From assembly GCA_038883795.1 (NCBI GenBank), contig JAVZLK010000001.1:96001-160000 (forward strand): a stretch of DNA of 64,000 nt, read 5' to 3'. Shown piece by piece: positions 1-64,000 of the stretch. The notes under the pieces were generated by a model that did no database searches, was not told the DNA's origin, and worked only from the letters and a program-made list of their open reading frames with translations. Origin of the DNA: Candidatus Bathyarchaeia archaeon (GTDB lineage: Archaea > Thermoproteota > Bathyarchaeia > Bathyarchaeales > Bathycorpusculaceae). Each line of letters begins with the position of its first letter. Within the stretch, counting starts at the first letter, position 1. A program made the translations under genes and the position numbers.

Positions 1-2
1 TT

Positions 3-110
3 GGTACTTCTTTGTATGATGCTCTTTCAAGCGAAGAAAAGAAAGGAATAGAGGAAGCAGCGAAAGCGATTTACCAAACATACCAAACGGCAATAGAAGG
101 CATCGAATAA
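3..110 (+). CDS. 3' end of a CDS truncated by the window edge, product unknown
   Basis: Frame 3 is open from the edge: GTSLYDALSSEEKKGIEEAAKAIYQTYQTAIEGIE, TAA at 108-110. Confidence 0.55.
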   Translation, partial: GTSLYDALSSEEKKGIEEAAKAIYQTYQTAIEGIE

Positions 111-193
111 AGCTGTAATTTATGATTTTCTAACATACTAATGTTAAATAATAAAAGCCAGTATCATGAAACAGAAAAAATAAAGGTGGCAGC

Positions 194-1702
194 TTGGCAA
201 AAAATGAAATAAGGCTGGAATATTCAGGTTTTGTGGTATTTGCTGTTCAATTGCTTAGTGTGGTAACGGGCGTAATTTTTCAGCTTATAATAATTCGTGC
301 TATTAGCGCCGTCACTCCGCCAGACAAGGTATCTGATGTTTATGGCGTGTGGTCCAATGTTAGTAAGGATGTACTACCATACTTCACATTGATGGCTGGA
401 GTGTTTCCTTTTTGGGCTTTAAGGTTTACGGCAAGAGGAACTGAAGGCGCTGTGAAAACGGGAGTTCTTGCCAACTTGACCATTTCATTGATTTCTGCTT
501 TAACGTATACTTTCTTGGTTCCTTTCATTGTTTCCGCTCTTGGAGTTGGTGATTACTCTTTCCTTTATTTTATCGCTGCCCTCCAAATAATTGAAATATA
601 TGCCATTAATATCTTTGAGGCGTGCATTCAAGCGAAAAAGCCGCATGTGATAGGTTACGGGTTATTTTTGAGAGAATTATCCAAAGTTTCGTTGGGCTAT
701 TTTTTAATAAATATTGTTTACTCCGGTGATCCGCTTACTGGAGCTATGCTAAGTCTCATAATAGCCTTCACCATTCAAGGGATCTATTATTTGAGGCTGT
801 TGCTAGAGGATTTAAAGCAAAAATTCCAGTGGAAATATTTGAAAGAATGGCTGAAAGGTTCCATCGCAAACATATACAATGCTGTTGGCAACCAAATAGC
901 GGCTTTCATATTCATAATGCTATTTATTTATGGCGGTGAAGCCGCACGAGGTGTTTACGGCGCAGCTTCATTAATAGCGAGCATAATTGGTTATTCTTCC
1001 TATCTGGCTTTTGCCTTATATCCAAAGTTGCTTGCGGAGGGAAAAAGCGAGGATGTAACCACTGCCATGAGAATTGTTTTAATGTTTGCCTTACCCATGA
1101 CCGCGGGCGCAATAGCGCTTTCAGATTCCTATTTAACAATTCTCACCTCTGAGTTTAGGACAGCTACACCAGTTTTGGTTGTACTTGCAATAGATGCACT
1201 GGTGGCGACTATATCGGGGATATATGGCACTGTGCTTATGGGATTTGAAAAAGTTGATGAAAAAGCGCAAATTTCATTCAAAGAATTGTTAAGAAGTCGA
1301 CTTTTCCTCGCATTTTCTTTGCCTTATCTCCATTCAGCCATAACCCTTCCAACAACATTCTATGCATTAACAACGTGGGTTCAAAATGACCCGCTGCAAG
1401 CTGCAGTTTCTGTGGGCGTCATTAATTCTGTGGCTCGTTTCGTCATGTTCCTTATTCAATATGTTATCGTTCGCAGAATTGTTAGAATAGAAATTCCATG
1501 GTGGAATATTGCCAAATATGTTTTTGCTTCAGCTTTGATGGCGACTATTCTATTTTTGATTCCTCATCCAACAACTATAATGTTAACTTTCGCTGTCACA
1601 GCTATTGGTGGAATAATTTACTTGTTGATTGTGATGGTTCTTGATAAAGAAGCAAAAATGTTAATTTCAAGAACATTGCAAATAATTCAAAGCAAAGGTT
1701 AA
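194..1702 (+). CDS. MOP-superfamily (Wzx/MurJ/MATE-like) polysaccharide/oligosaccharide flippase-type membrane protein
   Basis: 502 aa with ~12-14 hydrophobic segments; G.Y..A..IASII...LYPKL and IPWWNIAKYVFASALM patterns are typical of MOP flippases. Confidence 0.7.
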   Translation: MAKNEIRLEYSGFVVFAVQLLSVVTGVIFQLIIIRAISAVTPPDKVSDVYGVWSNVSKDVLPYFTLMAGVFPFWALRFTARGTEGAVKTGVLANLTISLISALTYTFLVPFIVSALGVGDYSFLYFIAALQIIEIYAINIFEACIQAKKPHVIGYGLFLRELSKVSLGYFLINIVYSGDPLTGAMLSLIIAFTIQGIYYLRLLLEDLKQKFQWKYLKEWLKGSIANIYNAVGNQIAAFIFIMLFIYGGEAARGVYGAASLIASIIGYSSYLAFALYPKLLAEGKSEDVTTAMRIVLMFALPMTAGAIALSDSYLTILTSEFRTATPVLVVLAIDALVATISGIYGTVLMGFEKVDEKAQISFKELLRSRLFLAFSLPYLHSAITLPTTFYALTTWVQNDPLQAAVSVGVINSVARFVMFLIQYVIVRRIVRIEIPWWNIAKYVFASALMATILFLIPHPTTIMLTFAVTAIGGIIYLLIVMVLDKEAKMLISRTLQIIQSKG

Positions 1703-2571
1703 GCTTCATTATTCCATAGTTCAAGGAAGAGAGTTTTTAGGGTTTTAACGAAGGCTTCGTAGTTTGTCCATAAGGCTGCAACTCTCTTTTTTCCATTGTT
1801 CTTTCTTATTAGCAGAAGCAGTTGCTCATCGTCTCTGAGGATAAAGGTTGGCAGGTCTTCAACGTTTGAAAGGGAGTATTTGGATTTTTTTAGTTTTATT
1901 TTTTCGATGAAGAAGCAGCTTTTTGGGGAATAATTAGTTAGTAGATGCACGTTTATGTTTTCCTTGGACATTGTTTCAAGTTTGTCTAGGAATCCAGAAT
2001 GGTAGAAGTTTGCTATGTCATGTTCTGAGGCGAAGACGTAAACTTCTCTTTGGGCGTTATTGAGTATTTCATCTGCCTTGAGGTTAATTTGCTCTTCGCC
2101 TTCCAAAACTTGAAATACCTCTTTTCTTTCATGTTCTGTTTCTGGTTTGGGAAGAGAAAGCCAAAGGTTGATCAGGTTTCCCTTTTTCTTTTCAAGAAGG
2201 CTTATTTTCATTTTTTTGGTTTCGATAAGTATTTCTAATGCCTTTTCGAAAGGTATGGCAATGAATTTTAAAGGTTTTTCAAAAACAGAGGATATTAACC
2301 CCTTTTTCTCCAAATCACGCAAAATTCTGTAAGTCTCAGTTCTGTGAAGGGATAACGCCTCGGAAATTTCACTCGCTTTGTGTTCGCTTGTTCTTGCGAG
2401 ATAAATGTAAACCTTAATCTCATTTTTTGATAATCCAAGCCTGTGAAGAGCCTTCTCTATTATTTCTAGGGATTTTGGTGGTCCCTTATCTGTTTTTACG
2501 AATCTCCACATTCCCGAGTTTTCGTCGTATAATTTTACGATATTTTGGGTTTTGTCGACTGTTAGTTCCAT
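1699..2571 (-). CDS. TrmB-family transcriptional regulator
   Basis: LGLSKNEIKVYIYL...ASEISEALSLHRTETYRILRDLEKKGLI wHTH, a coiled coil, then a PLD-like effector domain (ILNNAQREVYVF; ALWTNYEAFV...FLELW). Confidence 0.85.
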   Translation of the reverse strand: MELTVDKTQNIVKLYDENSGMWRFVKTDKGPPKSLEIIEKALHRLGLSKNEIKVYIYLARTSEHKASEISEALSLHRTETYRILRDLEKKGLISSVFEKPLKFIAIPFEKALEILIETKKMKISLLEKKKGNLINLWLSLPKPETEHERKEVFQVLEGEEQINLKADEILNNAQREVYVFASEHDIANFYHSGFLDKLETMSKENINVHLLTNYSPKSCFFIEKIKLKKSKYSLSNVEDLPTFILRDDEQLLLLIRKNNGKKRVAALWTNYEAFVKTLKTLFLELWNNEA

Positions 2572-2599
2572 TCTGACCCTCTAGCAGCCTTGCTCCTTA

Positions 2600-2670
2600 T
2601 TCTGACTCTGATTCAGAACCGTTTTACTCAAAGCGTCATATTTTATACTTCTGAATCTGAAATCTGAATC
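2600..2670. promoter_or_regulatory. Candidate operator: TCTGA-based palindrome and tandem repeats in the divergent promoter
   Basis: TTCTGActcTgatTCAGAA imperfect palindrome at 2600-2618, and TTCTGAATCTGAAATCTGAATC at 2649-2670, flanking an AT-rich TATA-like segment. Confidence 0.4.
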
Positions 2671-2760
2671 CAAAATCAACATTTCAAAATTTTTAAGCAA
2701 CAAAAGCTAAAAGCATGAACCGCTTAGAACAGCAGAATTAGAGAGAAGGAGAAAAGGAGA

Positions 2761-3234
2761 ATGCAAAGTAAACAGGGTTATGCTTTTTGCTTTAAAAATT
2801 TCTTAGTTCCAAGAAACAATCATTGGTTAAAAAGAACAGCATTACTTTTCGCCTTCATAATATTTGATTACCTAATAACCCTTGCCCTTTGCCGCATCCC
2901 TCAAGAAGAAGCCAATTTTTATGCAAGGGTTTTTATGGAAAATTTCGGCATACCCCTTGGATTGACGCTTTTCGTTGTTGTGGTTAACTTACCAATCTAC
3001 ATGATATTGAGCATAGATTCGCATGTTATAAAGTTTCCATTCAAGATAGGTGTTGTTATCGAAACTTTGGTTGATTTTATCTTTGCATGGTTTGTCGCTG
3101 GACTGCATTTTAGTGGTGGTTCCAGTTGGGTTTGGTTTGCTCCAGATTGGACACGCCAAACTTTTGGCGCTTTTTTGTATTTGTTTTTGGCTTTTCTAAT
3201 TGTTAAGCCTCACAAGCCATCTTATGCTGCTTAG
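2761..3234 (+). CDS. Small membrane protein (DUF5658-like)
   Basis: About 4 TM helices; FDYLIT...EEANFYAR resembles the D..T...EANP motif. Confidence 0.55.
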   Translation: MQSKQGYAFCFKNFLVPRNNHWLKRTALLFAFIIFDYLITLALCRIPQEEANFYARVFMENFGIPLGLTLFVVVVNLPIYMILSIDSHVIKFPFKIGVVIETLVDFIFAWFVAGLHFSGGSSWVWFAPDWTRQTFGAFLYLFLAFLIVKPHKPSYAA

Positions 3235-3337
3235 TAGGCTTGTTAGTGCGTAACAGTTCACAACATACTAACCCTATTATCCCTTAACAATTGATTACTT
3301 TGCAGAGTCTATTAGCGAAGAACACGGGAGATTCTTT

Positions 3338-4012
3338 ATGGAAGCCAAAAACGTTAAACCTAAAGTAAACGCCGAACAAACGCAACCACAACCACCAAAA
3401 GAAGCACAACCCGAGGTTGTGGAAGAAGCATACTTTTTCCATCCCGTACAGTTATCTGAAGAAAGCGAGGAAATTTTAGACGAGAAGGAAATAGAAAAAT
3501 CTAAAACTGAAATTGAACAGAAACTTCAAGAATTCCTAAAAAGCATAAGCGAGGAAACATTACAGTTAAGCGAGTTTCTGATCGAAGAAAAAACCCTCAT
3601 CAACGAACTTTGCATGTCCCTTAAACAAATTCTCAAAAAACTTAACGTCTCCTTCAACATTCCTCCGCAAAATGTACCCTTCAAGAAAAAAGTCAAAAAG
3701 TTAATTTTGAATGAGGAAGGACACCTAATACTCGTTCCCGAAAAAGGCGAGGTTAACTCAGCCTTCCTAGCAGAGTATCCGCCTGAAATTGTCATGGCTG
3801 TTTTATGGGTTATATTGCCTGAACTGGCGAAGGTGATAATGCTGTATAGAAAGAAGATAAGCACAAGGGTCAACTTCTTTGGAAAGTTGAAAAAGGAACT
3901 GAAAGGAGTTGTTAAGGCTATTGTTGGAGGCAAAGAGGAAACCGCCGTTTTAAGCGAAGAAAGGACCATGGATGTTGTAAAAGAATCCGTAACAACAGGA
4001 AATCAAAGCTAA
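3338..4012 (+). CDS. Hypothetical acidic/coiled-coil protein
   Basis: 224-aa ORF with GGGAG upstream; Glu/Lys-rich helical composition. Confidence 0.7.
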   Translation: MEAKNVKPKVNAEQTQPQPPKEAQPEVVEEAYFFHPVQLSEESEEILDEKEIEKSKTEIEQKLQEFLKSISEETLQLSEFLIEEKTLINELCMSLKQILKKLNVSFNIPPQNVPFKKKVKKLILNEEGHLILVPEKGEVNSAFLAEYPPEIVMAVLWVILPELAKVIMLYRKKISTRVNFFGKLKKELKGVVKAIVGGKEETAVLSEERTMDVVKESVTTGNQS

Positions 4013-4014
4013 GC

Positions 4015-4569
4015 TTGCGGGTGTTATTTTTGGATGGCTTTTTAACTGAAATTCGAACTTTTTATTCGCTTAAAGAAATCAGAGAAATGATAGAAGCGGG
4101 AATAAGCCAATATAAAATGTTGCTTGAAGATTACAGCCAGTGGTTAGGAAGCCTTCTAAGAAACCCGGAAACCGCAAAGAACCAAGAGCAAATGAAAAAA
4201 TTCGCTGAACTACAAAAAGTTCTGAGAACTGGAGGTAGAAAAGGAAGCAGAAAAGAAGAGAAAAAAGTTGGCATTTCAACGGAGTGGGTTCAGTTCAAAG
4301 ATATTATGCTTTCCGCAGATGCGCTAGGAGAGGCGGAAGTTCTCTTCGAAGCCGTGGAGGAGTTAAGAAATAAAATTGACAAGTTGGAGAAAGCAAAAAA
4401 CTCGATAATTGATTTGGAACGTTATGGCTTGGGAAAGGAATTGCTTTACATAGCCTTCATACGTGATGGGATGCCAGAAAAAATAGTTTTCAAACCCAAG
4501 AAAGGTTTTGGTGTTCCAGAAAAATTTGAGTTTGAGGCGGATTTCTCTGTTGTAGAACAAACTTCATAG
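4015..4569 (+). CDS. Hypothetical coiled-coil protein (start uncertain, may be the TTG at 4030)
   Basis: ORF directly follows 3338-4012; heptad-like EAVEELRNKIDKLEKAK. Confidence 0.7.
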   Translation: MRVLFLDGFLTEIRTFYSLKEIREMIEAGISQYKMLLEDYSQWLGSLLRNPETAKNQEQMKKFAELQKVLRTGGRKGSRKEEKKVGISTEWVQFKDIMLSADALGEAEVLFEAVEELRNKIDKLEKAKNSIIDLERYGLGKELLYIAFIRDGMPEKIVFKPKKGFGVPEKFEFEADFSVVEQTS

Positions 4570-4579
4570 GAAGCACGTT

Positions 4580-6283
4580 TTAACCTACACTAAATTCTAT
4601 GAAGGCTTTAGTGAATTTCTTCATCAAATCATAAGGACCTTCCACAACACAATTCACACGAATATAATTTTTAACCGCACGACTTTTGATGCCAATTCCT
4701 ATGACGCCAACGCCCATCCGTTCAACTTTTTTAAGGTTTTCTTTCAACTTTTCCTCTGCACCCTCATATCCTGAAGGAAAGAAATCTGAAACCACAACCA
4801 AAACCCTAGCCTGTTCCAGTCGCTTGGTTAAGGCTTGGGCTGCTAATAGAACAGCATCTGGAAGATATGTTAAGCCTCCATGGGTTAATCCGCCTATTCT
4901 CGCCTTCACTTGTGCATTAAACCTTTCAGAAAAATCTTTGATGACGTAGAATTTGTTGTTGAAGGCGTACATGCCCCATGAATTCTGGTTAAGGATTAAC
5001 GTTTTTGCAACTTCAGCTAAGCATAGGGCTATGCCGCGAACTTCGCCCTTAAACATGTTTAGGCTGTGGCTGGCATCTATAAGTATAGACCATGCGTCCT
5101 CTCTTGTTTGAAGTTCCTCTCGAACGAAAATGTCGGTTCGTTGGCTTTTGCTGGCAATAACTTGTATGGCCTCTTGCAAATCCACGAATCCACTTTCTTG
5201 TCTGAAATCTTCGCCTTCAACATTTTTCAAAAGCCTTAGTTGATGCATTATACGTCTTATGGGACTACCTAAAAGTTCCCTTCTTCTTTGAAATTCTGCA
5301 TAATCCTCAGCAGGAAACTCGAAATCCTCGAATGGTGTATTCTTTCCTATCTGAACGTAATCCCTCAAAATCTTTAACTTAGAACGTTCCTGCTCCTGCC
5401 ATGTCATCAAAACTTGATGGGCGTCGCCTTCTTTCAAACTCTGCAGCAATGTTCGTAGTTGCTCTTCGCTTTTACTTTCGGAGTCCAAAAAGTTTAACGA
5501 GTCTGTAAAAACTGGTTGTATATCCTCCTCTCGGGGTATGTGCTGCTCGTAGAAAAGATCATTTGTTCCATGGCATTCCATGTATAAAAGCGATGGCACC
5601 TCAAAAGGCTCTCCATAAACAGCTAGAGCATCATAAATTTTGCTGGCAGCATCCACCCTACTATCCAACGTGGGGTTTTCTCCTAATCCTCGAAGGATGG
5701 ACGTTATTGCTTTAACATCTGTAAGCACGTCATCCTTCAATTTTCCTTTAACTTTTCCAAGAGCATGTTCCTGAAGTATTGAAGCCATGACTTGTGAAAT
5801 GTTGTTTGGAAGTTTATCCACGTCCTTCATTAGAAGAAAGGAGATGGCGTTTGCGTAGGCTATTTCTGGAAGCATCCATTGAAACGACCGTTTAAGTTGC
5901 GAATTTATTATGGCATCTTCGATTATGCTTATGACAAAGGTTGATAAGTTGTGGGATTTCCCCCTTGCCCATTTTGAGTATATTGAAAAATCTGATAGGT
6001 GTGCGTGCATAGCTAAATGGTAAACTGAGGATTTGAATAAATACCAAATAATTTTCTTGTGAGTTGGGTTTTGAATGTCAAATTTTAATCCTTGAAAATA
6101 AACGCATTTCTCGTTCAACTTTTTTGGTTTAATTAAATGTAGAACGAATCCTCGACTGTCTTTTCCAAGATAGGGATATCTTAAATCATCATGCAAAAGA
6201 ACCTTCAATTCATTATGTGATTTTTTTGTTATTTGAGTGACTGTGGACCATGCAAAATCAAAAAAGTTCAATGCACAACCCAT
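4580..6283 (-). CDS. von Willebrand factor A domain protein (NorD/CbbO-like partner of MoxR ATPase)
   Basis: C-terminal MIDAS LIDASHSL, GGLTYLPDA and VVVSD; N-terminal H...H / IIED segment. Confidence 0.8.
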   Translation of the reverse strand: MGCALNFFDFAWSTVTQITKKSHNELKVLLHDDLRYPYLGKDSRGFVLHLIKPKKLNEKCVYFQGLKFDIQNPTHKKIIWYLFKSSVYHLAMHAHLSDFSIYSKWARGKSHNLSTFVISIIEDAIINSQLKRSFQWMLPEIAYANAISFLLMKDVDKLPNNISQVMASILQEHALGKVKGKLKDDVLTDVKAITSILRGLGENPTLDSRVDAASKIYDALAVYGEPFEVPSLLYMECHGTNDLFYEQHIPREEDIQPVFTDSLNFLDSESKSEEQLRTLLQSLKEGDAHQVLMTWQEQERSKLKILRDYVQIGKNTPFEDFEFPAEDYAEFQRRRELLGSPIRRIMHQLRLLKNVEGEDFRQESGFVDLQEAIQVIASKSQRTDIFVREELQTREDAWSILIDASHSLNMFKGEVRGIALCLAEVAKTLILNQNSWGMYAFNNKFYVIKDFSERFNAQVKARIGGLTHGGLTYLPDAVLLAAQALTKRLEQARVLVVVSDFFPSGYEGAEEKLKENLKKVERMGVGVIGIGIKSRAVKNYIRVNCVVEGPYDLMKKFTKAFIEFSVG

Positions 6284-6289
6284 AACTTA

Positions 6290-7375
6290 TTACGAGCTAA
6301 AAATGGACTCAACAATCCGCTTAACAGCAGCTTGCACTTCTACATCATCACTTGTAGTCCCAACAATGGTTTCAACCGCAGCCTCTATTGGTCCGCATCC
6401 ATCAGCAATTAAAGTTGCCCAATTAATTAGGTCTCCAGGGGATGGCCCGTAGGGGAGGTCGCCGTTTTTGTACTGCCTTCTGAGTTCAGCGCCTACTTGG
6501 ACTATTTTTTTGGAGGTTTTTTCGTCTAGGCCGCTTCTTTTCATGATGAGTTCAATTTCGTCTGGGGAGATTTTGTCGCCTACACTTAGGTAGTCAAAGT
6601 TTATCCATACGGACATGCGTCGTCTTAAAGCAGCGTTTAATGGTTTCGTTCCAACGAATTCGGCTGAAAAGGGATTCATGGAAATTACGAGATAGCCATA
6701 TGGATGCCTCTTCACTATTTCGTTGTCTTTTTCTGTTAAAACTATGTGCCCCCGCGTGTCCAAAACTGGGTTAAGCCTTGAAGCTATATCTTGTTTCATC
6801 ATGTTTGCCTCGTCCAAATAGAGTAAGCCGCCATTTCTACACCACATGACTATTTGTCCGTCAATCCAGTTTTCCTTTCCAAGACCAATGTATCTTCCAA
6901 ACAAATCGTAAGCTGAAGTTTGCAAACCGCAGTTTATTTCCCACATTGGTAATCCGCAAAGCTCCGCAATTAAATATACAACGTGGGTTTTGCCTGTTCC
7001 GCTGGGTCCAATTAAAGCGCACTGCTTAAAGTAGTAGAGGGCTCGGACTATTCTTTCAACATAATTGAAGCCTTTGTCTATGTATTCTGGAGTGTTACGC
7101 GGTATAAGGGTGCGTACAGATTCGGGAAATATAAATCCGGGGTGCAGGTCATATTTTTCTATTCTGTATTTTTTTCGAAGCTCGGCATGGGTATAAGAGG
7201 TTATGTTGGCCGTTTTTGTTATTGAAACCGATAAGCGCGTGTCTTTCACTTCAGTTTTTATTTGCTCTTCTACAACGTAAGCAGTTTCGGCTTTCTGTTT
7301 CTTTCCGCCTTGGAATCCGAATCCGACAGCCTCTGCTACGATTGGTTTATCCTTTAACTTTGTTTTCGAGTCCAT
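6290..7375 (-). CDS. CbbQ/NirQ/NorQ/GvpN-type MoxR AAA+ ATPase
   Basis: Walker A GPSGTGKT, Walker B LYLDEAN, sensor ISMNP, arginine finger LNAALRRR. Confidence 0.88.
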   Translation of the reverse strand: MDSKTKLKDKPIVAEAVGFGFQGGKKQKAETAYVVEEQIKTEVKDTRLSVSITKTANITSYTHAELRKKYRIEKYDLHPGFIFPESVRTLIPRNTPEYIDKGFNYVERIVRALYYFKQCALIGPSGTGKTHVVYLIAELCGLPMWEINCGLQTSAYDLFGRYIGLGKENWIDGQIVMWCRNGGLLYLDEANMMKQDIASRLNPVLDTRGHIVLTEKDNEIVKRHPYGYLVISMNPFSAEFVGTKPLNAALRRRMSVWINFDYLSVGDKISPDEIELIMKRSGLDEKTSKKIVQVGAELRRQYKNGDLPYGPSPGDLINWATLIADGCGPIEAAVETIVGTTSDDVEVQAAVKRIVESIFSS

Positions 7376-7475
7376 TAGAATGGTTCCTCCGGAGGATTTT
7401 TCTATGAATTTTAACTGCAGAATTTGATTTAAATCTTACTTCTCACGATTCAATACATTGAATCCTTTGCGCCAA

Positions 7476-7745
7476 TTACAATAAAAGATCACTCAAAATA
7501 CTCTGCAACACATTTTTATCCTTTAAATTTCGGAAAATGGCTTTTCCCGTTCCGTAAAGGCGGAAAGAGACGCCTTTGAAGGTTAATTCGAAGATTATGG
7601 ATGAAATTGACTTTTCTATTTTTGCCCTTTTTAGAATTTTGTTTATAGCTTCCTCTTTCCTTTCATATTTTAGTATGACTATGAAGTCTCTTTCTTCGCC
7701 GCATGTTTCCTCAATTCTAGCCACATAATCTTCAACTGAAACCAT
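7476..7745 (-). CDS. Small hypothetical protein resembling the C-terminal TBP-like domain of some ThiF/MoeB proteins
   Basis: EETCG motif and FRLYGTGKAIFRN; abuts the sufS stop codon. Confidence 0.55.
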   Translation of the reverse strand: MVSVEDYVARIEETCGEERDFIVILKYERKEEAINKILKRAKIEKSISSIIFELTFKGVSFRLYGTGKAIFRNLKDKNVLQSILSDLLL

Positions 7746-8981
7746 TTAAATCTGCTCTATCTCCTTCAAAACTTCGACAAAGCGGTCAACTTCTTCGCGG
7801 GTGTTATAAATGTAGAAGCTGGCTCTGGCAGAGGATTTCAGTTTAAACAGTTCATGTAAGGGTTGGGCGCAGTGGAAGCCGCTTCTAACCATGATGCCGT
7901 AATTGTCCAAAAACAAGGCAACATCATGCGAACTTAAGCCTTCAACGCCGAAGGGAATTATTCCACATTTTATGAAAGTGTCTTTTGTTCCGTAAATTTC
8001 AACTTTTTTGCATTCTGCCATTTTTTGCATGGCATATTTTGTTAGCATTTCCTCGTGAGCTTTCACATTTTCCATGCCTATGCGCTTTAAGTATCGTATA
8101 GCTTCCATAAGTCCTACACCGCCGCAAACATTTGGTGTTCCAGCCTCAAATTTCCATGGCAACGCATTAAAAGTGATGGAACAGCGTCCTTTGGCGGAGT
8201 TAAAGGAGACTTCGCGTATCATTTCGCCTCCTCCTTGGAAGGGTTCCATTTTTTCGAGGATTTCACGTTTGCCGTATAGGACGCCTATGCCAGTGGGTCC
8301 CAGCATTTTGTGTCCAGAAAAGGCTAGGAAGTCTATGTCTAAATCTTTGACGTCTACTGGCAAATGGGGGACGGATTGGGCTCCGTCCACAAGTGTTAAG
8401 GCGTTATATTCGTGGGCGACTTTTGCTATTCTTTGTACATCGTTCACTACGCCGCTTACGTTTGAAACGTGGCTTATGCACACAATTTTTGTTTTTTTCG
8501 AAATTTTGTTTTCAAAATCTTCATAATCTAATGTTCCATCTTTCTTTACGTTTACATACGCAACATTGAATCCGCGTGTTTTTGAGAGAAGTTCCCATGG
8601 GACGATGTTGCTGTGGTGTTCCATTAATGACACTATTACTTCATCGCCTTTTGTTAGGTTATGACAGCCCCAGGAGTATGCCACTAGGTTTATGGCTTCT
8701 GTTGTGCCTCTAACGAAAATTGTTTCTTCTGTACCTTTTGCGTTTATGAATTTGGCAACTTCTTCATGGGCTTCCTCATAAAGCGCAGTAGCCTCTTGGG
8801 ATAATGTGTGGACTGCACGGTGAACGTTTGCGTTGTGGTTTTCGTAAAAGTTTTTGATGGCTTTAATGACTTGTTTTGGTTTTTGCGTGGTTGCTGCATT
8901 GTCAAAGTATATGAGAGGGTTGTTGTTTATTTTTCGTTTTAAAATTGGGAAGTCTTCCCGAATTTTGTATGGGTCCAGCAT
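7746..8981 (-). CDS. sufS: SufS-type (group II) cysteine desulfurase; start reassigned to ATG 8981 (MLDPYKIREDF)
   Basis: YFDNAATTQKP, MEHHSNIVPW, FSGHKMLGPTGIG and RSGFHCAQP; TAATG coupling with the iscU stop. Confidence 0.92.
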   Translation of the reverse strand: MLDPYKIREDFPILKRKINNNPLIYFDNAATTQKPKQVIKAIKNFYENHNANVHRAVHTLSQEATALYEEAHEEVAKFINAKGTEETIFVRGTTEAINLVAYSWGCHNLTKGDEVIVSLMEHHSNIVPWELLSKTRGFNVAYVNVKKDGTLDYEDFENKISKKTKIVCISHVSNVSGVVNDVQRIAKVAHEYNALTLVDGAQSVPHLPVDVKDLDIDFLAFSGHKMLGPTGIGVLYGKREILEKMEPFQGGGEMIREVSFNSAKGRCSITFNALPWKFEAGTPNVCGGVGLMEAIRYLKRIGMENVKAHEEMLTKYAMQKMAECKKVEIYGTKDTFIKCGIIPFGVEGLSSHDVALFLDNYGIMVRSGFHCAQPLHELFKLKSSARASFYIYNTREEVDRFVEVLKEIEQI

Positions 8982-9481
8982 TATTTCTCCTCTGTTGTTT
9001 TCAATCTTTTTTCGAGAATTTTGGCTAGTTCTTCCTCTTCTAAGGCTTGTTTTTCTTCGAAACTTAGATTTTCCGGCAGCCAAGAGGGGGAAACGCCTTT
9101 GTTTTTATAATATTTTCTTATGGCTCTGTGGAGTGCACCGACGGCTAGGACGCCGCAGTGGAATTTTATGCTTGGCAATCCGCCGACGGCTTCGGCTACG
9201 CTTTTCCATGAAGTTTTCCATGCATCTTCAAGTTTCATGCCTTTAATCATTTCTGTGAGGATGCTGGATGTGGCTATGTTTGCGGCGCAGCCGTAACTTT
9301 CAAATGAAGCCTTCTCAATAACTTCTTGCTCATTTATTTTTAAGTAGAAAGTTATCATATCTCCACATGCTGGGTTTCCAGCAACAGCCGTAACCGTGGC
9401 GTCTTCCATCTTTCCAAGATTTTTCGGATTCCTAAATAGTTCAAGAACTTTTGGGTTGTAGGGTAATGGCATCCTCGACAT
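8981..9481 (-). CDS. iscU: IscU/NifU-N Fe-S cluster scaffold protein
   Basis: GNPACGD, YGCAANIA and LPSIKFHC supply the three Cys ligands. Confidence 0.9.
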   Translation of the reverse strand: MSRMPLPYNPKVLELFRNPKNLGKMEDATVTAVAGNPACGDMITFYLKINEQEVIEKASFESYGCAANIATSSILTEMIKGMKLEDAWKTSWKSVAEAVGGLPSIKFHCGVLAVGALHRAIRKYYKNKGVSPSWLPENLSFEEKQALEEEELAKILEKRLKTTEEK

Positions 9482-9482
9482 T

Positions 9483-10709
9483 TTATTCCACTCCAGTGGC
9501 GCCCGTTATCCCCCTTATTCTTTCTACAGCCTTTGGAATTACTTCCAAAACGTAATTTATGTCTTCCCTAGTGTGATACCTCGTAACTTTCATTAGGATG
9601 CTGCCGTGGGCTTCACTGTAAACACGCCCTATTGCGACGAGAACGTGGCTTGGTTGGAGAATTCTTCTGGTGCATGCGCTTCCGCTTGAAACGTAAACGC
9701 CGTTTAGGCTTAGTTCTATTGTTAGGGCTTCTCCTTCGCATCTTAAGAAGCTAATATTCGCATTGTCAGGCGCCCTTTTTTCGCCTCGGGGTCCGTTAAG
9801 CCTGACATCTGTTATTTTCTCAATTATACCGTCAATGAGTTGGTCTCGTAAAGCCCTCATATGCCTCACATTTTCCTCAAAGTTTTGGAAGGCAAGCTCA
9901 GAAGCCCTTGCAAAACCAACAATTAGAGGCGTGTTTTCAATTCCTGGCCAAAGCTTTTGGGTTCCAATTTGCCCTTCCAAAATCCTTTCTAAGTTGACGC
10001 CTTCCTTAACGTATAAGGCGCCTACTCCTCGAGGACCTAAAATTTTGTAGCTGCTTATTGTGGCTAAATCCACTTCTAAGGATTTTATGTCGATGGGAAT
10101 TTTTCCAAAGGCATCTGACATGTCAGAGTGGAAGATTGCTTGTGGATTTTTGTCTTTTACAATTTTTGTGGCTTCTTTTATTGGTTGTATTGTTCCAATT
10201 TCATGGTTTACAGCCGACAAGCTTACGAGGATTGTTTCTTTGTCTATGGCTTCTTTTAGTTTTTCAAGGTTTAGGAAGCCTTCTCTGTCCACTGGGATTT
10301 TGGTTGTTGTGAACCCGTATTTTTGGAGCAGTTCGGTGGTGGTATGCAAAATGCTTAGGGGTTCAATTTCGGAAACCACGATTTTTTTGCCTTTATTTTT
10401 CATGGAAAAAGCGGTTCCAAGAAGCGCCAGATTGTTGGCTTCTGTTTCTCCTGGAGTAAAATTAACCTCCTCAAGGCTTTTACATCCCAAAAAATTGGCA
10501 ATTTTTTGTGCTGACTCCATTATTGTTTCGAAGGCTTCCCATCCTGGTTTATGCGTTAATGTAGGGTTGCCATAAGCCTTTTGGTTAAAGTATGGGAGCA
10601 TGGCTTCCACTATTTCTTTTGGAACCATGCTGGAGTTTTCAATGTCTAGGTAGACTTCCTTTTTTAGTCCTTCATGGGCTTTGAGGAGTTCTCTAACGTT
10701 TTCAATCAT
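9483..10709 (-). CDS. iscS: IscS/NifS-type (group I) cysteine desulfurase-like protein with altered PLP motifs
   Basis: GNP, ETEANNLA, VNHEIGTIQPI, SSYKILGPRGVGAL and SSGSACT. Confidence 0.8.
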   Translation of the reverse strand: MIENVRELLKAHEGLKKEVYLDIENSSMVPKEIVEAMLPYFNQKAYGNPTLTHKPGWEAFETIMESAQKIANFLGCKSLEEVNFTPGETEANNLALLGTAFSMKNKGKKIVVSEIEPLSILHTTTELLQKYGFTTTKIPVDREGFLNLEKLKEAIDKETILVSLSAVNHEIGTIQPIKEATKIVKDKNPQAIFHSDMSDAFGKIPIDIKSLEVDLATISSYKILGPRGVGALYVKEGVNLERILEGQIGTQKLWPGIENTPLIVGFARASELAFQNFEENVRHMRALRDQLIDGIIEKITDVRLNGPRGEKRAPDNANISFLRCEGEALTIELSLNGVYVSSGSACTRRILQPSHVLVAIGRVYSEAHGSILMKVTRYHTREDINYVLEVIPKAVERIRGITGATGVE

Positions 10710-10915
10710 AACCTTTCAAGTCCTATTTTTCAACAATCTATTAAGTTTTAGCTTATAGAAAAAGGTATTCAACTAGCTTCCATAAGGTTTGCAACATTTT
10801 TTGGCTTGTTTTTCAACCAATAGTGATAGCCTCTCTATAGATTTCTGCGTTTCACGTAACGCTTTAAATTAGCGGTGCGTTTATTGTGCTGTAGGAAAGA
10901 GATAGGCGTATTCAA

Positions 10916-13147
10916 GTGAAGATTGTAGATTTGCTAATTCCAGAGTCTGTTAAGGAAATTCTAATCAGGTCTGGAATTGTGGAGCTTTATCCACCACAAG
11001 AAGAAGCCATAAAAGCCGGCGCCCTTGAGGGACGAAACCTTGTTTTGGCAAGTCCAACGGCTTCTGGAAAAACTTTGGTGGCGGAATTTTGCGCCTTAAA
11101 GCATATTCTGGAGAAAAATGGAAAAGTCATTTACTTAACGCCTTTAAGGGCTTTGGCTAACGAAAAATTTGACGAATTCAAAAAATACACCGCTATAAAA
11201 AAAGACGATGGCAAACGCTTGAGAGTGGGCATAAGCACGGGCGACTTTGACAGCAGCGACCCATGGCTAGAGCGCTATGACATAATCATAACCACAAACG
11301 AGAAGGCTGACTCGCTTTTGAGGCACAGAGCCAAATGGATGGATGAAATTTCGCTTGTTGTTGCTGATGAAGTGCACTTGTTAAATGATGCTGAGCGCGG
11401 ACCAACTTTAGAAGTGGTTTTGGCAAGGCTTATGCAAATTAACCCAGACATACAAGTTTTGGCTTTAAGCGCCACAATAAACAATGTCCAAGAAATAGCC
11501 GAATGGCTTAAGGCTGATTATGTCGCAACAGAGTGGAGACCAATACTTCTAAAGGAAGGCGTCCTCCTACACGAAGAAATCCAGTTTAAAGATGGAGACG
11601 CCCGCAAAATAGAAAAGGAAACCAGGAATCCAGCCATAAACTTAGCATTAAACACGGTAAAGTCTGGCGGTCAAGCATTAATTTTTGCTGCAACCCGCAA
11701 AAACGCAGTTATGCTGGCAAAAAAAGTCGCGGGCGAAATCGAACAAGTTTTGTCTAAACCAATAAAACGTGCCTTGGAACATGAGGCAGAAAGGATTCTG
11801 GCGGCAGGCGAAAAAACCAGAATAAGTGAATTGCTTGCTGAACTCGTTAAACGGGGCACAGCCTTCCATCATGCTGGCTTGGGCGGAAACCACCGCAAAT
11901 TAATAGAGGATTCTTTCCGAGAGGGAAAAATTAAGGTTTTAACTGCTACGCCAACATTGGCTTTCGGCGTGAACTTGCCAGCAAGAACAGTCGTAATCCA
12001 AGATTATAGACGCTACGAGCCTGGATATGGCTACTATCCAATAAGCGTTTTAGAATACAAACAAATGGCTGGCAGAGCTGGAAGACCAAAATACGACAAG
12101 GTCGGCGAAGCCATACTCATAGCCAAAACCGCAGATGAATCAGACTATTTAATGGAAAGCTACATCCTAGCAAAACCAGAACGCATATGGTCCAGATTGG
12201 CTGTTGAAAGAATCTTGAGGTCTCACGTTTTAGCAACGATTGCGGCAGATTTTGCCCACACAGAACAAGGAATATACGACTTTTTTGGAAGAACCTTTTA
12301 TGCCTATCAATATGAAACAGGCACCATTAAGGGCATAATAGCAAAAATTCTCAAGTACCTTTATGATGAAGAAATGATTGACGTTAGCGGAGAAAACATT
12401 TACGCAACAAAATTCGGAAAGCGAGTTAGCGAATTATACATAGACCCAGTTTCAGCAGTTATAATACGCAATGCGCTAAGAAGGAGACCAGCATACATAA
12501 CGGACTTAAGCCTCCTCCACATGATTGCCCATACGCCAGACATGGGTCCAATAATGAGACCCTACTCCCGCGAATTAGACGTGATAGCCCTTTTCATGGA
12601 AGAACACAAACCAGAGTTTCTGGTAGAAGTGCCAGACGAGTGGGAGGATCGCATAGCATACGAACAATTCTTAGGCGAAGTAAAAACAGCCATGATTTTA
12701 AACGGTTGGATTGAGGAGATGACGGAAGACGAAATAATCGAGAGATTCAGAACGCAACCAGGCGACTTATACAGAATAATTGAAAATGCAAAATGGCTCC
12801 TATACGCAACGCATGAACTGGCATCACTTTTTGGCAACAAAGAAATCCTACCAAAAACAGCAGAACTCATGGAAAGAGTCGAAAAGGGAGTAAAGAAAGA
12901 ACTGCTGCCCATAGTTAAACTGGAAGGCGTCGGCAGAATCCGCGGACGCATACTATACAATTCTGGATACAAAACAATAGAAGACATAAAACTCGCATCC
13001 ATAGAAGACCTAATGAACCTACCGCTAATCGGACCAAAACTGGCAAAGAAAATAAAAGAACAAGTGGGCGGCTTCGTGAAAAAGGAAACATGGGAAAAAC
13101 TTGAAAAAGAAGAAGTATGGAAACAGAAGGCTTTAACAGAATATTAG
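10916..13147 (+). CDS. hel308: Ski2-like ATP-dependent DNA helicase Hel308/Hjm
   Basis: PTASGKT, DEVH, LSAT, FHHAGL, TPTLAFGVNLPA and QMAGRAGRP; C-terminal HhH (GVGRIRGRILY). Confidence 0.93.
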   Translation: MKIVDLLIPESVKEILIRSGIVELYPPQEEAIKAGALEGRNLVLASPTASGKTLVAEFCALKHILEKNGKVIYLTPLRALANEKFDEFKKYTAIKKDDGKRLRVGISTGDFDSSDPWLERYDIIITTNEKADSLLRHRAKWMDEISLVVADEVHLLNDAERGPTLEVVLARLMQINPDIQVLALSATINNVQEIAEWLKADYVATEWRPILLKEGVLLHEEIQFKDGDARKIEKETRNPAINLALNTVKSGGQALIFAATRKNAVMLAKKVAGEIEQVLSKPIKRALEHEAERILAAGEKTRISELLAELVKRGTAFHHAGLGGNHRKLIEDSFREGKIKVLTATPTLAFGVNLPARTVVIQDYRRYEPGYGYYPISVLEYKQMAGRAGRPKYDKVGEAILIAKTADESDYLMESYILAKPERIWSRLAVERILRSHVLATIAADFAHTEQGIYDFFGRTFYAYQYETGTIKGIIAKILKYLYDEEMIDVSGENIYATKFGKRVSELYIDPVSAVIIRNALRRRPAYITDLSLLHMIAHTPDMGPIMRPYSRELDVIALFMEEHKPEFLVEVPDEWEDRIAYEQFLGEVKTAMILNGWIEEMTEDEIIERFRTQPGDLYRIIENAKWLLYATHELASLFGNKEILPKTAELMERVEKGVKKELLPIVKLEGVGRIRGRILYNSGYKTIEDIKLASIEDLMNLPLIGPKLAKKIKEQVGGFVKKETWEKLEKEEVWKQKALTEY

Positions 13148-14511
13148 GCTAAACCCCGAGCTTTACGCTCCCTTAACGTCTTTTTAACCATCAAAACAAC
13201 TTGTTTTTTGGCTGTCCCAAGATAATTCTTCGGCTTCAAAGCCTCAGCAATTTCTTTCTCGCTTAATTTACTACTTACAATTTTGTCTTCTAAGAGAACT
13301 TCTTTGAAATTTCGTTTTTCTGTTTCGCTTTTTATGGTTAATTTTCTGAGCAGTTCGTGGGCTTCTTGGCGGTCCATGCCCTTCCGTGTTAATGCAATCA
13401 TAACCGCCTCAGACATGGCACGCCCCTGTGTTAATTCAATGTTTTTAAGCATTCTTTCTTCGTCAACACATAAATTAGCCACAATATTAGTCATTAAGAA
13501 AAGCATGTAATCAACCAAAATGCACACTTCGGGGATTATGAAACGCTCTGCTGAGGATTGCGTTAAATCCCGCTCATGCCAAGTCACAACATCCTCTAGG
13601 GCTGGAACAACAAGGCTTCGGACAATTCTTGCTAAGCCGCAAATTCTTTCGCATGTTTCCGGATTCCGCTTATGAGGCATTGTTGAACTTCCAACCTGCC
13701 TTTCCACTTCAAAAGGCTCAAAAAGTTCGCCAATTTCTGGTCTTTGCAGTTCCCGAATTTCTGTGGCAAAATTTTCAAGAGACGAAGCAATCAAGGCTAA
13801 TAAACATACGAGTTCCGCATGGCGGTCCCTCTGCACAATCTGCGTTGAAATATCAGCCGCTTTAATGCCAAGCCTCTGCATCACAAGCTCCTGAATTTGC
13901 ATAGCGTTAACGCCCAAACCAGCTTGGGTTCCCACAGCCCCACTCATTTTACCAACCAAAACCCGCTCTCGACATTGTCTGACTCTTTGAATGTGACGTG
14001 AAACTTCGCGCATCCAAACAGCAAACTTAAAGCCCAAAGTTATGGGTAAAGCATGTTGTCCATGTGTTCTGCCCATCATTAATGTATTTTTATGCTGCAA
14101 AGCCTTTTCCATCAAAACCTTTTCAAACTCATCCAAACGTTTCTCAATTAACCCTAACGCATCTTTTAGCTGGAGGGCTATTGCTGTATCCACAATATCA
14201 TAGCTTGTAGCTCCGAGGTGAACGTAAGCTCCGCTTGGTCCACACGCCTCTGCTAAGGCTCTAACCAAGGCTGCAACATCATGCTTTATCTCACGCTCAA
14301 TCTCCTTTATCCTACTTAATTTAACATGCTCTATGGACGCTGTAGCCGCAATTTTTTCAGCATCCTTTCTCGGTATGTTTCCAATTTCAGCATGCGCCAA
14401 AGCCAAAGCCGCTTCCACATCAAGCATTTTTTGGACACGCGCCTCTTCTTCAAAGATTTTTCGCATTTCAGCAGTTCCGTAACGACCAGTGTCGATGGGA
14501 AGAATTGGCAA
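13144..14511 (-). CDS. purB: Adenylosuccinate lyase; start reassigned to TTG 14511 (MPILPIDTGRYG)
   Basis: HLGATSYD, GRTHGQHA and signature GSSTMPHKRNP. Confidence 0.92.
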   Translation of the reverse strand: MPILPIDTGRYGTAEMRKIFEEEARVQKMLDVEAALALAHAEIGNIPRKDAEKIAATASIEHVKLSRIKEIEREIKHDVAALVRALAEACGPSGAYVHLGATSYDIVDTAIALQLKDALGLIEKRLDEFEKVLMEKALQHKNTLMMGRTHGQHALPITLGFKFAVWMREVSRHIQRVRQCRERVLVGKMSGAVGTQAGLGVNAMQIQELVMQRLGIKAADISTQIVQRDRHAELVCLLALIASSLENFATEIRELQRPEIGELFEPFEVERQVGSSTMPHKRNPETCERICGLARIVRSLVVPALEDVVTWHERDLTQSSAERFIIPEVCILVDYMLFLMTNIVANLCVDEERMLKNIELTQGRAMSEAVMIALTRKGMDRQEAHELLRKLTIKSETEKRNFKEVLLEDKIVSSKLSEKEIAEALKPKNYLGTAKKQVVLMVKKTLRERKARGLA

Positions 14512-14578
14512 ATCCTTTATCCCTCGCAAGAAAATAATGCGATTAGAGATAAATGCCTTACCAAAAGGACTCAACAAC

Positions 14579-16036
14579 ATGGGAGCAATAATAGCCGTAC
14601 TAAACAAAAAAGACGATAACGCAAAAGAAGTAGCTGTTGCCATGCTAAAAACTTTAAGCATCGATAAATGCGCAGAAGCCTTTGGAATAGCATCACCACA
14701 AAATTTGGAAATAGAAAAATCCGTTGAAGCATTACGAGACAAGCCAATAAAATCACCCGTAGTAATTGGATACGCATTCTCAAAAATCTTGGCATCAGAC
14801 AAACCTCAACCAACAATGCTGAAACATGCAACGCTTGTTTTTGATGGAAGACTATACCCGAGTACCGCAGACACTTCGGACGTGAAGATTGCTGCAGAAA
14901 AACTTCAAAAAAATGAAGAAAACATTGAAGCATTCATACGAAGCGTAGAAGGAGACTTTGCCTTTGTAATAGCTGAACCAAAAAGGCTCGTTGCTGGAAG
15001 AGACATCATGGGGGTTCGTCCGCTTTATTATGGTGAAAGTGCAGATTGTATTGCGTTAGCCTCCGAACGAAAAGCCATATGGAAAATCGGAATAAAAGAT
15101 ACCGCATCTTTTCCACCTGGACATATAGCATTTATCAACAAAAACGGTTTCAAATTTAAACCTGTGAAAACACTTGCCCGCTCAAAGGCAAAACCAATTT
15201 CCATGCAAGAAGCCCTCAAAAAACTTGAAGCCTTATTGCAAAGGTCAGTTGAGGAAAGAGTTTCTGGATTAGGGGAAGTTGCAGTAGCTTTTTCTGGAGG
15301 ATTGGACAGCAGCATAATCGCTCTTCTAGCCAAAAACTCAGGAATAAACGTCAAGCTAATTCACGTAAGCCTAAAAAATCAGCCAGAAACCCAACATGCA
15401 GAAAAGGCGGCAGAAGCGCTGGAACTTCCAATTTATAACTACCTTTATGAAGAGGAAGCGGTAGCAGAAACCCTTCCAAAAGTTCTCTGGCTTATTGAGG
15501 AACCAGACCCCATAAACGTAAGTATAGGCATTCCATTTTGTTGGGTAGCGGAAAAAGCTGCAAAAATGAAGCTTAAAGTATTATTAGCTGGGCAAGGCGC
15601 TGATGAACTATTCGGAGGCTACAGGCGTTACGTAAATGATTATAAGCGATACGGAAGCGAAAGGGTACAAGAAATAATATTTAACGACATTGTCAAAATG
15701 TATGAGAACAATTTGGAAAGGGATTTTAAGATTTGCAACTTCCATAATGTAGAATTGCGTTTACTTTTTGCAACATATTCCATGGCAAAATTTGCCATGT
15801 CTTTATCAGTTGAATTAAAAATTAAGTTAGTAAATGAGGGTATGCGAAAGATTGTGCTTAGGCGTTTTGGCGCAAAACTTGGACTTCCAAGATGGATAAC
15901 TGAAAGGCAAAAGAAAGCGATACAATATGCTACAGGCGTGAATAAAATCCTCAAGAAATTAGCTAATAGTAAGGGATTATCCCAAAAAGCGTACTTACAG
16001 CGAACATTCCAAACTCTTCTAAAAAGGAAGTTGTGA
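14579..16036 (+). CDS. Asparagine synthetase B-like protein lacking the N-terminal nucleophile Cys
   Basis: RDIMGVRPLYY, ASERKA, PP-loop AFSGGLDSS and GQGADELFGGY; N-terminus is MGAIIAV rather than MCG. Confidence 0.8.
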   Translation: MGAIIAVLNKKDDNAKEVAVAMLKTLSIDKCAEAFGIASPQNLEIEKSVEALRDKPIKSPVVIGYAFSKILASDKPQPTMLKHATLVFDGRLYPSTADTSDVKIAAEKLQKNEENIEAFIRSVEGDFAFVIAEPKRLVAGRDIMGVRPLYYGESADCIALASERKAIWKIGIKDTASFPPGHIAFINKNGFKFKPVKTLARSKAKPISMQEALKKLEALLQRSVEERVSGLGEVAVAFSGGLDSSIIALLAKNSGINVKLIHVSLKNQPETQHAEKAAEALELPIYNYLYEEEAVAETLPKVLWLIEEPDPINVSIGIPFCWVAEKAAKMKLKVLLAGQGADELFGGYRRYVNDYKRYGSERVQEIIFNDIVKMYENNLERDFKICNFHNVELRLLFATYSMAKFAMSLSVELKIKLVNEGMRKIVLRRFGAKLGLPRWITERQKKAIQYATGVNKILKKLANSKGLSQKAYLQRTFQTLLKRKL

Positions 16037-16037
16037 A

Positions 16038-17102
16038 ATGGATAAGACTGCGGTTATATTTTCTCCCATATATTATCAGCATAATCCAGGCAGAAACCAT
16101 CCAGAATCAGCAAGGCGCCTCAGCGCCATCATAACCGAATTAAAGAGGGGACAATTATCAAGAAGCAGAAATTGGCAGTTTGCAGAACCAGAAAAAGCCA
16201 GCATAGAACACATCAAACTGATCCACGACATAGAATACATCAGATTCATTGAAAACTTTTGCAACTCTGGAGGAGGACTAATAGACTTGGAAGACACGAT
16301 AGTTTCACGGAAAAGCTTTGAAGTTGCCCTTTACGCTGCTGGTGGAACATTGAAGGCAGTTGACCTTGTCAAGGAGGGCAAGTTTGAAAATGCTTTTGCT
16401 GTGGTTCGCCCTCCTGGTCATCATGCAGAAAAGTTTCGTGCTTTTGGCTTTTGCATATTCAACAATGTTGCCATAGCCGCAAAATACTTGCTTAAAAATT
16501 TTGGTTTAAAAAGAATCGCCATTCTGGATATTGATGCACACCATGGAAATGGCACGCAGGAGAGTTTCTATCAAACAGACGAAGTTTTATACATAAGCCT
16601 ACATCAAGATCCCAGCATCTTTCCGGGAACAGGATTTGTTGATGAAATAGGAGAGGACAAAGGTTTAGGCTTTAATGTGAATATTCCGCTTCCCTTTTGG
16701 ACGGGTGACCGCGTATATTTGAAGGCGTTGAGGGAGATTGCTGTGCCAATAATACGGGAATACAAACCACAATTCATGCTTGTGTCGGCTGGTTTAGATG
16801 GTCATTACACAGACCCCGTTGGTAACCTTTCTCTTTCTGTATTGTGTTATCAAGAAATTTTTGAAACGATAGTTAACTTGGCATCGGAAATGTGCCATGG
16901 AAAGCTTGTGTCTGTTTTAGAAGGAGGCTACAGCCGCAAATTTGTTGGAAAAATAGCTGCAGCAGCCATTGCAAAAATGAGTGGAACATTTTACAGCATA
17001 AATGATAAGGCTCCACCAACCAGCAAGCACAACGAAAGAAAAGGCGAAAAAGTCATAAGCGAAATTAAGAAAGCACAGAGCAGCTTTTGGCGTTTAAATT
17101 AG
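16038..17102 (+). CDS. Histone deacetylase / acetylpolyamine amidohydrolase family protein
   Basis: HPESARRL, RPPGHHA, GFCIFNNVA, DIDAHHGNGTQ, SAGLD and LEGGY. Confidence 0.9.
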   Translation: MDKTAVIFSPIYYQHNPGRNHPESARRLSAIITELKRGQLSRSRNWQFAEPEKASIEHIKLIHDIEYIRFIENFCNSGGGLIDLEDTIVSRKSFEVALYAAGGTLKAVDLVKEGKFENAFAVVRPPGHHAEKFRAFGFCIFNNVAIAAKYLLKNFGLKRIAILDIDAHHGNGTQESFYQTDEVLYISLHQDPSIFPGTGFVDEIGEDKGLGFNVNIPLPFWTGDRVYLKALREIAVPIIREYKPQFMLVSAGLDGHYTDPVGNLSLSVLCYQEIFETIVNLASEMCHGKLVSVLEGGYSRKFVGKIAAAAIAKMSGTFYSINDKAPPTSKHNERKGEKVISEIKKAQSSFWRLN

Positions 17103-17136
17103 AAAATTAAAAGCGCATGTTAGAAATGGTTAACCC

Positions 17137-17319
17137 TTATTCTATCACTTGAATTGCACTTTCTGGACATTGAGCCTCGCATGCCCTGCAAACCAAACAT
17201 TCTTCAGGTTTAACTGGAACGGACTTTCCGTCTCTAATCTCGTAGACACCTACTGGGCATGTGTCTACGCAGGTGCCGCATCCTGTACATTTGTGATTGT
17301 CAACTACTATTTTCACCAT
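17137..17319 (-). CDS. 2[4Fe-4S] ferredoxin
   Basis: CTGCGTCVDTCP and CLVCRACEAQCP; GGAGGAG ribosome-binding site. Confidence 0.92.
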   Translation of the reverse strand: MVKIVVDNHKCTGCGTCVDTCPVGVYEIRDGKSVPVKPEECLVCRACEAQCPESAIQVIE

Positions 17320-17385
17320 ATGAGCTCCTCCTTTCTAACTAGATTTTCATTGAATGCAAAGCAGTAGAATAAAAGCCTTTTGGGG

Positions 17386-19125
17386 TCATCTGGCGGTTTC
17401 TTCACGTAATCTTAACAGAATTCCGTTAATGGTGGTCTCAGCCCGCTCTTTTCTGCGTTGATAATCAGCAAAAAGCTTTCGGTAAGCCTCCAATGAAAGT
17501 TCGCCTCGGCTGTGACGAGCTTCTATGCTTCTGCTACTGGCTTCAACCTCGTTTATTTCGGTTTCCGCAACCTCAAGCTGCCGCATCAAATCCGCATACA
17601 AACCACCGGCCGCACGCAGTCTTTCCTTATATTCCGCCAAACTCTTAGACAAACTATTGAGGCGAGTTTCCAGAGTTTTTCTCAACACTTTATATCGACG
17701 CCTAGGAATCTTTCCCTTACGTACTCTAGTTTCCAACGTTTCCAATTCCAATGTTATTTTTCTTTTTTCTTCATAGGCGCTTACGAAAGATTTAATGTAT
17801 TCTGGGCGAAGCCTTACGGCTGCCGCTGGTACAGGAGCTGCAACTCGGACGGCGGCGGCTTTTGACTTTTTCCAAAGGGCGCCCACTGTTACTCCGAAAA
17901 CGGCTAAAGCCCAAATCATTAATGTGGGACGAAAAGCCAACCATAAGGGATTAAATTCATAGGCAATTCGCAAAACATTTTGTAAGGGAAGAACGCTTTC
18001 TAGATACGTAACCTTTTCTTTGTTTATGGTTATTGTTTCTTGGAAAATGCTTCTTGACAAGTAGCAAGAACCAACGGTTAAAACATTTTCAGACGTCAAA
18101 ATTCGTGCACCCTCTGGCAAAGTAAAACTCACAGAGGCTGCTTCCACATAACAATTCATATCATTAAGTAAAAGAGATGACGCATTGAAACTGTTAGCGC
18201 CTTCTTGTGTGCTAAGGTAAACTTGGCTTGGCAAAGAATATTTTATAGAAAACCTTGTAGACCTATAGCTTTCCAGTTGCAAAGAAAACGTAACCTTATA
18301 AAGATTCTTTTCCCTATCAACCACTTCCACATCTGACATTTTTCTCCCAAACTCATCATACGCAATTGGATTGGTAACGTTTGGGGGCAAAACCACTTCC
18401 ACATAGCCGATTTTGCTAGGTGATTTACTTGAAATGTAATAGCTATCTGTGCCTTCGATCTCGCCTAAACCGCCTATCCAAACTTCACGTTTCAATTCTT
18501 TCACATCAAACAGCCGCAGCTTATCACCAGCATAGGAGAATGCCAAATTTGCAGGTGAAAAAGTGAAGGCAGAAAGTTCTCTAGAATAAGTTGAAGCATT
18601 AACAATCCCATCATCCTTTACAACCCTCACATCACTTGCACCTAGCGGCAGAACAATTGAAACACTACAGTTGCCCACGTTTTCTGTAAAGGCAGGATAA
18701 GCTGGAAAATCCAATGTATAAACTGATTCCGAAACTGTGAGGAGGTCATTTGAAAGCACAAAGGCGACGGTGAAAACTTGCGCTCCTTGTGAAAAGTCTA
18801 TTTCAACACCATAAAAGCCGATTCTATTTCCTAAGGGTACGTTAAGTTTTACTGGAAAGATTTTATTCGAGTCGTAGGCTACGCATCTTAGGATATGTGA
18901 ACCATATTTGTATGGAAACCCCATGACAAAGCTAGGAGTGAATGTTTGTTCGGATAGTTCGATGGTGTCGTTTATTATAATGTGGCCATTATACAAAATT
19001 TCAACAGTATGGTCAACTTTTGTTATGCTGTAAGTTTGAGCCCATGTGAATTTAATATTCAGTGAAAGGGAAGCAATAAAAATTAGAACAGCTATTATCG
19101 CAAGCATTGAAGACTTCTTCCTCAT
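17386..19125 (-). CDS. Type I membrane protein, ribophorin I (RPN1/Ost1)-like; start ATG 19125
   Basis: Signal peptide, two beta-rich ectodomains (VVLPPNVTNPIAYDEFG; IKYSLPS; FTLPEGA), a single TM helix and a C-terminal helical bundle. Confidence 0.6.
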   Translation of the reverse strand: MRKKSSMLAIIAVLIFIASLSLNIKFTWAQTYSITKVDHTVEILYNGHIIINDTIELSEQTFTPSFVMGFPYKYGSHILRCVAYDSNKIFPVKLNVPLGNRIGFYGVEIDFSQGAQVFTVAFVLSNDLLTVSESVYTLDFPAYPAFTENVGNCSVSIVLPLGASDVRVVKDDGIVNASTYSRELSAFTFSPANLAFSYAGDKLRLFDVKELKREVWIGGLGEIEGTDSYYISSKSPSKIGYVEVVLPPNVTNPIAYDEFGRKMSDVEVVDREKNLYKVTFSLQLESYRSTRFSIKYSLPSQVYLSTQEGANSFNASSLLLNDMNCYVEAASVSFTLPEGARILTSENVLTVGSCYLSRSIFQETITINKEKVTYLESVLPLQNVLRIAYEFNPLWLAFRPTLMIWALAVFGVTVGALWKKSKAAAVRVAAPVPAAAVRLRPEYIKSFVSAYEEKRKITLELETLETRVRKGKIPRRRYKVLRKTLETRLNSLSKSLAEYKERLRAAGGLYADLMRQLEVAETEINEVEASSRSIEARHSRGELSLEAYRKLFADYQRRKERAETTINGILLRLREETAR

Positions 19126-19262
19126 AGGGCTTCCTCCACGATGTTGCAAGTTTTAGGCTTTTATTTAATAATAAGCCTATTTATTTACTTTTACGAATAG
19201 CGCCACCTTGTTCCATGCATTTAGGATAGAATACGAAGAGAAAACAGCTTATGGTTTAAGTG

Positions 19263-19610
19263 CTAACGTGGTTCACCATGTTTAAAGTAATAATTCTCCT
19301 CTTTTTTGGGTCCAAAACTTCTTACGCCCTTCTCTCTTAGTTGTTTTCTAAGCTTTTTGGCATATTGCCTTTCTATTTCGCCTCTCTTCTCCATAAAATC
19401 TATTATCTCTTTTGCTTGCTCTTCGGTATCACATCGCCTAATGAAATCTATTACGTCTGGCATGTAATGGGCGAATCGTTGAGTAGAAGCCCTTTCTCCG
19501 GTTTGAATGTCTGTTCGCACAGAGTTTATTGAAACCTTATGCTCGTTGGATTCTAGTTCTTTGGCTAAGTTTGGAAAAAGTTTTTTGAACGTTTCTTTGT
19601 CGAATTCCAC
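19263..19610 (-). CDS. Conserved archaeal DUF2095-family protein
   Basis: FKKLFPNLAKEL, YMPDVIDFIRRCDTEEQA and GVRSFGPKKEENYY. Confidence 0.75.
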   Translation of the reverse strand: MEFDKETFKKLFPNLAKELESNEHKVSINSVRTDIQTGERASTQRFAHYMPDVIDFIRRCDTEEQAKEIIDFMEKRGEIERQYAKKLRKQLREKGVRSFGPKKEENYYFKHGEPR

Positions 19611-19695
19611 AATTGCACCTTCAACCGTGCTCGCATATCTGATTTTATGTAAGAAAAACCAGATATTTAAGCCTCTTCAAAATTTAGACAAAAAT

Positions 19696-20310
19696 TTACA
19701 AGGGAACAAACCGCTTTGTCGGATTTTCTTTAAGCACTATTTCCAATTCTTGCAAAGAAAGACCAGTAATCTCATCCCCGTATATATCACATTTCATTTT
19801 ACCATGAGCCTCTTCGGGGCTTCGAACAATACCTTCGAATTTTTCTCCACTTGAAGATTCACAATATATGTGAAAGAATGTCAGTTTCCTTCCTTTTTCA
19901 GTTATGCTTGTCCATTCAGTTTTTACTATTTGGAAGTTGTTTTGTTCCAGTGTTTTTGCGATAGTTTTCGGCTCATCATGATACACTATTATGTCTATGT
20001 CGCTTTGGCGGCGTGCTGTTCCACGCCAAACACTACCAACAAGAAAAGGCTTGTAAGCTTTCAATATTTTCATTAGCTTTAAAGCTTCTTTTCGTCTTTG
20101 AATCAAACGTTCTTCTCTTGACTTGCCTTCGATTTCGTCCGCTATTTTGTCAAGTTCTCTTGCAACTTCGAGGTTTGTTGGAAGAAACTTAACCCCAAGC
20201 GTTTTTGCAGCCTTCATTTTTGCTTGCTTATATTCCTTTTCAATGCCAAAATAAAGAAGGCTAGCGGCTTCCCTTGCAACCTTCGTTCTTAACTCTTTAG
20301 AACTTTTCAA
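19696..20310 (-). CDS. Nucleotidyltransferase (Pol-beta superfamily) domain protein
   Basis: VGSVWRGTARRQSDIDI motif; N-terminal AREAA...EYKQAK. Confidence 0.8.
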   Translation of the reverse strand: MKSSKELRTKVAREAASLLYFGIEKEYKQAKMKAAKTLGVKFLPTNLEVARELDKIADEIEGKSREERLIQRRKEALKLMKILKAYKPFLVGSVWRGTARRQSDIDIIVYHDEPKTIAKTLEQNNFQIVKTEWTSITEKGRKLTFFHIYCESSSGEKFEGIVRSPEEAHGKMKCDIYGDEITGLSLQELEIVLKENPTKRFVPL

Positions 20311-20332
20311 AGGCTAACCCATAAAAGCGAGT

Positions 20333-21592
20333 TTAACGTTTGATTATTTGCTCGTATAATTCTATTGTTTTTTGTGCAGCCTTATCCCATGTAAACTCGT
20401 TTAAAACCCTTTTTCTGCCATTGTTTCCAAGCCATTTAGCTTTTTCAGGATTTTCCAGAGCGCTTGTTATTCCCCAGGCTATGTCTGCTGGATTGTTTGG
20501 ATTTATGTGAAAACCGCATTGTTCTTCGCCGCAAGGAACGACTATTTCTCGCATTCCACTTACACCTGCTGCGCCGACAACAACTGGGCGTTTCATGCTC
20601 ATGGCTTCGAGGGCTACGATTCCGAATGGTTCGTAGAGGCTTGGAAAGACTGCGACATCACAAGCGGCATAGTGGAGTATGCGCTCTTCTTCTGGGACAA
20701 AGTCGAAGTTAAACTTTACAAAGCCATTCAACCTTATGGTTTTAACCAAATTAACCAAGTAATCTTGCAAATCGCCAATACCCACTATGACTAGTTTTGC
20801 TTTTGGTATTTTCTGCAAAACGTGGGGCATAGCCATTATCAGTTTATCAACGCCTTTAACGCCCACAAGCCTCCCGAGAAAAAGAATCATAGGTTCGTCG
20901 TCCTTTATTCCATAAAAATCCCTTATCTTCTTAACCTGCTCCGCACTCACGTTTTCCGGATTATACTTTTGCGGATCAACACCGTTGTAGCACACTTGAA
21001 TTTTGTCTTTTGGAAAACCAAGTTTTGTAAGCTCATCCTTCATGGCATAAGAGACGGTTATGATTAAATCGGCTGCCTTGGCGCCGTGAAGCTCAATGTT
21101 ACTTACAACTTCTGAACCATTTCCAAGGGTTCGCCCTTTTTCAGTAGAATGCACATGAAAAGCAAAGGGCAGCCCAACCTCTTTTTTGATGGTTATCCCG
21201 CTTATGGCTGAGAGCCAATCATGCGCAATCACAATGTCATATTTGAAATTCTCTTTTTTAATTAGTTCATTAACGAGTTTTGAAGCGCTCAAATAGTTGT
21301 AAACGAGAATTTTGGAGAAAAGCTGAATGCCTCTGCCCCATTTTTTAACATCCTCTGCAAGAACATCAGGCAGAGAATCGGAAATGTCAATGTGTAAGGG
21401 ACGGTGGATTTCTATTCCCCGCCAGATTTCCCTTGTTGGAAGACTACCTTCGTCATCATTCATTGTAAAAACTGTCACGTCATGATCCATTAAAACAAAC
21501 TTTCTTGTAATTTCAGCAGCATAAGTTCCTAATCCACCAACAATTTTTGGCGGATACTCGTAAACCAGCACAGCCATTTTCATTTGTTTCAC
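20333..21592 (-). CDS. GT4 glycosyltransferase (glycogen-synthase-like)
   Basis: EYPPKIVGGLG, AHDWL, HVHSTE, GRLVGVKG and PSLYEPFGIVALEAM. Confidence 0.88.
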   Translation of the reverse strand: MKQMKMAVLVYEYPPKIVGGLGTYAAEITRKFVLMDHDVTVFTMNDDEGSLPTREIWRGIEIHRPLHIDISDSLPDVLAEDVKKWGRGIQLFSKILVYNYLSASKLVNELIKKENFKYDIVIAHDWLSAISGITIKKEVGLPFAFHVHSTEKGRTLGNGSEVVSNIELHGAKAADLIITVSYAMKDELTKLGFPKDKIQVCYNGVDPQKYNPENVSAEQVKKIRDFYGIKDDEPMILFLGRLVGVKGVDKLIMAMPHVLQKIPKAKLVIVGIGDLQDYLVNLVKTIRLNGFVKFNFDFVPEEERILHYAACDVAVFPSLYEPFGIVALEAMSMKRPVVVGAAGVSGMREIVVPCGEEQCGFHINPNNPADIAWGITSALENPEKAKWLGNNGRKRVLNEFTWDKAAQKTIELYEQIIKR

Positions 21593-21667
21593 CGTCTTTC
21601 TTTAGGTTAATAGTGCTCTATGCTTACTAACCAACTGCTTATTTACTTTCCTCATAAATTTGAGAAA

Positions 21668-22300
21668 CTAAACTGTTGCGGTGAGTATCCAGCGGCTTGA
21701 AAGTTTTCCTTCAACTTCTCGCTCCTGCAATTCCACTTTAATGATGCGGAAGTCTTTAAGAAGATATCTTATTTCCTCTTCATCACTAAAATGGTGAAGA
21801 ATACCCTTCTCTGCGCCTTCCTTGTCAATAAAAGTGTCTTCTTCCACTTTCTCGCCCATACCATATCTGTAGGTCCTCTTTGACAAAAGGTTGACGAGAA
21901 GAAAACCCTTTTTCTTTAAAATTCTTTGAATTTCAGAAAGCGTTTCTTGCATATCCTTGAATTTTTGATGATAAAGGGTGTGGAGACATATTACAGTGTC
22001 AAAGCAGGAATTAATGTAAGGCAAGAATTTCATGTGGCACTTTATGATCTGGGCTTCTAGGTTTTGTTTTTTGAGCCTTTGTTTCGTGGTGTTTAATCCG
22101 GTTTCTGAAATGTCTATTCCATGAGTTTCGAATCCTTGGTTTGCCATATAAATCAGATGCCTTCCAGCGCCACATCCAAGGTCGAGCACACGTCCGTCTC
22201 TCTTCTTTGTCTTTAGAAGGGCGGCAAAATTAACCACTAGTTCATCGGGGTCTTCTGGGCTGTATCTTTTTTCTTGTAATATTCTGTTCCATTTGGTCAT
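21668..22300 (-). CDS. Class I SAM-dependent methyltransferase
   Basis: VLDLGCGAGRH, GIDIS and FDTVIC. Confidence 0.88.
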   Translation of the reverse strand: MTKWNRILQEKRYSPEDPDELVVNFAALLKTKKRDGRVLDLGCGAGRHLIYMANQGFETHGIDISETGLNTTKQRLKKQNLEAQIIKCHMKFLPYINSCFDTVICLHTLYHQKFKDMQETLSEIQRILKKKGFLLVNLLSKRTYRYGMGEKVEEDTFIDKEGAEKGILHHFSDEEEIRYLLKDFRIIKVELQEREVEGKLSSRWILTATV

Positions 22301-22391
22301 TAACTTTCCCGTTTAAATCTCTATTGCTTATAGGAAATATGAAAAATCTATTAAATAACATATTTGTAAATTAAAAGAGGAGTGCAACAAA

Positions 22392-22946
22392 ATGAGTATT
22401 TCACCCGTTAAAAGGTTAATTCTTGAAACTATGTGGATGCTTAACAAGCCGGCTAAGGCTTCTGAAATAGCGAAGGAGGCTGGTTTGGGTTTTCCGTCTG
22501 TTATGATGCACGTAATTGGACTTACCCGCATGGGATATGCCGAATCCAATGAAAAGGGATACTATTCCATAACAGAAAAGGGCAAGAGAGCACTTGGTTT
22601 TCCAGAAATAAGTAAAGAAAAAGCTGAAGAAATTTTGGCTTATTTGCCAATGGAAAAGGCATTCCACTTTTACGCAGACATCGGAAAACCATTAAACATT
22701 CACGCTGCAAGCCTCCAAGACTTCTGCGACAAAATTTCCAAAATTGATATTGGATCTTTGGAGTTTCATCTTCACCGTGGAGATTTTGAGGCATGGTTCA
22801 TGGGGTTGGGCGACGTGGAGCTGGCAAGAAAAACACTTCTTCTAAAAGAACAGAAAATTTTTGGTGAGCAAATTCGCATAAGGCTTCATGAAATTGTGAA
22901 AAATCGATGCGAAGAGCTAGCAAAAATCAGAAAGCAGCGCACTTAA
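22392..22946 (+). CDS. Winged-helix protein fused to a DUF5752-like domain
   Basis: N-terminal wHTH (KASEIAKE...GYYSITEKG); C-terminal KAFHFY...SLEFHLHRGDFEAW. Confidence 0.7.
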   Translation: MSISPVKRLILETMWMLNKPAKASEIAKEAGLGFPSVMMHVIGLTRMGYAESNEKGYYSITEKGKRALGFPEISKEKAEEILAYLPMEKAFHFYADIGKPLNIHAASLQDFCDKISKIDIGSLEFHLHRGDFEAWFMGLGDVELARKTLLLKEQKIFGEQIRIRLHEIVKNRCEELAKIRKQRT

Positions 22947-22964
22947 CCAAATAGGTTTGAAACT

Positions 22965-24095
22965 TTAGGCTGGCTTAAAGCGTCCCTTAAGTTTCTCTAG
23001 AATCTGCTGTAAAGTAGTATATTCCATCTCCTCCGGACCCAAACGGGCAGGCTCAAACTCGCCCATACGCCTAAGCATAGAAGCATATTTCAATGCCTCC
23101 TTTCTAGCTAAAGCGAAAGCTGGATCATCAAACAAATCAGCTATCATGGGTTTTCCATCGTCACCGCTTGCAATTTTCCCATTTGAAACTTGAAAACCTA
23201 AGGCAACAATCCTTGGAGGACCATCAAAAAGCGTGCACTTTGCATCCTTTAAGCCTACGGGCATAATAGGTCCCCAGTGGCTTCCTCGCATCCATCCCTC
23301 AACAAGATAGCTATGCATGAAAGGCGCAAGAATTTCACCAACGGCTGGCAGTCCATGCTGGGCTCGTATGATCATGACTGGATCGTCTTTTCCAACATAT
23401 TTTCCAGCAATCTGCGAAAGCCTTGTTACGCTGCCCACAGCACATATTAGGTCGTCTCGTGCCCGCCAAACACGGGAAATCATGTAACGCTGAACTGTTC
23501 CAATCAAGGCGATTAACTCATACATTTCTTCTGGACATTTAAGCACGACACTCTTGTTTTCGATGGTGTCCAAAACTTCAAATTTGAAGCCCCCCGCCAT
23601 ATTGGGGTCTATCACTAACCCCGCTGTATTCATGGGATCAGCAAAAATGCGGAACAGCGGAAAGTTAAAGGCTCCACCGGAAGTTTTGTCAGCGGCAAAA
23701 ACAACTATGGGGTCGGAGCCTCTCTCTTCTATTTCCATTTCGGCAACACCGGGACCCATTCCGCGGACGTTCCCGCTGAAGGCTGTTTTTAATAGGTCTT
23801 GTCCAGCACCATACAACTTCAGTTCCAAAGCCTTATCCGCTGCTTCTCGAAAAGTATCCCAAGCGATTTTATGGATTTCAGGGTTGGATTCGCCCCTTTC
23901 ATGCACCATAAGCAGCTGCAAATCATCTCCCACATTGAAAACATAATAACTATTTATCAGACCAGCTTCTTTCATTGCCTTAAGATTTTTCTCGGCAATA
24001 TTTAGAAGCGGTTTTGGAACAACATGATGACCAGCTAAAGAACCCACATCACACTTGATTAGGGAAACTGTGGTTTTCTTGGGCATATAAATCAC
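22965..24095 (-). CDS. fbp: Fructose-1,6-bisphosphate aldolase/phosphatase (class V FBPase)
   Basis: SLIKCDVGS, GDDLQL, LYGAGQDLL, ADKT, YVGKDDPV, GWMRGSH and MEYTT. Confidence 0.93.
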   Translation of the reverse strand: MIYMPKKTTVSLIKCDVGSLAGHHVVPKPLLNIAEKNLKAMKEAGLINSYYVFNVGDDLQLLMVHERGESNPEIHKIAWDTFREAADKALELKLYGAGQDLLKTAFSGNVRGMGPGVAEMEIEERGSDPIVVFAADKTSGGAFNFPLFRIFADPMNTAGLVIDPNMAGGFKFEVLDTIENKSVVLKCPEEMYELIALIGTVQRYMISRVWRARDDLICAVGSVTRLSQIAGKYVGKDDPVMIIRAQHGLPAVGEILAPFMHSYLVEGWMRGSHWGPIMPVGLKDAKCTLFDGPPRIVALGFQVSNGKIASGDDGKPMIADLFDDPAFALARKEALKYASMLRRMGEFEPARLGPEEMEYTTLQQILEKLKGRFKPA

Positions 24096-24211
24096 TTAAC
24101 CAAGTTTCGGTTTAGAGTTAGACTACAGCTTTTAAAAGACTTGCGAAAGAAAACCCACAAATAAATCATACAATAATAAAAGTTCAATAAAGCAAACAAG
24201 AAGGGGTTCTT

Positions 24212-24712
24212 GTGGAGAAGTTAAGGGTTATCTCTGTAAAAATACCAGAAGAAGTCTACAAAGAAATGCTTTTACGGGTTCCGGAAGGAGAAAGAAGCAA
24301 TTTTATTCGCGACGCCATCACCGAAAAACTTCAAAAAATACCGAGACCAGATAAAATTCTTGAGTTAGAACAAAGACTGGAAAAGGTGGAGAGGGAATTT
24401 TCGGAAATAAGGAAGTATCTTGCAGATTTAGAATTACTCACCTATGAAAAGGGGAAAACAAATCCCCACGCATTTTGTACAGATGAAACAGACCAAAAAA
24501 TTATAGACTACCTCCTCCACTACAAAGGCGCCACAACACCAGAACTGGCAGAGTACCTTAAAACAAACAGATGGCTAATCCTAAACAGACTTAGAAAAAT
24601 AGAAAAAACCTCAAGAAAACAGCTTGGAAAACCCATAATAGAATATTACGCAGGAGAAAAATCTGGTAAGAAAAAAGCGTGGTGGATAAACGAAGAACTA
24701 ATCGAGACATAA
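24212..24712 (+). CDS. Ribbon-helix-helix + coiled coil + winged-helix regulator
   Basis: RVISVKIPEEVY...RSNFIRDAITEKL (RHH); DQKIIDYL...TTPELAEYLKTNRWLILNRLRK (HTH). Confidence 0.7.
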   Translation: MEKLRVISVKIPEEVYKEMLLRVPEGERSNFIRDAITEKLQKIPRPDKILELEQRLEKVEREFSEIRKYLADLELLTYEKGKTNPHAFCTDETDQKIIDYLLHYKGATTPELAEYLKTNRWLILNRLRKIEKTSRKQLGKPIIEYYAGEKSGKKKAWWINEELIET

Positions 24713-24748
24713 CAACTAATTTTAGACACCACAACCTATTTCACAGAT

Positions 24749-24876
24749 GGGCCCGTAGCCCAGTATGGATTAAGGCGCCGAACACACTCTATACCATAGT
24801 GTGTGCGCAAGCCTCCGGACGCTTTGAAAAGGAAGAGAGCCGGAGAACAGGGGTTCAAATCCCCTCGGGCCCGCCA
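24749..24876 (+). tRNA. tRNA-Arg(CCG) with two introns (29/30 at 24781-24810; 37/38 at 24819-24837), CCA encoded
   Basis: Acceptor GGGCCCG/CGGGCCC-GCCA; T arm AGGGG-TTCAAAT-CCCCT; removing both inserts gives CCGGC-CT-CCG-GA-GCCGG. Confidence 0.85.
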
Positions 24877-24906
24877 AAATTTCCGTAATTCAGATGTCGG
24901 TAATAG

Positions 24907-25443
24907 TCAAGGGGATAACTTGTTAAGGACGTGGCTTTCAATGTTGTCTTCATCAATTTTGAAGGTTTCTGGTTCCTCTATTTTTAATATAGCCCTCAAG
25001 GCTTCTGGTTCAAGCCCTCGCACAAGCTTAAGGACTTCTTTTTTAGCTGATTCCAAATGTTTTTTGAGTATTTCGCCATTTTTGTGGAGAACGCCGGCGA
25101 GGGGGCATATTTTTTCCATTTTAAGATACCACTCTATTTTTCGGGTTTGCTTGTTTATGTCAAAGGTTATTGGTCCAGCCACGCAAGTTTCTGGTTTCAC
25201 TGGGTGAATTTTGCATTTTCTTGTTTGCCTATCATAAAATATGCAGTATCCTTCCGCATCTTCTCTTGGAAAAGTGTATGCTGTTTTTGCAAATGGATTT
25301 TGAATGGGGATCTTCTGCTCTTTTAGGTATTTTTCAATAATTTTTTTGCGTTCGCTTGTTATTGGAGGTCTCGCATTTTGGCAACAGCTAATTTTGCAAT
25401 TGGCGCAAACGTTAAAGAAATCCTCTTGCCTTTTGTTCGTCAT
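24907..25443 (-). CDS. YkgJ-family CxxCxxCC cysteine-cluster protein
   Basis: CANCKISCC, GYCIFYD, CKIHPVKPETC and ICPLA. Confidence 0.85.
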   Translation of the reverse strand: MTNKRQEDFFNVCANCKISCCQNARPPITSERKKIIEKYLKEQKIPIQNPFAKTAYTFPREDAEGYCIFYDRQTRKCKIHPVKPETCVAGPITFDINKQTRKIEWYLKMEKICPLAGVLHKNGEILKKHLESAKKEVLKLVRGLEPEALRAILKIEEPETFKIDEDNIESHVLNKLSP

Positions 25444-25462
25444 AGCGAATTTTCTCCAAACT

Positions 25463-26671
25463 TTAGAAGTAAGGCTGATTCTTCATAAGGCTTTCCACAA
25501 GGCTTGAGTAAATGCTTACGATGGCTTCTTTCAAATCTGTCTTTTGCACTTTTCTTTGAACCCTCTCCCTTATAATTTCAGAAAGGTTGCCGCTTTCAAT
25601 TCTCTTCCGTATCAGAGGAAGGTATTTCTTTTCCTGTTTTGAAGCGTTTTCCCAAGCAATTTTGAAAAAGTGCTCGCACACTCGCTTAGCAGTTTTTCCC
25701 TTCGGATGCAAAACACTTACATTTAATCCTTCAGCTATGACAGAGTTAAAGTCTTTCACAAGAATTTCATGGGGCAAAAGGTTAGGTTCGCTCTTCATCA
25801 GCCCTCTTAATAACGCCCTTAAAAAGCAACTTAGGGCAACATCTGATTTGACGCATTCCTGCTCGTCCATGATCCTTATTTCGATGGCTTTTCTGTCAAA
25901 CCGGAAAATTGCTCCGCGGGAGTTAACCCAGTCTTTGTGGAGAAGGCATTTGTCCACGCCTTTTCGGGCTAATTCCATGGAGTATCTTTCTATAATTTCT
26001 TTCTTATACTGAGCGAAAGAGAATATGTATTCGGGAATTACGTCTCCAGTTATCGAATTTACTTCCTTCTGATTTGTCATGTAAAAATGTAATCGGTTAT
26101 CCACGTATGCGCCAAATTTTCCTTCATAAATGGGCGAGGCCGCTGAAATTGCCGGCAGATACGCACAAACTTCTGCAAGAATATTATGCATCAAAACAGC
26201 CTTTTTCTCATTAAAGTATGGGATGTTTAGTTGGAAGCTTTGAATGTTAAGCCACCCGTGCTGTTTAAGGTTGAAGACTTTGCTGTATGCCTGGTAAATC
26301 TGTCTGTGGCGGTGAGGCCAAATCATAGTTTCTTCAAGCGTGAGCAGTGGGTGCATTCCTGTTCCGAGGAGAGATGCTCCATATTTGCTTTCTAAAAAGT
26401 CTGCAATGGTTAAAACTGCTTCGTGCATTTTTTCTTCGAAGGTTTCAGGCGATCTGAATGGCATGTTGGGTTTGATTTCCATAACGTGTAATTGAAGTTC
26501 TTTTCCAAAAGTGAAGTTGGGTTGCTCCACAAAGTTTACAATGCGTCCACGAAAATCTTTAATGATTTTATCCACTATTGGTAACGCTTTTAATTCTTCG
26601 TTGACTATTGAAAATTCGTGTTCTGGACCCAAGACTTCCAGGGTTTTGTACGTATACTGTTCCTCTTTCAT
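25463..26671 (-). CDS. Glutamate-cysteine ligase family 2 (GCS2) carboxylate-amine ligase
   Basis: GPEHEF, ELQLHVMEIK, GTGMHP, HGWLNIQS and NSRGAIFRFDRKAIEIRIMDEQEC. Confidence 0.85.
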   Translation of the reverse strand: MKEEQYTYKTLEVLGPEHEFSIVNEELKALPIVDKIIKDFRGRIVNFVEQPNFTFGKELQLHVMEIKPNMPFRSPETFEEKMHEAVLTIADFLESKYGASLLGTGMHPLLTLEETMIWPHRHRQIYQAYSKVFNLKQHGWLNIQSFQLNIPYFNEKKAVLMHNILAEVCAYLPAISAASPIYEGKFGAYVDNRLHFYMTNQKEVNSITGDVIPEYIFSFAQYKKEIIERYSMELARKGVDKCLLHKDWVNSRGAIFRFDRKAIEIRIMDEQECVKSDVALSCFLRALLRGLMKSEPNLLPHEILVKDFNSVIAEGLNVSVLHPKGKTAKRVCEHFFKIAWENASKQEKKYLPLIRKRIESGNLSEIIRERVQRKVQKTDLKEAIVSIYSSLVESLMKNQPYF

Positions 26672-26764
26672 TATATTTGGTTCTGAAATTGGGATATAAG
26701 AATACAGTTAATTTTAAATATGACTGGTGCAATACCGAGCATTCAATAATCTGGTGTTACATGC

Positions 26765-27457
26765 GTGTTGGTCGTATCAAACATCGACCTAACAACAAAC
26801 TTACCCATTATGAAACCGTCGACCTTCCTCGAATCTTCGATTAAAGACTTTACTCTCAACATAAACAATGATTATAGGTATTTAAAAACCGGATATTACG
26901 TGTCTTTACACGCAGAAGTTTTGGGCAATCCTGTTATTCCACCAAGCGAAAACATTCTAGACGCTTATAGAACGCCTCTTTTTCTGCTTAGGGCTTCAAA
27001 GGCTGGAATTCCAACGATTCCCTACATCGTAACGGATTCGGTGAAGCAAATAATTTCCCAACTTAATTTTCCAGTTGTTGTTTTTGCTGTTAATCCATTC
27101 TCCTTTGATGGATACAAGATTGCAAGAAATAGAAGCGCCCTTTACAGAGCCATGAAAAGTTTGGGTATGAACTACAAATTTGATGTTTGTGTGCAACCCT
27201 TGAGGGGAGTTATGCTCTCATTTAAGTCTATTTTCGGAAAATGCGATTTAGAAGAGGATGTGCAGAGGATTGCGGCTAAAGTTTATGAAGTGTTTAAGAT
27301 ACCCATTTGCAAATTGCATGTTCAGCGCACTGAAAATGGCGTGTATTTGTGTGGGCTTCAACCATTAAAGAGGGAAGAAATATCCTCACAAGATTTGAGG
27401 ATGATATCCGCGGAAGTTTCTCGAATTTTTAATAATGGTGACCACCTAATTGTCTAG
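26765..27457 (+). CDS. RimK-like ATP-grasp N-terminal (RLAN) domain protein
   Basis: LNINNDYRYLKTGYYVSLHAEVLGNPVIP matches the RLAN motif. Confidence 0.75.
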   Translation: MLVVSNIDLTTNLPIMKPSTFLESSIKDFTLNINNDYRYLKTGYYVSLHAEVLGNPVIPPSENILDAYRTPLFLLRASKAGIPTIPYIVTDSVKQIISQLNFPVVVFAVNPFSFDGYKIARNRSALYRAMKSLGMNYKFDVCVQPLRGVMLSFKSIFGKCDLEEDVQRIAAKVYEVFKIPICKLHVQRTENGVYLCGLQPLKREEISSQDLRMISAEVSRIFNNGDHLIV

Positions 27458-28328
27458 AATAGCATGTTTTGTTGAAAGATACAATTTTTCCGATCCGAAA
27501 GAGGCAATGGCACTCCAGAATTTCAGAAGAACAGCGGAGAAAATGGGTCACACCTTTAACTTCTTATTTAGGGAACACTTACAAGAAATTCCGACATATG
27601 ATGCAGTTTTTATCAGAGCTACAACCGATCCGCTTTACACTGCATATATAGTTTCGAAAATGGCTTGGGAGATGGGATTAAATGTGGTTGATGATCCAAA
27701 GTCCATACAAATCTGCGGAAACAAAATTCACTTATACTCTCTTTTCAAAAAATATAACGTTCCACATATCCCAACAATTTTCTTAAACAAGGATGAGTTT
27801 CATCACAAACGTATAATGGAAATTTTCAAAACTTTCGGAAGACCAGTTGTAGTGAAGGCACCATACACAAGTTTTTCGAGGTATGTGGAGAAAGCGGCTT
27901 GCGAAACAAGTTTCCGAGAAGTTGCAAAGAGATTTTTCAGAAGATCCGATGTTTTGGCTGTTCAAGAGTTTATGCCAACCGCCTTTGACTGGAGAGTGGG
28001 AGTCTTAAACGGTGAAGTCTTGTATGTCTGTAAGTATATGGTGCCGAAGGGCAGATGGAAACACGGCGCAAAAAGAAGAGGCAAACCAAGCTTTGTTTGG
28101 GGCAGAACCGTGACGCTGAAAAGAGAGAACGCCCCCGCTAAGTTGAAAGAAACAGCTTTGAAAGCGTGCAGTGTTGTTGGGCATGGGCTTTATGGAGTTG
28201 ACATTAAAGAAGTTAATGGCAATTATGTAGTTGTTGAAGTTAACGACAACCCAAGCATTTATGCGGGCAACGAAGACCTAAGAAACAAGGATGTATATGA
28301 AAAAATCATAGCCTACCTAGTTAACTAG
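27450..28328 (+). CDS. RimK-family ATP-grasp ligase
   Basis: DAVFIRATT, CGNKIHL, PVVVKAP, VQEFMPTAFDWRVGVL, LYGVDIK and EVNDNP. Confidence 0.88.
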   Translation: MSRIACFVERYNFSDPKEAMALQNFRRTAEKMGHTFNFLFREHLQEIPTYDAVFIRATTDPLYTAYIVSKMAWEMGLNVVDDPKSIQICGNKIHLYSLFKKYNVPHIPTIFLNKDEFHHKRIMEIFKTFGRPVVVKAPYTSFSRYVEKAACETSFREVAKRFFRRSDVLAVQEFMPTAFDWRVGVLNGEVLYVCKYMVPKGRWKHGAKRRGKPSFVWGRTVTLKRENAPAKLKETALKACSVVGHGLYGVDIKEVNGNYVVVEVNDNPSIYAGNEDLRNKDVYEKIIAYLVN

Positions 28329-28367
28329 TTCGACAGTTATTTATCTTTTACATTACAATCTAGCTGA

Positions 28368-29330
28368 ATGGGGACGAAAGCGATGTTAGAGAAAATTGAG
28401 GATTATAATCTCTTTGATGGTATGTCTGTTAATGACCTTGTTTTGCAGATGGAAAAGGCTTGGGGTTTCACTGCTGGAAAATTGGCTGTAGGCGTTAATA
28501 TTTTAGAAAGGATGGTTAATGATAGCGCATGCGTAAAGTTTCTTTCTTTTACTGGAAATCTTGTGGCTACAGGAACCAGAGGTGCCTTAAGAGAACTAGT
28601 GAAACGAAAGCTTATTGAAATCATAATCACAACTTGCGGAACCCTCGACCACGATATTGCTAGATGCTGGAAAAACTATTATAAGGGTTCATTCTTCATG
28701 GATGACGCCGAACTTCGCAAGAAAAAAATAAACCGTTTGGGAAACGTTCTGGTTCCAAACGAGAGTTATGGAATAATAATTGAAAAGAAAATGCAAGAAC
28801 TTCTCCAAACTTTATGGAATGAAGGCATCAAAGAATTATCAACAAGTCGACTATGTCTTGAAATTGGGAAACGCATATGCAACGAAACCTCCATTCTTTA
28901 TTGGGCAGCTAAAAATAACATACCAGTCTATGTGCCCGGCATAACGGACGGTGCGGTTGGCTATCAGCTTTGGCTTTTTTCGCAAGAGCATGACTTAAAA
29001 ATTGATTTGTTGAAGGATTCAGGCGAACTTAGCGACACTATTTTTACGGCAAAGAAAACAGGAGCATTAATTGTTGGTGGCGGAATTTCAAAGCATCACA
29101 CGCTTTGGTGGAATCAATTCAGAGAAGGATTAGATTATGCGGTTTATGTTTGCACAGCTGATGAGTGGGATGGAAGCCTATCAGGCGCAAGACCAAGAGA
29201 AGCAGTTTCATGGGGTAAGATAAGCCAGAAAGCGGACACTGTTATGGTTGAAGGTGACGCTTCGCTGATTCTTCCAATCATGGTGTGTTCGTTAATAATG
29301 AGGCTTCAGCCTCTTAAGAAACATCTTTGA
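28368..29330 (+). CDS. dys: Deoxyhypusine synthase (canonical archaeal size)
   Basis: SFTGNL, NRLGNV, ITDGAVG, GGGISKHH and DGSLSGARPREAVSWGK. Confidence 0.88.
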   Translation: MGTKAMLEKIEDYNLFDGMSVNDLVLQMEKAWGFTAGKLAVGVNILERMVNDSACVKFLSFTGNLVATGTRGALRELVKRKLIEIIITTCGTLDHDIARCWKNYYKGSFFMDDAELRKKKINRLGNVLVPNESYGIIIEKKMQELLQTLWNEGIKELSTSRLCLEIGKRICNETSILYWAAKNNIPVYVPGITDGAVGYQLWLFSQEHDLKIDLLKDSGELSDTIFTAKKTGALIVGGGISKHHTLWWNQFREGLDYAVYVCTADEWDGSLSGARPREAVSWGKISQKADTVMVEGDASLILPIMVCSLIMRLQPLKKHL

Positions 29331-30375
29331 AAAGCCATGTAAGGTCTGGAGCCTTTCTTTTGATTTTCACTCTTTCGTTGAGGGCATGGGTTATAAGCGG
29401 CAAAGCAATGGTGGCATCGCAATAAACAGTCACTCTTTTTCCTTGACTGTGGATTTTGCCCCAGCTTATGGCTTCTTCCAAGGTGCAGCCTGACAGCCCA
29501 CCCCACTGGGGAGAGTCTGTGGTTATTTGGATGGCATATTTGTGGGGGTAATAGTATTCTTTTACGCTTTTGCGCATGAAGCCTTCTCTTCCGGGCACGC
29601 CTTTGTCCATTGTTTTTGTTGAGACTGATATGGCTATGAGTTGTGTGAAGTCTTTCGGTACGCCTCCTCCTATGTAGATGACGCCTATGTCTTTTGTTTT
29701 TTCGCCTATGCCAACGAATTGGTCGAATTCTTTTACTTGGTCTAATAGAATAGTGTGGCCTCGGTTTTTCGCCATTAGGAAGGCTTCTCCGTAGGCGCTG
29801 TCTGATATTGCTGGACAAAATATTGGAACATTATTTTCTGCGGCTACGGCGGCTATGCTTTTTATTCCTTTTTTGCTTAGCCACTTTCCAAAGAGGTAGA
29901 GCAGTTCCATTGATGAGTATGCAAAGTCTGTTTTTAGTGTTAACATGAATTCGGTCATGAGTTCTTCCATCTGCCTATAATCTGATTCTTTTCCGTAGAC
30001 ATCGTAGTATCTGTTAATGTCAGCTTTAACGAGGGCAGCATCATTAACGTATGGTGTGCCTTGCCAATAACCAAGGCCCATGGCATCCACTATGTCTTCT
30101 GAAACATTGGCTCCTGTTGAGACTAGGACGTCTATGAAGCGGTTTTCTATAAGCCAGTTAACAATTTTCCACTGCCCAGCCGTGCTCATGGAACCAGCAA
30201 AGCCCATGATTATGGTTAAGTCTTTTTCTTTAATCATGGCTTCCCAAACTTCAACAGCCTCTCCAAGTTTTCTGCCTTGGTAGGCGGTTTTGCTCATTTC
30301 CGCCAAAAGTTCGGAAATTTTCTTTTCTCTAACTTCGATGGCTTCAACCTTTCTTTCAAAGTATGAGCTTGACAT
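29314..30375 (-). CDS. Second deoxyhypusine-synthase-like protein (possible homospermidine synthase-type)
   Basis: VSTGANVSED, INRYYDV, PAISDS, GGGVPKDF and GGLSGCTLEEAISWGK. Confidence 0.82.
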   Translation of the reverse strand: MSSSYFERKVEAIEVREKKISELLAEMSKTAYQGRKLGEAVEVWEAMIKEKDLTIIMGFAGSMSTAGQWKIVNWLIENRFIDVLVSTGANVSEDIVDAMGLGYWQGTPYVNDAALVKADINRYYDVYGKESDYRQMEELMTEFMLTLKTDFAYSSMELLYLFGKWLSKKGIKSIAAVAAENNVPIFCPAISDSAYGEAFLMAKNRGHTILLDQVKEFDQFVGIGEKTKDIGVIYIGGGVPKDFTQLIAISVSTKTMDKGVPGREGFMRKSVKEYYYPHKYAIQITTDSPQWGGLSGCTLEEAISWGKIHSQGKRVTVYCDATIALPLITHALNERVKIKRKAPDLTWLFKDVS

Positions 30376-30438
30376 ATTAGGTCTCCCTTTTAGGATTAAA
30401 AAAGCAGTATAAGAAATTTTTGTAAACTATTCTCTAAA

Positions 30439-31221
30439 TTAAGTGTAGAAAATGTCCGGTTTTTTTCTCAAGTATTCTACGTACAAGTTGATTAATTCTT
30501 TTAGCTTAACCAGTTTAAGGGTTGCTTTTCCAACTTTAACTGTTTTCATTATTTCATGTTTTAGGCATGGTTTCTCTAATTTTGCAAAATTTGGATATGG
30601 TCCCACATCCCATTCCCACTCATTTTCTGGATATTTTTCTACGAACCATTTCGGCGGAGTTATCTTTTCCAGTATATGTTTTGGAAGTTGAACCATGTTT
30701 TCTGCAAGGTGCATGGCGGTGCAGATTTCCAAGCCTACGCCTATCAAGAGGATGTAGCCGTCAAGTTCGTACACTACTTTCCACCCATCTAGGCTCCTTC
30801 CATCGCCAGCGCTTGTTATTTCTTTAGCCTTTGGACCTATGGCTGCTATTGACAAACTTGGATGCTGACTCCTTATTACGCCTTTGCGTTTTCTGAAAGT
30901 TTCGGGTATTATTCCTGTCGTGCATGGGGTTTCTTTTTGGTTGTATGGCAAGATTTTGAAAAGCCATGAAACTCCCGCAGCTTTTTCTTCAAGTGATAGT
31001 TCAACTTTTTCTAGATTGCTTGAGTGGGTTGGCATGACGATGGTTCCTCCTTTTCCAACAACTTCTAATAAAGCATCAATGACTGTGTCAGCTCCTCCTT
31101 CAACATACCCAAAACTGCTTAGGGAACCGTGAACGCCTACAATGTCTCCTTTCTTTAATCCAAGCTTCTTTAAACCAGCCTTAATGTCTTCTTTAGATAT
31201 CCGTTTCAAAGGTTTTACCAT
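30439..31221 (-). CDS. AAC(3)/YokD-family N-acetyltransferase
   Basis: VHGSLSSFGYVEGG, MPTH, GIIPETFR, RSQHP and LLIGVG...TAMHLAE. Confidence 0.85.
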   Translation of the reverse strand: MVKPLKRISKEDIKAGLKKLGLKKGDIVGVHGSLSSFGYVEGGADTVIDALLEVVGKGGTIVMPTHSSNLEKVELSLEEKAAGVSWLFKILPYNQKETPCTTGIIPETFRKRKGVIRSQHPSLSIAAIGPKAKEITSAGDGRSLDGWKVVYELDGYILLIGVGLEICTAMHLAENMVQLPKHILEKITPPKWFVEKYPENEWEWDVGPYPNFAKLEKPCLKHEIMKTVKVGKATLKLVKLKELINLYVEYLRKKPDIFYT

Positions 31222-31331
31222 CCATTAATTGAAAGCGTATGCAAAATTATACTTTACGAATAAGCTGGAACTAACGTTGAGAAACTGCTAAATGCATGCA
31301 CTTCTAGTTTAAAGCGGGTGGATGATGCAGT

Positions 31332-32003
31332 TTGAAGATGTCAAGGGAAGAATTGGCTAAAATGATTGATTCAACCAACGTGAGGGCCACAGCGACAAAA
31401 AAGGAAATTGAAAAGCTCTGCAAAGAAGCAGTCAAATATGGCTTTAGATGTGCAGTTGTTAACCCCTATCACATAAAGTTTGCAGCCAAACTGCTGAAAG
31501 GTTCAGATGTTAAAGTTTGCTCTACTGTTGGTTTTCCCTTCGGCGTTTCACTACCAGAGATAAAGGCTTTAGAGGCTGTTAAGGCTGTAGAGGACGGCGC
31601 AGAAGAATTGGACATGGTTATAAATTTAAGCGCCTTAAAGTCTGGCGATTACGATTTTGTGAAAAAAGATATAATGGCTGTTTTAGATGTTAAACGATTA
31701 TCTAACGAAATAATCGTGAAAGTAATCATCGAAACCGCATATCTAACAAGAGATGAGAAAATAACTGCCTGCAAACTTGTCAAGGAAACAGGAGCAGATT
31801 TTGTCAAAACCTCAACGGGCTTGTTTGGAAAAGGAGCAACAATAGAAGATGTGCGACTGATGCGGCAGACCGTAGGCAAGGACATGGGTGTTAAAGCTGC
31901 TGGTGGCATAAGAACATACGCTGACGCAATAGCCTTCATCGAAGCTGGGGCAAACCGCATAGGAACAAGCACAGCGACAACAATAATTAAAGATGCACCA
32001 TAA
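31332..32003 (+). CDS. deoC: Deoxyribose-phosphate aldolase
   Basis: VGFPFG, ELDMVIN, KVIIETAYL, FVKTSTG, VKAAGGIRT and RIGTS. Confidence 0.95.
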   Translation: MKMSREELAKMIDSTNVRATATKKEIEKLCKEAVKYGFRCAVVNPYHIKFAAKLLKGSDVKVCSTVGFPFGVSLPEIKALEAVKAVEDGAEELDMVINLSALKSGDYDFVKKDIMAVLDVKRLSNEIIVKVIIETAYLTRDEKITACKLVKETGADFVKTSTGLFGKGATIEDVRLMRQTVGKDMGVKAAGGIRTYADAIAFIEAGANRIGTSTATTIIKDAP

Positions 32004-32007
32004 ACGG

Positions 32008-33972
32008 CTACATTTTTTCTGGAGCTACTATGCCCAACAGATTAAGAGCGTTTCTTAACACGATTCTTACGGCATTTACGAGGGCAAGTCTTGCGTCGCT
32101 GAGCTCTTTTGGTTCAGCTTTTATCACCGGATAGGCGTTGTAAAAAGTGTTAAATTTGTCGCTTAAAGCGTTTGCAAAATCTGCAATCATGTTCGGTTTA
32201 AGGAAATCGGTTGCCTCAACAAAAACTTCTGGGAAGTTTGCCAAATCTAAAACTATTTGATTTTCTATTCTTTCCTTCAAAAGCCCATAATCTGGGTTTT
32301 CTGGTTTTCTTTCAGCTTTTCGTAGGATGCTGCATGCTCTTGCATGCGTGTATTGTATGTATGGTGCACTATTTTTTTCAAAATTTAACACCCTGTCCCA
32401 TGTGAAAACAACTGGTTTGGATGGGTCAACTTCCACAAGCGCATAGCGGACTGCGCCTATGCCAACAAACTCTGCAATTTTCCTCTTTTCATCTTCAGAC
32501 AATTGCGGAGAACGTTTCGAAACTTCCTTATAAGCCCGTTCAACCGCTTCCTCCATAACTTCGTCAAAGGTTATGTAGCGTCCCCTTCTGCTTGACATTT
32601 TATAGCCTGGAAGCGTTACGAGGTTATAGGCAAAGTGAACCAAATTGTCCGCTTTATCACCATAGCCCAAAGCGTGTAAAGCTATTTTCAACTGCAACTG
32701 CGCAAGGCTCTGCTCCATGCCTATAACATTAATGAACCTATCCGCTCTTTCAAACTTCCAGAGTGTATAAGCGATATCTCGTGTGGTATAGAGTGTTGTG
32801 CCGTCGGCACGCATAAGTGTCAAAGATGGAACCTCATAATCTTCCCTTAAACCAAGTTTCTGTTTCAAGTTAAGCTCTTTAACCGCCTTTTCTGCGTCAA
32901 ACTCTAAAACTCCACCCAAAATAAAGACGTAAGGTGTCCTCTTCAATTTTTCAAGGGCTTTACTAACGCTGTTGCTCCAAACAAGATCGCTTTCCCAATC
33001 CCACGAATCATAAAAAACTCCAGCCCGCCCCAGAGTTTCCCTAAAACCTTGGAGGCATAACTCGCTAACTTCTCTTATCAGCGCTTTCGCTTTCTCTTCT
33101 CCTTTCTCGTAGGCTTGATTTAGCTTGTTAACCTCATTTTCTGGGTCTTCATCCCTGCTAACAGCATCCAAAAGTTTTTCGAAAAGGTTTGGAAAGCGTT
33201 CTTTCAGCTCTACCGCCACGGACATCCAATCGTCCAGTTCCCGGTTAATTTTTGCAACCTCTTCGTTCAGCGAAGCCTTTTTTGCTTTTTCAAGTTCCTT
33301 TTTTAAGCGGTTAATTTCGATAAGGCAGCTGGTTATGGTATAGATTTTTCCAATATAGTGATCTGGTTTGCCCTCTGGTTTGGGTTTACCCAGTTTTTTG
33401 TATCCATAGGCGATGACTGCTGTTTGACGACCAACGTCATCAACATAGTAGTGGCGGAAAACCTTGTGTCCAATGGCTTTAAACATGTTTGCAATGGCGT
33501 CACCTAAAATTGGATTTCTGGCTTGTCCAATGTGTATGGGGTGAAGCGGGTTTACACTTGTGTGTTCAACAATTATTTTTAACGGCTTTTCAGTTTTAAC
33601 AAAACCATATTCCATGTCTAATTGCCAGATTGATTGAATAGTTAAGGCTGAAAACTTTGCAAAATCAACATGAAAGTTTATGTAACCGCCTCCCGCCGGA
33701 GCAACACGTTCAATTAAAGAAAACTTTGACTTATCCATGGCTTCAACTATGCGGTCAGCCAAAACAGCAGGTTTTTCGCCCACGTTTTTGGCAAACTCAA
33801 AACACAGAGAAGAAGCCAGCTGACCAAAATCTGGGTTGGGCGGTTTTTCTAACATTAAACGCGCAATTTCAACTTTCGGAAAAAGTCTCTTTAAAGCATC
33901 TTCTAAAACGGTTTGGCACTCAAGACGGAATACTGCGAAAGGATTTTCCGAAACCATCATTTTCTCTATCAC
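32008..33972 (-). CDS. argS: Arginyl-tRNA synthetase
   Basis: EHTSVNPLHPIHIGQARN, DGTTLYTTRD, KMSSRRG and PYIQYTHAR. Confidence 0.95.
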   Translation of the reverse strand: MIEKMMVSENPFAVFRLECQTVLEDALKRLFPKVEIARLMLEKPPNPDFGQLASSLCFEFAKNVGEKPAVLADRIVEAMDKSKFSLIERVAPAGGGYINFHVDFAKFSALTIQSIWQLDMEYGFVKTEKPLKIIVEHTSVNPLHPIHIGQARNPILGDAIANMFKAIGHKVFRHYYVDDVGRQTAVIAYGYKKLGKPKPEGKPDHYIGKIYTITSCLIEINRLKKELEKAKKASLNEEVAKINRELDDWMSVAVELKERFPNLFEKLLDAVSRDEDPENEVNKLNQAYEKGEEKAKALIREVSELCLQGFRETLGRAGVFYDSWDWESDLVWSNSVSKALEKLKRTPYVFILGGVLEFDAEKAVKELNLKQKLGLREDYEVPSLTLMRADGTTLYTTRDIAYTLWKFERADRFINVIGMEQSLAQLQLKIALHALGYGDKADNLVHFAYNLVTLPGYKMSSRRGRYITFDEVMEEAVERAYKEVSKRSPQLSEDEKRKIAEFVGIGAVRYALVEVDPSKPVVFTWDRVLNFEKNSAPYIQYTHARACSILRKAERKPENPDYGLLKERIENQIVLDLANFPEVFVEATDFLKPNMIADFANALSDKFNTFYNAYPVIKAEPKELSDARLALVNAVRIVLRNALNLLGIVAPEKM

Positions 33973-34055
33973 GCCAATGCTCTAAACCTTTTAGGGTTGA
34001 GGTTATATTTTAATTTGAAAACAATAAAGGATACGCTCATGAGCGTGAACATTCC

Positions 34056-34907
34056 ATGAAGACAAAAATAATATTTTCAGAAAAATGCCTAAACTATGGA
34101 TTCACACACATAGAAAGCCCTGAAAGGGTTAGAAAAGCCTGCGAAATCTTAAAGCAGAAAGGCTACGAATTTTTAACGCCCGAACCAGCCCCAGAAGAAG
34201 CCTTGCTGAAGGTTCATGACGCTGAATACTTATGGAATCTAAAAAAGGGTTTCGTAGAAGACGCAGACACACCAGCCTACGAAAACATATACGAATACGC
34301 AAAACTTTCCGCCGGAGGAGCCATTTTAGCAGCAGAAACCAATGGTTTTTCCCTCATGAGACCCCCAGGACACCATGCGGGCAGAAGTGGCACCGCCATG
34401 GGGGCATATACAAGAGGTTTTTGTTATCTAAACAACATTGCCATAGCAGTGAAGCATTTGAACAAGCCAACCCTAATTTTGGACATTGACGGCCATCATG
34501 GAAACGGAACCCAAGAAATTTTCTCCAAAGACCCAAAAGTAACTTATATTTCACTCCATAGGCATCCGCATTATCCAGGAACAGGCTATGGTTGCGAGGA
34601 AAACTGCCTAAACTTTCCATTATGGGCAGATTGCGGAGAAGAAGTTTACTTAAAAACGTTAGATGAAGCTCTAAGTAAAGTTAACATGGAGAAGTTTGAA
34701 ATAGTGGCGGTTTCTGCAGGCTTTGATGCCCACGCTGGAGATTTAGCTTCTTTGGGTTTAACGGAAAAGACTTATAGAGAAATAGGAAAGCGCATAGCAT
34801 CTTTGAAAAAACCCACATTCTTCGTTTTGGAAGGCGGCTACCATGGCGAAAACATCGGAAGAGATATCGACCAATTGTTAAAGGGAATGGAAACATCAAC
34901 CCGTTAA
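34056..34907 (+). CDS. Second histone deacetylase family protein (compact)
   Basis: RPPGHHA, GFCYLNNIA, DIDGHHGNGTQ, SAGFD and LEGGY. Confidence 0.88.
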   Translation: MKTKIIFSEKCLNYGFTHIESPERVRKACEILKQKGYEFLTPEPAPEEALLKVHDAEYLWNLKKGFVEDADTPAYENIYEYAKLSAGGAILAAETNGFSLMRPPGHHAGRSGTAMGAYTRGFCYLNNIAIAVKHLNKPTLILDIDGHHGNGTQEIFSKDPKVTYISLHRHPHYPGTGYGCEENCLNFPLWADCGEEVYLKTLDEALSKVNMEKFEIVAVSAGFDAHAGDLASLGLTEKTYREIGKRIASLKKPTFFVLEGGYHGENIGRDIDQLLKGMETSTR

Positions 34908-35002
34908 TTTTTTATGTAAAATTTGTATGGTTAATTTCCTTTTTAGTGGAAGCGATAAGTTTTTAAATTTCTCCAAAATATTTTCGCCGAGAGGGTTTTA
35001 AA

Positions 35003-36376
35003 ATGGCTGAAATAAAGGAGGTCCCCTCCAAAATCAGCCGTTTTGAACGAGTAGGAGCCCACACACACATTAAAGGTTTAGGATTAGACAAGAATTTGAA
35101 AGCAGTAAAAGTTAAGGATGGCATGGTCGGCCAAGAAAAAGCTAGGGAAGCTGCTGGCCTCGTTGTTGAAATGATAAAAGAGGGAAAGTTAAGCGGAAAA
35201 ACTGTGATTTTGGCTGGTCCACCGGGAACTGGCAAGACCGCCATTGCCGTTGCCATATCACGAGAGTTAGGTCCCAACGTTCCCTTCATACAGATGAGCG
35301 GTAGCGAAATTTACAGCAGCGAACGTAAAAAAACCGAAGTTTTAATTGAAGCCATGAGGAAATGCATTGGAGTTGAAATTCATGAAATGCGCAAAGTTTA
35401 CGAAGGTGAAGTTGTAGGCATCGATATAAGAACCACATCGCATCCTTACAATCCATACCAAAAGGTTCCAGAAAGTGTACGAATAACATTAAAAACTACA
35501 AAACAAGAAAAAACCATTGAAGCAGGAGCCTCCATTGCCCAACAAATAATTCAGCAAGGAATAACAGAGGGACATGTCATCCAAATAGATGCGGAAACCG
35601 GAAGAGTGGCAAACCTCGGTTTAAGTTTAGAAAGCACAAAAGGCAAAACCTATGATGTGGATACAAGCCAAAAAATTCCAAGACCCACGGGCGATGTTTT
35701 AAAGGAGAAAGAATTTGTTTATTCGCTTACTTTGGCGGATTTAGATGAGCTCAACGCGAGACAACGCTCTGGAGGATTTTTCTCGCTGTTTTTTGGAGGT
35801 TCAGAATCAAAGGAAATAGATACGGAAGTGCGCATGGCTGTGGACCAACAAGTAAAGGAGTGGGTGGATTCTGGAAAAGCCTTCATACATCCAGGTGTCC
35901 TATTCATCGACGACAGTCACCTATTAGATTTAGAAGCCTTCAGCTTTTTGGGAAGAGCCCTAGAAAGCGAGCTTGTTCCGATAATCATTTTGGCAACAAA
36001 CCGCGGCGTAACAACAATCCGTGGCACAGACGTAAAAAGCCCCATGGGTTTCCCATTAGACCTTCTGGACCGTTCAGTAATAATCGCCACTCATGAGTAT
36101 GACGCAGAAAGCATAAGGGAAATCCTAAGCATAAGAGCAAGAGAAGAAAAAGTAACAATAGAGAACGACGCATTAGAAAGGCTGACAAATATTGGAGCAA
36201 AATCTTCGCTTCGTTACGCCGTACAACTCCTCAGCCTAGCAGCCCAAAACGCGGCTGCCATGAAACGCAAGAGCGTTACTCTTGAGGATGTGGAGAGGGT
36301 TGATGCCCTATTCATGGATATAGGCGAAGCCAGCGAACACCTGAGAAAATATGAAGAAAAACTCATGTACCATTAA
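35003..36376 (+). CDS. TIP49/RuvB-like (RUVBL) AAA+ ATPase
   Basis: AHTHIKGLGL, GQEKAREAAG, GPPGTGKT, PGVLFIDD, LATNRG, DLLDR and SLRYAVQL. Confidence 0.92.
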   Translation: MAEIKEVPSKISRFERVGAHTHIKGLGLDKNLKAVKVKDGMVGQEKAREAAGLVVEMIKEGKLSGKTVILAGPPGTGKTAIAVAISRELGPNVPFIQMSGSEIYSSERKKTEVLIEAMRKCIGVEIHEMRKVYEGEVVGIDIRTTSHPYNPYQKVPESVRITLKTTKQEKTIEAGASIAQQIIQQGITEGHVIQIDAETGRVANLGLSLESTKGKTYDVDTSQKIPRPTGDVLKEKEFVYSLTLADLDELNARQRSGGFFSLFFGGSESKEIDTEVRMAVDQQVKEWVDSGKAFIHPGVLFIDDSHLLDLEAFSFLGRALESELVPIIILATNRGVTTIRGTDVKSPMGFPLDLLDRSVIIATHEYDAESIREILSIRAREEKVTIENDALERLTNIGAKSSLRYAVQLLSLAAQNAAAMKRKSVTLEDVERVDALFMDIGEASEHLRKYEEKLMYH

Positions 36377-36498
36377 AAATAACACAATTTTTCTCTAAAA
36401 CTGCAGTTTGAAGCTTCTTTAAGCCGTAACTCTGTAAACCCTAACACCAATTTTAAATAGAAGTTCAAAAGAAACGTTCAGTACGGAGTATTGATTAT

Positions 36499-37293
36499 TT
36501 GAAACGTTTAAACCCTTTTGATGTGGGTCGAATAATTGTTACTGGTGGAAGAAAAATTTTTGGTTTCGCCTTGGAGGCATGCTACGAAAAAAGTGTTTTG
36601 CGCCAGCTTGGGGAGTTGGCGGAAAAACAGGGTGTCATAGTGCGCTACATTCAAATTTCAATGCCAAAACCATCAGATGAAACAGCTAAAGCAGTAGCCT
36701 TCATCGACTTTTCACAGTCGCAGCTTTCACCAGAAGAGGCAGAAAAAATTCTCAAAAACCAAAAGTTTGTTAAATCAGTCAAACTCCTAAAACCAGTGGC
36801 TGACAAATTTGTTAGTGATTCACACTATTTCCCATTAACAATAATGGATGAGAGAGCATTAATTTTTAGAAAAGAAATTTACGAAGGAATTTTTAAGGGC
36901 GTAAGAAGCCAGTTCGGTACAGCGGGCGAAGCCTTTCTTTATTATATAGGATTTGAGATTGGAAAACGTGCATACCTGAGTTATAGCAAATTGTCTGGAA
37001 CCGAGGATTTTGAAGCCTTAATCGCCACGGCAAAAGCCGTCAACCTAACCCTTGGCTGGAGCATCCTTAAAGAAGCAAAAATAAATGGAAAAGCAAAAAC
37101 CGCAACAATCACCCTACTAGAAAATTTTGAATGTAACCTTGCAAGAGGCTATGGAAAAGCTTACAGCCAATTCTACAGAGGAGCCATAGCAGGCATCTTC
37201 ACCCAATACTTTAAAACCGAAATGAAAGCCGAGGAAACCAAATGCGTAGCAAAAGGAGACCCATACTGCCAATTTGAAATTAAGCAAGCATAA
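36499..37293 (+). CDS. V4R-domain protein with N-terminal ACT-like domain
   Basis: ENFEC...RGAIAGIF...EETKCVAKGDPYCQFEI. Confidence 0.8.
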   Translation: MKRLNPFDVGRIIVTGGRKIFGFALEACYEKSVLRQLGELAEKQGVIVRYIQISMPKPSDETAKAVAFIDFSQSQLSPEEAEKILKNQKFVKSVKLLKPVADKFVSDSHYFPLTIMDERALIFRKEIYEGIFKGVRSQFGTAGEAFLYYIGFEIGKRAYLSYSKLSGTEDFEALIATAKAVNLTLGWSILKEAKINGKAKTATITLLENFECNLARGYGKAYSQFYRGAIAGIFTQYFKTEMKAEETKCVAKGDPYCQFEIKQA

Positions 37294-37330
37294 AACAAAC
37301 ATAATCATTGTTTGCATTTGCTTAGACCTT

Positions 37331-37409
37331 TGGCGGGCCCGCTGGGATTTGAACCCAGGATCTCCGGCTCCGCAGGCCAGCGTCCTAATCCGTACTAGAC
37401 TACGGGCCC
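37331..37409 (-). tRNA. tRNA-Arg(GCG), no intron, CCA encoded
   Basis: Reverse complement is GGGCCCGTAGTCTAGTACGGATTAGGACGCTGGCCT-GCG-GAGCCGGAGATCCTGGGTTCAAATCCCAGCGGGCCCGCCA. Confidence 0.95.
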
Positions 37410-37446
37410 ACAGAAACAAATTTGGTTATTGCTAATAAAAGGGTTT

Positions 37447-39054
37447 TTAATTGCTTTTTAGGGTTCTTTCTAAAGCGTCTATCACGTTTTGTTTTCCCAT
37501 GGTTAGGATGTATGGGCCTAATCTTGGTCCTTGGGGCACGCCTAAGAGGATCGTGTATAGGGTTTTGAAGAAGTTGGGTGGTTGGATGTTGTATTTTTTG
37601 GCTGTGTTGAAGATGGCGTTTTGGATTTTTTCGGCTTCGTTTTCGACTTTTAGGGTTTCAATTAATTCTTTTATCGCTTCTTTTTCTTCAAGTGTTAGAG
37701 TGACTGCTGTTTCTTTTATTTCTTCAAAATCTCTTATCCAGTTAAAGGCATACTCGATACGCTTTCGAAGGTTTTCATCCAAGGTTTGGTCTTTCCGTAA
37801 ATAGCCGTAACTTCTTAGCTTTTCAGTTATGAATTCCTCTTCACGCTCTTTTGGCGCCATTTTAGCCAAGAACGTGAGAAGGTTATATGGCACTTTGATG
37901 CTTGGTTTTGAAGGAGGCTTCATCACCCAGCAGTATTCGTATAAGCCTCGAAGTTTGGCGAGTTCCTTTTCATCTTTCAGCTTTTTAACTCCAAAGTATA
38001 TGTCTTCCAAATAATCAAGCTCGTTCATGTAGGCGGGTATATCTGTAACGTCTAAGGTGCGGGTTCCAACAAACCTTTTCAACATTAACAAAAGCAGTGA
38101 TTGGGGCGAACCATAACGGAACCAGACTTGTGGTGTGAAAACGTTTCCTGTGGATTTTGAGATTTTTCTTCCGCTTTTGTCAAGAAACATTTCATACATG
38201 GCGTGGGATGGCGGTTCATAATTGAGTATTTCGCGGCAAATTCTATCGTTTATCCGCACAGAGTCAGCTATGTCTTTTCCATAAGCTTCAAATCTTATGT
38301 CAAGAGCTTTCCATCTGGCAGCAAACTCGCCTTTCCATGAAAGTTTGCCTTCGCCTTTTTTCACGTTGGCTTCGCCTTTGAAGCCGCAGCCTTCAATCCA
38401 TCTGCCTTTGATTTCCATTCCTTCACAAACGTAGAGAACTTTGTCTTCTTTTGGCAGATATTCTAGGGCTTTGGTTGTGTAAATGCGTCCACAGTTTTCG
38501 CATATTGGGAAATATGGTAAGACTTCCATGTAACGCTCTTGTCCCACCTCTTCTTTGACGATTTCACCGACTCTCTTGGCGTTTAAAAGCAAAGTTTCAA
38601 CTTCTTTGTTTAGTATTCCTTTTTCGTAGGTTTCCTTGGCGGAAACGTAACGATATTCTATAGAACACTTGTCCAAAGCTTCCAGTAATAGTGAACTCAT
38701 GTGTTTACCGTAACTTTCATGGCAACCGAAGGGGTCGGGAATGTCGGATACTGGAAAACCCAAATATTTTTCAAGGGATTTTGGCAAGCCAGCCGGAACC
38801 TTCCGCAATCCATCCTTGTCATCACAAAAGGCAACCAATTCTGAATTATAGTTTTGTTCCCTTAAAGCCAAAGTAACAGCATAGGAGCGGGCAGCATCGC
38901 CCAAACTTCCAATGTGTGGAAAACCTGAAGCGCCCAAACCCATTTCGGTTCTTATAAGGTCTAAGCTTCTGCCCAGCTTCCGCTCTCTATCAATTATTTT
39001 TGCTGCCATTTTATCGTACCAAGTGCCTCTGCCAATAATCTCCTTGCTCATCAC
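37447..39054 (-). CDS. lysS: Class I lysyl-tRNA synthetase
   Basis: GASGFPHIGS, DGLRKVP, GKLSWK, FEAYGKD, KISKSTGN and QGPRLG. Confidence 0.93.
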   Translation of the reverse strand: MMSKEIIGRGTWYDKMAAKIIDRERKLGRSLDLIRTEMGLGASGFPHIGSLGDAARSYAVTLALREQNYNSELVAFCDDKDGLRKVPAGLPKSLEKYLGFPVSDIPDPFGCHESYGKHMSSLLLEALDKCSIEYRYVSAKETYEKGILNKEVETLLLNAKRVGEIVKEEVGQERYMEVLPYFPICENCGRIYTTKALEYLPKEDKVLYVCEGMEIKGRWIEGCGFKGEANVKKGEGKLSWKGEFAARWKALDIRFEAYGKDIADSVRINDRICREILNYEPPSHAMYEMFLDKSGRKISKSTGNVFTPQVWFRYGSPQSLLLLMLKRFVGTRTLDVTDIPAYMNELDYLEDIYFGVKKLKDEKELAKLRGLYEYCWVMKPPSKPSIKVPYNLLTFLAKMAPKEREEEFITEKLRSYGYLRKDQTLDENLRKRIEYAFNWIRDFEEIKETAVTLTLEEKEAIKELIETLKVENEAEKIQNAIFNTAKKYNIQPPNFFKTLYTILLGVPQGPRLGPYILTMGKQNVIDALERTLKSN

Positions 39055-39137
39055 GCCATGCTCCTAATAGCATAATTAAAAAGCAAATAAAAATGTTACA
39101 GAAATAGTTAGCAGAACCATAAAAATATAGGGGACGG

Positions 39138-40166
39138 TTACTCGAGTGTTGTTCCACAGTTGGGACAGAACTTAACTCCCGCTTGAACCTCCGAACCACA
39201 TTTTGGACATTTACTAGTGGCTTGTAACGGCGTTCCACAGTTGCCGCAGAATTTCGTTCCAGCAGGGTTTGATGTACCACATTTTGGACACGTAATACCT
39301 ACAGCCTGCAGCGGTGCCCCGCAGTTGCTGCAAAACTTTGCTGTCTGTGGATTTTGGAAGTTGCATTTCGGACATAATACCATAGGCACTGCCGGGGCTG
39401 GTGCTGGCTGAAGCACTTGTGGAAGGATTACTGCTCCAGCGCCTACTGCCGCGCCTGGGCTCTTTGATAGGCTTTCGGCTGATTTTTGGACTGTTTCCAT
39501 TCTTAGAACTTCGGTTGCGCCAACTCCAGTTTTAATGTAGAATAAGCGGTCTCTCCACTCTGGGGTTGTGTCGATTCCCTCAAATTTCACATCGATGAGC
39601 TCAAGCCCTATCCGTGAAAAGGCGTCGAAAAGAACATTTTTTGCAAGAAGGCTTGTTTCGTCAAGTTTACCGTAAACGTCTGCCAGCGAATATTGGCTTA
39701 ATGTGTCAATGAGCCTCTCGTTAAAGTAACCCCTTAGAAAGTTTTGCAATCCATCTGTTGTGAAGGCGCCTTGTCCGCCAACAACCTCGTTAACGAAGAG
39801 GTTTGGTTCTTCCACTCTAAACCAGAAACCACCAAAGAACTTAAGCGGCGCAAGCTCTTTGGTTTGTCCTTGCGCTCCAAATTTTCCTTGGAACTGTTTT
39901 AAAGATACAAAGACAATTGTTGCCCTAAAAGGAACTTTGTCAAATCCGGCAATCTTTGAAATTATGTTTGTTAGTAATGGTAGGTTTGCTGTGGTTAAGA
40001 CGTGGCGTCCAGCTCTAAAAACGTCGTAGGCTTTTCCATCTCTAAAGAAAACTGCGGCTTCGTATTCATGGACGATGAGGTTGTCTCCCCAAGCAATTTC
40101 TTCGATAGGATATTTCCAAACGATGTCTCCTTCTCTCGCTCCAACCCATTCAATAACTTTTGGCAC
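39138..40166 (-). CDS. SPFH/Band-7 (YdjI-like) protein with three C-terminal zinc-ribbon repeats
   Basis: IVWKYP...LIVHEYEAAVFFRDGK...GRHVLTTANLP, Pro/Ala linker and three CPKC...KFCxNCG repeats. Confidence 0.85.
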   Translation of the reverse strand: MPKVIEWVGAREGDIVWKYPIEEIAWGDNLIVHEYEAAVFFRDGKAYDVFRAGRHVLTTANLPLLTNIISKIAGFDKVPFRATIVFVSLKQFQGKFGAQGQTKELAPLKFFGGFWFRVEEPNLFVNEVVGGQGAFTTDGLQNFLRGYFNERLIDTLSQYSLADVYGKLDETSLLAKNVLFDAFSRIGLELIDVKFEGIDTTPEWRDRLFYIKTGVGATEVLRMETVQKSAESLSKSPGAAVGAGAVILPQVLQPAPAPAVPMVLCPKCNFQNPQTAKFCSNCGAPLQAVGITCPKCGTSNPAGTKFCGNCGTPLQATSKCPKCGSEVQAGVKFCPNCGTTLE

Positions 40167-40183
40167 GCTAATTTCACCTCCTT

Positions 40184-41416
40184 TTAAATCGTTCCTTTAG
40201 GAATCCAAGGTCTTTGCCCAGCAATAACGCTTCCATTACATGCGTCAACTATCACGGAAAATGATTTGCCGCCCATACGATATTCTATAAACCACCAAGG
40301 CGCATATATTAATTCGGGCTCCTCCATGGGGTAAGCTCCAACATTAAACCGTGAAACAAAAGTGTATCTTGACCTTAACTCCTGTAGGGCTAATCCCTTT
40401 GCTTTTTCCTTAGCCTCTTGAGCGCTTACTTCCACATTAAGCGTTTCCTCACCAGTTTTCCTAAAAGGCTCCTTCCTATCCAAAGGAATTTTGTAGGCGC
40501 CCACATCTGGCTGATATTGGGCTGCTTTTCGTGCCACGACAAGGACATCCATTGTTTCGCTTACGGAAACTCTTTCTTTTCTGTCGGCTAACGCTTTTCC
40601 TGCTCCTTTTCCAGCTCCGCCGAAAATGCTTCCAAGGGCTCCTCCTAAAGCCTGCATGGCCACTTCTTGGGCGAGTTGACTCTTTGTGTCCTTTGCCTTT
40701 ACCAGTGCCTTTTTGCCTTCAAGGTCTCCTTCAAGCTGAACAGTTACAGCCCAATTTGGAACATAACGAAGAACAATGGCGCCCCATTCAGCACGTTCAG
40801 CCATGCCCCGAGTAACAAGAATTCCTTTTGCTACATGATTTTTGGCTATTTCCAGCGTCTGAGAACCAGTAAGCAGTATAGGCAGCATGCTGCATCTTGG
40901 TGGTTGTTCGCCAGTTATGTTGTTGACGTACCCGCAATAGTTGCAAACTACGAGAACTTCTTCTGGATTGTATGTAAGTGGGGCTCCGCAGTGCATGCAC
41001 GCTTCAAGTTTAGGTTTCAATGGTTGCGGTGGTTGCAGTTGAGTTGGAGAGGGCGCTGCCATTGGGGGCGCTGGTGAAATCACGCCTAAACTTTTGGATA
41101 TTTCTATGGCTTCCTGTTTCTGTTGTTCTTTCCAGCCAATCAAAGCACTTGGATTGTCGCATGAATTCGCCAAAGCTTGCTCCACAACATCCATCAAATC
41201 GCTTGGTCCATCAACTTCCACATAAACGTCTTCTGGTACGCCTCTAACTTTGACTGTTGCCTTTTCAAAAAACCCCTTCTTCAGTTCAAGCATGAAGCTT
41301 CTTTCGCCTGGAATAACTTTCTTAGTACTCCAACCAACCTGTTTAAGGTATTCGGGGAGAACTTGTTGAAAATTTGCCATTCTTACTCCTATTTGGCGAT
41401 AGCGAGCTGAAGTCAT
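40184..41416 (-). CDS. Zinc-ribbon protein (YdjG-like) with extra N-terminal domain
   Basis: CMHCGAPL...CNYCG, YVPNW and IYAPWWFIEY...IVDACNG. Confidence 0.7.
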   Translation of the reverse strand: MTSARYRQIGVRMANFQQVLPEYLKQVGWSTKKVIPGERSFMLELKKGFFEKATVKVRGVPEDVYVEVDGPSDLMDVVEQALANSCDNPSALIGWKEQQKQEAIEISKSLGVISPAPPMAAPSPTQLQPPQPLKPKLEACMHCGAPLTYNPEEVLVVCNYCGYVNNITGEQPPRCSMLPILLTGSQTLEIAKNHVAKGILVTRGMAERAEWGAIVLRYVPNWAVTVQLEGDLEGKKALVKAKDTKSQLAQEVAMQALGGALGSIFGGAGKGAGKALADRKERVSVSETMDVLVVARKAAQYQPDVGAYKIPLDRKEPFRKTGEETLNVEVSAQEAKEKAKGLALQELRSRYTFVSRFNVGAYPMEEPELIYAPWWFIEYRMGGKSFSVIVDACNGSVIAGQRPWIPKGTI

Positions 41417-41949
41417 CCTCCCAATCCTCTAAGGATTTCCGACCTCTTATCCACAAGGCCATCTAGTTCTTCAACTTTCGATATTAGTTCGTCCATTGCT
41501 GTTCGCCAATCGTCTTTTCCAGGTTCTAGCGCGTTTACTTTTTCAACGTCGGCTTTTATGGCTTCAGCTTTTTCTATTAAACTTACGTCATATTCGAGTA
41601 CAGTGTCAAGCTTGTCCTCCTTAACTTTGACAGCGTCAAACATTCCAGCATATCCGGCAACCGCCCTATCTATGCGTTGGGTTACTCTATCAATGCGGGC
41701 TGTAAGCGTATCAAACCTAAAGGTGTCTTCGCTTGAAAGTTTTTGGATGAGAGCGGGGTTTGCAAATTTTCTTCTGAAAGCGGTTTTTGCAGCCTTAAGC
41801 CTATTCACAACCTCCATCCGCACAAGACGGTCGCTTTCCCGTCGCAGTTCCTTCTCTTTGTAGCCTCTATATCCAGGAATATACCCCATAATTCTCTCGA
41901 GAAGACTTCTTTCTTTTCGCACTTTTTCAAAATAGTCTTTTCCACTCAT
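41413..41949 (-). CDS. Hypothetical all-helical protein
   Basis: LLERIMGYIPGYRGYKEKELRRESD; ATGA overlaps with both neighbours. Confidence 0.75.
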   Translation of the reverse strand: MSGKDYFEKVRKERSLLERIMGYIPGYRGYKEKELRRESDRLVRMEVVNRLKAAKTAFRRKFANPALIQKLSSEDTFRFDTLTARIDRVTQRIDRAVAGYAGMFDAVKVKEDKLDTVLEYDVSLIEKAEAIKADVEKVNALEPGKDDWRTAMDELISKVEELDGLVDKRSEILRGLGG

Positions 41950-42299
41950 TTCTTGCTCCTCCAGTATGCAACTATACCTATAACAGCAACAACAATTAAA
42001 AATATGCCTAAAATAACGAAAGTGTTCACCACATTATAGAAGGCGGAAGCCGCTGCAATGGCAAACATTATGACGCCCCAAACCAGATAATAAGTTGATT
42101 CCTTACCAGCCATAAAAGAGAAAACTATAGTGTAAACCCCGAGAGGACCCAAAAGCCAAGCGGGAATATTGAAAATATCAAGCGGAATTATGTTCACGCT
42201 GTAGACGACAACCGCCAATCCTACGGATATGACAAGAATAACGAGGGCTCCAACATTATAATCCAATACTTTGCGTTCAGCGTTCATCTTATTCCTCAA
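41946..42299 (-). CDS. Small four-TM membrane protein
   Basis: Four hydrophobic segments; translationally coupled to the downstream gene. Confidence 0.7.
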   Translation of the reverse strand: MRNKMNAERKVLDYNVGALVILVISVGLAVVVYSVNIIPLDIFNIPAWLLGPLGVYTIVFSFMAGKESTYYLVWGVIMFAIAAASAFYNVVNTFVILGIFLIVVAVIGIVAYWRSKK

Positions 42300-42345
42300 C
42301 GCATATTTGACTTACTATTGCGTAATCGTTTCTTTTAAAGTTTCA

Positions 42346-43098
42346 CTACAAAATTCCAAAACCAGCTGGAGGTATGTCACCCTTCACAACGGTTCCAGTA
42401 GCCCCATCCACTATTAGCTGGTAAGTTTTTCCCTTATACTCATATTTTACAAACCATGTTGGAGCATGGAGGTAAACTGCTTGGTTAACTTTTATTTCAC
42501 TTTTTATCTCAATTATTTTGTCCACATCTTGCTGGGCTAAGTATTTATGGTGCTCTTCGATTTCCTCTTTTGCCTTTTCCAAAGCCTCGCCTTTGTCGAT
42601 CTCGCTGTTTAATACTTTGGCATAACCTTCAATTTTCCTAAAATCATAAGGAATTTTACCCTCTAAGGGCACATCATACTCTTTTGTCGGAAATTCTGTT
42701 GCTTTTCTTGCCAAAATCAGCCAGTTATATTTTTTCTTAATTTGTCCTTCCTTGGTAACGGCTGGTGTGATGCGTTCAAAAATTCCTTTATATGTTGTTT
42801 CTGCTTCTGCTGTTATAATCCAGAAAGGTATGTAAATTAGGGATTTTTCCAAGATTTTTGATTTTCGTGCAAGGTCTGGAGGTTTTAGAAAACCAGTGTT
42901 CATCCAGCTTTTTACAAGTTCTTCAATTTGGGTTGGGTCGTATTTGTTTAGGAGCATTGAATGTTCAAAGGTGAAGGCTTTTCCAGTTTCTATCACAACG
43001 GTGTAGCCACAGTATTTGCATGTGGCTATTATCTCGCCTGGTTCGAAGGATATTGGGGCGCCACAATTCGAACACCTAATTTCTTGCACAATGGACAT
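42346..43098 (-). CDS. Zinc-ribbon protein (YdjG-like), paralogue of 40184-41416
   Basis: CSNCGAPI...CKYCG, YIPFW and LHAPTWFVKY...IVDGATG. Confidence 0.75.
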   Translation of the reverse strand: MSIVQEIRCSNCGAPISFEPGEIIATCKYCGYTVVIETGKAFTFEHSMLLNKYDPTQIEELVKSWMNTGFLKPPDLARKSKILEKSLIYIPFWIITAEAETTYKGIFERITPAVTKEGQIKKKYNWLILARKATEFPTKEYDVPLEGKIPYDFRKIEGYAKVLNSEIDKGEALEKAKEEIEEHHKYLAQQDVDKIIEIKSEIKVNQAVYLHAPTWFVKYEYKGKTYQLIVDGATGTVVKGDIPPAGFGIL

Positions 43099-43105
43099 TT
43101 CTTTT

Positions 43106-44533
43106 TCACGCTTTTGGTTTTTCCCTCTTTATTATTTCTCTCGCCACCAAAACCCCAGAAGCTGAAGCTTGAACTAAACCTCTAGTTACGCCAGCACCAT
43201 CCCCTATAGTAAAGAGATTGCGGATTTTTGTCTCTAAACAACTGCTCAGTTGCAGTTTTGAAGAGTAAAACTTCACTTCCACACCATAGAGAAGCGTATC
43301 TCTTGAGTAAATGCCGGGTGAGATTTTGTCCAAGGCTTTAATCATTTCTCGAATATCAGAAAGGTAACGATAGGGCAAAACAAAGCTTAGGTCGCCTGGC
43401 GTAGCATTTTTTAATGTGGGGGTTATGACGCTTCTTGAGATTCTTTCGGGCGTTGATCGTCTTCCAGCTTCCAAATCGCCTAGACGCTGTATTATTACGC
43501 CTCCGCTTAGGAGGTTTGAAAGCCTAGCGAGGTATTTTCCGTAGGCTATGGGTTCTTTGAAGGGTTCGGTGAAGGATGTGCTTACAAGAATGGCGAAGTT
43601 TGTGTTTTCTGTTTTTCTTTCCGCGTAGCTTTGACCGTTCACCGTTAATACTCCGTTATAAGATTCTGTTATAACTTCGCCATATGGTGCTACACAGAAA
43701 GTGCGAACTTGGTCATCGAAGTGTTTTGAATAATATATAAGTTTGGGCTCGTAAAGGGCGCTTGTCAACTCTTCCATCACAGAAGCTAAGACTTCAACCC
43801 TTATTCCAACATCAACGGGGTTATTGAGGGTTTTTAAGCCTAAGGCTTGGGCTTCTGATTGGAGCCATTCAGCTCCGCTTCTTCCAGGCGCCACGATCAC
43901 ATATTTTGCGAAATATTTTTCGCCATTTACGGTTTCAACACCTTCGACGGCGTCGCCTTTCAATATGAGTCCTTTAACGTCAGTTTTTGGTTTGAATTCA
44001 ACTTTACCGTTTAGTTCTTGCCTCATTTTTCTTAAAGTTTGGGCGCATCTTTCTGTGCCCATGTGGCGAATTTTTTGGCGAATAAGCTTCAACCCAGCCA
44101 ATGAGGCTTTCCGTTCAATCTCTTCTACCTTTTCAATGTCGGCTCCATAACTGTGTTCGGGCGCACCAAACTTTAGGTATATAGAATCTACATAGTTTAC
44201 GAGCTCTTCAAGTTCTTTTGACGAGACATATTGGTTAAGCCAACCGCCAACCTCAGTAGATAGGGTAAGTTTACCATCGCTGAAAGCTCCAGCACCACCC
44301 CACCCAGACAAAAGCAAACATGGTTCACAGTGGACGCATTCAAAACCTCGGCTTGCCGGACATTTACGCTGATTAATATCCGGACCTCTGTCAAGTATGA
44401 GAATGCTTAGTTTGGTTTTTTCTGTAAGCTCTAAAGCAGAGAATATTCCTGCTGGGCCGGCTCCGACGATTATTACGTCGTATTTCAATGGTTTTGTCTC
44501 CTGAAACCCAGAAGTAGATGGGGTAACTTGCAT
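43106..44533 (-). CDS. FAD-dependent oxidoreductase (COG2509-like)
   Basis: DVIIVGAGPAG, GWGGAGAFSDGKL, VRTFC, GVEVKFYS and GDGAGVTRG. Confidence 0.85.
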   Translation of the reverse strand: MQVTPSTSGFQETKPLKYDVIIVGAGPAGIFSALELTEKTKLSILILDRGPDINQRKCPASRGFECVHCEPCLLLSGWGGAGAFSDGKLTLSTEVGGWLNQYVSSKELEELVNYVDSIYLKFGAPEHSYGADIEKVEEIERKASLAGLKLIRQKIRHMGTERCAQTLRKMRQELNGKVEFKPKTDVKGLILKGDAVEGVETVNGEKYFAKYVIVAPGRSGAEWLQSEAQALGLKTLNNPVDVGIRVEVLASVMEELTSALYEPKLIYYSKHFDDQVRTFCVAPYGEVITESYNGVLTVNGQSYAERKTENTNFAILVSTSFTEPFKEPIAYGKYLARLSNLLSGGVIIQRLGDLEAGRRSTPERISRSVITPTLKNATPGDLSFVLPYRYLSDIREMIKALDKISPGIYSRDTLLYGVEVKFYSSKLQLSSCLETKIRNLFTIGDGAGVTRGLVQASASGVLVAREIIKREKPKA

Positions 44534-44554
44534 ATATTTTTAGCGAACCACCAA

Positions 44555-44896
44555 TCATTTTTGTGTGTAAGGTATGAGGCAGAGAAACTTCACAGCTTTC
44601 GAGCCAGTATTCCTAAACTGGTGTTCTTCTTTTGGTGGAATAAAAATGACATCGCCGGGCTTAAACTTGCTTTCTTCGCCTCCGCTTTGCACTATGCCTT
44701 CGCCTTCCAAAATGAAAACTTCATGCTCCCAATCATGAGAATGCAAAGGACTGTAACCACCAGGCTCCATCTCAAAAAGCCTCATGGCAAAGTTTTTGGC
44801 GCCTATATCTTTGGTTATAAGCCATCTAACCTTCAACTTGAAAGTTCCTTTCTCCGCATCCTTAGCTTCCACACTAGTGTAGGGAAAAATTTTCAT
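44555..44896 (-). CDS. Cupin domain protein
   Basis: PLHSHDWEHEVFILEGEG...PGDVIFIPPKEEHQF. Confidence 0.88.
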   Translation of the reverse strand: MKIFPYTSVEAKDAEKGTFKLKVRWLITKDIGAKNFAMRLFEMEPGGYSPLHSHDWEHEVFILEGEGIVQSGGEESKFKPGDVIFIPPKEEHQFRNTGSKAVKFLCLIPYTQK

Positions 44897-44946
44897 GTTT
44901 TACTCTCTCCTTAAATAAGAAAGTTAAGTGAATTCGAAAAGATGTA

Positions 44947-45234
44947 TTAATCTTTTATGGCTTCTAGGAGGCTCATGACGTTCCACAATTTCACTCTTGT
45001 ATAAGGTGGCATGTTCGGATCCTGCAAAATCTCATCCAGAATCGAAATAGCGTTGGAAGCCCTAACCGCAGGCGTAAACTCCGTTGTCTGCAAAGCATCC
45101 ATAGAATCTTTAGCGGCTCTCCTAATATTTCGCGGCGTAGTATTATCTTCAGAAACAGCATTTAACACAGCCAAAGCCTGTTTAATCCTCTCTTCATATT
45201 CCTCAAGCTTCTTCTTCCTAACCACAACAGCCAC
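44947..45234 (-). CDS. UPF0147 family protein
   Basis: DNTTPRNIRRAA...AISILDEILQDPNMPPYTR. Confidence 0.85.
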   Translation of the reverse strand: MAVVVRKKKLEEYEERIKQALAVLNAVSEDNTTPRNIRRAAKDSMDALQTTEFTPAVRASNAISILDEILQDPNMPPYTRVKLWNVMSLLEAIKD

Positions 45235-45298
45235 CCCACATAATTTTCAATAATAAGTTATTATAGGCTTTTATACTATTCTATTGGAGGCTTAAACC

Positions 45299-45661
45299 TT
45301 GCCACCAGAAAAAGACGAAGAAAAACATGTTAAACGAATGGCCGACCTCCTACGCCAAGGCTTAACCCTCACAGACTTAGCTTGTCCCGCTTGTGCATCC
45401 CCACTTTTCAAGCTAAAAAGCGGCGACCTTTGGTGCGCAAAATGCGAAAAAAAAGTTATAGTGGTGAAGGAAGGAGAAGAACCGAAAATAACAAGTTCCA
45501 TGGTTCTGGAAACTATGGAGGCTACACTCCTAACAAAGATACAAGAGATACAAAACAAAATGCAAAGTGAACAAAACGTAGAAGAGCTTCAAAAGCTTGG
45601 AAGGGCGCTTTCTGACTTGTTGGAGAACCTTGAAAAGCTAAGAAGGATTAAAAGGTTTTAG
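45299..45661 (+). CDS. UPF0148 / Sjogren syndrome autoantigen p27-like zinc-ribbon protein
   Basis: MADLLRQGLTLTDLACPACASPLF...WCAKC. Confidence 0.82.
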   Translation: MPPEKDEEKHVKRMADLLRQGLTLTDLACPACASPLFKLKSGDLWCAKCEKKVIVVKEGEEPKITSSMVLETMEATLLTKIQEIQNKMQSEQNVEELQKLGRALSDLLENLEKLRRIKRF

Positions 45662-45673
45662 GCGAAAACGCAA

Positions 45674-46183
45674 ATGCTTGGGTTTTACGAAAATTTTCCT
45701 CAAACCATCCACAAAACAGCCCATTTCACTAGCGTAATCTCAAACAAACGACTACAACAAACCTTAATACGAATACTCAAAGAAATAAACGCCGAATCCT
45801 TCAAATTAGAAGAAATCGCAGACCCATCAATCCCTCAGTGCACAGTGTTTTTCGAGTTTGGCATAGCTGAAGCCAACACTTTCAACTTCCTAAGCAGTGA
45901 AGAAACAAACAAAGCATTAAAAATCATAAACAAAAAACCATTTCAGGTCATGGATTTCTTCTGCGCTATTCGATACTACAAGATGGAAAATGAACAGAAA
46001 AAGCCCTTAAAATTTGATTACTACATGATACGCTTCATATTCAACAAAAACTATGTGGAAACACAAGTTTTCCATGAAAGAGGACCAAGATACATATCAC
46101 CAGACGACCTAGCCAACCTTGTTCTTAACAAGATTAACGAGGCATTTTCAAGAAAAATATTAAAAGCCCTTCAGCCCTCATAG
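45674..46183 (+). CDS. Hypothetical protein
   Basis: 169-aa ORF co-oriented 12 bp after the UPF0148 gene; FEFGIAE and ERGPR motifs. Confidence 0.7.
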   Translation: MLGFYENFPQTIHKTAHFTSVISNKRLQQTLIRILKEINAESFKLEEIADPSIPQCTVFFEFGIAEANTFNFLSSEETNKALKIINKKPFQVMDFFCAIRYYKMENEQKKPLKFDYYMIRFIFNKNYVETQVFHERGPRYISPDDLANLVLNKINEAFSRKILKALQPS

Positions 46184-46783
46184 GTTACTTTTCTTCAAAA
46201 AGTTCATAACAAAATTTAAGATGGCTTCAGCAACTTCTGCTTTGGATTTGTTTCCATCTATCCTAACAAGTTCCCCTTTCTTAATAAAATCCAAATACAC
46301 GGAGCGCACTTTTCTCTGAGTTTCCAAATCCTCCATGACAGACTTTTTGAACTTTAACCGTTTAATTGCAGTTTCTGGCTCTACATCAATAAAAATTGCC
46401 AAGTCTGGACGCAGTGCATGCCTATTTATGGCTTCAATCCACTTCAAATCAATCCCCGCAGCCCCCTGATAAGCCAGAGAAGAATAAACATAACGGTCAG
46501 AAACCACAATTTTTCCGGCATTTAAGGCTGGAACAATTTCGTTGTTAACATGTTCGAAACGGTCTGCAGCGAAAAGTAAAGCCTCCACAATAGCTGAAAC
46601 CCTTTTTCCACCATGCAAACAATACTTTCTTATAAAGCGCCCAATTTTTCCTAAACTTGGCTCCGCCGTGTAAACAGCAGCATAACCCAGTCTTTTCAAC
46701 CTTCTAACAAGAAGCTTAGTTTGTGTTGTTTTTCCACAACCATCTAACCCTTCAATGCAGATGAAACAGCCTTTCCCCCTCAT
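46178..46783 (-). CDS. tmk: Thymidylate kinase
   Basis: IEGLDGCGKTT, EP, LLFAADR and DRYVYSSLAYQG. Confidence 0.95.
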   Translation of the reverse strand: MRGKGCFICIEGLDGCGKTTQTKLLVRRLKRLGYAAVYTAEPSLGKIGRFIRKYCLHGGKRVSAIVEALLFAADRFEHVNNEIVPALNAGKIVVSDRYVYSSLAYQGAAGIDLKWIEAINRHALRPDLAIFIDVEPETAIKRLKFKKSVMEDLETQRKVRSVYLDFIKKGELVRIDGNKSKAEVAEAILNFVMNFLKKSNL

Positions 46784-46872
46784 CTCATCAATCCTTTAAT
46801 CGTTTATAACATTAGGCATTATAAGTGAAGACACATTATAATAATTATTCTAGAAACAATGGAGAAAAGCCT

Positions 46873-48153
46873 ATGCCAAAAAACCATTGGGGAGAAATAA
46901 AAGACCCAGTGCATGGATACGTATACATAACAGAAGAAGAAAAGGAAATAATAGATTCTTATCCCGTGCAAAGACTGCGAAGACTGCGCCAACTGGCTGG
47001 GGCAGAATATGTTTATCCAGGAGCAAACCACACACGCTTTGAACATTCAGTAGGCGTCATGTATTTAGCTGGGAAGGTTGCCGAAAACCCAAACATCTCC
47101 CAGCACATAAGCAAAGAAGAAAGGGAGATTATTAAAATTGCCGCTTTGCTCCATGATGTTGGACACGGACCCTTCTCCCACGTTTTTGAACATTTACTTG
47201 ATAAAGAGTTAGGTAAAACCCATGAAGACATGACTTATTGGATAATTACTAACAGCGAATTAAAAGATACCATCAAAAAGTTTGGTTATAACCCCGAACA
47301 CATTGGAAAATTGGCTGTGGGAAGACTTCACAAACCCAAAAAAGCCTTTCTAGACCAAATAATAAGCAGCGCCGTAGACGTAGACAAACTAGACTTTGTG
47401 ATAAGAGATACGCATCATACAGGCGCGGAGTATGGCTTTGTTGACATTTTCAGACTAATCCATGCATTAGATGTGTTGGACGAAAATTTGGCAGTAGATT
47501 TGGGCGCCCTCTCAGCCCTCGAATCCTTCATAATCGCAAGAATAGAATCATTCAAAAGCATATACTTCCACCGAGTCGGAAGAGCCGCCCAAATAATGCT
47601 TGCCATTGCCATGGAAAAGGCAAACCCAGAACTTGAATTAACCCAATTCAAATCACCAGAAGAGTACCTCGCCATGGACGATTATACGGTCTGGACTCAG
47701 CTTAAAAAATGCAAAAAGTCAAGCGAGATTATAAAAAATCTTGAAAGGCGAAAAATGCTAAAATGCGCTTACGAATGGACCTTTTACGAAAAAGACGTAA
47801 AAATCTCAAACATTTTCAGCAAAGAAGCCCACAGAAGACAACTTCAAACAGACATTGCAAAAAAGGCGGGGGTGGAAACAGAAGCCGTAATAATAGATGT
47901 GCCAACTGTCCCATCAGTTCCCTATCACCATTCAGTTTTAATGGAACCAATGGAAATTCCATCCTTCTACAAAACCCGCGAAGGCGAAAAAGTTCAACAA
48001 TGCTTAAGTGACGTATCAAAAATTTTCGAAGTCCTAAAAGGGTTCATAAACATACTGCGTGTTTACACAAACGAAGAAAACCGTGAAAAAGTTAGTGCAG
48101 CAGCAGCAAAGATTTTAGGTGGAACCCCCACAACAGCAAGAATATCCTATTAA
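46873..48153 (+). CDS. HD-domain phosphohydrolase (SAMHD1/dNTPase-like); start taken at MPKNHWG
   Basis: DPVHG, QRLRRLRQL, HTRFEHSVG, LLHDVGHGPFSH, DVDKLD and IYFH. Confidence 0.88.
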   Translation: MPKNHWGEIKDPVHGYVYITEEEKEIIDSYPVQRLRRLRQLAGAEYVYPGANHTRFEHSVGVMYLAGKVAENPNISQHISKEEREIIKIAALLHDVGHGPFSHVFEHLLDKELGKTHEDMTYWIITNSELKDTIKKFGYNPEHIGKLAVGRLHKPKKAFLDQIISSAVDVDKLDFVIRDTHHTGAEYGFVDIFRLIHALDVLDENLAVDLGALSALESFIIARIESFKSIYFHRVGRAAQIMLAIAMEKANPELELTQFKSPEEYLAMDDYTVWTQLKKCKKSSEIIKNLERRKMLKCAYEWTFYEKDVKISNIFSKEAHRRQLQTDIAKKAGVETEAVIIDVPTVPSVPYHHSVLMEPMEIPSFYKTREGEKVQQCLSDVSKIFEVLKGFINILRVYTNEENREKVSAAAAKILGGTPTTARISY

Positions 48154-48163
48154 AGTGTGTGAA

Positions 48164-48580
48164 ATGCAGCCAATAACAATAAAAGGAAGAAAAATAGTTG
48201 AGGGACACTGCAAAGCACAAGCCCTCGTATCCGCTAAGCCAATAAGCTTTTTGGGAGGAGTAGACCCAGACGACGGAAAAATAATCGAACGCGACCACGA
48301 TTTGTATGGAAAGTGCATAAAGGATAAAGTCTTGTGCTTTCCGCACGGGCACGGCTCGACCGTTGGCAGCTACGTGCTATATTCCCTTGCCAGAAAAAAT
48401 TGTGCGCCAAAAGCCATAATCAATCAGACTGCTGACCCAGTCGTAGTTGTTGGAGCCATAATAGCGGACATCCCAATGATTGACCAAATAGACATCAGAC
48501 GAATAATGATAGACGACATAGTAGAAGTCGACGCTTACAAAGGTTTTATCAAAATTTGGAAACAGAAAGGAGCAAGATAG
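48164..48580 (+). CDS. Aconitase X swivel subunit (phosphomevalonate dehydratase small subunit)
   Basis: ISFLGGVDP..G and GHGSTVGSYVL with the catalytic Ser. Confidence 0.85.
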   Translation: MQPITIKGRKIVEGHCKAQALVSAKPISFLGGVDPDDGKIIERDHDLYGKCIKDKVLCFPHGHGSTVGSYVLYSLARKNCAPKAIINQTADPVVVVGAIIADIPMIDQIDIRRIMIDDIVEVDAYKGFIKIWKQKGAR

Positions 48581-48582
48581 AC

Positions 48583-49755
48583 ATGTACTTAACAAAGGAA
48601 GAAGAACGCATCTACGATGGCGAGTTTGGCTGGGCAAACCAAGTATGCATGAAAATCCTCGTCCGTTTGGGCGAACTTTTCAATGCTAAAAAACTCATTC
48701 CAATAAGCTCCGCCCACGTTTCAGGAGTTTCCTATAAAACCTTAGGAGACGCACCCACAGAATTCCTAGAAGCCTTGGCAAAGGCAGGTGCGAAAGTAAA
48801 AGTAAAATCAACACTAAACCCCCAAAGCCTCGACTGTAATCTCCTCTGCAAAAGGCTTCCATTTGACTTGCATGAAAAGCAAAGGAATGTTCTGAATTAC
48901 TTTGAGAAAATGGAGTTTACGCCCTCACTAACATGCACGCCATACTATTTAGAAGAAACCAAAAAGGGCTCTCATTTGGCATGGGCTGAATCTTCAGCAG
49001 TAGTTTATGCAAATTCGGTCCTTGGAGCGTGGACAAATCGGGAAGGAGGACCCAGCGCCCTTGCAGCGGCAATAATAGGGAAAACACCAGATTATGGCAT
49101 GCATCAAGCTGAAAATCGCCAACCGAAGGTTTTAGTGAAATTAGAAAAACCGTTAATAAATGAGGTTGAGTTTGGTGCTTTAGGGATTTTTTTAGGCGAA
49201 ATTTTGAAAGACGAAATCCCAATAATCCAAGGTTTAGAAAAAGCTTCAAAGGATAACCTAAAACAGTTGGGAGCAGCTCTTGCAACTACTGGAATGGCAA
49301 ACATGTTCTACCACAAGCCCCTACGCATAAAAACCGAAAAAATTGAAAAAGTAAGTGTGCAAACTGAAGATTTAAAAAGAACAATTGAAGAACTGACTAC
49401 AACAACGCAAAAACCAGACCTAATTTTTGTAGGATGCCCCCACTGTTCCCTAGATGAAATTATGCAAATTGCAGAGTTAATAGGTAATAGAAAAATTAAA
49501 AGTGAAATAGAATTTTGGGTTTGCGCATCCCGCTATATCAAAGAAAAAGCCGGAAAATATGTGGAGAAAATAGAAAAAAGTGGATCCTACGTGCTCACTG
49601 ATACATGTGCTGTTGTCACTTGGACAGAAAAGCTTGGAATAAAAACAATAATGACAAACTCCGCAAAAACAGCCCATTATGCTCCTACGCTAAACAAAGC
49701 ACAAACGATACTTGCACCCTTAAAAGAGTGCATAAAAAAGGCTTGCGAAGGATAA
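48583..49755 (+). CDS. Aconitase X catalytic subunit (phosphomevalonate dehydratase large subunit)
   Basis: MYLTKEEE, HVSGVSY, TCTPY, WAESSAVVYANS, GCPHCS, DTC and TNSAK. Confidence 0.87.
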   Translation: MYLTKEEERIYDGEFGWANQVCMKILVRLGELFNAKKLIPISSAHVSGVSYKTLGDAPTEFLEALAKAGAKVKVKSTLNPQSLDCNLLCKRLPFDLHEKQRNVLNYFEKMEFTPSLTCTPYYLEETKKGSHLAWAESSAVVYANSVLGAWTNREGGPSALAAAIIGKTPDYGMHQAENRQPKVLVKLEKPLINEVEFGALGIFLGEILKDEIPIIQGLEKASKDNLKQLGAALATTGMANMFYHKPLRIKTEKIEKVSVQTEDLKRTIEELTTTTQKPDLIFVGCPHCSLDEIMQIAELIGNRKIKSEIEFWVCASRYIKEKAGKYVEKIEKSGSYVLTDTCAVVTWTEKLGIKTIMTNSAKTAHYAPTLNKAQTILAPLKECIKKACEG

Positions 49756-49800
49756 GGTTTATTCGAGGGAAAAAGCATCTTGCATGATGCCACAAAAAGC

Positions 49801-49875
49801 GCTCCGGTAGTATAGCCCGGTCAAGTATTCCGGCCTTTCGAGCCGGAGACGCGGGTCCGAATCCCGCCCGGAGCA
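49801..49875 (+). tRNA. tRNA-Glu(TTC), CCA not encoded
   Basis: Acceptor GCTCCGG/CCGGAGC-A; anticodon arm CCGGC-CT-TTC-GA-GCCGG; T arm GCGGG-TCCGAAT-CCCGC. Confidence 0.92.
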
Positions 49876-49885
49876 TTAAATTTTA
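49862..49885 (+). repeat. attL-like direct repeat (tRNA-Glu 3' end)
   Basis: TCCCGCCCGGAGCATTAAATTTTA, 23/24 identical to 52183-52206. Confidence 0.85.
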
Positions 49886-50016
49886 AGCTCATTTTGGGCT
49901 TATTTTTAACTAAAAAGGCTGATTTGAGTTAATTGAAGTTAATTTGGAAGCAAGCTAAAAATAGAACACAAAATTACTGGCAAAAACACCACTGCGATTT
50001 TAAGCTTAATATTAGT

Positions 50017-50268
50017 TTAGTAGACACGTTTACGATGACCTACAACTAACAAGAATACTTGGTTTTTCTTAATCTGATAGAGAACTCTGTAATCGCCTAT
50101 TCTTAAGGAGTAAACACCTTTCCATTCACCGCGTAAAGGCTTTCCTAGGTAAGGGTTAGTCTTTAGCATGTTGATTTCTCGAATTATCCGTACCTGAATT
50201 TCTCTGTTTAAAGCTTTGATGTTCTTTAAAAAGCGCGGCGTAAACCGAATTTCAAATTTCGCTTTCAA
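50017..50268 (-). CDS. RelE/ParE-family type II toxin
   Basis: FEIRFTPRFLKNIKAL...NPYLGKPLRGEWKGVYSLRIGDYRVLY...VGHRKRVY. Confidence 0.9.
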   Translation of the reverse strand: MKAKFEIRFTPRFLKNIKALNREIQVRIIREINMLKTNPYLGKPLRGEWKGVYSLRIGDYRVLYQIKKNQVFLLVVGHRKRVY

Positions 50269-50452
50269 GGTTTAACTCTCTTATAAGCTCATTCAATGGT
50301 CTAGTCTTGCCCTCTTCAACCTCGCGTAATGCAATCTTCAAATCTCTAACAAGCTTCTTATCCTGCATAACCTCAAGAGTTTCCAATAATTCATCTATTA
50401 AAATTGCGGCTTTTGTAAGTAACTCTTTCTCTTCCGCTGTCAAGATAGGCAT
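50252..50452 (-). CDS. Cognate antitoxin (RelB/Phd C-terminal-like)
   Basis: Small gene upstream of and overlapping the toxin; ELLETLEVMQDKKLVRDLKIALREVEEGKT. Confidence 0.8.
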   Translation of the reverse strand: MPILTAEEKELLTKAAILIDELLETLEVMQDKKLVRDLKIALREVEEGKTRPLNELIRELNLESEI

Positions 50453-50631
50453 TTACCTTTCACAACCTCTCATAATGTAAGATCTCTACGGGCATCTTAA
50501 CTTTTACGCTCAAAACAGACACAAAAAGACGATAAACAGAATTTGGTTCATCTTGAAATTTGAACAAGTCTTTCTATGAAATCTTCAAATATACAAGAGA
50601 AATTAATTTTTCATGGTGGAGGTGAATAGCA

Positions 50632-52140
50632 CTGTCGTCGGATTTACTTTCTAAGTATTTAATAGAGGCAGAAGAACATATTAAGAATGCGAAGGAACAA
50701 AGTCGAAGCGCCGGCGATGCAGAACAAACAGGTAAAATTGAGGATGCTGCTAAGTTTTATTACTCGGCTGGAAGAGAGTATTTTCTAGCCGCTGTTAAGT
50801 TCAAAATGATTTTAATGTTTTTAAAATACTTATCAGAACCCTCGCTTACAGATGACAAATCGCCTAAGTTAAGGTTAATTGATGCGCTCGAAGGCAGTTG
50901 TAGTTGTTACGAAAAAGCGGCTCAACTTTTCAAAAATGTTGATAACCGATTTATTGAATCGGAGGCTTATGGGAAGGCTGCATTAAATTACATTGAACTT
51001 GCCGAATTAAAGAATGAGAAAGCATTAAAAAGAGAGATTAAAGAAGACAAACTTTCAACATGTGTCGGAGAAATCCAACTCTTCACATATGCTAGAGATA
51101 CACCTCTTGGTAAAGCCATTACTGCTTATCATAATGCCGCATTAGCGCTATATGACCTTGGAATGAAGTATAGAAACTCTGGTGAAATCGATAAGGCATA
51201 CGTGATCATTGGTGAAATGGGTGATGCCTATCTAAGTATAGGGTTACTATACGAAAACGAGGAGCTTGAATCGGCTGTTGAAAATTTCTTTTACGCTGCA
51301 GAAGCATATAAGGAGAGTGGGTTGCTTTCACGAAAAGTGGGAATACCAACAATAGTTCACCATGCACGACTTGAGTGGAGATATGCAACAAGGAATGCCA
51401 AAGAATTTTTCAAAGATGAGAGAGGCTACTACACCCTCGATGATGTAAGGAGAGCCGTCAAAACCTACGAGAAAACGAGAGAATTAGCCGCGAAAATGAA
51501 TAACAAAGAAATTGTGTATAAATGCTCAAAAGCTATAATGCTTCTCTCAGCGGATGTTAAAGAGCCAAGAGATTCGATAAAAAGTTGTCAAGAAATTTGT
51601 GAAGCGCTATCAGAATTTGTGATTCTGCCTATAGACTTGAGCAATAAGCAACTTGAGGCTGCTGATAAGGAAGTTATCCGTTCAAGTCTGAGGAAGTATT
51701 CTGATGACCCTAAACAAGGCGCATACCAACTTATCAGCTACTTAGAAACGAGGCTTAGGTCGTACATTAAAGAAAAACTTAGTTCAACCAATCCGGCAAA
51801 TTGGTTTAAAGAGTTAGTTATTCCTGCTATGAACCCGGACGATTTAAGGATCATCGGTTTAAACTACAATCGAGAAACTGGTAAAAATCCAGATGACCTG
51901 CTGAATGAAGAAAACCCACTTAATTTTGCAAACATCAATCATTTGCAGAAAATCATTTCCAATAATAGACTTTGGGAGAGTTATTTTAAAAACGACTTTA
52001 TAAATTTGGAGGAATTCAACGCTAACATGTCGATTATTGTTAGAATAAGGCATCCAACAATGCATACAAGAGAGACGAACATTTTCGAAGCTGCAGTAAC
52101 TCCAGCGATATGGATTCTGGAAAGACTCAGAATTAGCTAA
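50632..52140 (+). CDS. SNAP/TPR-like helical-repeat protein with C-terminal Swt1-like HEPN domain; probable CTG start at 50632 (first ATG 50806)
   Basis: Repeated A..Y..AA..Y helices; C-terminal AYQLISYLETRLRSYI...NW...PLNFANINHLQKII...W...F...IRHPTMH with RxxxxH at 52048-52065. Confidence 0.72.
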   Translation: MSSDLLSKYLIEAEEHIKNAKEQSRSAGDAEQTGKIEDAAKFYYSAGREYFLAAVKFKMILMFLKYLSEPSLTDDKSPKLRLIDALEGSCSCYEKAAQLFKNVDNRFIESEAYGKAALNYIELAELKNEKALKREIKEDKLSTCVGEIQLFTYARDTPLGKAITAYHNAALALYDLGMKYRNSGEIDKAYVIIGEMGDAYLSIGLLYENEELESAVENFFYAAEAYKESGLLSRKVGIPTIVHHARLEWRYATRNAKEFFKDERGYYTLDDVRRAVKTYEKTRELAAKMNNKEIVYKCSKAIMLLSADVKEPRDSIKSCQEICEALSEFVILPIDLSNKQLEAADKEVIRSSLRKYSDDPKQGAYQLISYLETRLRSYIKEKLSSTNPANWFKELVIPAMNPDDLRIIGLNYNRETGKNPDDLLNEENPLNFANINHLQKIISNNRLWESYFKNDFINLEEFNANMSIIVRIRHPTMHTRETNIFEAAVTPAIWILERLRIS

Positions 52141-52182
52141 CAGTGTAACGTCGACTAATTTACTGGTAAATTTGTGCGCCGT

Positions 52183-52206
52183 TCCCGCCCGGAGCATTTA
52201 ATTTTA
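52183..52206 (+). repeat. attR-like direct repeat
   Basis: TCCCGCCCGGAGCATTTAATTTTA; its last 3 nt are the thrC stop codon on the minus strand. Confidence 0.85.
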
Positions 52207-53409
52207 TGGTAACATATCTGCATTTTTTGCCAGTACGGGTATTTCGTTCTTTTTTATATACATAAAATCAAGATATTTCATAGCATTACCGGTTAAATAG
52301 AGAAGTACGTTTTCATCCTTCTCAATAGTTCCGTCATTTTCGAGTTTGTTTAATGCCGTTAGGGTTGCGGAGGCTTCTGGACATGCATACACGCCGTTTT
52401 TGAGAAGGGTCTTCATTGAAGCGATTATTTCTGTGTCATCTACTGCTACTGCCGTGCCCTTCGTTTCTCTTATTGCTCGTAAGACGAGATAGCTTGCGTA
52501 GGGACGGGGAACTCTCAAACCTGCCGCTATGGTTTCAGCGTTTTCCCAAGCCTCTTTTACTTCCGCATCTCCGTTTTTATATGCCTTGACTAAGGGGGCG
52601 CAGCCAGTAGACTGAACAATAATCAGCCTTGGAATTTTTTCTGTCCAGCCGAGTTGTATTAAATCTTTGAAGCCTTTCCAAAGTCCTATTATTCCTTCGC
52701 CTCCGCCTGTTGGGAAGATTATGTTATCTGGTAAATCCCAATTGAATTGTTCTGCAATTTCAAATGCCATGGCTTTGTAGCCTTCATATCTGTAGGGTTG
52801 CTTGTTGGTGGAAACATCTAACCATCCATAATCTTTTCCAAACTTTTTCACCATGTCTGCGGCGTCATTTATCAAACCATCAACAAGATACACTTTGGCG
52901 CCCATAGAAACGCATTCTTTAATGTTGCATTCTGGCGCATCCTTTGGCATGAAAACATAAACTTCCATTCTAGCCTTCGCTCCATAAGCAGCTAAAGCTG
53001 CTGCAGCGTTTCCAGCAGAAGGCAAAGCAACCCGCTTAACTTTTAACTCTTTAAGCCTAGAAACAGCCACAGCCATCCCTCGAGCTTTAAAGGTTCCTGT
53101 GGGAAGCCTCCCGTCGTCCTTCAAAAAGACTTTTGAAACTGCTTTGCTGCCCCTATGAAATCTTAGTATGGGCGTGTAGGGTTCTCCTAAAGAAACTATG
53201 CTGTTAGGCGATGATAAGGGAAGAAGTTCTTTGAACTTCCAAAAGGTATCTTCCCTAAACTCTAAATCACTTTTGGAAACCTTTTCGGAAACTCTTGCTA
53301 AATCATATTGAAATAGAAGGGCTCCACCACATTTTGGGCATACAGTTAAAACATTGTCTGAGGGGTAAACTTCTCCGCATCTGCTGCATTCAGCCCCGAC
53401 TGTGAACAT
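52204..53409 (-). CDS. thrC: Threonine synthase (PLP, N-terminal zinc ribbon)
   Basis: CSRCG...CPKCGG, LPTGTFKARG, SAGNAAAA, EGYKAMAFEIAEQ and PTGGG. Confidence 0.85.
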   Translation of the reverse strand: MFTVGAECSRCGEVYPSDNVLTVCPKCGGALLFQYDLARVSEKVSKSDLEFREDTFWKFKELLPLSSPNSIVSLGEPYTPILRFHRGSKAVSKVFLKDDGRLPTGTFKARGMAVAVSRLKELKVKRVALPSAGNAAAALAAYGAKARMEVYVFMPKDAPECNIKECVSMGAKVYLVDGLINDAADMVKKFGKDYGWLDVSTNKQPYRYEGYKAMAFEIAEQFNWDLPDNIIFPTGGGEGIIGLWKGFKDLIQLGWTEKIPRLIIVQSTGCAPLVKAYKNGDAEVKEAWENAETIAAGLRVPRPYASYLVLRAIRETKGTAVAVDDTEIIASMKTLLKNGVYACPEASATLTALNKLENDGTIEKDENVLLYLTGNAMKYLDFMYIKKNEIPVLAKNADMLP

Positions 53410-53548
53410 ATAGTTTCCCGAATAATTGTAAGAGAGAAATCCTTTAAGTTTATTGTGAAAACTTCAACCATAAGCATATTTTACATAAAACTCATATAGA
53501 AGGATGCTTCTATCCGATAATCTTCAAACTTTAAAAGGAGATGAAGAA

Positions 53549-55084
53549 ATGACTGAAAAAGCACCATCAAGTTATAAGAGGTTGATGGAAAAAGTTAGGG
53601 ATTTACTAACTCTTCAGTCTGCCATTTCCATCATCCACTGGGACATGGAAACAATGATGCCACCGAAAGCAATTACGCTACGAAGCCAACAATTAGCCCT
53701 CCTTAGCCGAATCGAACATAGAATGAGCACAGATCCTGAAGTAGGCAAGCTGTTGGAGGAGGTTATGCGCCCTTCGGAATACGAGAAGCTCGACGTAATT
53801 CAAAAAAGAAACGTGTATTTGATAAAGAAGCAGTATGATGAAAAGACAAAGATTCCAGAAGAACTTGTTGCAGAAATAGCAAAACAACAAGCTATAACCG
53901 TGGATGTCTGGAAAAAAGCCAAAGCAGCCAGAAACTTCGCTATGTTCAAGCCTGAACTTGAAAAACTTGTCGAATTAGAGAAGAAGGCTGCAGAAATTTT
54001 GATGAAAGTAAAAGAAACCGCCACGCCCTACGATGCATTAATAGATATTTTTGAACCAAAAATGACGGCAAAAACAATAACAAAAGTTTTTAATGAACTA
54101 AGAGAAGGTTTGGTTTCCCTACTGAAAAAATGTGAAGCTGCTCCAAAACAACCAGACGTAAGCATTCTCAAACGCAAAGTTCCAATAGATGTGCAGAGAA
54201 AAATTGCTAAAGCGCTTGCCGAAGTTGTCGGTTATGATATAGAGTCAAAAGAAGCCGGAGGCAGACTTGACGAAACAGAACATCCTTTCACAACAGGTTA
54301 TTATGATGATGTGCGGATAACCACGCATTATTATGAAGACAACTTCACATCTTCAATATTTTCAGTGTTACATGAAGCAGGACACGCTCTCTACGAGCAA
54401 AACTTGAAAAAAGAATGGATGTTTCAGCCTGTAGGAACAAGCTGCTCTTCAGGCTTCCACGAATCCCAATCTCGGTTTATAGAAAACATAATCGGAAGGT
54501 CCCGTGAATTTTGGATTTATTTCCTGCCAAAAATGAAGGAAATTGCGGGCAACATCCTTTCTGATGTGAATTTGGAAACTTTTGTCCACGCTATTAATCA
54601 AGTTACGCCTTCAAAAATCCGCGTTGAAGCCGATGAAGTAACCTATGGACTTCACATAATAATAAGGTTCAATATGGAAAGAGACCTTTTCGCCGACAAA
54701 ATAACTGTGAAAGAACTTCCAGAAATATGGAACCAACATTACAAGGAATATTTAGGAGTCAAAATTGAAAATGATTCTGAAGGTGTAATGCAGGACACCC
54801 ACTGGGCCAGCGGATTGTATGGATACTTCCCAAGTTATGCCTTAGGCAATATTTATAGCGGCCAAATCCTCGCAGTCATGGAAAAAGACCTTAAAAACTG
54901 GAAGGAACAAATTGCAAAGGGAAACATAAATGACGTGAAGGAATGGCTAGTCAAAAACATTCACTCCTATGGAAACCTCTATGATCCGGAAGAGCTTATA
55001 AGAAAAATCACTGGAAAAGGCTTGACTGTTAAACCATACTTAAACTATCTGAACGAAAAATACTCTGAACTTTATGGCTTTTAA
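53549..55084 (+). CDS. Carboxypeptidase Taq (peptidase M32); start taken at MTEKAPS
   Basis: WDMETMMP, HPF, DVRITT, LHEAGHALYEQ, HESQS, IRVEADE, QDTHW and GYFPSYALG. Confidence 0.93.
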   Translation: MTEKAPSSYKRLMEKVRDLLTLQSAISIIHWDMETMMPPKAITLRSQQLALLSRIEHRMSTDPEVGKLLEEVMRPSEYEKLDVIQKRNVYLIKKQYDEKTKIPEELVAEIAKQQAITVDVWKKAKAARNFAMFKPELEKLVELEKKAAEILMKVKETATPYDALIDIFEPKMTAKTITKVFNELREGLVSLLKKCEAAPKQPDVSILKRKVPIDVQRKIAKALAEVVGYDIESKEAGGRLDETEHPFTTGYYDDVRITTHYYEDNFTSSIFSVLHEAGHALYEQNLKKEWMFQPVGTSCSSGFHESQSRFIENIIGRSREFWIYFLPKMKEIAGNILSDVNLETFVHAINQVTPSKIRVEADEVTYGLHIIIRFNMERDLFADKITVKELPEIWNQHYKEYLGVKIENDSEGVMQDTHWASGLYGYFPSYALGNIYSGQILAVMEKDLKNWKEQIAKGNINDVKEWLVKNIHSYGNLYDPEELIRKITGKGLTVKPYLNYLNEKYSELYGF

Positions 55085-55146
55085 CGCCTCCTTCTTTCAC
55101 TGCACATTATACAGTTTTATACATTCTCAAATGAGGGAGGCCAGAT

Positions 55147-55270
55147 CCGACACCAGCCGACACCAAAAAATCCAACAAAATGCAGCGAAATGTCTATTTA
55201 TATTTGTTATACCGACAGTTTTATATACAACTTTGAAATTTAACATCTATTGGTGGACTTAAAGTGTCGG
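55147..55270 (+). promoter_or_regulatory. fae-hps promoter with repeated CCGACA/TGTCGG boxes
   Basis: CCGACA at 55147, 55157 and 55212; CCAACA at 55172; TGTCGG at 55265; TATA TTTTATATA at 55219-55227; GGTGG RBS at 55252. Confidence 0.5.
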
Positions 55271-56721
55271 AATACAATTTCAAAAAGCCAGAATCAAGGG
55301 AGGAACTTATCAGAGTATTGACGGATGCTGCCAGAAGAGAAATGCAGGAACGAATTCGCGCCAAGGAAAAACCGACAAAACCTACAGTTTCAGGAACAGC
55401 GAAAATTTTGAATATTCATAGGGATACGCTTTATACTTGGCTTAAGGAGTTTAATGTCGATTTTGATGATATTTGTAAACAAGTTTCTACGAAAGTTTTG
55501 TCGGAAACTGTGGAAGCGCCTGGAAAATATACCTATTTAATCGGCGAAGCCCTTGTCGGAGAGGGTAATGAGGTTGCGCATATTGATCTTTTGATAGGGG
55601 ATAAGGATGGGCCTGTTGGAGAGGCTTTTGCTCAAGGGCTTTCTAATCTTTCTATGGGGCACACGCCATTATTAGCGGTTATAAGGCCTAATCTTCCACC
55701 TAAACCTCATACTTTGCTTGTGCCAAAGGTTACTGTGAATAAGTTTGAAGATGCAAACAAGATTTTTGGTCCGGCGCAGGCTGCTGTGGCGAAGGCTGTT
55801 GCGGATGCTGTTGAGGAGGGGATTATTCCTAAAGAGAAGGTGGATGATTGGGTTATAATTTGCAGCGTTTTCATGCACCCCCAAGCTAGCGATTATCGGA
55901 AAATATACCACTATAACTATGGAGCAACCAAGCTGGCTTTAAAGAGAGCATTGGCAAAGTATCCTTCATTGGAGAAGGTTTTCTATGATAAGGATAGAGC
56001 TAAACATCCAATAATGGGATTCAGAGTGCCACGCCTTTGGAGACCACCATATCTGCAAATATCTTTGGACATACCAGACTTGGATAGAACTAGAAAGATT
56101 ATAGCTCAGATTCCTCGCAGCGACAGAATAATATTGGAGGCCGGAACGCCGCTAATTAAGCGCTATGGAACAAGGGTGATAAGCGACCTTCGAGATGTTG
56201 CCAAAGATGTTTTCTTCATTGCAGATTTGAAAACTTTAGATGTTGGAAAGGTTGAAGTTGACTTGGCTTATGATGAAACCGCAGACGCCGTTATCGCTGC
56301 AGGATTAGCCCCGGAAGAAACCCTTAACGCCTTCATTCACGAAGCAAAAAGACTTGGAATATATGCAGTGGTGGACATGCTAAACGTAGAAGATCCTATC
56401 AAAAAGTTGAAGACGCTTAGAGAATTTCCCGACGTAGTAATCATCCATAGAGGAATCGACGAAGAAAGCGGAAGGACAATAGGATTGGAGCTAATACCAG
56501 AACTGCGGAAAACCTTCAGCGACAAGCGCTTTTTGATTGCCGTGGCAGGCGGCATAGTGCCAGAAACTGCTAAAGAGGCTTTAGAAAAAGGCGCCGACAT
56601 AATCGTTGTTGGGAGGTATGTGACGCAGTCAAAGGACATTGAAAGGGCTGTGAGGGAGTTCCTTGAGCTTACGCCTTCCATGAGAGAAGACATAGACTTG
56701 TTCAGAGTTCACGTAGAATAG
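55264..56721 (+). CDS. fae-hps: Bifunctional formaldehyde-activating enzyme / 3-hexulose-6-phosphate synthase with N-terminal Fis-like HTH
   Basis: Fae: [44 protein letters not shown]. Hps: [26 protein letters not shown] at aa 41-65. Confidence 0.9.
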
Positions 56722-56831
56722 TCTTTGCTAACCCACTTTTAAAATAATTGTTTCTGGCAAATTTCTCCATTTTTCGTAAATCCTTAATAGAGAGAATTTC
56801 AACTTTCATAACACTACGGGGAAAAACTTTC

Positions 56832-57272
56832 ATGCCAAAGTTCAAAGTGATCATATCAGACCCAGAAACAGGAACATCAAAGGCAATAGAGCTCGAGGAG
56901 GCTCGGGCACTTCCGTTGATTGGAAAGAAAATAGGCGACATAGTGGACGGGTCAGTAGTGGATTTGCCTGGTCATAAAATACAGATTATGGGTGGCTCCG
57001 ACAAGGATGGTTTTCCAATGAGACCGAACGTTCATGGTGGAGTCCGCAGAAAAGTGATTCTAAGCGGAGGGGTAGGATTTAATCCAAAGAGTGAAGGGGC
57101 TAGGAGACGTAAAACAGTTCGTGGAAACGTGATAACTGATGAAATTGTTCAAGTAAACATGAAAATTGTTGAGAAGCCAAAGAAGCCAAAGGAGAAAAAG
57201 AAAACAAAAGAAGAGAAGGAAAAAGAAGCTGAAGAGGCATCAGAAACATCCACAAGCGAACAAGAAGCCTAG
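56832..57272 (+). CDS. rps6e: Ribosomal protein S6e; start ATG 56832
   Basis: FKVIISDP, GGSDKDGFPMR and GARRRKTVRGN. Confidence 0.95.
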   Translation: MPKFKVIISDPETGTSKAIELEEARALPLIGKKIGDIVDGSVVDLPGHKIQIMGGSDKDGFPMRPNVHGGVRRKVILSGGVGFNPKSEGARRRKTVRGNVITDEIVQVNMKIVEKPKKPKEKKKTKEEKEKEAEEASETSTSEQEA

Positions 57273-57327
57273 AGTCAACATTTATTAGCTTGCACAAGTT
57301 TAACCATTCTAATAATTTGCAAGGTTT

Positions 57328-58590
57328 ATGGGAAAAGAAATGAGCAGTGAAAAACACACCAACATACCAAAACAACCTGAAATTAACATAGGCACCATAG
57401 GTCATGTTGACCACGGCAAGACAACTTTGGTGCAAGCGTTAACTGGTGTTTGGGCGTCAAGGCATAGTGAAGAATTAAAGAGGGGCATAACAATAAAATT
57501 GGGCTATGCCGACATGCCAGTTTACAAATGCCCAAAATGCGAACCGCCCAAAAATTATTCCACAAAACCAGTGTGCCCAAATTGTAATTCAAAAACAACT
57601 TTTTTTAGAGCCATAAGTTTCGTTGACGCCCCAGGTCATGAGGCGTTGATGGCGACTATGCTTTCAGGAGCCGCAATAATGGATGGCGCATTACTAGTGA
57701 TAGCTGCTGATGAACCATGTCCTCAACCACAAACCAGAGAACATCTTGCAGCCGCCGAGATAATAGGCATAAAGAACATAGTTATCGTACAAAACAAGAT
57801 TGATATTGTAGACGAGAAAAGGGCACGCGAAAACTATAATGAAATTAAAAATTTTGTCAAAGGAACCATAGCTGAAAACGCCCCAATAATTCCCGTTTCG
57901 GCACAGCGTGGAGTCAACATAGATGTTCTCCTACAAGCCATCGAAGAGTTTATACCCACACCAAAAAGAGACGAAACAAAACCTCCACTTATGTATATAG
58001 TTCGTTCCTTCGACGTTAACAAACCAGGTACTCTAATTGAAAAGTTGGAAGGCGGCGTAATTGGAGGAACGATACTTCAAGGCAAATTTGTGGTGGGAGA
58101 TGAAATTGAAATTCGTCCAGGAGTAGTATTGGAGAAGGAAGGAAAGGGCAACTATAACCCTCTTTTTAGCCAAATTGTAAGTTTGCATGCTGGTGGAAGA
58201 AGCGTAAATGACGCCCATTGTGGTGGACTAGTCGGTGTCGGAACTCTGTTAGACCCGTCCTTTTCAAAAGCCGATGGCTTAACTGGAAACATCGCTGGAA
58301 AATCGGGAATGCTGCCGCCAACTTTGTCGGAGTTAACATTAGAAACAAATGTTTTGGAGCGCGTGGTTGGAACGAAAGAACTTTTGAAAGTTGAAGAGAT
58401 AGGCATGAATGAAAACCTTCTTCTGCACGTGGGTGCTGCCATAACCCTTGGGAAAGTGGTTTCAGTAAAAGGAGAAAAGGTTACAGTCAAGCTTACAAGA
58501 CCCGTATGTGCACAAAAAGGTTCAAGAGTTGCCCTAAGTAGAAAAATTGCAGGCAGATGGAGACTCATAGGATATGGAATGATACAGTAA
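57328..58590 (+). CDS. eif2g: Translation initiation factor aIF-2 gamma (start may be 57340)
   Basis: QPEINIGTIGHVDHGKTT, RGITIKLGY, DAPGHE, NKID and RWRLIGYG. Confidence 0.96.
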   Translation: MGKEMSSEKHTNIPKQPEINIGTIGHVDHGKTTLVQALTGVWASRHSEELKRGITIKLGYADMPVYKCPKCEPPKNYSTKPVCPNCNSKTTFFRAISFVDAPGHEALMATMLSGAAIMDGALLVIAADEPCPQPQTREHLAAAEIIGIKNIVIVQNKIDIVDEKRARENYNEIKNFVKGTIAENAPIIPVSAQRGVNIDVLLQAIEEFIPTPKRDETKPPLMYIVRSFDVNKPGTLIEKLEGGVIGGTILQGKFVVGDEIEIRPGVVLEKEGKGNYNPLFSQIVSLHAGGRSVNDAHCGGLVGVGTLLDPSFSKADGLTGNIAGKSGMLPPTLSELTLETNVLERVVGTKELLKVEEIGMNENLLLHVGAAITLGKVVSVKGEKVTVKLTRPVCAQKGSRVALSRKIAGRWRLIGYGMIQ

Positions 58591-59001
58591 ATGACAACTT
58601 CAGACAAAAAAACAATAAAAGTAATTTTAGACTCAAACGCCTTATTTGTCCCGCTCCAATTTAAAATTGACATTTTTGAAGAGTTGCGAACCTTGTTGGA
58701 TAGAAATTTTGAGCCCATTTTGCTTTTGCCTGTTAAGCGTGAGCTTGAAAGGTTGGCGAATGAAGGTTCTCCGAAAATGAGGAAAAATGCTTCTTTTGCT
58801 TTAGAGCTTGCTGAAAAATGTAAGTTAGTTTATGATGAATTTACGGCATCTGCTGATGAGGCGATTATCCAAGTGGCCAAAAAATGGAAATGCCCAGTGT
58901 TTACGAATGATAAATTGTTGCGAAAGAGGCTAAGAGATATAAATGTGCCAGTTATTTATGTGAGGCAAAAATCACATCTAGAAATTGACGGGAGGATGTA
59001 A
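58591..59001 (+). CDS. PIN-domain protein (Fcf1/Utp24-like)
   Basis: VILDSNAL, ELE, ADEAI and FTNDKLLRKRL; conserved position after aIF2g. Confidence 0.88.
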   Translation: MTTSDKKTIKVILDSNALFVPLQFKIDIFEELRTLLDRNFEPILLLPVKRELERLANEGSPKMRKNASFALELAEKCKLVYDEFTASADEAIIQVAKKWKCPVFTNDKLLRKRLRDINVPVIYVRQKSHLEIDGRM

Positions 59002-59005
59002 CCTC

Positions 59006-59599
59006 TTGTTCAAACTTATAACATTAGAAGATACAATCCGCATACCGCCAGAAACCTTCGGCAACCCCTTGGAAGCGGTAGGCTACCAACAGGTCAAGGC
59101 AAAATATGAAGGGGTTGTGGACGAAGAATTAGGATACGTAATAGCTGTAACCGAGGTGAAAGTAAGCCCCATTGGAAAAATAATTCCAGGCGACGGCGCT
59201 GCATATCACAAGGTAACCTTTTCCTTACTAACATTCTATCCCAAAATTCAGGAAGTGGTGGAAGGAGAAGTTGTGGAGGTGGCCGATTTCGGCGCCTTCG
59301 TGCGCATAGGTCCCATTGATGCTTTATTGCATGTTTCACAGCTTATGGACGATTTCATTTCGTATGATGAGAAACAGGGAGTATTACTTGGAAAGGAAAC
59401 TAAGCGAAAACTTGCAAGCGGCGACCAGGTTCGTGTTCGGATAACAGCAGTTTCGCTAACGAGGGCTGGAGGTTCGGGGAAAATCGGTGTGACAGCAAGG
59501 CAGCCTTTTCTTGGCAAGTTGGAGTGGATTGATGAGGATGTGGAGAAAATAAAGAAGAAAGCAGAGAAACCTTCAGAAAAAGAAGAAGCAAAAAAATAG
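59006..59599 (+). CDS. rpoE1: RNA polymerase subunit Rpo7 (E'); start TTG 59006
   Basis: DTIRIPPETFG, GKIIPGDGAAY and FGAFVRIGPIDALLHVSQ. Confidence 0.95.
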   Translation: MFKLITLEDTIRIPPETFGNPLEAVGYQQVKAKYEGVVDEELGYVIAVTEVKVSPIGKIIPGDGAAYHKVTFSLLTFYPKIQEVVEGEVVEVADFGAFVRIGPIDALLHVSQLMDDFISYDEKQGVLLGKETKRKLASGDQVRVRITAVSLTRAGGSGKIGVTARQPFLGKLEWIDEDVEKIKKKAEKPSEKEEAKK

Positions 59600-59613
59600 A
59601 CAAAGGTGGGTGA

Positions 59614-59799
59614 ATGAGCGAAAAAGCCTGTGCAACATGTCATTTCATAACAAAAGAAAACGTATGCCCAAAATGCAAAACCTCATCCCTAAGCGATGAC
59701 TTCAGCGGTATAGTAATAGTTTTCGACCCAGAAAACTCAGCCATTGCAAAAGCCATGAACATTAAAGAGAAAGGACGATACGCATTAAAGGTCAGATAG
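59614..59799 (+). CDS. spt4: Transcription elongation factor Spt4 (RpoE'')
   Basis: KACATC...CPKC...SAIAK...GRYALKVR. Confidence 0.93.
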   Translation: MSEKACATCHFITKENVCPKCKTSSLSDDFSGIVIVFDPENSAIAKAMNIKEKGRYALKVR

Positions 59800-60333
59800 A
59801 TGGGCATTTTATACGCATTAACACTAGAGCTGCGCATCAAACTTAAAAAGCCCTTAGGCACATTAATCCGAGGCTCATATACTGAAACAATGAAAAAGCT
59901 TTTAGAAATGATAAAGGAAGAGAAGCCTTCAACAATAATTTCTGTTGGAGACACCGTTTCAAAAAACATTATAGAAAATCAGATGATGCCTCAATTGGCG
60001 ATAGTGGATAACAGAGTCATGAGGAAAAGCATCCAACCAATCCCAACTACAGCAGAGGAAGTTATCCATGTAAAAAATCCGCCGGGAACAATAACTGAAG
60101 AGGCTGCAACCGCTATCCAAATGGCATTAAAAAGCAATCGTCATGTCAAAATAATTGTAGATGGAGAAGAAGATCTATTGGCTCTCATTGCTATTTTGCA
60201 TGCTCCCCAAAACTCCTTTGTTATTTACGGGCAACCTTATGAAGGCATAGTAATCGTTAAGGTCACGCAAGAGAAAAAGGCTGAGGTTTCCGAAATTTTG
60301 GAAGCGATGGAAACTGTTCGAAAAACTAAATAA
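59800..60333 (+). CDS. GTP-dependent dephospho-CoA kinase (DUF359)
   Basis: LKKPLG, VGD, IVDNRVMR, NPPGTIT, VDGEEDL and YGQP. Confidence 0.9.
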   Translation: MGILYALTLELRIKLKKPLGTLIRGSYTETMKKLLEMIKEEKPSTIISVGDTVSKNIIENQMMPQLAIVDNRVMRKSIQPIPTTAEEVIHVKNPPGTITEEAATAIQMALKSNRHVKIIVDGEEDLLALIAILHAPQNSFVIYGQPYEGIVIVKVTQEKKAEVSEILEAMETVRKTK

Positions 60334-60374
60334 GAAGGGATGATATCAATCAACTCCACATTTGAGGAGCCAAC

Positions 60375-60686
60375 ATGGACATTAAGATAATATCCGACAA
60401 AAAGAACCCGCTGCTAAAAAGGAGGGAAGTTGAGTTTCTAGTGGAGCACACACAAACCGGCAGCACTCCACCCAGGCTTGAAGTTAGAAAGGCTGTGGCT
60501 AGCGCATTAAAAGCGGATATAGATTTGGTTGTTATCAAAAAATTTGAGACCAAGACAGGAACGAATGCCGCCGTTGGAATAGCAAATGTTTATGATTCCG
60601 TTGAACAGTTAAGGCTTATCGAACCTGAATACATTATTAAGCGGAATGTCCCCACTGAAAAACCAAAGGAAGAGGAAAAGGGATAA
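60375..60686 (+). CDS. rps24e: Ribosomal protein S24e
   Basis: NPLLKRREV, STPPR and EPEYIIKRN. Confidence 0.93.
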   Translation: MDIKIISDKKNPLLKRREVEFLVEHTQTGSTPPRLEVRKAVASALKADIDLVVIKKFETKTGTNAAVGIANVYDSVEQLRLIEPEYIIKRNVPTEKPKEEEKG

Positions 60687-60688
60687 AC

Positions 60689-60931
60689 ATGAGCGAAAAA
60701 GCGGAGGAAGTGCCGGAAGAGAAAAAGGAAGCTGGAAAAGTAGCTAAGGCTGAAAAGAGGAAGAAAAGGAAAAAGGGCGTTTTCTCATTATACAAAATTG
60801 AAAAAGATAAGGTTGTTAGATTGCGTCCAACATGCGAGCGATGTGGACCCGGATATTTTATGGCTGACCATGGCGACAGATACACTTGTGGACATTGCGG
60901 TTTTACACGGTACAAACCTACTGAGAAGTGA
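60689..60931 (+). CDS. rps27ae: Ribosomal protein S27ae
   Basis: CERCGPGYFMADHGDRYTCGHCG. Confidence 0.93.
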   Translation: MSEKAEEVPEEKKEAGKVAKAEKRKKRKKGVFSLYKIEKDKVVRLRPTCERCGPGYFMADHGDRYTCGHCGFTRYKPTEK

Positions 60932-60977
60932 ACAACTTTAAATCATGCGAATACATGATAATTTCAGATGAGCTTAG

Positions 60978-61400
60978 ATGATTAGAGTAAATGTTTCCAT
61001 AACTAATGTTTCTGCCGAACGCTTTTGGGATTTCCGAAAACCCATTCCACCCGTCCAAATAAACACAAACCTAAATCTTTTAGGAATGGAGAAAAAACCA
61101 GACGCTTTAGAAGTTCCCTTCGTTTTAACAATCAGCTTCAACCCTTCTATAGCCCAAATAAGCCTAAAGGGCAGAGCCTATGTGGTTGGAGATGCAAACG
61201 ACATCGAAAAAATATATAAGGATTACGAGGAGAAAAAGCCGCCGCCACCAGTCATTGTGCAATCAATTTCCAACGTTGTCTTCATAGAATCCGTGATAAT
61301 TTCTAAGACGCTAAATATTCCGCCGCCAATTCCACTACCACAAATACCAGAAGCTAAACAGCCTAGCAAAAAACCTTCAGAAAGGGATTATAGTGCATAA
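60978..61400 (+). CDS. Conserved archaeal hypothetical protein (possibly SecB-like fold)
   Basis: Beta-rich N-terminal part (VPFVLTISFNPSIAQISLKGRA), then helix and LNIPPPIPLP. Confidence 0.7.
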   Translation: MIRVNVSITNVSAERFWDFRKPIPPVQINTNLNLLGMEKKPDALEVPFVLTISFNPSIAQISLKGRAYVVGDANDIEKIYKDYEEKKPPPPVIVQSISNVVFIESVIISKTLNIPPPIPLPQIPEAKQPSKKPSERDYSA

Positions 61401-61404
61401 AATT

Positions 61405-61809
61405 TTACTTTAATGGAACATACATTGAAGAACGGGATGCGCCTATACCTGGAGTTCCATGCTTTACTGGTTTATTGGTTATCGCAAACTCGCCAAGATA
61501 ATGCCCAATCATTTCCGGCTTAATTTCAACGGGAACAAATTCCTTTCCATTATGAACAAATATCGTGAGCCCAACCATTTCGGGAAGAATAATCATGTCC
61601 CGCACATGAGTCTTAATCTTAACGTTGCCTCCCTTTCTAAGGGCTTCTTTGGCTTCTCTTATTTTCTCAAGCAATATCCTCTGCTCGGGTGTTAGGCCAC
61701 GCTGGAAACTTCTTCTCTGCCTTGAAGGAAGCAGATTTATGAATTCATCCATGGACAAATTTTGCAGTTGGTTAAGGGTATATCCGCGATAGGTGAACTC
61801 CTTTGGCAT
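61405..61809 (-). CDS. rps19: Ribosomal protein uS19
   Basis: [32 protein letters not shown] and [12 protein letters not shown]. Confidence 0.96.
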
Positions 61810-61869
61810 TTTATCACTCCACCATGATTGCAGTTACATTAAATGCTATAAACCTTCTGTTGTTTTTAA

Positions 61870-62610
61870 TTATATTGTTCTTTTCTTCTTTTGTCCAGCA
61901 CCCCTCGCCGCAATCAAACCAACCTTTTGTCCAGGTGGTGCTCCATGGGAGGTTGTTGTAACCTTTCTTGCGCTTCTTTTGCTACTGCCATAGGGGTGCA
62001 CAGCGGCAACCATTGCCCTACCACGAGTTCTTGGATACTTTCGCCCTCTCGCCTTCATCAAGTGAAATTTAACGCCAGCCTTCAAGAATGGTTTCTCTGT
62101 TCTGCCAGCCCCAGAAACAACACCGACAGTTGCTCTACAGCGGTCGTCAATATAGCGGGTCTTTCCCGAAGGAAGTCTGATTATGGTTCCTTGACCAGTA
62201 TGCGTAACAACCATAGCGTAAGCGCCGGAGGATTTTGCGATTTTGCCGCCGTCGCCTGGACGAAGCTCGATGTTACATATCATGGTGCCTTCTGGAATTT
62301 TTCCTACGGGAAGAATGTTGCCCACATCTACTGGAGCGTTTCCGCCCATCTGAATCTGTTGCCCTAGATACAATCCTTCTGGAACCACAGTGTAGCATGT
62401 TTCACCATTTTCAAATCTTATCAAGGCTAAGGGTGAACCTCTTCCAGGGTCATGAACGAACTCTTCAACAACCCCTTTTATCGTCTTTTCAAAATACTCT
62501 TCAGTCGTCATAGTTACGGGATATTGTGATGGAGCTACTCTTTTGTGAGTTGCCGCCCGGAATGTGGGGGCACCGCGTCCACGCCTTTGAACTCGAATTC
62601 TTTTTCCCAT
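61870..62610 (-). CDS. rpl2: Ribosomal protein uL2
   Basis: MGKRIRVQRRGRG, HDPGR, PGDGGK, LPSG and PPGQKVGLIAAR. Confidence 0.96.
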   Translation of the reverse strand: MGKRIRVQRRGRGAPTFRAATHKRVAPSQYPVTMTTEEYFEKTIKGVVEEFVHDPGRGSPLALIRFENGETCYTVVPEGLYLGQQIQMGGNAPVDVGNILPVGKIPEGTMICNIELRPGDGGKIAKSSGAYAMVVTHTGQGTIIRLPSGKTRYIDDRCRATVGVVSGAGRTEKPFLKAGVKFHLMKARGRKYPRTRGRAMVAAVHPYGSSKRSARKVTTTSHGAPPGQKVGLIAARGAGQKKKRTI

Positions 62611-62631
62611 TAATCATCCCCTTACAAACTC

Positions 62632-62892
62632 TTACAATATTCCAAGTTTGATTGCTACATCTGCCGCTTTATAGTCTGGATGAAGCTTAACAAAAGCTTT
62701 CTTTTCCCCCTGCGGGGTAATTTGAAGGTTCACCTTTTCAACTTCAACTTCGTAAAGCTCTTCAACAGCCCTTTTAACATCTTTTTTGGTTGCCTTAAGA
62801 TTAACTATAAAAACAAGCTTATTTTCTTTTTCAACCATTAAGCTAGCAGCTTCGGTCATCAAAGGATAAAGTATAACTTCATATGGATCCAT
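62632..62892 (-). CDS. rpl23: Ribosomal protein uL23
   Basis: PLMTEAA...NKLVFIV...KKAFVKL. Confidence 0.95.
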   Translation of the reverse strand: MDPYEVILYPLMTEAASLMVEKENKLVFIVNLKATKKDVKRAVEELYEVEVEKVNLQITPQGEKKAFVKLHPDYKAADVAIKLGIL

Positions 62893-63674
62893 TATGCTTT
62901 GCCTCCAAAAAGCTCATTAAGCTTCTCAATTGTGCCACGTGTCCAAATGGTAAGTCTTCCTGGATGCGCCCCCGGAGCAAGAAGTTCTGTGTTTAAATTG
63001 TTAAGCGTAACCACATCTAAACCCGGAATGTTCCGTGCAGCTTCCATTATCCCCTTATTCTCGTTCACAACTATGAGCGGCCCTACAGCTTGTTTTATTT
63101 TTCTTCCCCTTCGTTTGCCTTTTCCAGCGCGAATGTTTCTGCTTTCTTTAACTCGGTAAACGTCTGAAAATACCCCCAATTGTAGGAGAGTTTCTTCAAC
63201 CTCCTTTGTCCTTTTTAACTCTTCGATGTCGTCTGTAACGACAAGTGGAATTTGTGGAACATCCTCAATAGCGTGGTTTCGAGAGGCTACAACTTCTTTT
63301 TGAGCTGTTGCGGCAATTGCCGAAAGTAATGCAAGCCTCTTCTCCTTTTTCGGGATTTTTTTAAGAATTATTTTATTAGAAGTGGGCGGGTGAGCTGCTC
63401 TTCCGCCAACCGTTCCCGGAGCAAAAGCTCCTCGCGCACCTGGTCCTTTAATTCTTGGAATTCTTGCTATGCCAAGGTCTACTCCTCTAGATTCTGCTGA
63501 TGTTCTTTTTCCAGCCATTGGGTCTCTGCCTTGAGGCTGGATTCTGCTTGATTGTATGGCTAATACGGCTCTTTTTATGACATCTGGTCTTAAGGGAGTT
63601 TCAAAGACTGATGGAAGCTTTATTTTTCCGACTGGTTTTCCTTGAAGGTTAAAGACTTTTACTGTTCTTGCCAT
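62892..63674 (-). CDS. rpl4: Ribosomal protein uL4
   Basis: RPDVIKRAV, AGKRTSAES, GGRAAHPP and LAPGAHPGRLTIWT. Confidence 0.95.
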   Translation of the reverse strand: MARTVKVFNLQGKPVGKIKLPSVFETPLRPDVIKRAVLAIQSSRIQPQGRDPMAGKRTSAESRGVDLGIARIPRIKGPGARGAFAPGTVGGRAAHPPTSNKIILKKIPKKEKRLALLSAIAATAQKEVVASRNHAIEDVPQIPLVVTDDIEELKRTKEVEETLLQLGVFSDVYRVKESRNIRAGKGKRRGRKIKQAVGPLIVVNENKGIMEAARNIPGLDVVTLNNLNTELLAPGAHPGRLTIWTRGTIEKLNELFGGKA

Positions 63675-63690
63675 TTGTTCTTCACCAGCT

Positions 63691-64000
63691 TTACTTTCCT
63701 TGTGGTGATTCGAGGGATATTTGAGTGATTCGTGGCAATTCTTCGATGGCTTGTTTTGGTGGGCGAGCTGGATACCGCAGTTTTATTGGACGTTTTTCTG
63801 GTCCCGGCACACTTCCATCAAGCAGAATGTAGGGTCCGTGGACTATGCCGTATCTTATGAAGCCACCTTTCGGCGTTACTTCTTTTCCATCGTTTCCTAT
63901 TTTGAGAATGCGTTTGTTGTATTCTGTTCTTTGGTGAAAGCCCATTTGTCCAGCCCTTGGAACACTATACATTACGTGGTGGGGGTTCCATGGACCTAGG
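63691..64000 (-). CDS. rpl3: Ribosomal protein uL3, C-terminal part (runs off the window)
   Basis: LGPWNP...[29 protein letters not shown] and GSVPGP. Confidence 0.93.

Follow-up and report, generated by a model that had tools for sequence, protein, structure and literature searches.

The gene described here lies at positions 50632..52140 (plus strand) of the window, by which we mean the whole stretch of 64,000 nucleotides that was analysed, and encodes a SNAP/TPR-like helical-repeat domain joined to a Swt1-like HEPN domain. It consists of 502 codons from a CTG start plus the stop codon, within a stop-to-stop open frame of 504 codons (50626..52140, plus strand) that holds no in-frame ATG, GTG or TTG before 50806. 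CTG 50632 is the position from which the full-length homologues (486-508 aa) align, and among the aligned loci this position is occupied by TTG in L003-L006 and by CTG in the window, L002 and L008. A Shine-Dalgarno-like GGAGGTGA (50618..50625, plus strand) can be read in the sequence 6 nt 5' of the CTG, and five of the seven loci that were aligned, namely the window and L002-L005, have GGAGG a few bases 5' of the start. Since the homologues align from 50632 and both the TTG/CTG codons and the upstream GGAGG are found there, the start and coordinates proposed for the gene in the earlier note are right.

A start at ATG 50806, giving an ORF of 444 aa, was rejected as it would remove a conserved helical hairpin found in all homologues; the database protein call P0001 (441 aa) is a truncated call of the same gene. 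A chance ORF is ruled out by 13 full-length relatives, with identities of 49-86%, and by a dN/dS of about 0.1. The translation of the frame contains all nine motifs quoted in the earlier note, namely AAKFYYSAGREYFLAA (residues 41-56), CYEKAAQLF (94-102), AYGKAALNY (114-122), AYHNAALALY (167-176), FFYAAEAYKESG (221-232), LETRLRSYI (373-381), NWF (392-394), PLNFANINHLQKII (431-444) and RHPTMH (475-480, nt 52048-52065). CTG is an unusual start codon in archaea, and expression of the window copy is therefore uncertain. Weak TTG/CTG starts would suit the low expression of a toxic protein. Among the sequencing runs listed as carrying the gene none is of RNA. Contigs from two runs labelled metatranscriptomic, which are flagged as 'probably DNA', span parts of the gene and are no proof of expression.

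The tRNA-Glu islet and neighbouring genes

The left edge of the islet that contains the gene is formed by a tRNA-Glu (UUC) identified with ARAGORN (49801..49875, plus strand). This tRNA is an integration hot spot, and the same tRNA-Glu adjoins the module in three other loci (L005, L021 and L022). A repeat search identified an att-like direct repeat of 24 nt (49862..49885, plus strand), which is made of the last 14 nt of the tRNA-Glu and 10 further nt. Its right counterpart (52183..52206, plus strand) is identical at 23 of the 24 positions and abuts the thrC stop codon. The 14-nt repeat core occurs twice in the window compared to 0.03 expected occurrences, and the right repeat is also present 3' of the gene in L003 and L005.

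Between the repeats the islet measures 2.3 kb and holds, together with the gene, a RelE/ParE toxin-antitoxin pair. The RelE/ParE-superfamily toxin gene of this type II toxin-antitoxin system (50017..50268, minus strand) matches Pfam ParE_toxin with an E value of 3.9e-15 and NCBIfam RelE_StbE with 45 bits against a cut-off of 27.9. The putative antitoxin gene (50252..50452, minus strand, 66 aa) overlaps the start of the toxin gene and is assigned by its position; its ORF has no family match in Pfam or PADLOC.

The other neighbours in the window are housekeeping genes, encoding aconitase X, a threonine synthase-like PALP enzyme, an M32 peptidase and Fae-Hps. No multi-system defence island is found around the gene in the window, and the genes neighbouring it there match no PADLOC model. 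Elsewhere the gene is flanked by a CCG-domain protein and a ferredoxin (L007), or a provirus-like block with a terminase directly adjoins the module (L002). A nucleotidyltransferase is missing from all loci read; in the window the neighbours are the RelE/ParE toxin, the 66-aa ORF and thrC. In the loci compared no partner gene recurs from clade to clade, which supports the previous suggestion of a system made of a single gene. The surroundings are those of a variable insert in a tRNA-linked islet and not of a housekeeping operon, the context that had been set against a defence role beforehand. Functional coupling to the RelE/ParE pair was rejected, as G001-G003 keep the pair without the gene and L006, L007 and L009 carry the gene without the pair.

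The N-terminal domain is a TPR-like solenoid

The AlphaFold2 model of the whole protein has a pLDDT of 79.2 and a predicted helical content. Paired helices extend across about residues 2-311 of this model as a tandem helix-turn-helix solenoid, as a TPR fold requires, and a beta-hairpin insert at residues 135-155 is specific to the family. Taken together with Foldseek and VIA-align searches, the model places a TPR-like/SNAP-like alpha-solenoid at about residues 3-313 (50632..51564, plus strand). In the family alignment the conserved motifs of this domain are DTPxGKA, YRNSG and GIPTIV.

Residues 4-313 were matched by VIA-align to LGN (Z 15.1), Pins (Z 15.0) and KLC1 (Z 12.6), while the natural matches with the lowest rmsd are Sec17 (Z 14.9, rmsd 2.4 A over 177 residues, 19% identity) and alpha-SNAP (Z 12.5, rmsd 3.0 A over 175 residues, 20% identity). 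LGN and consensus TPR proteins head the 33 Foldseek matches found at E <= 0.001, which also include SNAP. The model thus bears out the SNAP/TPR-like helical repeats that had been read from the letters. The likeness to alpha-SNAP/Sec17 and to LGN/Pins is one of shape only and implies neither membership nor a SNARE-related function: the SNAP profile (Pfam PF14938), whose match was the criterion of membership, gave no match at E <= 1 in hmmscan. Pfam TPR families gave no significant match either, the best being TPR_17 at E 0.21. A Walker A motif is absent from the protein, and no NTPase family of Pfam, NCBIfam or PADLOC matches it. ESM Atlas matches of the N-terminal domain score 0.82-0.84 and serve as leads only, archaeal SNAP/TPR clusters being among them; the leads towards SNAP score 0.82-0.83. 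A profile search with the N-terminal alignment found 18 proteins and no new architecture.

The solenoid is followed by a linker (about residues 312-359; 51559..51702, plus strand) that contains invariant columns of the family alignment. These are S317, I318, S320-Q322, I324, C325 and L334-L338, in the stretches SIKSCQEIC and LPIDL; conservation reaches at least 90% for K319 and E323. In the AlphaFold2 model the pLDDT of residues 312-334 of the linker is below 50.

The C-terminal domain carries a predicted HEPN active site

Pfam, hhalign and fold searches place a Swt1-like HEPN domain at about residues 360-504 (51703..52137, plus strand). Two catalytic motifs stand out by their conservation. 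The first, in the first helix, is E374-x3-R378 (ETRLR; 51745..51759, plus strand), and the second is the Rx4H HEPN signature R475-HPTM-H480-x-R482 (52048..52071, plus strand). Among 21 distant sequences with 19-41% identity, R378 and H480 never vary, and at least 90% conservation is seen for E374, R475 and R482. Within the family R475, H476, T478, M479, H480 and R482 are invariant, and Rx4H is present in 14 of 14 sequences.

The best Pfam match is HEPN_Swt1 (PF18731), with E values of 0.0033 for the full protein and 0.00041 for the domain alone. The corresponding scores of 18.1 and 21.1 bits stay below the gathering threshold of 27.5 bits, so the domain is assigned to a divergent Swt1-like HEPN subfamily. 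The same profile matches eight of ten family C-termini at E <= 0.1, none of them reaching the cut-off. When the family profile was compared by hhalign with a profile of ten Swt1-like HEPN proteins, seven of which pass the Pfam cut-off, the probability was 99.4% with E 2.9e-21 over 120 columns.

The C-terminal AlphaFold2 model (pLDDT 93.6) is predicted to adopt the four-helix up-and-down HEPN fold. Its top match among 48,161 chains compared by VIA-align is the HEPN protein 2hsb_A (Z 9.6, rmsd 2.8 A, 108 residues). Of the top 30 rows, 21 are HEPN proteins, counted by title or by Table 1 of Anantharaman 2013 in its available text, and include AbiA, AbiF, Csm6, RnlA/LsoA and HEPN toxins. As Z values of 9-10 are in the 'common arrangement' range for helical bundles, it is the enrichment in HEPN proteins and not the Z value that carries the call. 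When the C-terminal model was run through Foldseek against the PDB, nothing matched at E <= 0.001, and the best HEPN protein was Csm6 at E 0.96. Sequence and profile searches of solved structures found no meaningful relative; a chemosensory-protein match at E 0.0016 among them was discarded as spurious. In NCBIfam nothing significant was found for the full protein. A homodimer prediction with two copies of residues 335-504 scored 0.01 against a mark of 0.42, which is no answer either way.

The earlier note had called this domain Swt1-like HEPN, and the conserved E...R and R-x4-H residues, the hhalign probability and the HEPN-dominated fold matches agree with that call. It had also named a C-terminus that does not fold as HEPN, and an RxxxxH that is not conserved, as findings against it; the model takes the HEPN fold and the motif is conserved. 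The HEPN domain is apparently a catalytically competent endoribonuclease.

Selection and exchange of the proposed effector module

Three pairs have a measurable whole-gene dS (window against L003, L004 and L007), and for these the dN/dS is 0.096-0.10 over the whole gene, 0.096-0.12 over the N-terminal domain and 0.07-0.08 over the HEPN domain. Selection on the N-terminal domain is purifying and not diversifying, a pattern less usual among arms-race receptors.

The N-terminal domain is also found in other architectures. The protein P0021 has a homologous N-terminal domain (E 7.3e-30, 33% identity), and its C-terminus, which is without HEPN, has PADLOC matches to the profiles of LmuA (E 3.1e-12) and OloB. 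In the ESM Atlas this C-terminus matches only unnamed clusters and, on 37% of one cluster, DUF8371. In P0024 the N-terminal domain is joined to a shorter HEPN domain. The HEPN subfamily, for its part, is found joined to an nSTAND2 domain in P0035.

Distribution, loss and transfer

A word-indexed search of 5.8 billion protein clusters found about 15 clusters of the family, and 28 related representatives were obtained at E <= 0.001. As far as the searches reach, the known range is one Bathyarchaeia family and a few metagenome relatives, the carriers being hot-spring Bathyarchaeia. The gene is rare: traces were found in five of 401 genomes of the class, that of the window included, and at this tRNA-Glu/toxin-antitoxin site the other four, all species representatives, have remnants marked by frameshifts or deletions. 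Two of the 41 nearest genomes give a match, one being the window's own and the other having only a distant HEPN match. Viral contigs scanned with the family profile and with P0021 yielded no relative.

A DNA search of G001-G004 revealed that three genomes of the same genus (G001, G002 and G003) are without exactly the 1.64-kb segment 50515..52158, which consists of the promoter region and the gene. These genomes still have the tRNA and the toxin-antitoxin pair on one side and the right repeat and thrC on the other; the junction was aligned with G003. Compared to G117/L002 of another genus, the islet is 94.9% identical whereas the flanking core genes are 77.9% identical, and the G117/L002 copy of the gene (95% identical) is split into three ORFs. 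On the basis of this comparison, the gene has been exchanged recently between genera.

Two contig joints were also seen in X10 and X1, one at 50471->52168 (one contig each, shorter side 29 letters) and one at 49877->52334 (shorter sides 30 and 18 letters). The joints resemble forms lacking the gene or the islet within the same communities; as the tool itself advises caution with such joints (likeness 90, no more than 30 letters on the shorter side), they are not counted as evidence.

Comparison with known systems

The closest known relatives are in the Swt1-like HEPN family (PF18731; the Abi2/Swt1 group of Anantharaman 2013), with which the C-terminal domain shares the fold and the motifs, that is, E-x3-R in the first helix, W, NW...F and R-x4-H-x-R. 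According to the available text of Anantharaman 2013, the bacterial members are active, linked to defence and found fused to STAND-ATPase, TPR, ParB and REase domains, and Table 1 of that work lists TPR fusions in other HEPN families too. TPR-HEPN fusions as a general type are hence already in print there. In contrast to the Swt1-like family, the HEPN domain here is directly fused to a SNAP-like solenoid, without an NTPase. We found no description of a single protein with SNAP/TPR-like and Swt1-like HEPN domains in the literature searched.

HepS is a single HEPN protein which, in the available text of its report (PMC13043305), senses phage tail-tip proteins and cleaves tRNA. This abortive-infection protein of the Gifsy-1 prophage is comparable in that one polypeptide both senses and executes, the effector is a HEPN domain and the gene lies on or near a mobile element. 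Its structure (9oik_A) is among the VIA-align matches of the C-terminal model with Z 5.6. The present protein differs from HepS in its separate TPR/SNAP-like domain of ~330 aa, and no sequence relationship beyond the superfamily is seen. Avs/STAND receptors with TPR sensors, among which nSTAND-HEPN proteins such as P0035 are counted, follow the same logic of a repeat-domain sensor with a nuclease effector, including effector swapping among relatives. Here, however, no NTPase/oligomerisation module and no STAND or AAA match was found, and the sensor is N-terminal and the effector C-terminal. HEPN-MNT toxin-antitoxin systems (type II/VII) are distinguished by an adjacent minimal nucleotidyltransferase antitoxin, which is missing here.

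In PADLOC the best match is PDC-M34B (E 1.6e-07, residues 364-483), a profile of ~190 positions whose match covers the HEPN domain only and which also matches further members of the family as well as distant Swt1-like HEPN proteins. PDC systems are candidates found by 'guilt-by-embedding', according to the available text of their description (10.1101/2024.01.29.577857). PDC-M34 is named as a multi-gene candidate; the two genes adjacent here match no PADLOC model, and the name 'PDC-M34' has no match in the searchable literature text. That PADLOC offers no more than a domain-level match to the candidate PDC-M34B is consistent with the earlier remark that the architecture is not a named system.

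Proposed function and alternative explanations

The reading that we prefer, at a probability of roughly 55%, is that this stand-alone SNAP/TPR-like and Swt1-like HEPN protein is a single-protein, NTPase-independent immune sensor-effector of Bathyarchaeia that acts as an antiviral suicide switch. The solenoid would keep the RNase inactive until a trigger binds, for which a protein of an infecting virus, or of another mobile element, is the most plausible candidate. The HEPN domains of two or more protomers would then build the composite Rx4H active site, and the activated HEPN would cut cellular and/or viral RNA, so that the infected cell is arrested (abortive infection). Proposed in this reading are an RNase activity, its autoinhibition, the oligomerisation of the protein, the kind of trigger and an effect against viruses. 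The proposal is built on the observation of two folds with conserved catalytic residues, of purifying selection and of the lack of a conserved partner gene. To these are added the rare, patchy and decaying distribution, the tRNA-linked islet next to a toxin-antitoxin pair, the recent inter-genus exchange and the sister architecture, in which the nuclease-type module is a different one. It is tempting, and at this stage tentative, to go further and regard the protein as the founding member of an archaeal NTPase-free pattern-recognition family, in which a conserved SNAP-like solenoid directly recognises a protein of a Bathyarchaeia virus or integrating element and switches on interchangeable killing modules (HEPN here, LmuA/Olokun-like in P0021).

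The protein could instead be a selfish toxin through which the tRNA-Glu islet, or an element integrating there, secures addiction or stabilisation; its RNase would be released to punish loss or stress and not infection. Its N-terminal domain would then be a cis-acting inhibitory (antitoxin-like) or chaperone-binding domain. That the gene shares an att-bounded islet with a RelE/ParE toxin-antitoxin pair suggests such a role, as do the movement of the islet between genera, the MazE/MqsA-like antitoxin-type protein that is the downstream neighbour in L006, and the fold matches to HEPN toxins that belong to toxin-antitoxin systems (8xdj, 7ae2, 5yep). An addiction module should however resist loss, yet the gene is deleted in three same-genus genomes and decayed in four while the pair stays. 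Further, a separate antitoxin is not conserved across clades, and the LmuA/OloB-like C-terminus on the same N-terminal domain resembles the swapping of immune effectors more than a toxin-antitoxin pair. We therefore regard a selfish toxin as unlikely.

The state of the window copy raises the question whether it is a silent or dying relic, in which CTG blocks translation and a pseudogene lies ahead. The start is CTG rather than TTG, the 95%-identical L002/G117 copy is broken, and all four of the other species representatives with a trace hold remnants. Nevertheless, the window frame is intact with its 504 codons and all catalytic residues, a strong GGAGGTGA site lies 6 nt upstream, CTG also starts the independent and intact L008 copy, and the intact copies are under purifying selection, so that a relic seems improbable.

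A cellular RNA-processing or quality-control factor like eukaryotic Swt1, Las1 and Ire1, with the TPR/SNAP-like domain docked on a chaperone, the ribosome or membrane-remodelling machinery, is very improbable: eukaryotic Swt1-family and other HEPN proteins do have housekeeping roles (Anantharaman 2013, in its available text), the N-terminal domain is strongly conserved (dN/dS about 0.1) and the window neighbours are mostly housekeeping genes, but only five of 401 genomes of the class carry the gene, one copy being intact, three genomes of the same genus are without it although the locus is otherwise conserved, and it has been exchanged between genera, a pattern that would not be tolerated by a core function.

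Implications

Bathyarchaeia are abundant and have barely been cultured, and to our knowledge almost nothing is known of their viruses and defences. In a survey of defence systems, as far as its available text goes, only one system type is exclusive to Archaea. If the more tentative reading as the founder of an NTPase-free pattern-recognition family is true, the protein would be among the very few defence types native to archaea and would represent a minimal sensor-effector design distinct from the Avs/STAND receptors. If it is a toxin without an antiviral role, the interest would be modest. From a one-protein sensor-RNase that has a well-folded, conserved sensor and swaps its effector naturally, one would learn how a repeat domain can gate HEPN without an NTPase switch. 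The tRNA-Glu islet is a natural experiment in which such a gene is gained, lost, left to decay and passed between genera.

Gene model and selection

An open forward-strand frame of 504 codons runs from 50626 up to and including the stop codon at 52138–52140, and the first ORF with a canonical start in this frame begins at the ATG at 50806 (444 aa). The alignment of 13 full-length relatives, 486–508 aa in length and 49–86% identical, starts at the codon at 50632. Among seven aligned loci (L-numbers denote loci or contigs with relatives), three (the window, L002 and L008) start with CTG at this position and four (L003–L006) with TTG; GGAGG is present a few bases upstream in five (the window and L002–L005). 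In the window, the ribosome-binding-type site GGAGGTGA lies at 50618–50625 (+), 6 nt from the CTG. Since the relatives align from this codon, CTG or TTG occupies it and GGAGG precedes it, 50632–52140 is the best gene model, as proposed in the earlier note, and all nine sequence motifs read there are present in the protein (residues 41–56, 94–102, 114–122, 167–176, 221–232, 373–381, 392–394, 431–444 and 475–480). Pairwise dN/dS against L003, L004 and L007 is 0.096–0.10 for the whole gene, 0.096–0.12 for the N-terminal two thirds and 0.07–0.08 for the C-terminal third; dS is saturated in some comparisons with L006 and L009. 50632–52140 is a real gene under selection. Provided that the CTG copies in the window, L002 and L008 are translated, this would be CTG initiation in an archaeon.

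N-terminal solenoid

The whole-protein model (pLDDT 79.2) consists of paired helices up to residue ~311, with a predicted beta-hairpin insert in the N-terminal domain (residues 135–155) and a poorly modelled linker between the two domains (residues 312–334). Foldseek returned 33 PDB matches at E ≤ 0.001, headed by LGN/Pins, consensus TPR proteins and alpha-/gamma-SNAP. VIA-align of residues 4–313 matched a designed toroid (Z 17.2), LGN (Z 15.1), Pins (Z 15.0), Sec17 (Z 14.9, rmsd 2.4 Å over 177 residues, 19% identity) and alpha-SNAP (Z 12.5, rmsd 3.0 Å over 175 residues, 20% identity). The model gives the N-terminal domain the form of a TPR-like solenoid whose nearest neighbours in shape are the SNAP proteins, in agreement with the earlier assignment. 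Since the Pfam SNAP and TPR models gave no significant match to the whole protein, "SNAP/TPR-like" is a statement of shape and not of family membership. The protein has no Walker A motif and no NTPase family match.

C-terminal HEPN domain

HEPN_Swt1 is the best Pfam match of the whole protein (E 0.0033, 18.1 bits) and scores 21.1 bits with the C-terminal domain alone, both under the cut-off of 27.5 bits. An exhaustive representative search gave 28 proteins at E ≤ 0.001; HEPN_Swt1 is found at E ≤ 0.01 in 17 of the 22 relatives scanned and reaches the cut-off in nine. Relatives with HEPN differ in architecture, for example nSTAND2 + HEPN (protein P0035) and DuOB + HEPN (P0032). Comparison by hhalign of the family C-termini with a profile of ten Swt1-like HEPN proteins, seven of them above the Pfam cut-off, gave a probability of 99.4% (E 2.9e-21, 120 columns). 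R378 and H480 are invariant in 21 distant sequences with 19–41% identity to the window protein, in which E374, W393, W450, R475 and R482 show conservation of 90% or more, and the block R-H-x-T-M-H-x-R is invariant within the family except at the x positions.

The HEPN domain is modelled with a pLDDT of 93.6 and a pTM of 0.89. A Foldseek search of the PDB with this model had no significant match (Csm6 ranked fourth, E 0.96). The top match by VIA-align, which is independent of Foldseek, is the HEPN protein 2hsb_A (Z 9.6, rmsd 2.8 Å, 108 residues), followed by Roquin, AbiA (Z 9.2), Csm6 (Z 9.2), sacsin HEPN, HEPN toxins, AbiF, RnlA, LsoA and HepS. By our count from titles or Anantharaman's Table 1, HEPN proteins make up 21 of the 30 best rows; as the Z values fall in a range flagged by the tool as common for helical bundles, support for the HEPN fold comes from this enrichment and not from the Z values alone. 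Residue conservation and the predicted fold together place the C-terminal domain among the Swt1-like HEPN domains, in line with the earlier HEPN call, and its active-site residues are intact.

Islet and integration site

The source MAG comprises 2.18 Mb in 81 contigs (87% complete), and sequencing runs in which the stretch occurs carry the label hot springs metagenome. Aconitase X genes (48119–49755, +) and tRNA-Glu (49801–49875, +) are followed by a RelE/ParE toxin (50017–50268, −), an antitoxin-like ORF of 66 aa (50252–50452, −), the solenoid-HEPN gene (50632–52140, +), a threonine-synthase-like PALP gene (thrC; 52204–53409, −), an M32 carboxypeptidase (53504–55084, +) and Fae-Hps (55264–56721, +). 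A direct repeat of 24 nt, in which the final 14 nt of tRNA-Glu are joined to 10 further nt, is present at 49862–49885 and 52183–52206 (23/24 identical); the window contains two copies of its 14-nt core where 0.03 would be expected, and two matches were seen in 0 of 100 shuffles. The repeat copies thus enclose the toxin-antitoxin pair and the gene in one att-bounded islet of 2.3 kb, in which no integrase was found. The Fae-Hps fusion contains Fae (residues 93–251) and OMPdecase/HPS (residues 262–466) behind an N-terminal extension of ~90 aa that has no Pfam match and looks helix-turn-helix-like by eye; L002 and L004 have ORFs of similar size.

The islet (49834–52170) is 94.9% identical to L002 as compared with just 77.9% for the flanking Fae-Hps/S6e region, which shows that the islet was transferred or recombined between lineages in the recent past; L004 is evenly 83–85% identical to the window in islet and flanks. 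L020, from a genome of another genus (G117), gave alignment figures equal to those of L002, and the two are therefore taken as one record. In L002 the gene is broken up into three ORFs. Similarity of this locus to the window starts within the tRNA, and no whole tRNA was found in it. This beginning inside the tRNA, with provirus-like genes to the left, marks the tRNA-Glu 3' end as an active integration site.

A partial fragment of the tRNA-Glu 3' end (~9223–9264) and the toxin-antitoxin/HEPN module have the provirus-like block (L002:1–9000, contig C5 of G117) as their immediate left neighbour. The block holds a terminase large subunit (2030–3475, PF03237, E 4e-13) together with a YQBQ-like protein, DUF2400 and an ORF combining ABC_tran and GNAT, and suggests a virus or element integrating into Bathyarchaeia tRNA-Glu. 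ORFs of ~481–488 aa with ABC_tran and acetyltransferase matches occur at L002:3472–4917 and L004:3481–4947, upstream of where similarity to the window begins (49834, inside the tRNA), and the two lineages may each harbour a related element inserted into this tRNA-Glu site. DNA inserted upstream of the islet in L004 (6082–7524) encodes a V4R-domain protein and then a TackOD1 (thaumarchaeal output domain 1) + zinc-ribbon protein.

Distribution and decay

Among the 41 nearest genomes the gene is present in the window's own genome only; one other has a distant HEPN match alone. Within the genus, G003 keeps the tRNA, toxin-antitoxin pair, right repeat and thrC at 83–84% identity and has 18 nt in place of window 50515–52158. 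G001 and G002 share these breakpoints; the toxin gene is partly lost too in G001, G002 carries an additional ~2.8 kb and one extra repeat copy, and the locus in G004 is interrupted by a contig end. At the G002 site (contig C1, ~55649–59046) the additional segment is other DNA and, with the extra repeat, precedes the toxin-antitoxin pair, and L005 has a second antitoxin-like copy past the right repeat (3841–4117); modules accumulate in tandem at the tRNA-Glu site in both.

The N-domain profile matches 5 of 401 genomes of the class, all within the window's family; in the other four, frameshifts or internal deletions have reduced the gene to remnants, which lie at the same tRNA-Glu/toxin-antitoxin site. 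Apparently intact copies are present on seven metagenome contigs. L003, L004 and L005 have the toxin-antitoxin arrangement of the window, with the right repeat also kept in L003 and L005. The flanking genes encode MBL hydrolase and MazE/MqsA-like proteins in L006 and a CCG-domain protein and ferredoxin in L007; those of L009 are a CPBP/Rce1-like protease and an ORF whose Mrr_cat match is weak (E 0.0066, under the cut-off). The loci compared have no partner gene in common from clade to clade, so the protein is taken to stand by itself.

Proposed function and effector exchange

Our preferred reading, to which we give a probability slightly above one half (about 0.55), is that of a one-protein sensor-effector. 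The solenoid would hold the HEPN RNase off until a trigger protein is bound, whereupon the HEPN domains would pair, cleave RNA and arrest the cell. A precedent is HepS, in which one HEPN protein responds to allosteric activation by phage tail-tip proteins and cuts tRNA anticodon loops. Table 1 of Anantharaman 2013 includes Swt1-like HEPN domains fused with STAND-ATPase and TPR; the C6orf70, LA2681 and DZIP3 HEPN families likewise appear there with TPR fusions. In contrast to HepS and the Swt1-like fusions, the protein here joins a SNAP-like solenoid directly to HEPN without an NTPase, has an archaeal host and shows a natural swap to an LmuA-like module among its relatives. In the multi-gene PADLOC candidate PDC-M34, the component B profile matches only the HEPN domain of our protein, and no description of a single SNAP/TPR-like + Swt1-like HEPN protein was found in the literature searched.

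Several findings speak against a role in defence: Pfam HEPN_Swt1 scores below threshold, the flanking genes are mostly housekeeping, the sensor domain is conserved and not diversifying, no viral carriers were found and the CTG start is unusual. The candidate defence function put forward in the earlier note is plausible and fits every contextual test run; the note's observation of the gene is confirmed and its domain interpretation supported.

The family is very small (15 clusters in a word-indexed search of 5.8 billion clusters), and an N-domain profile search gave 18 proteins and no new architectures. Exhaustive search added three informative distant relatives. P0021 (535 aa) has the N-domain in common (E 7.3e-30, 33% identity, query residues 8–305) and a different C-terminus, which aligns with the final ~135 positions of a PADLOC profile for LmuA (Lamassu; E 3.1e-12); the C-terminus also matches the OloB (Olokun) profile (E 4.7e-07) and by eye contains a D...E-x-K pattern. 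P0024 (449 aa) combines the N-domain with a shorter HEPN domain, and the HEPN form in P0018 is truncated. Such pairing of a single sensor-like domain with different nuclease-type modules is the pattern seen in immune receptors. A further fusion comes from a genome of the window's family (G023, contig C32), where the L010 ORF 40–2424 (+, ~794 aa) joins DGQHR (DndB/DpdB-like; TIGR03187, E 3.4e-29) to a Swt1-like HEPN with RNATMH, and a convergent ORF (2405–3346, −, 313 aa) resembles a DNA methyltransferase by eye; the fusion is another defence-type architecture of the same HEPN family.
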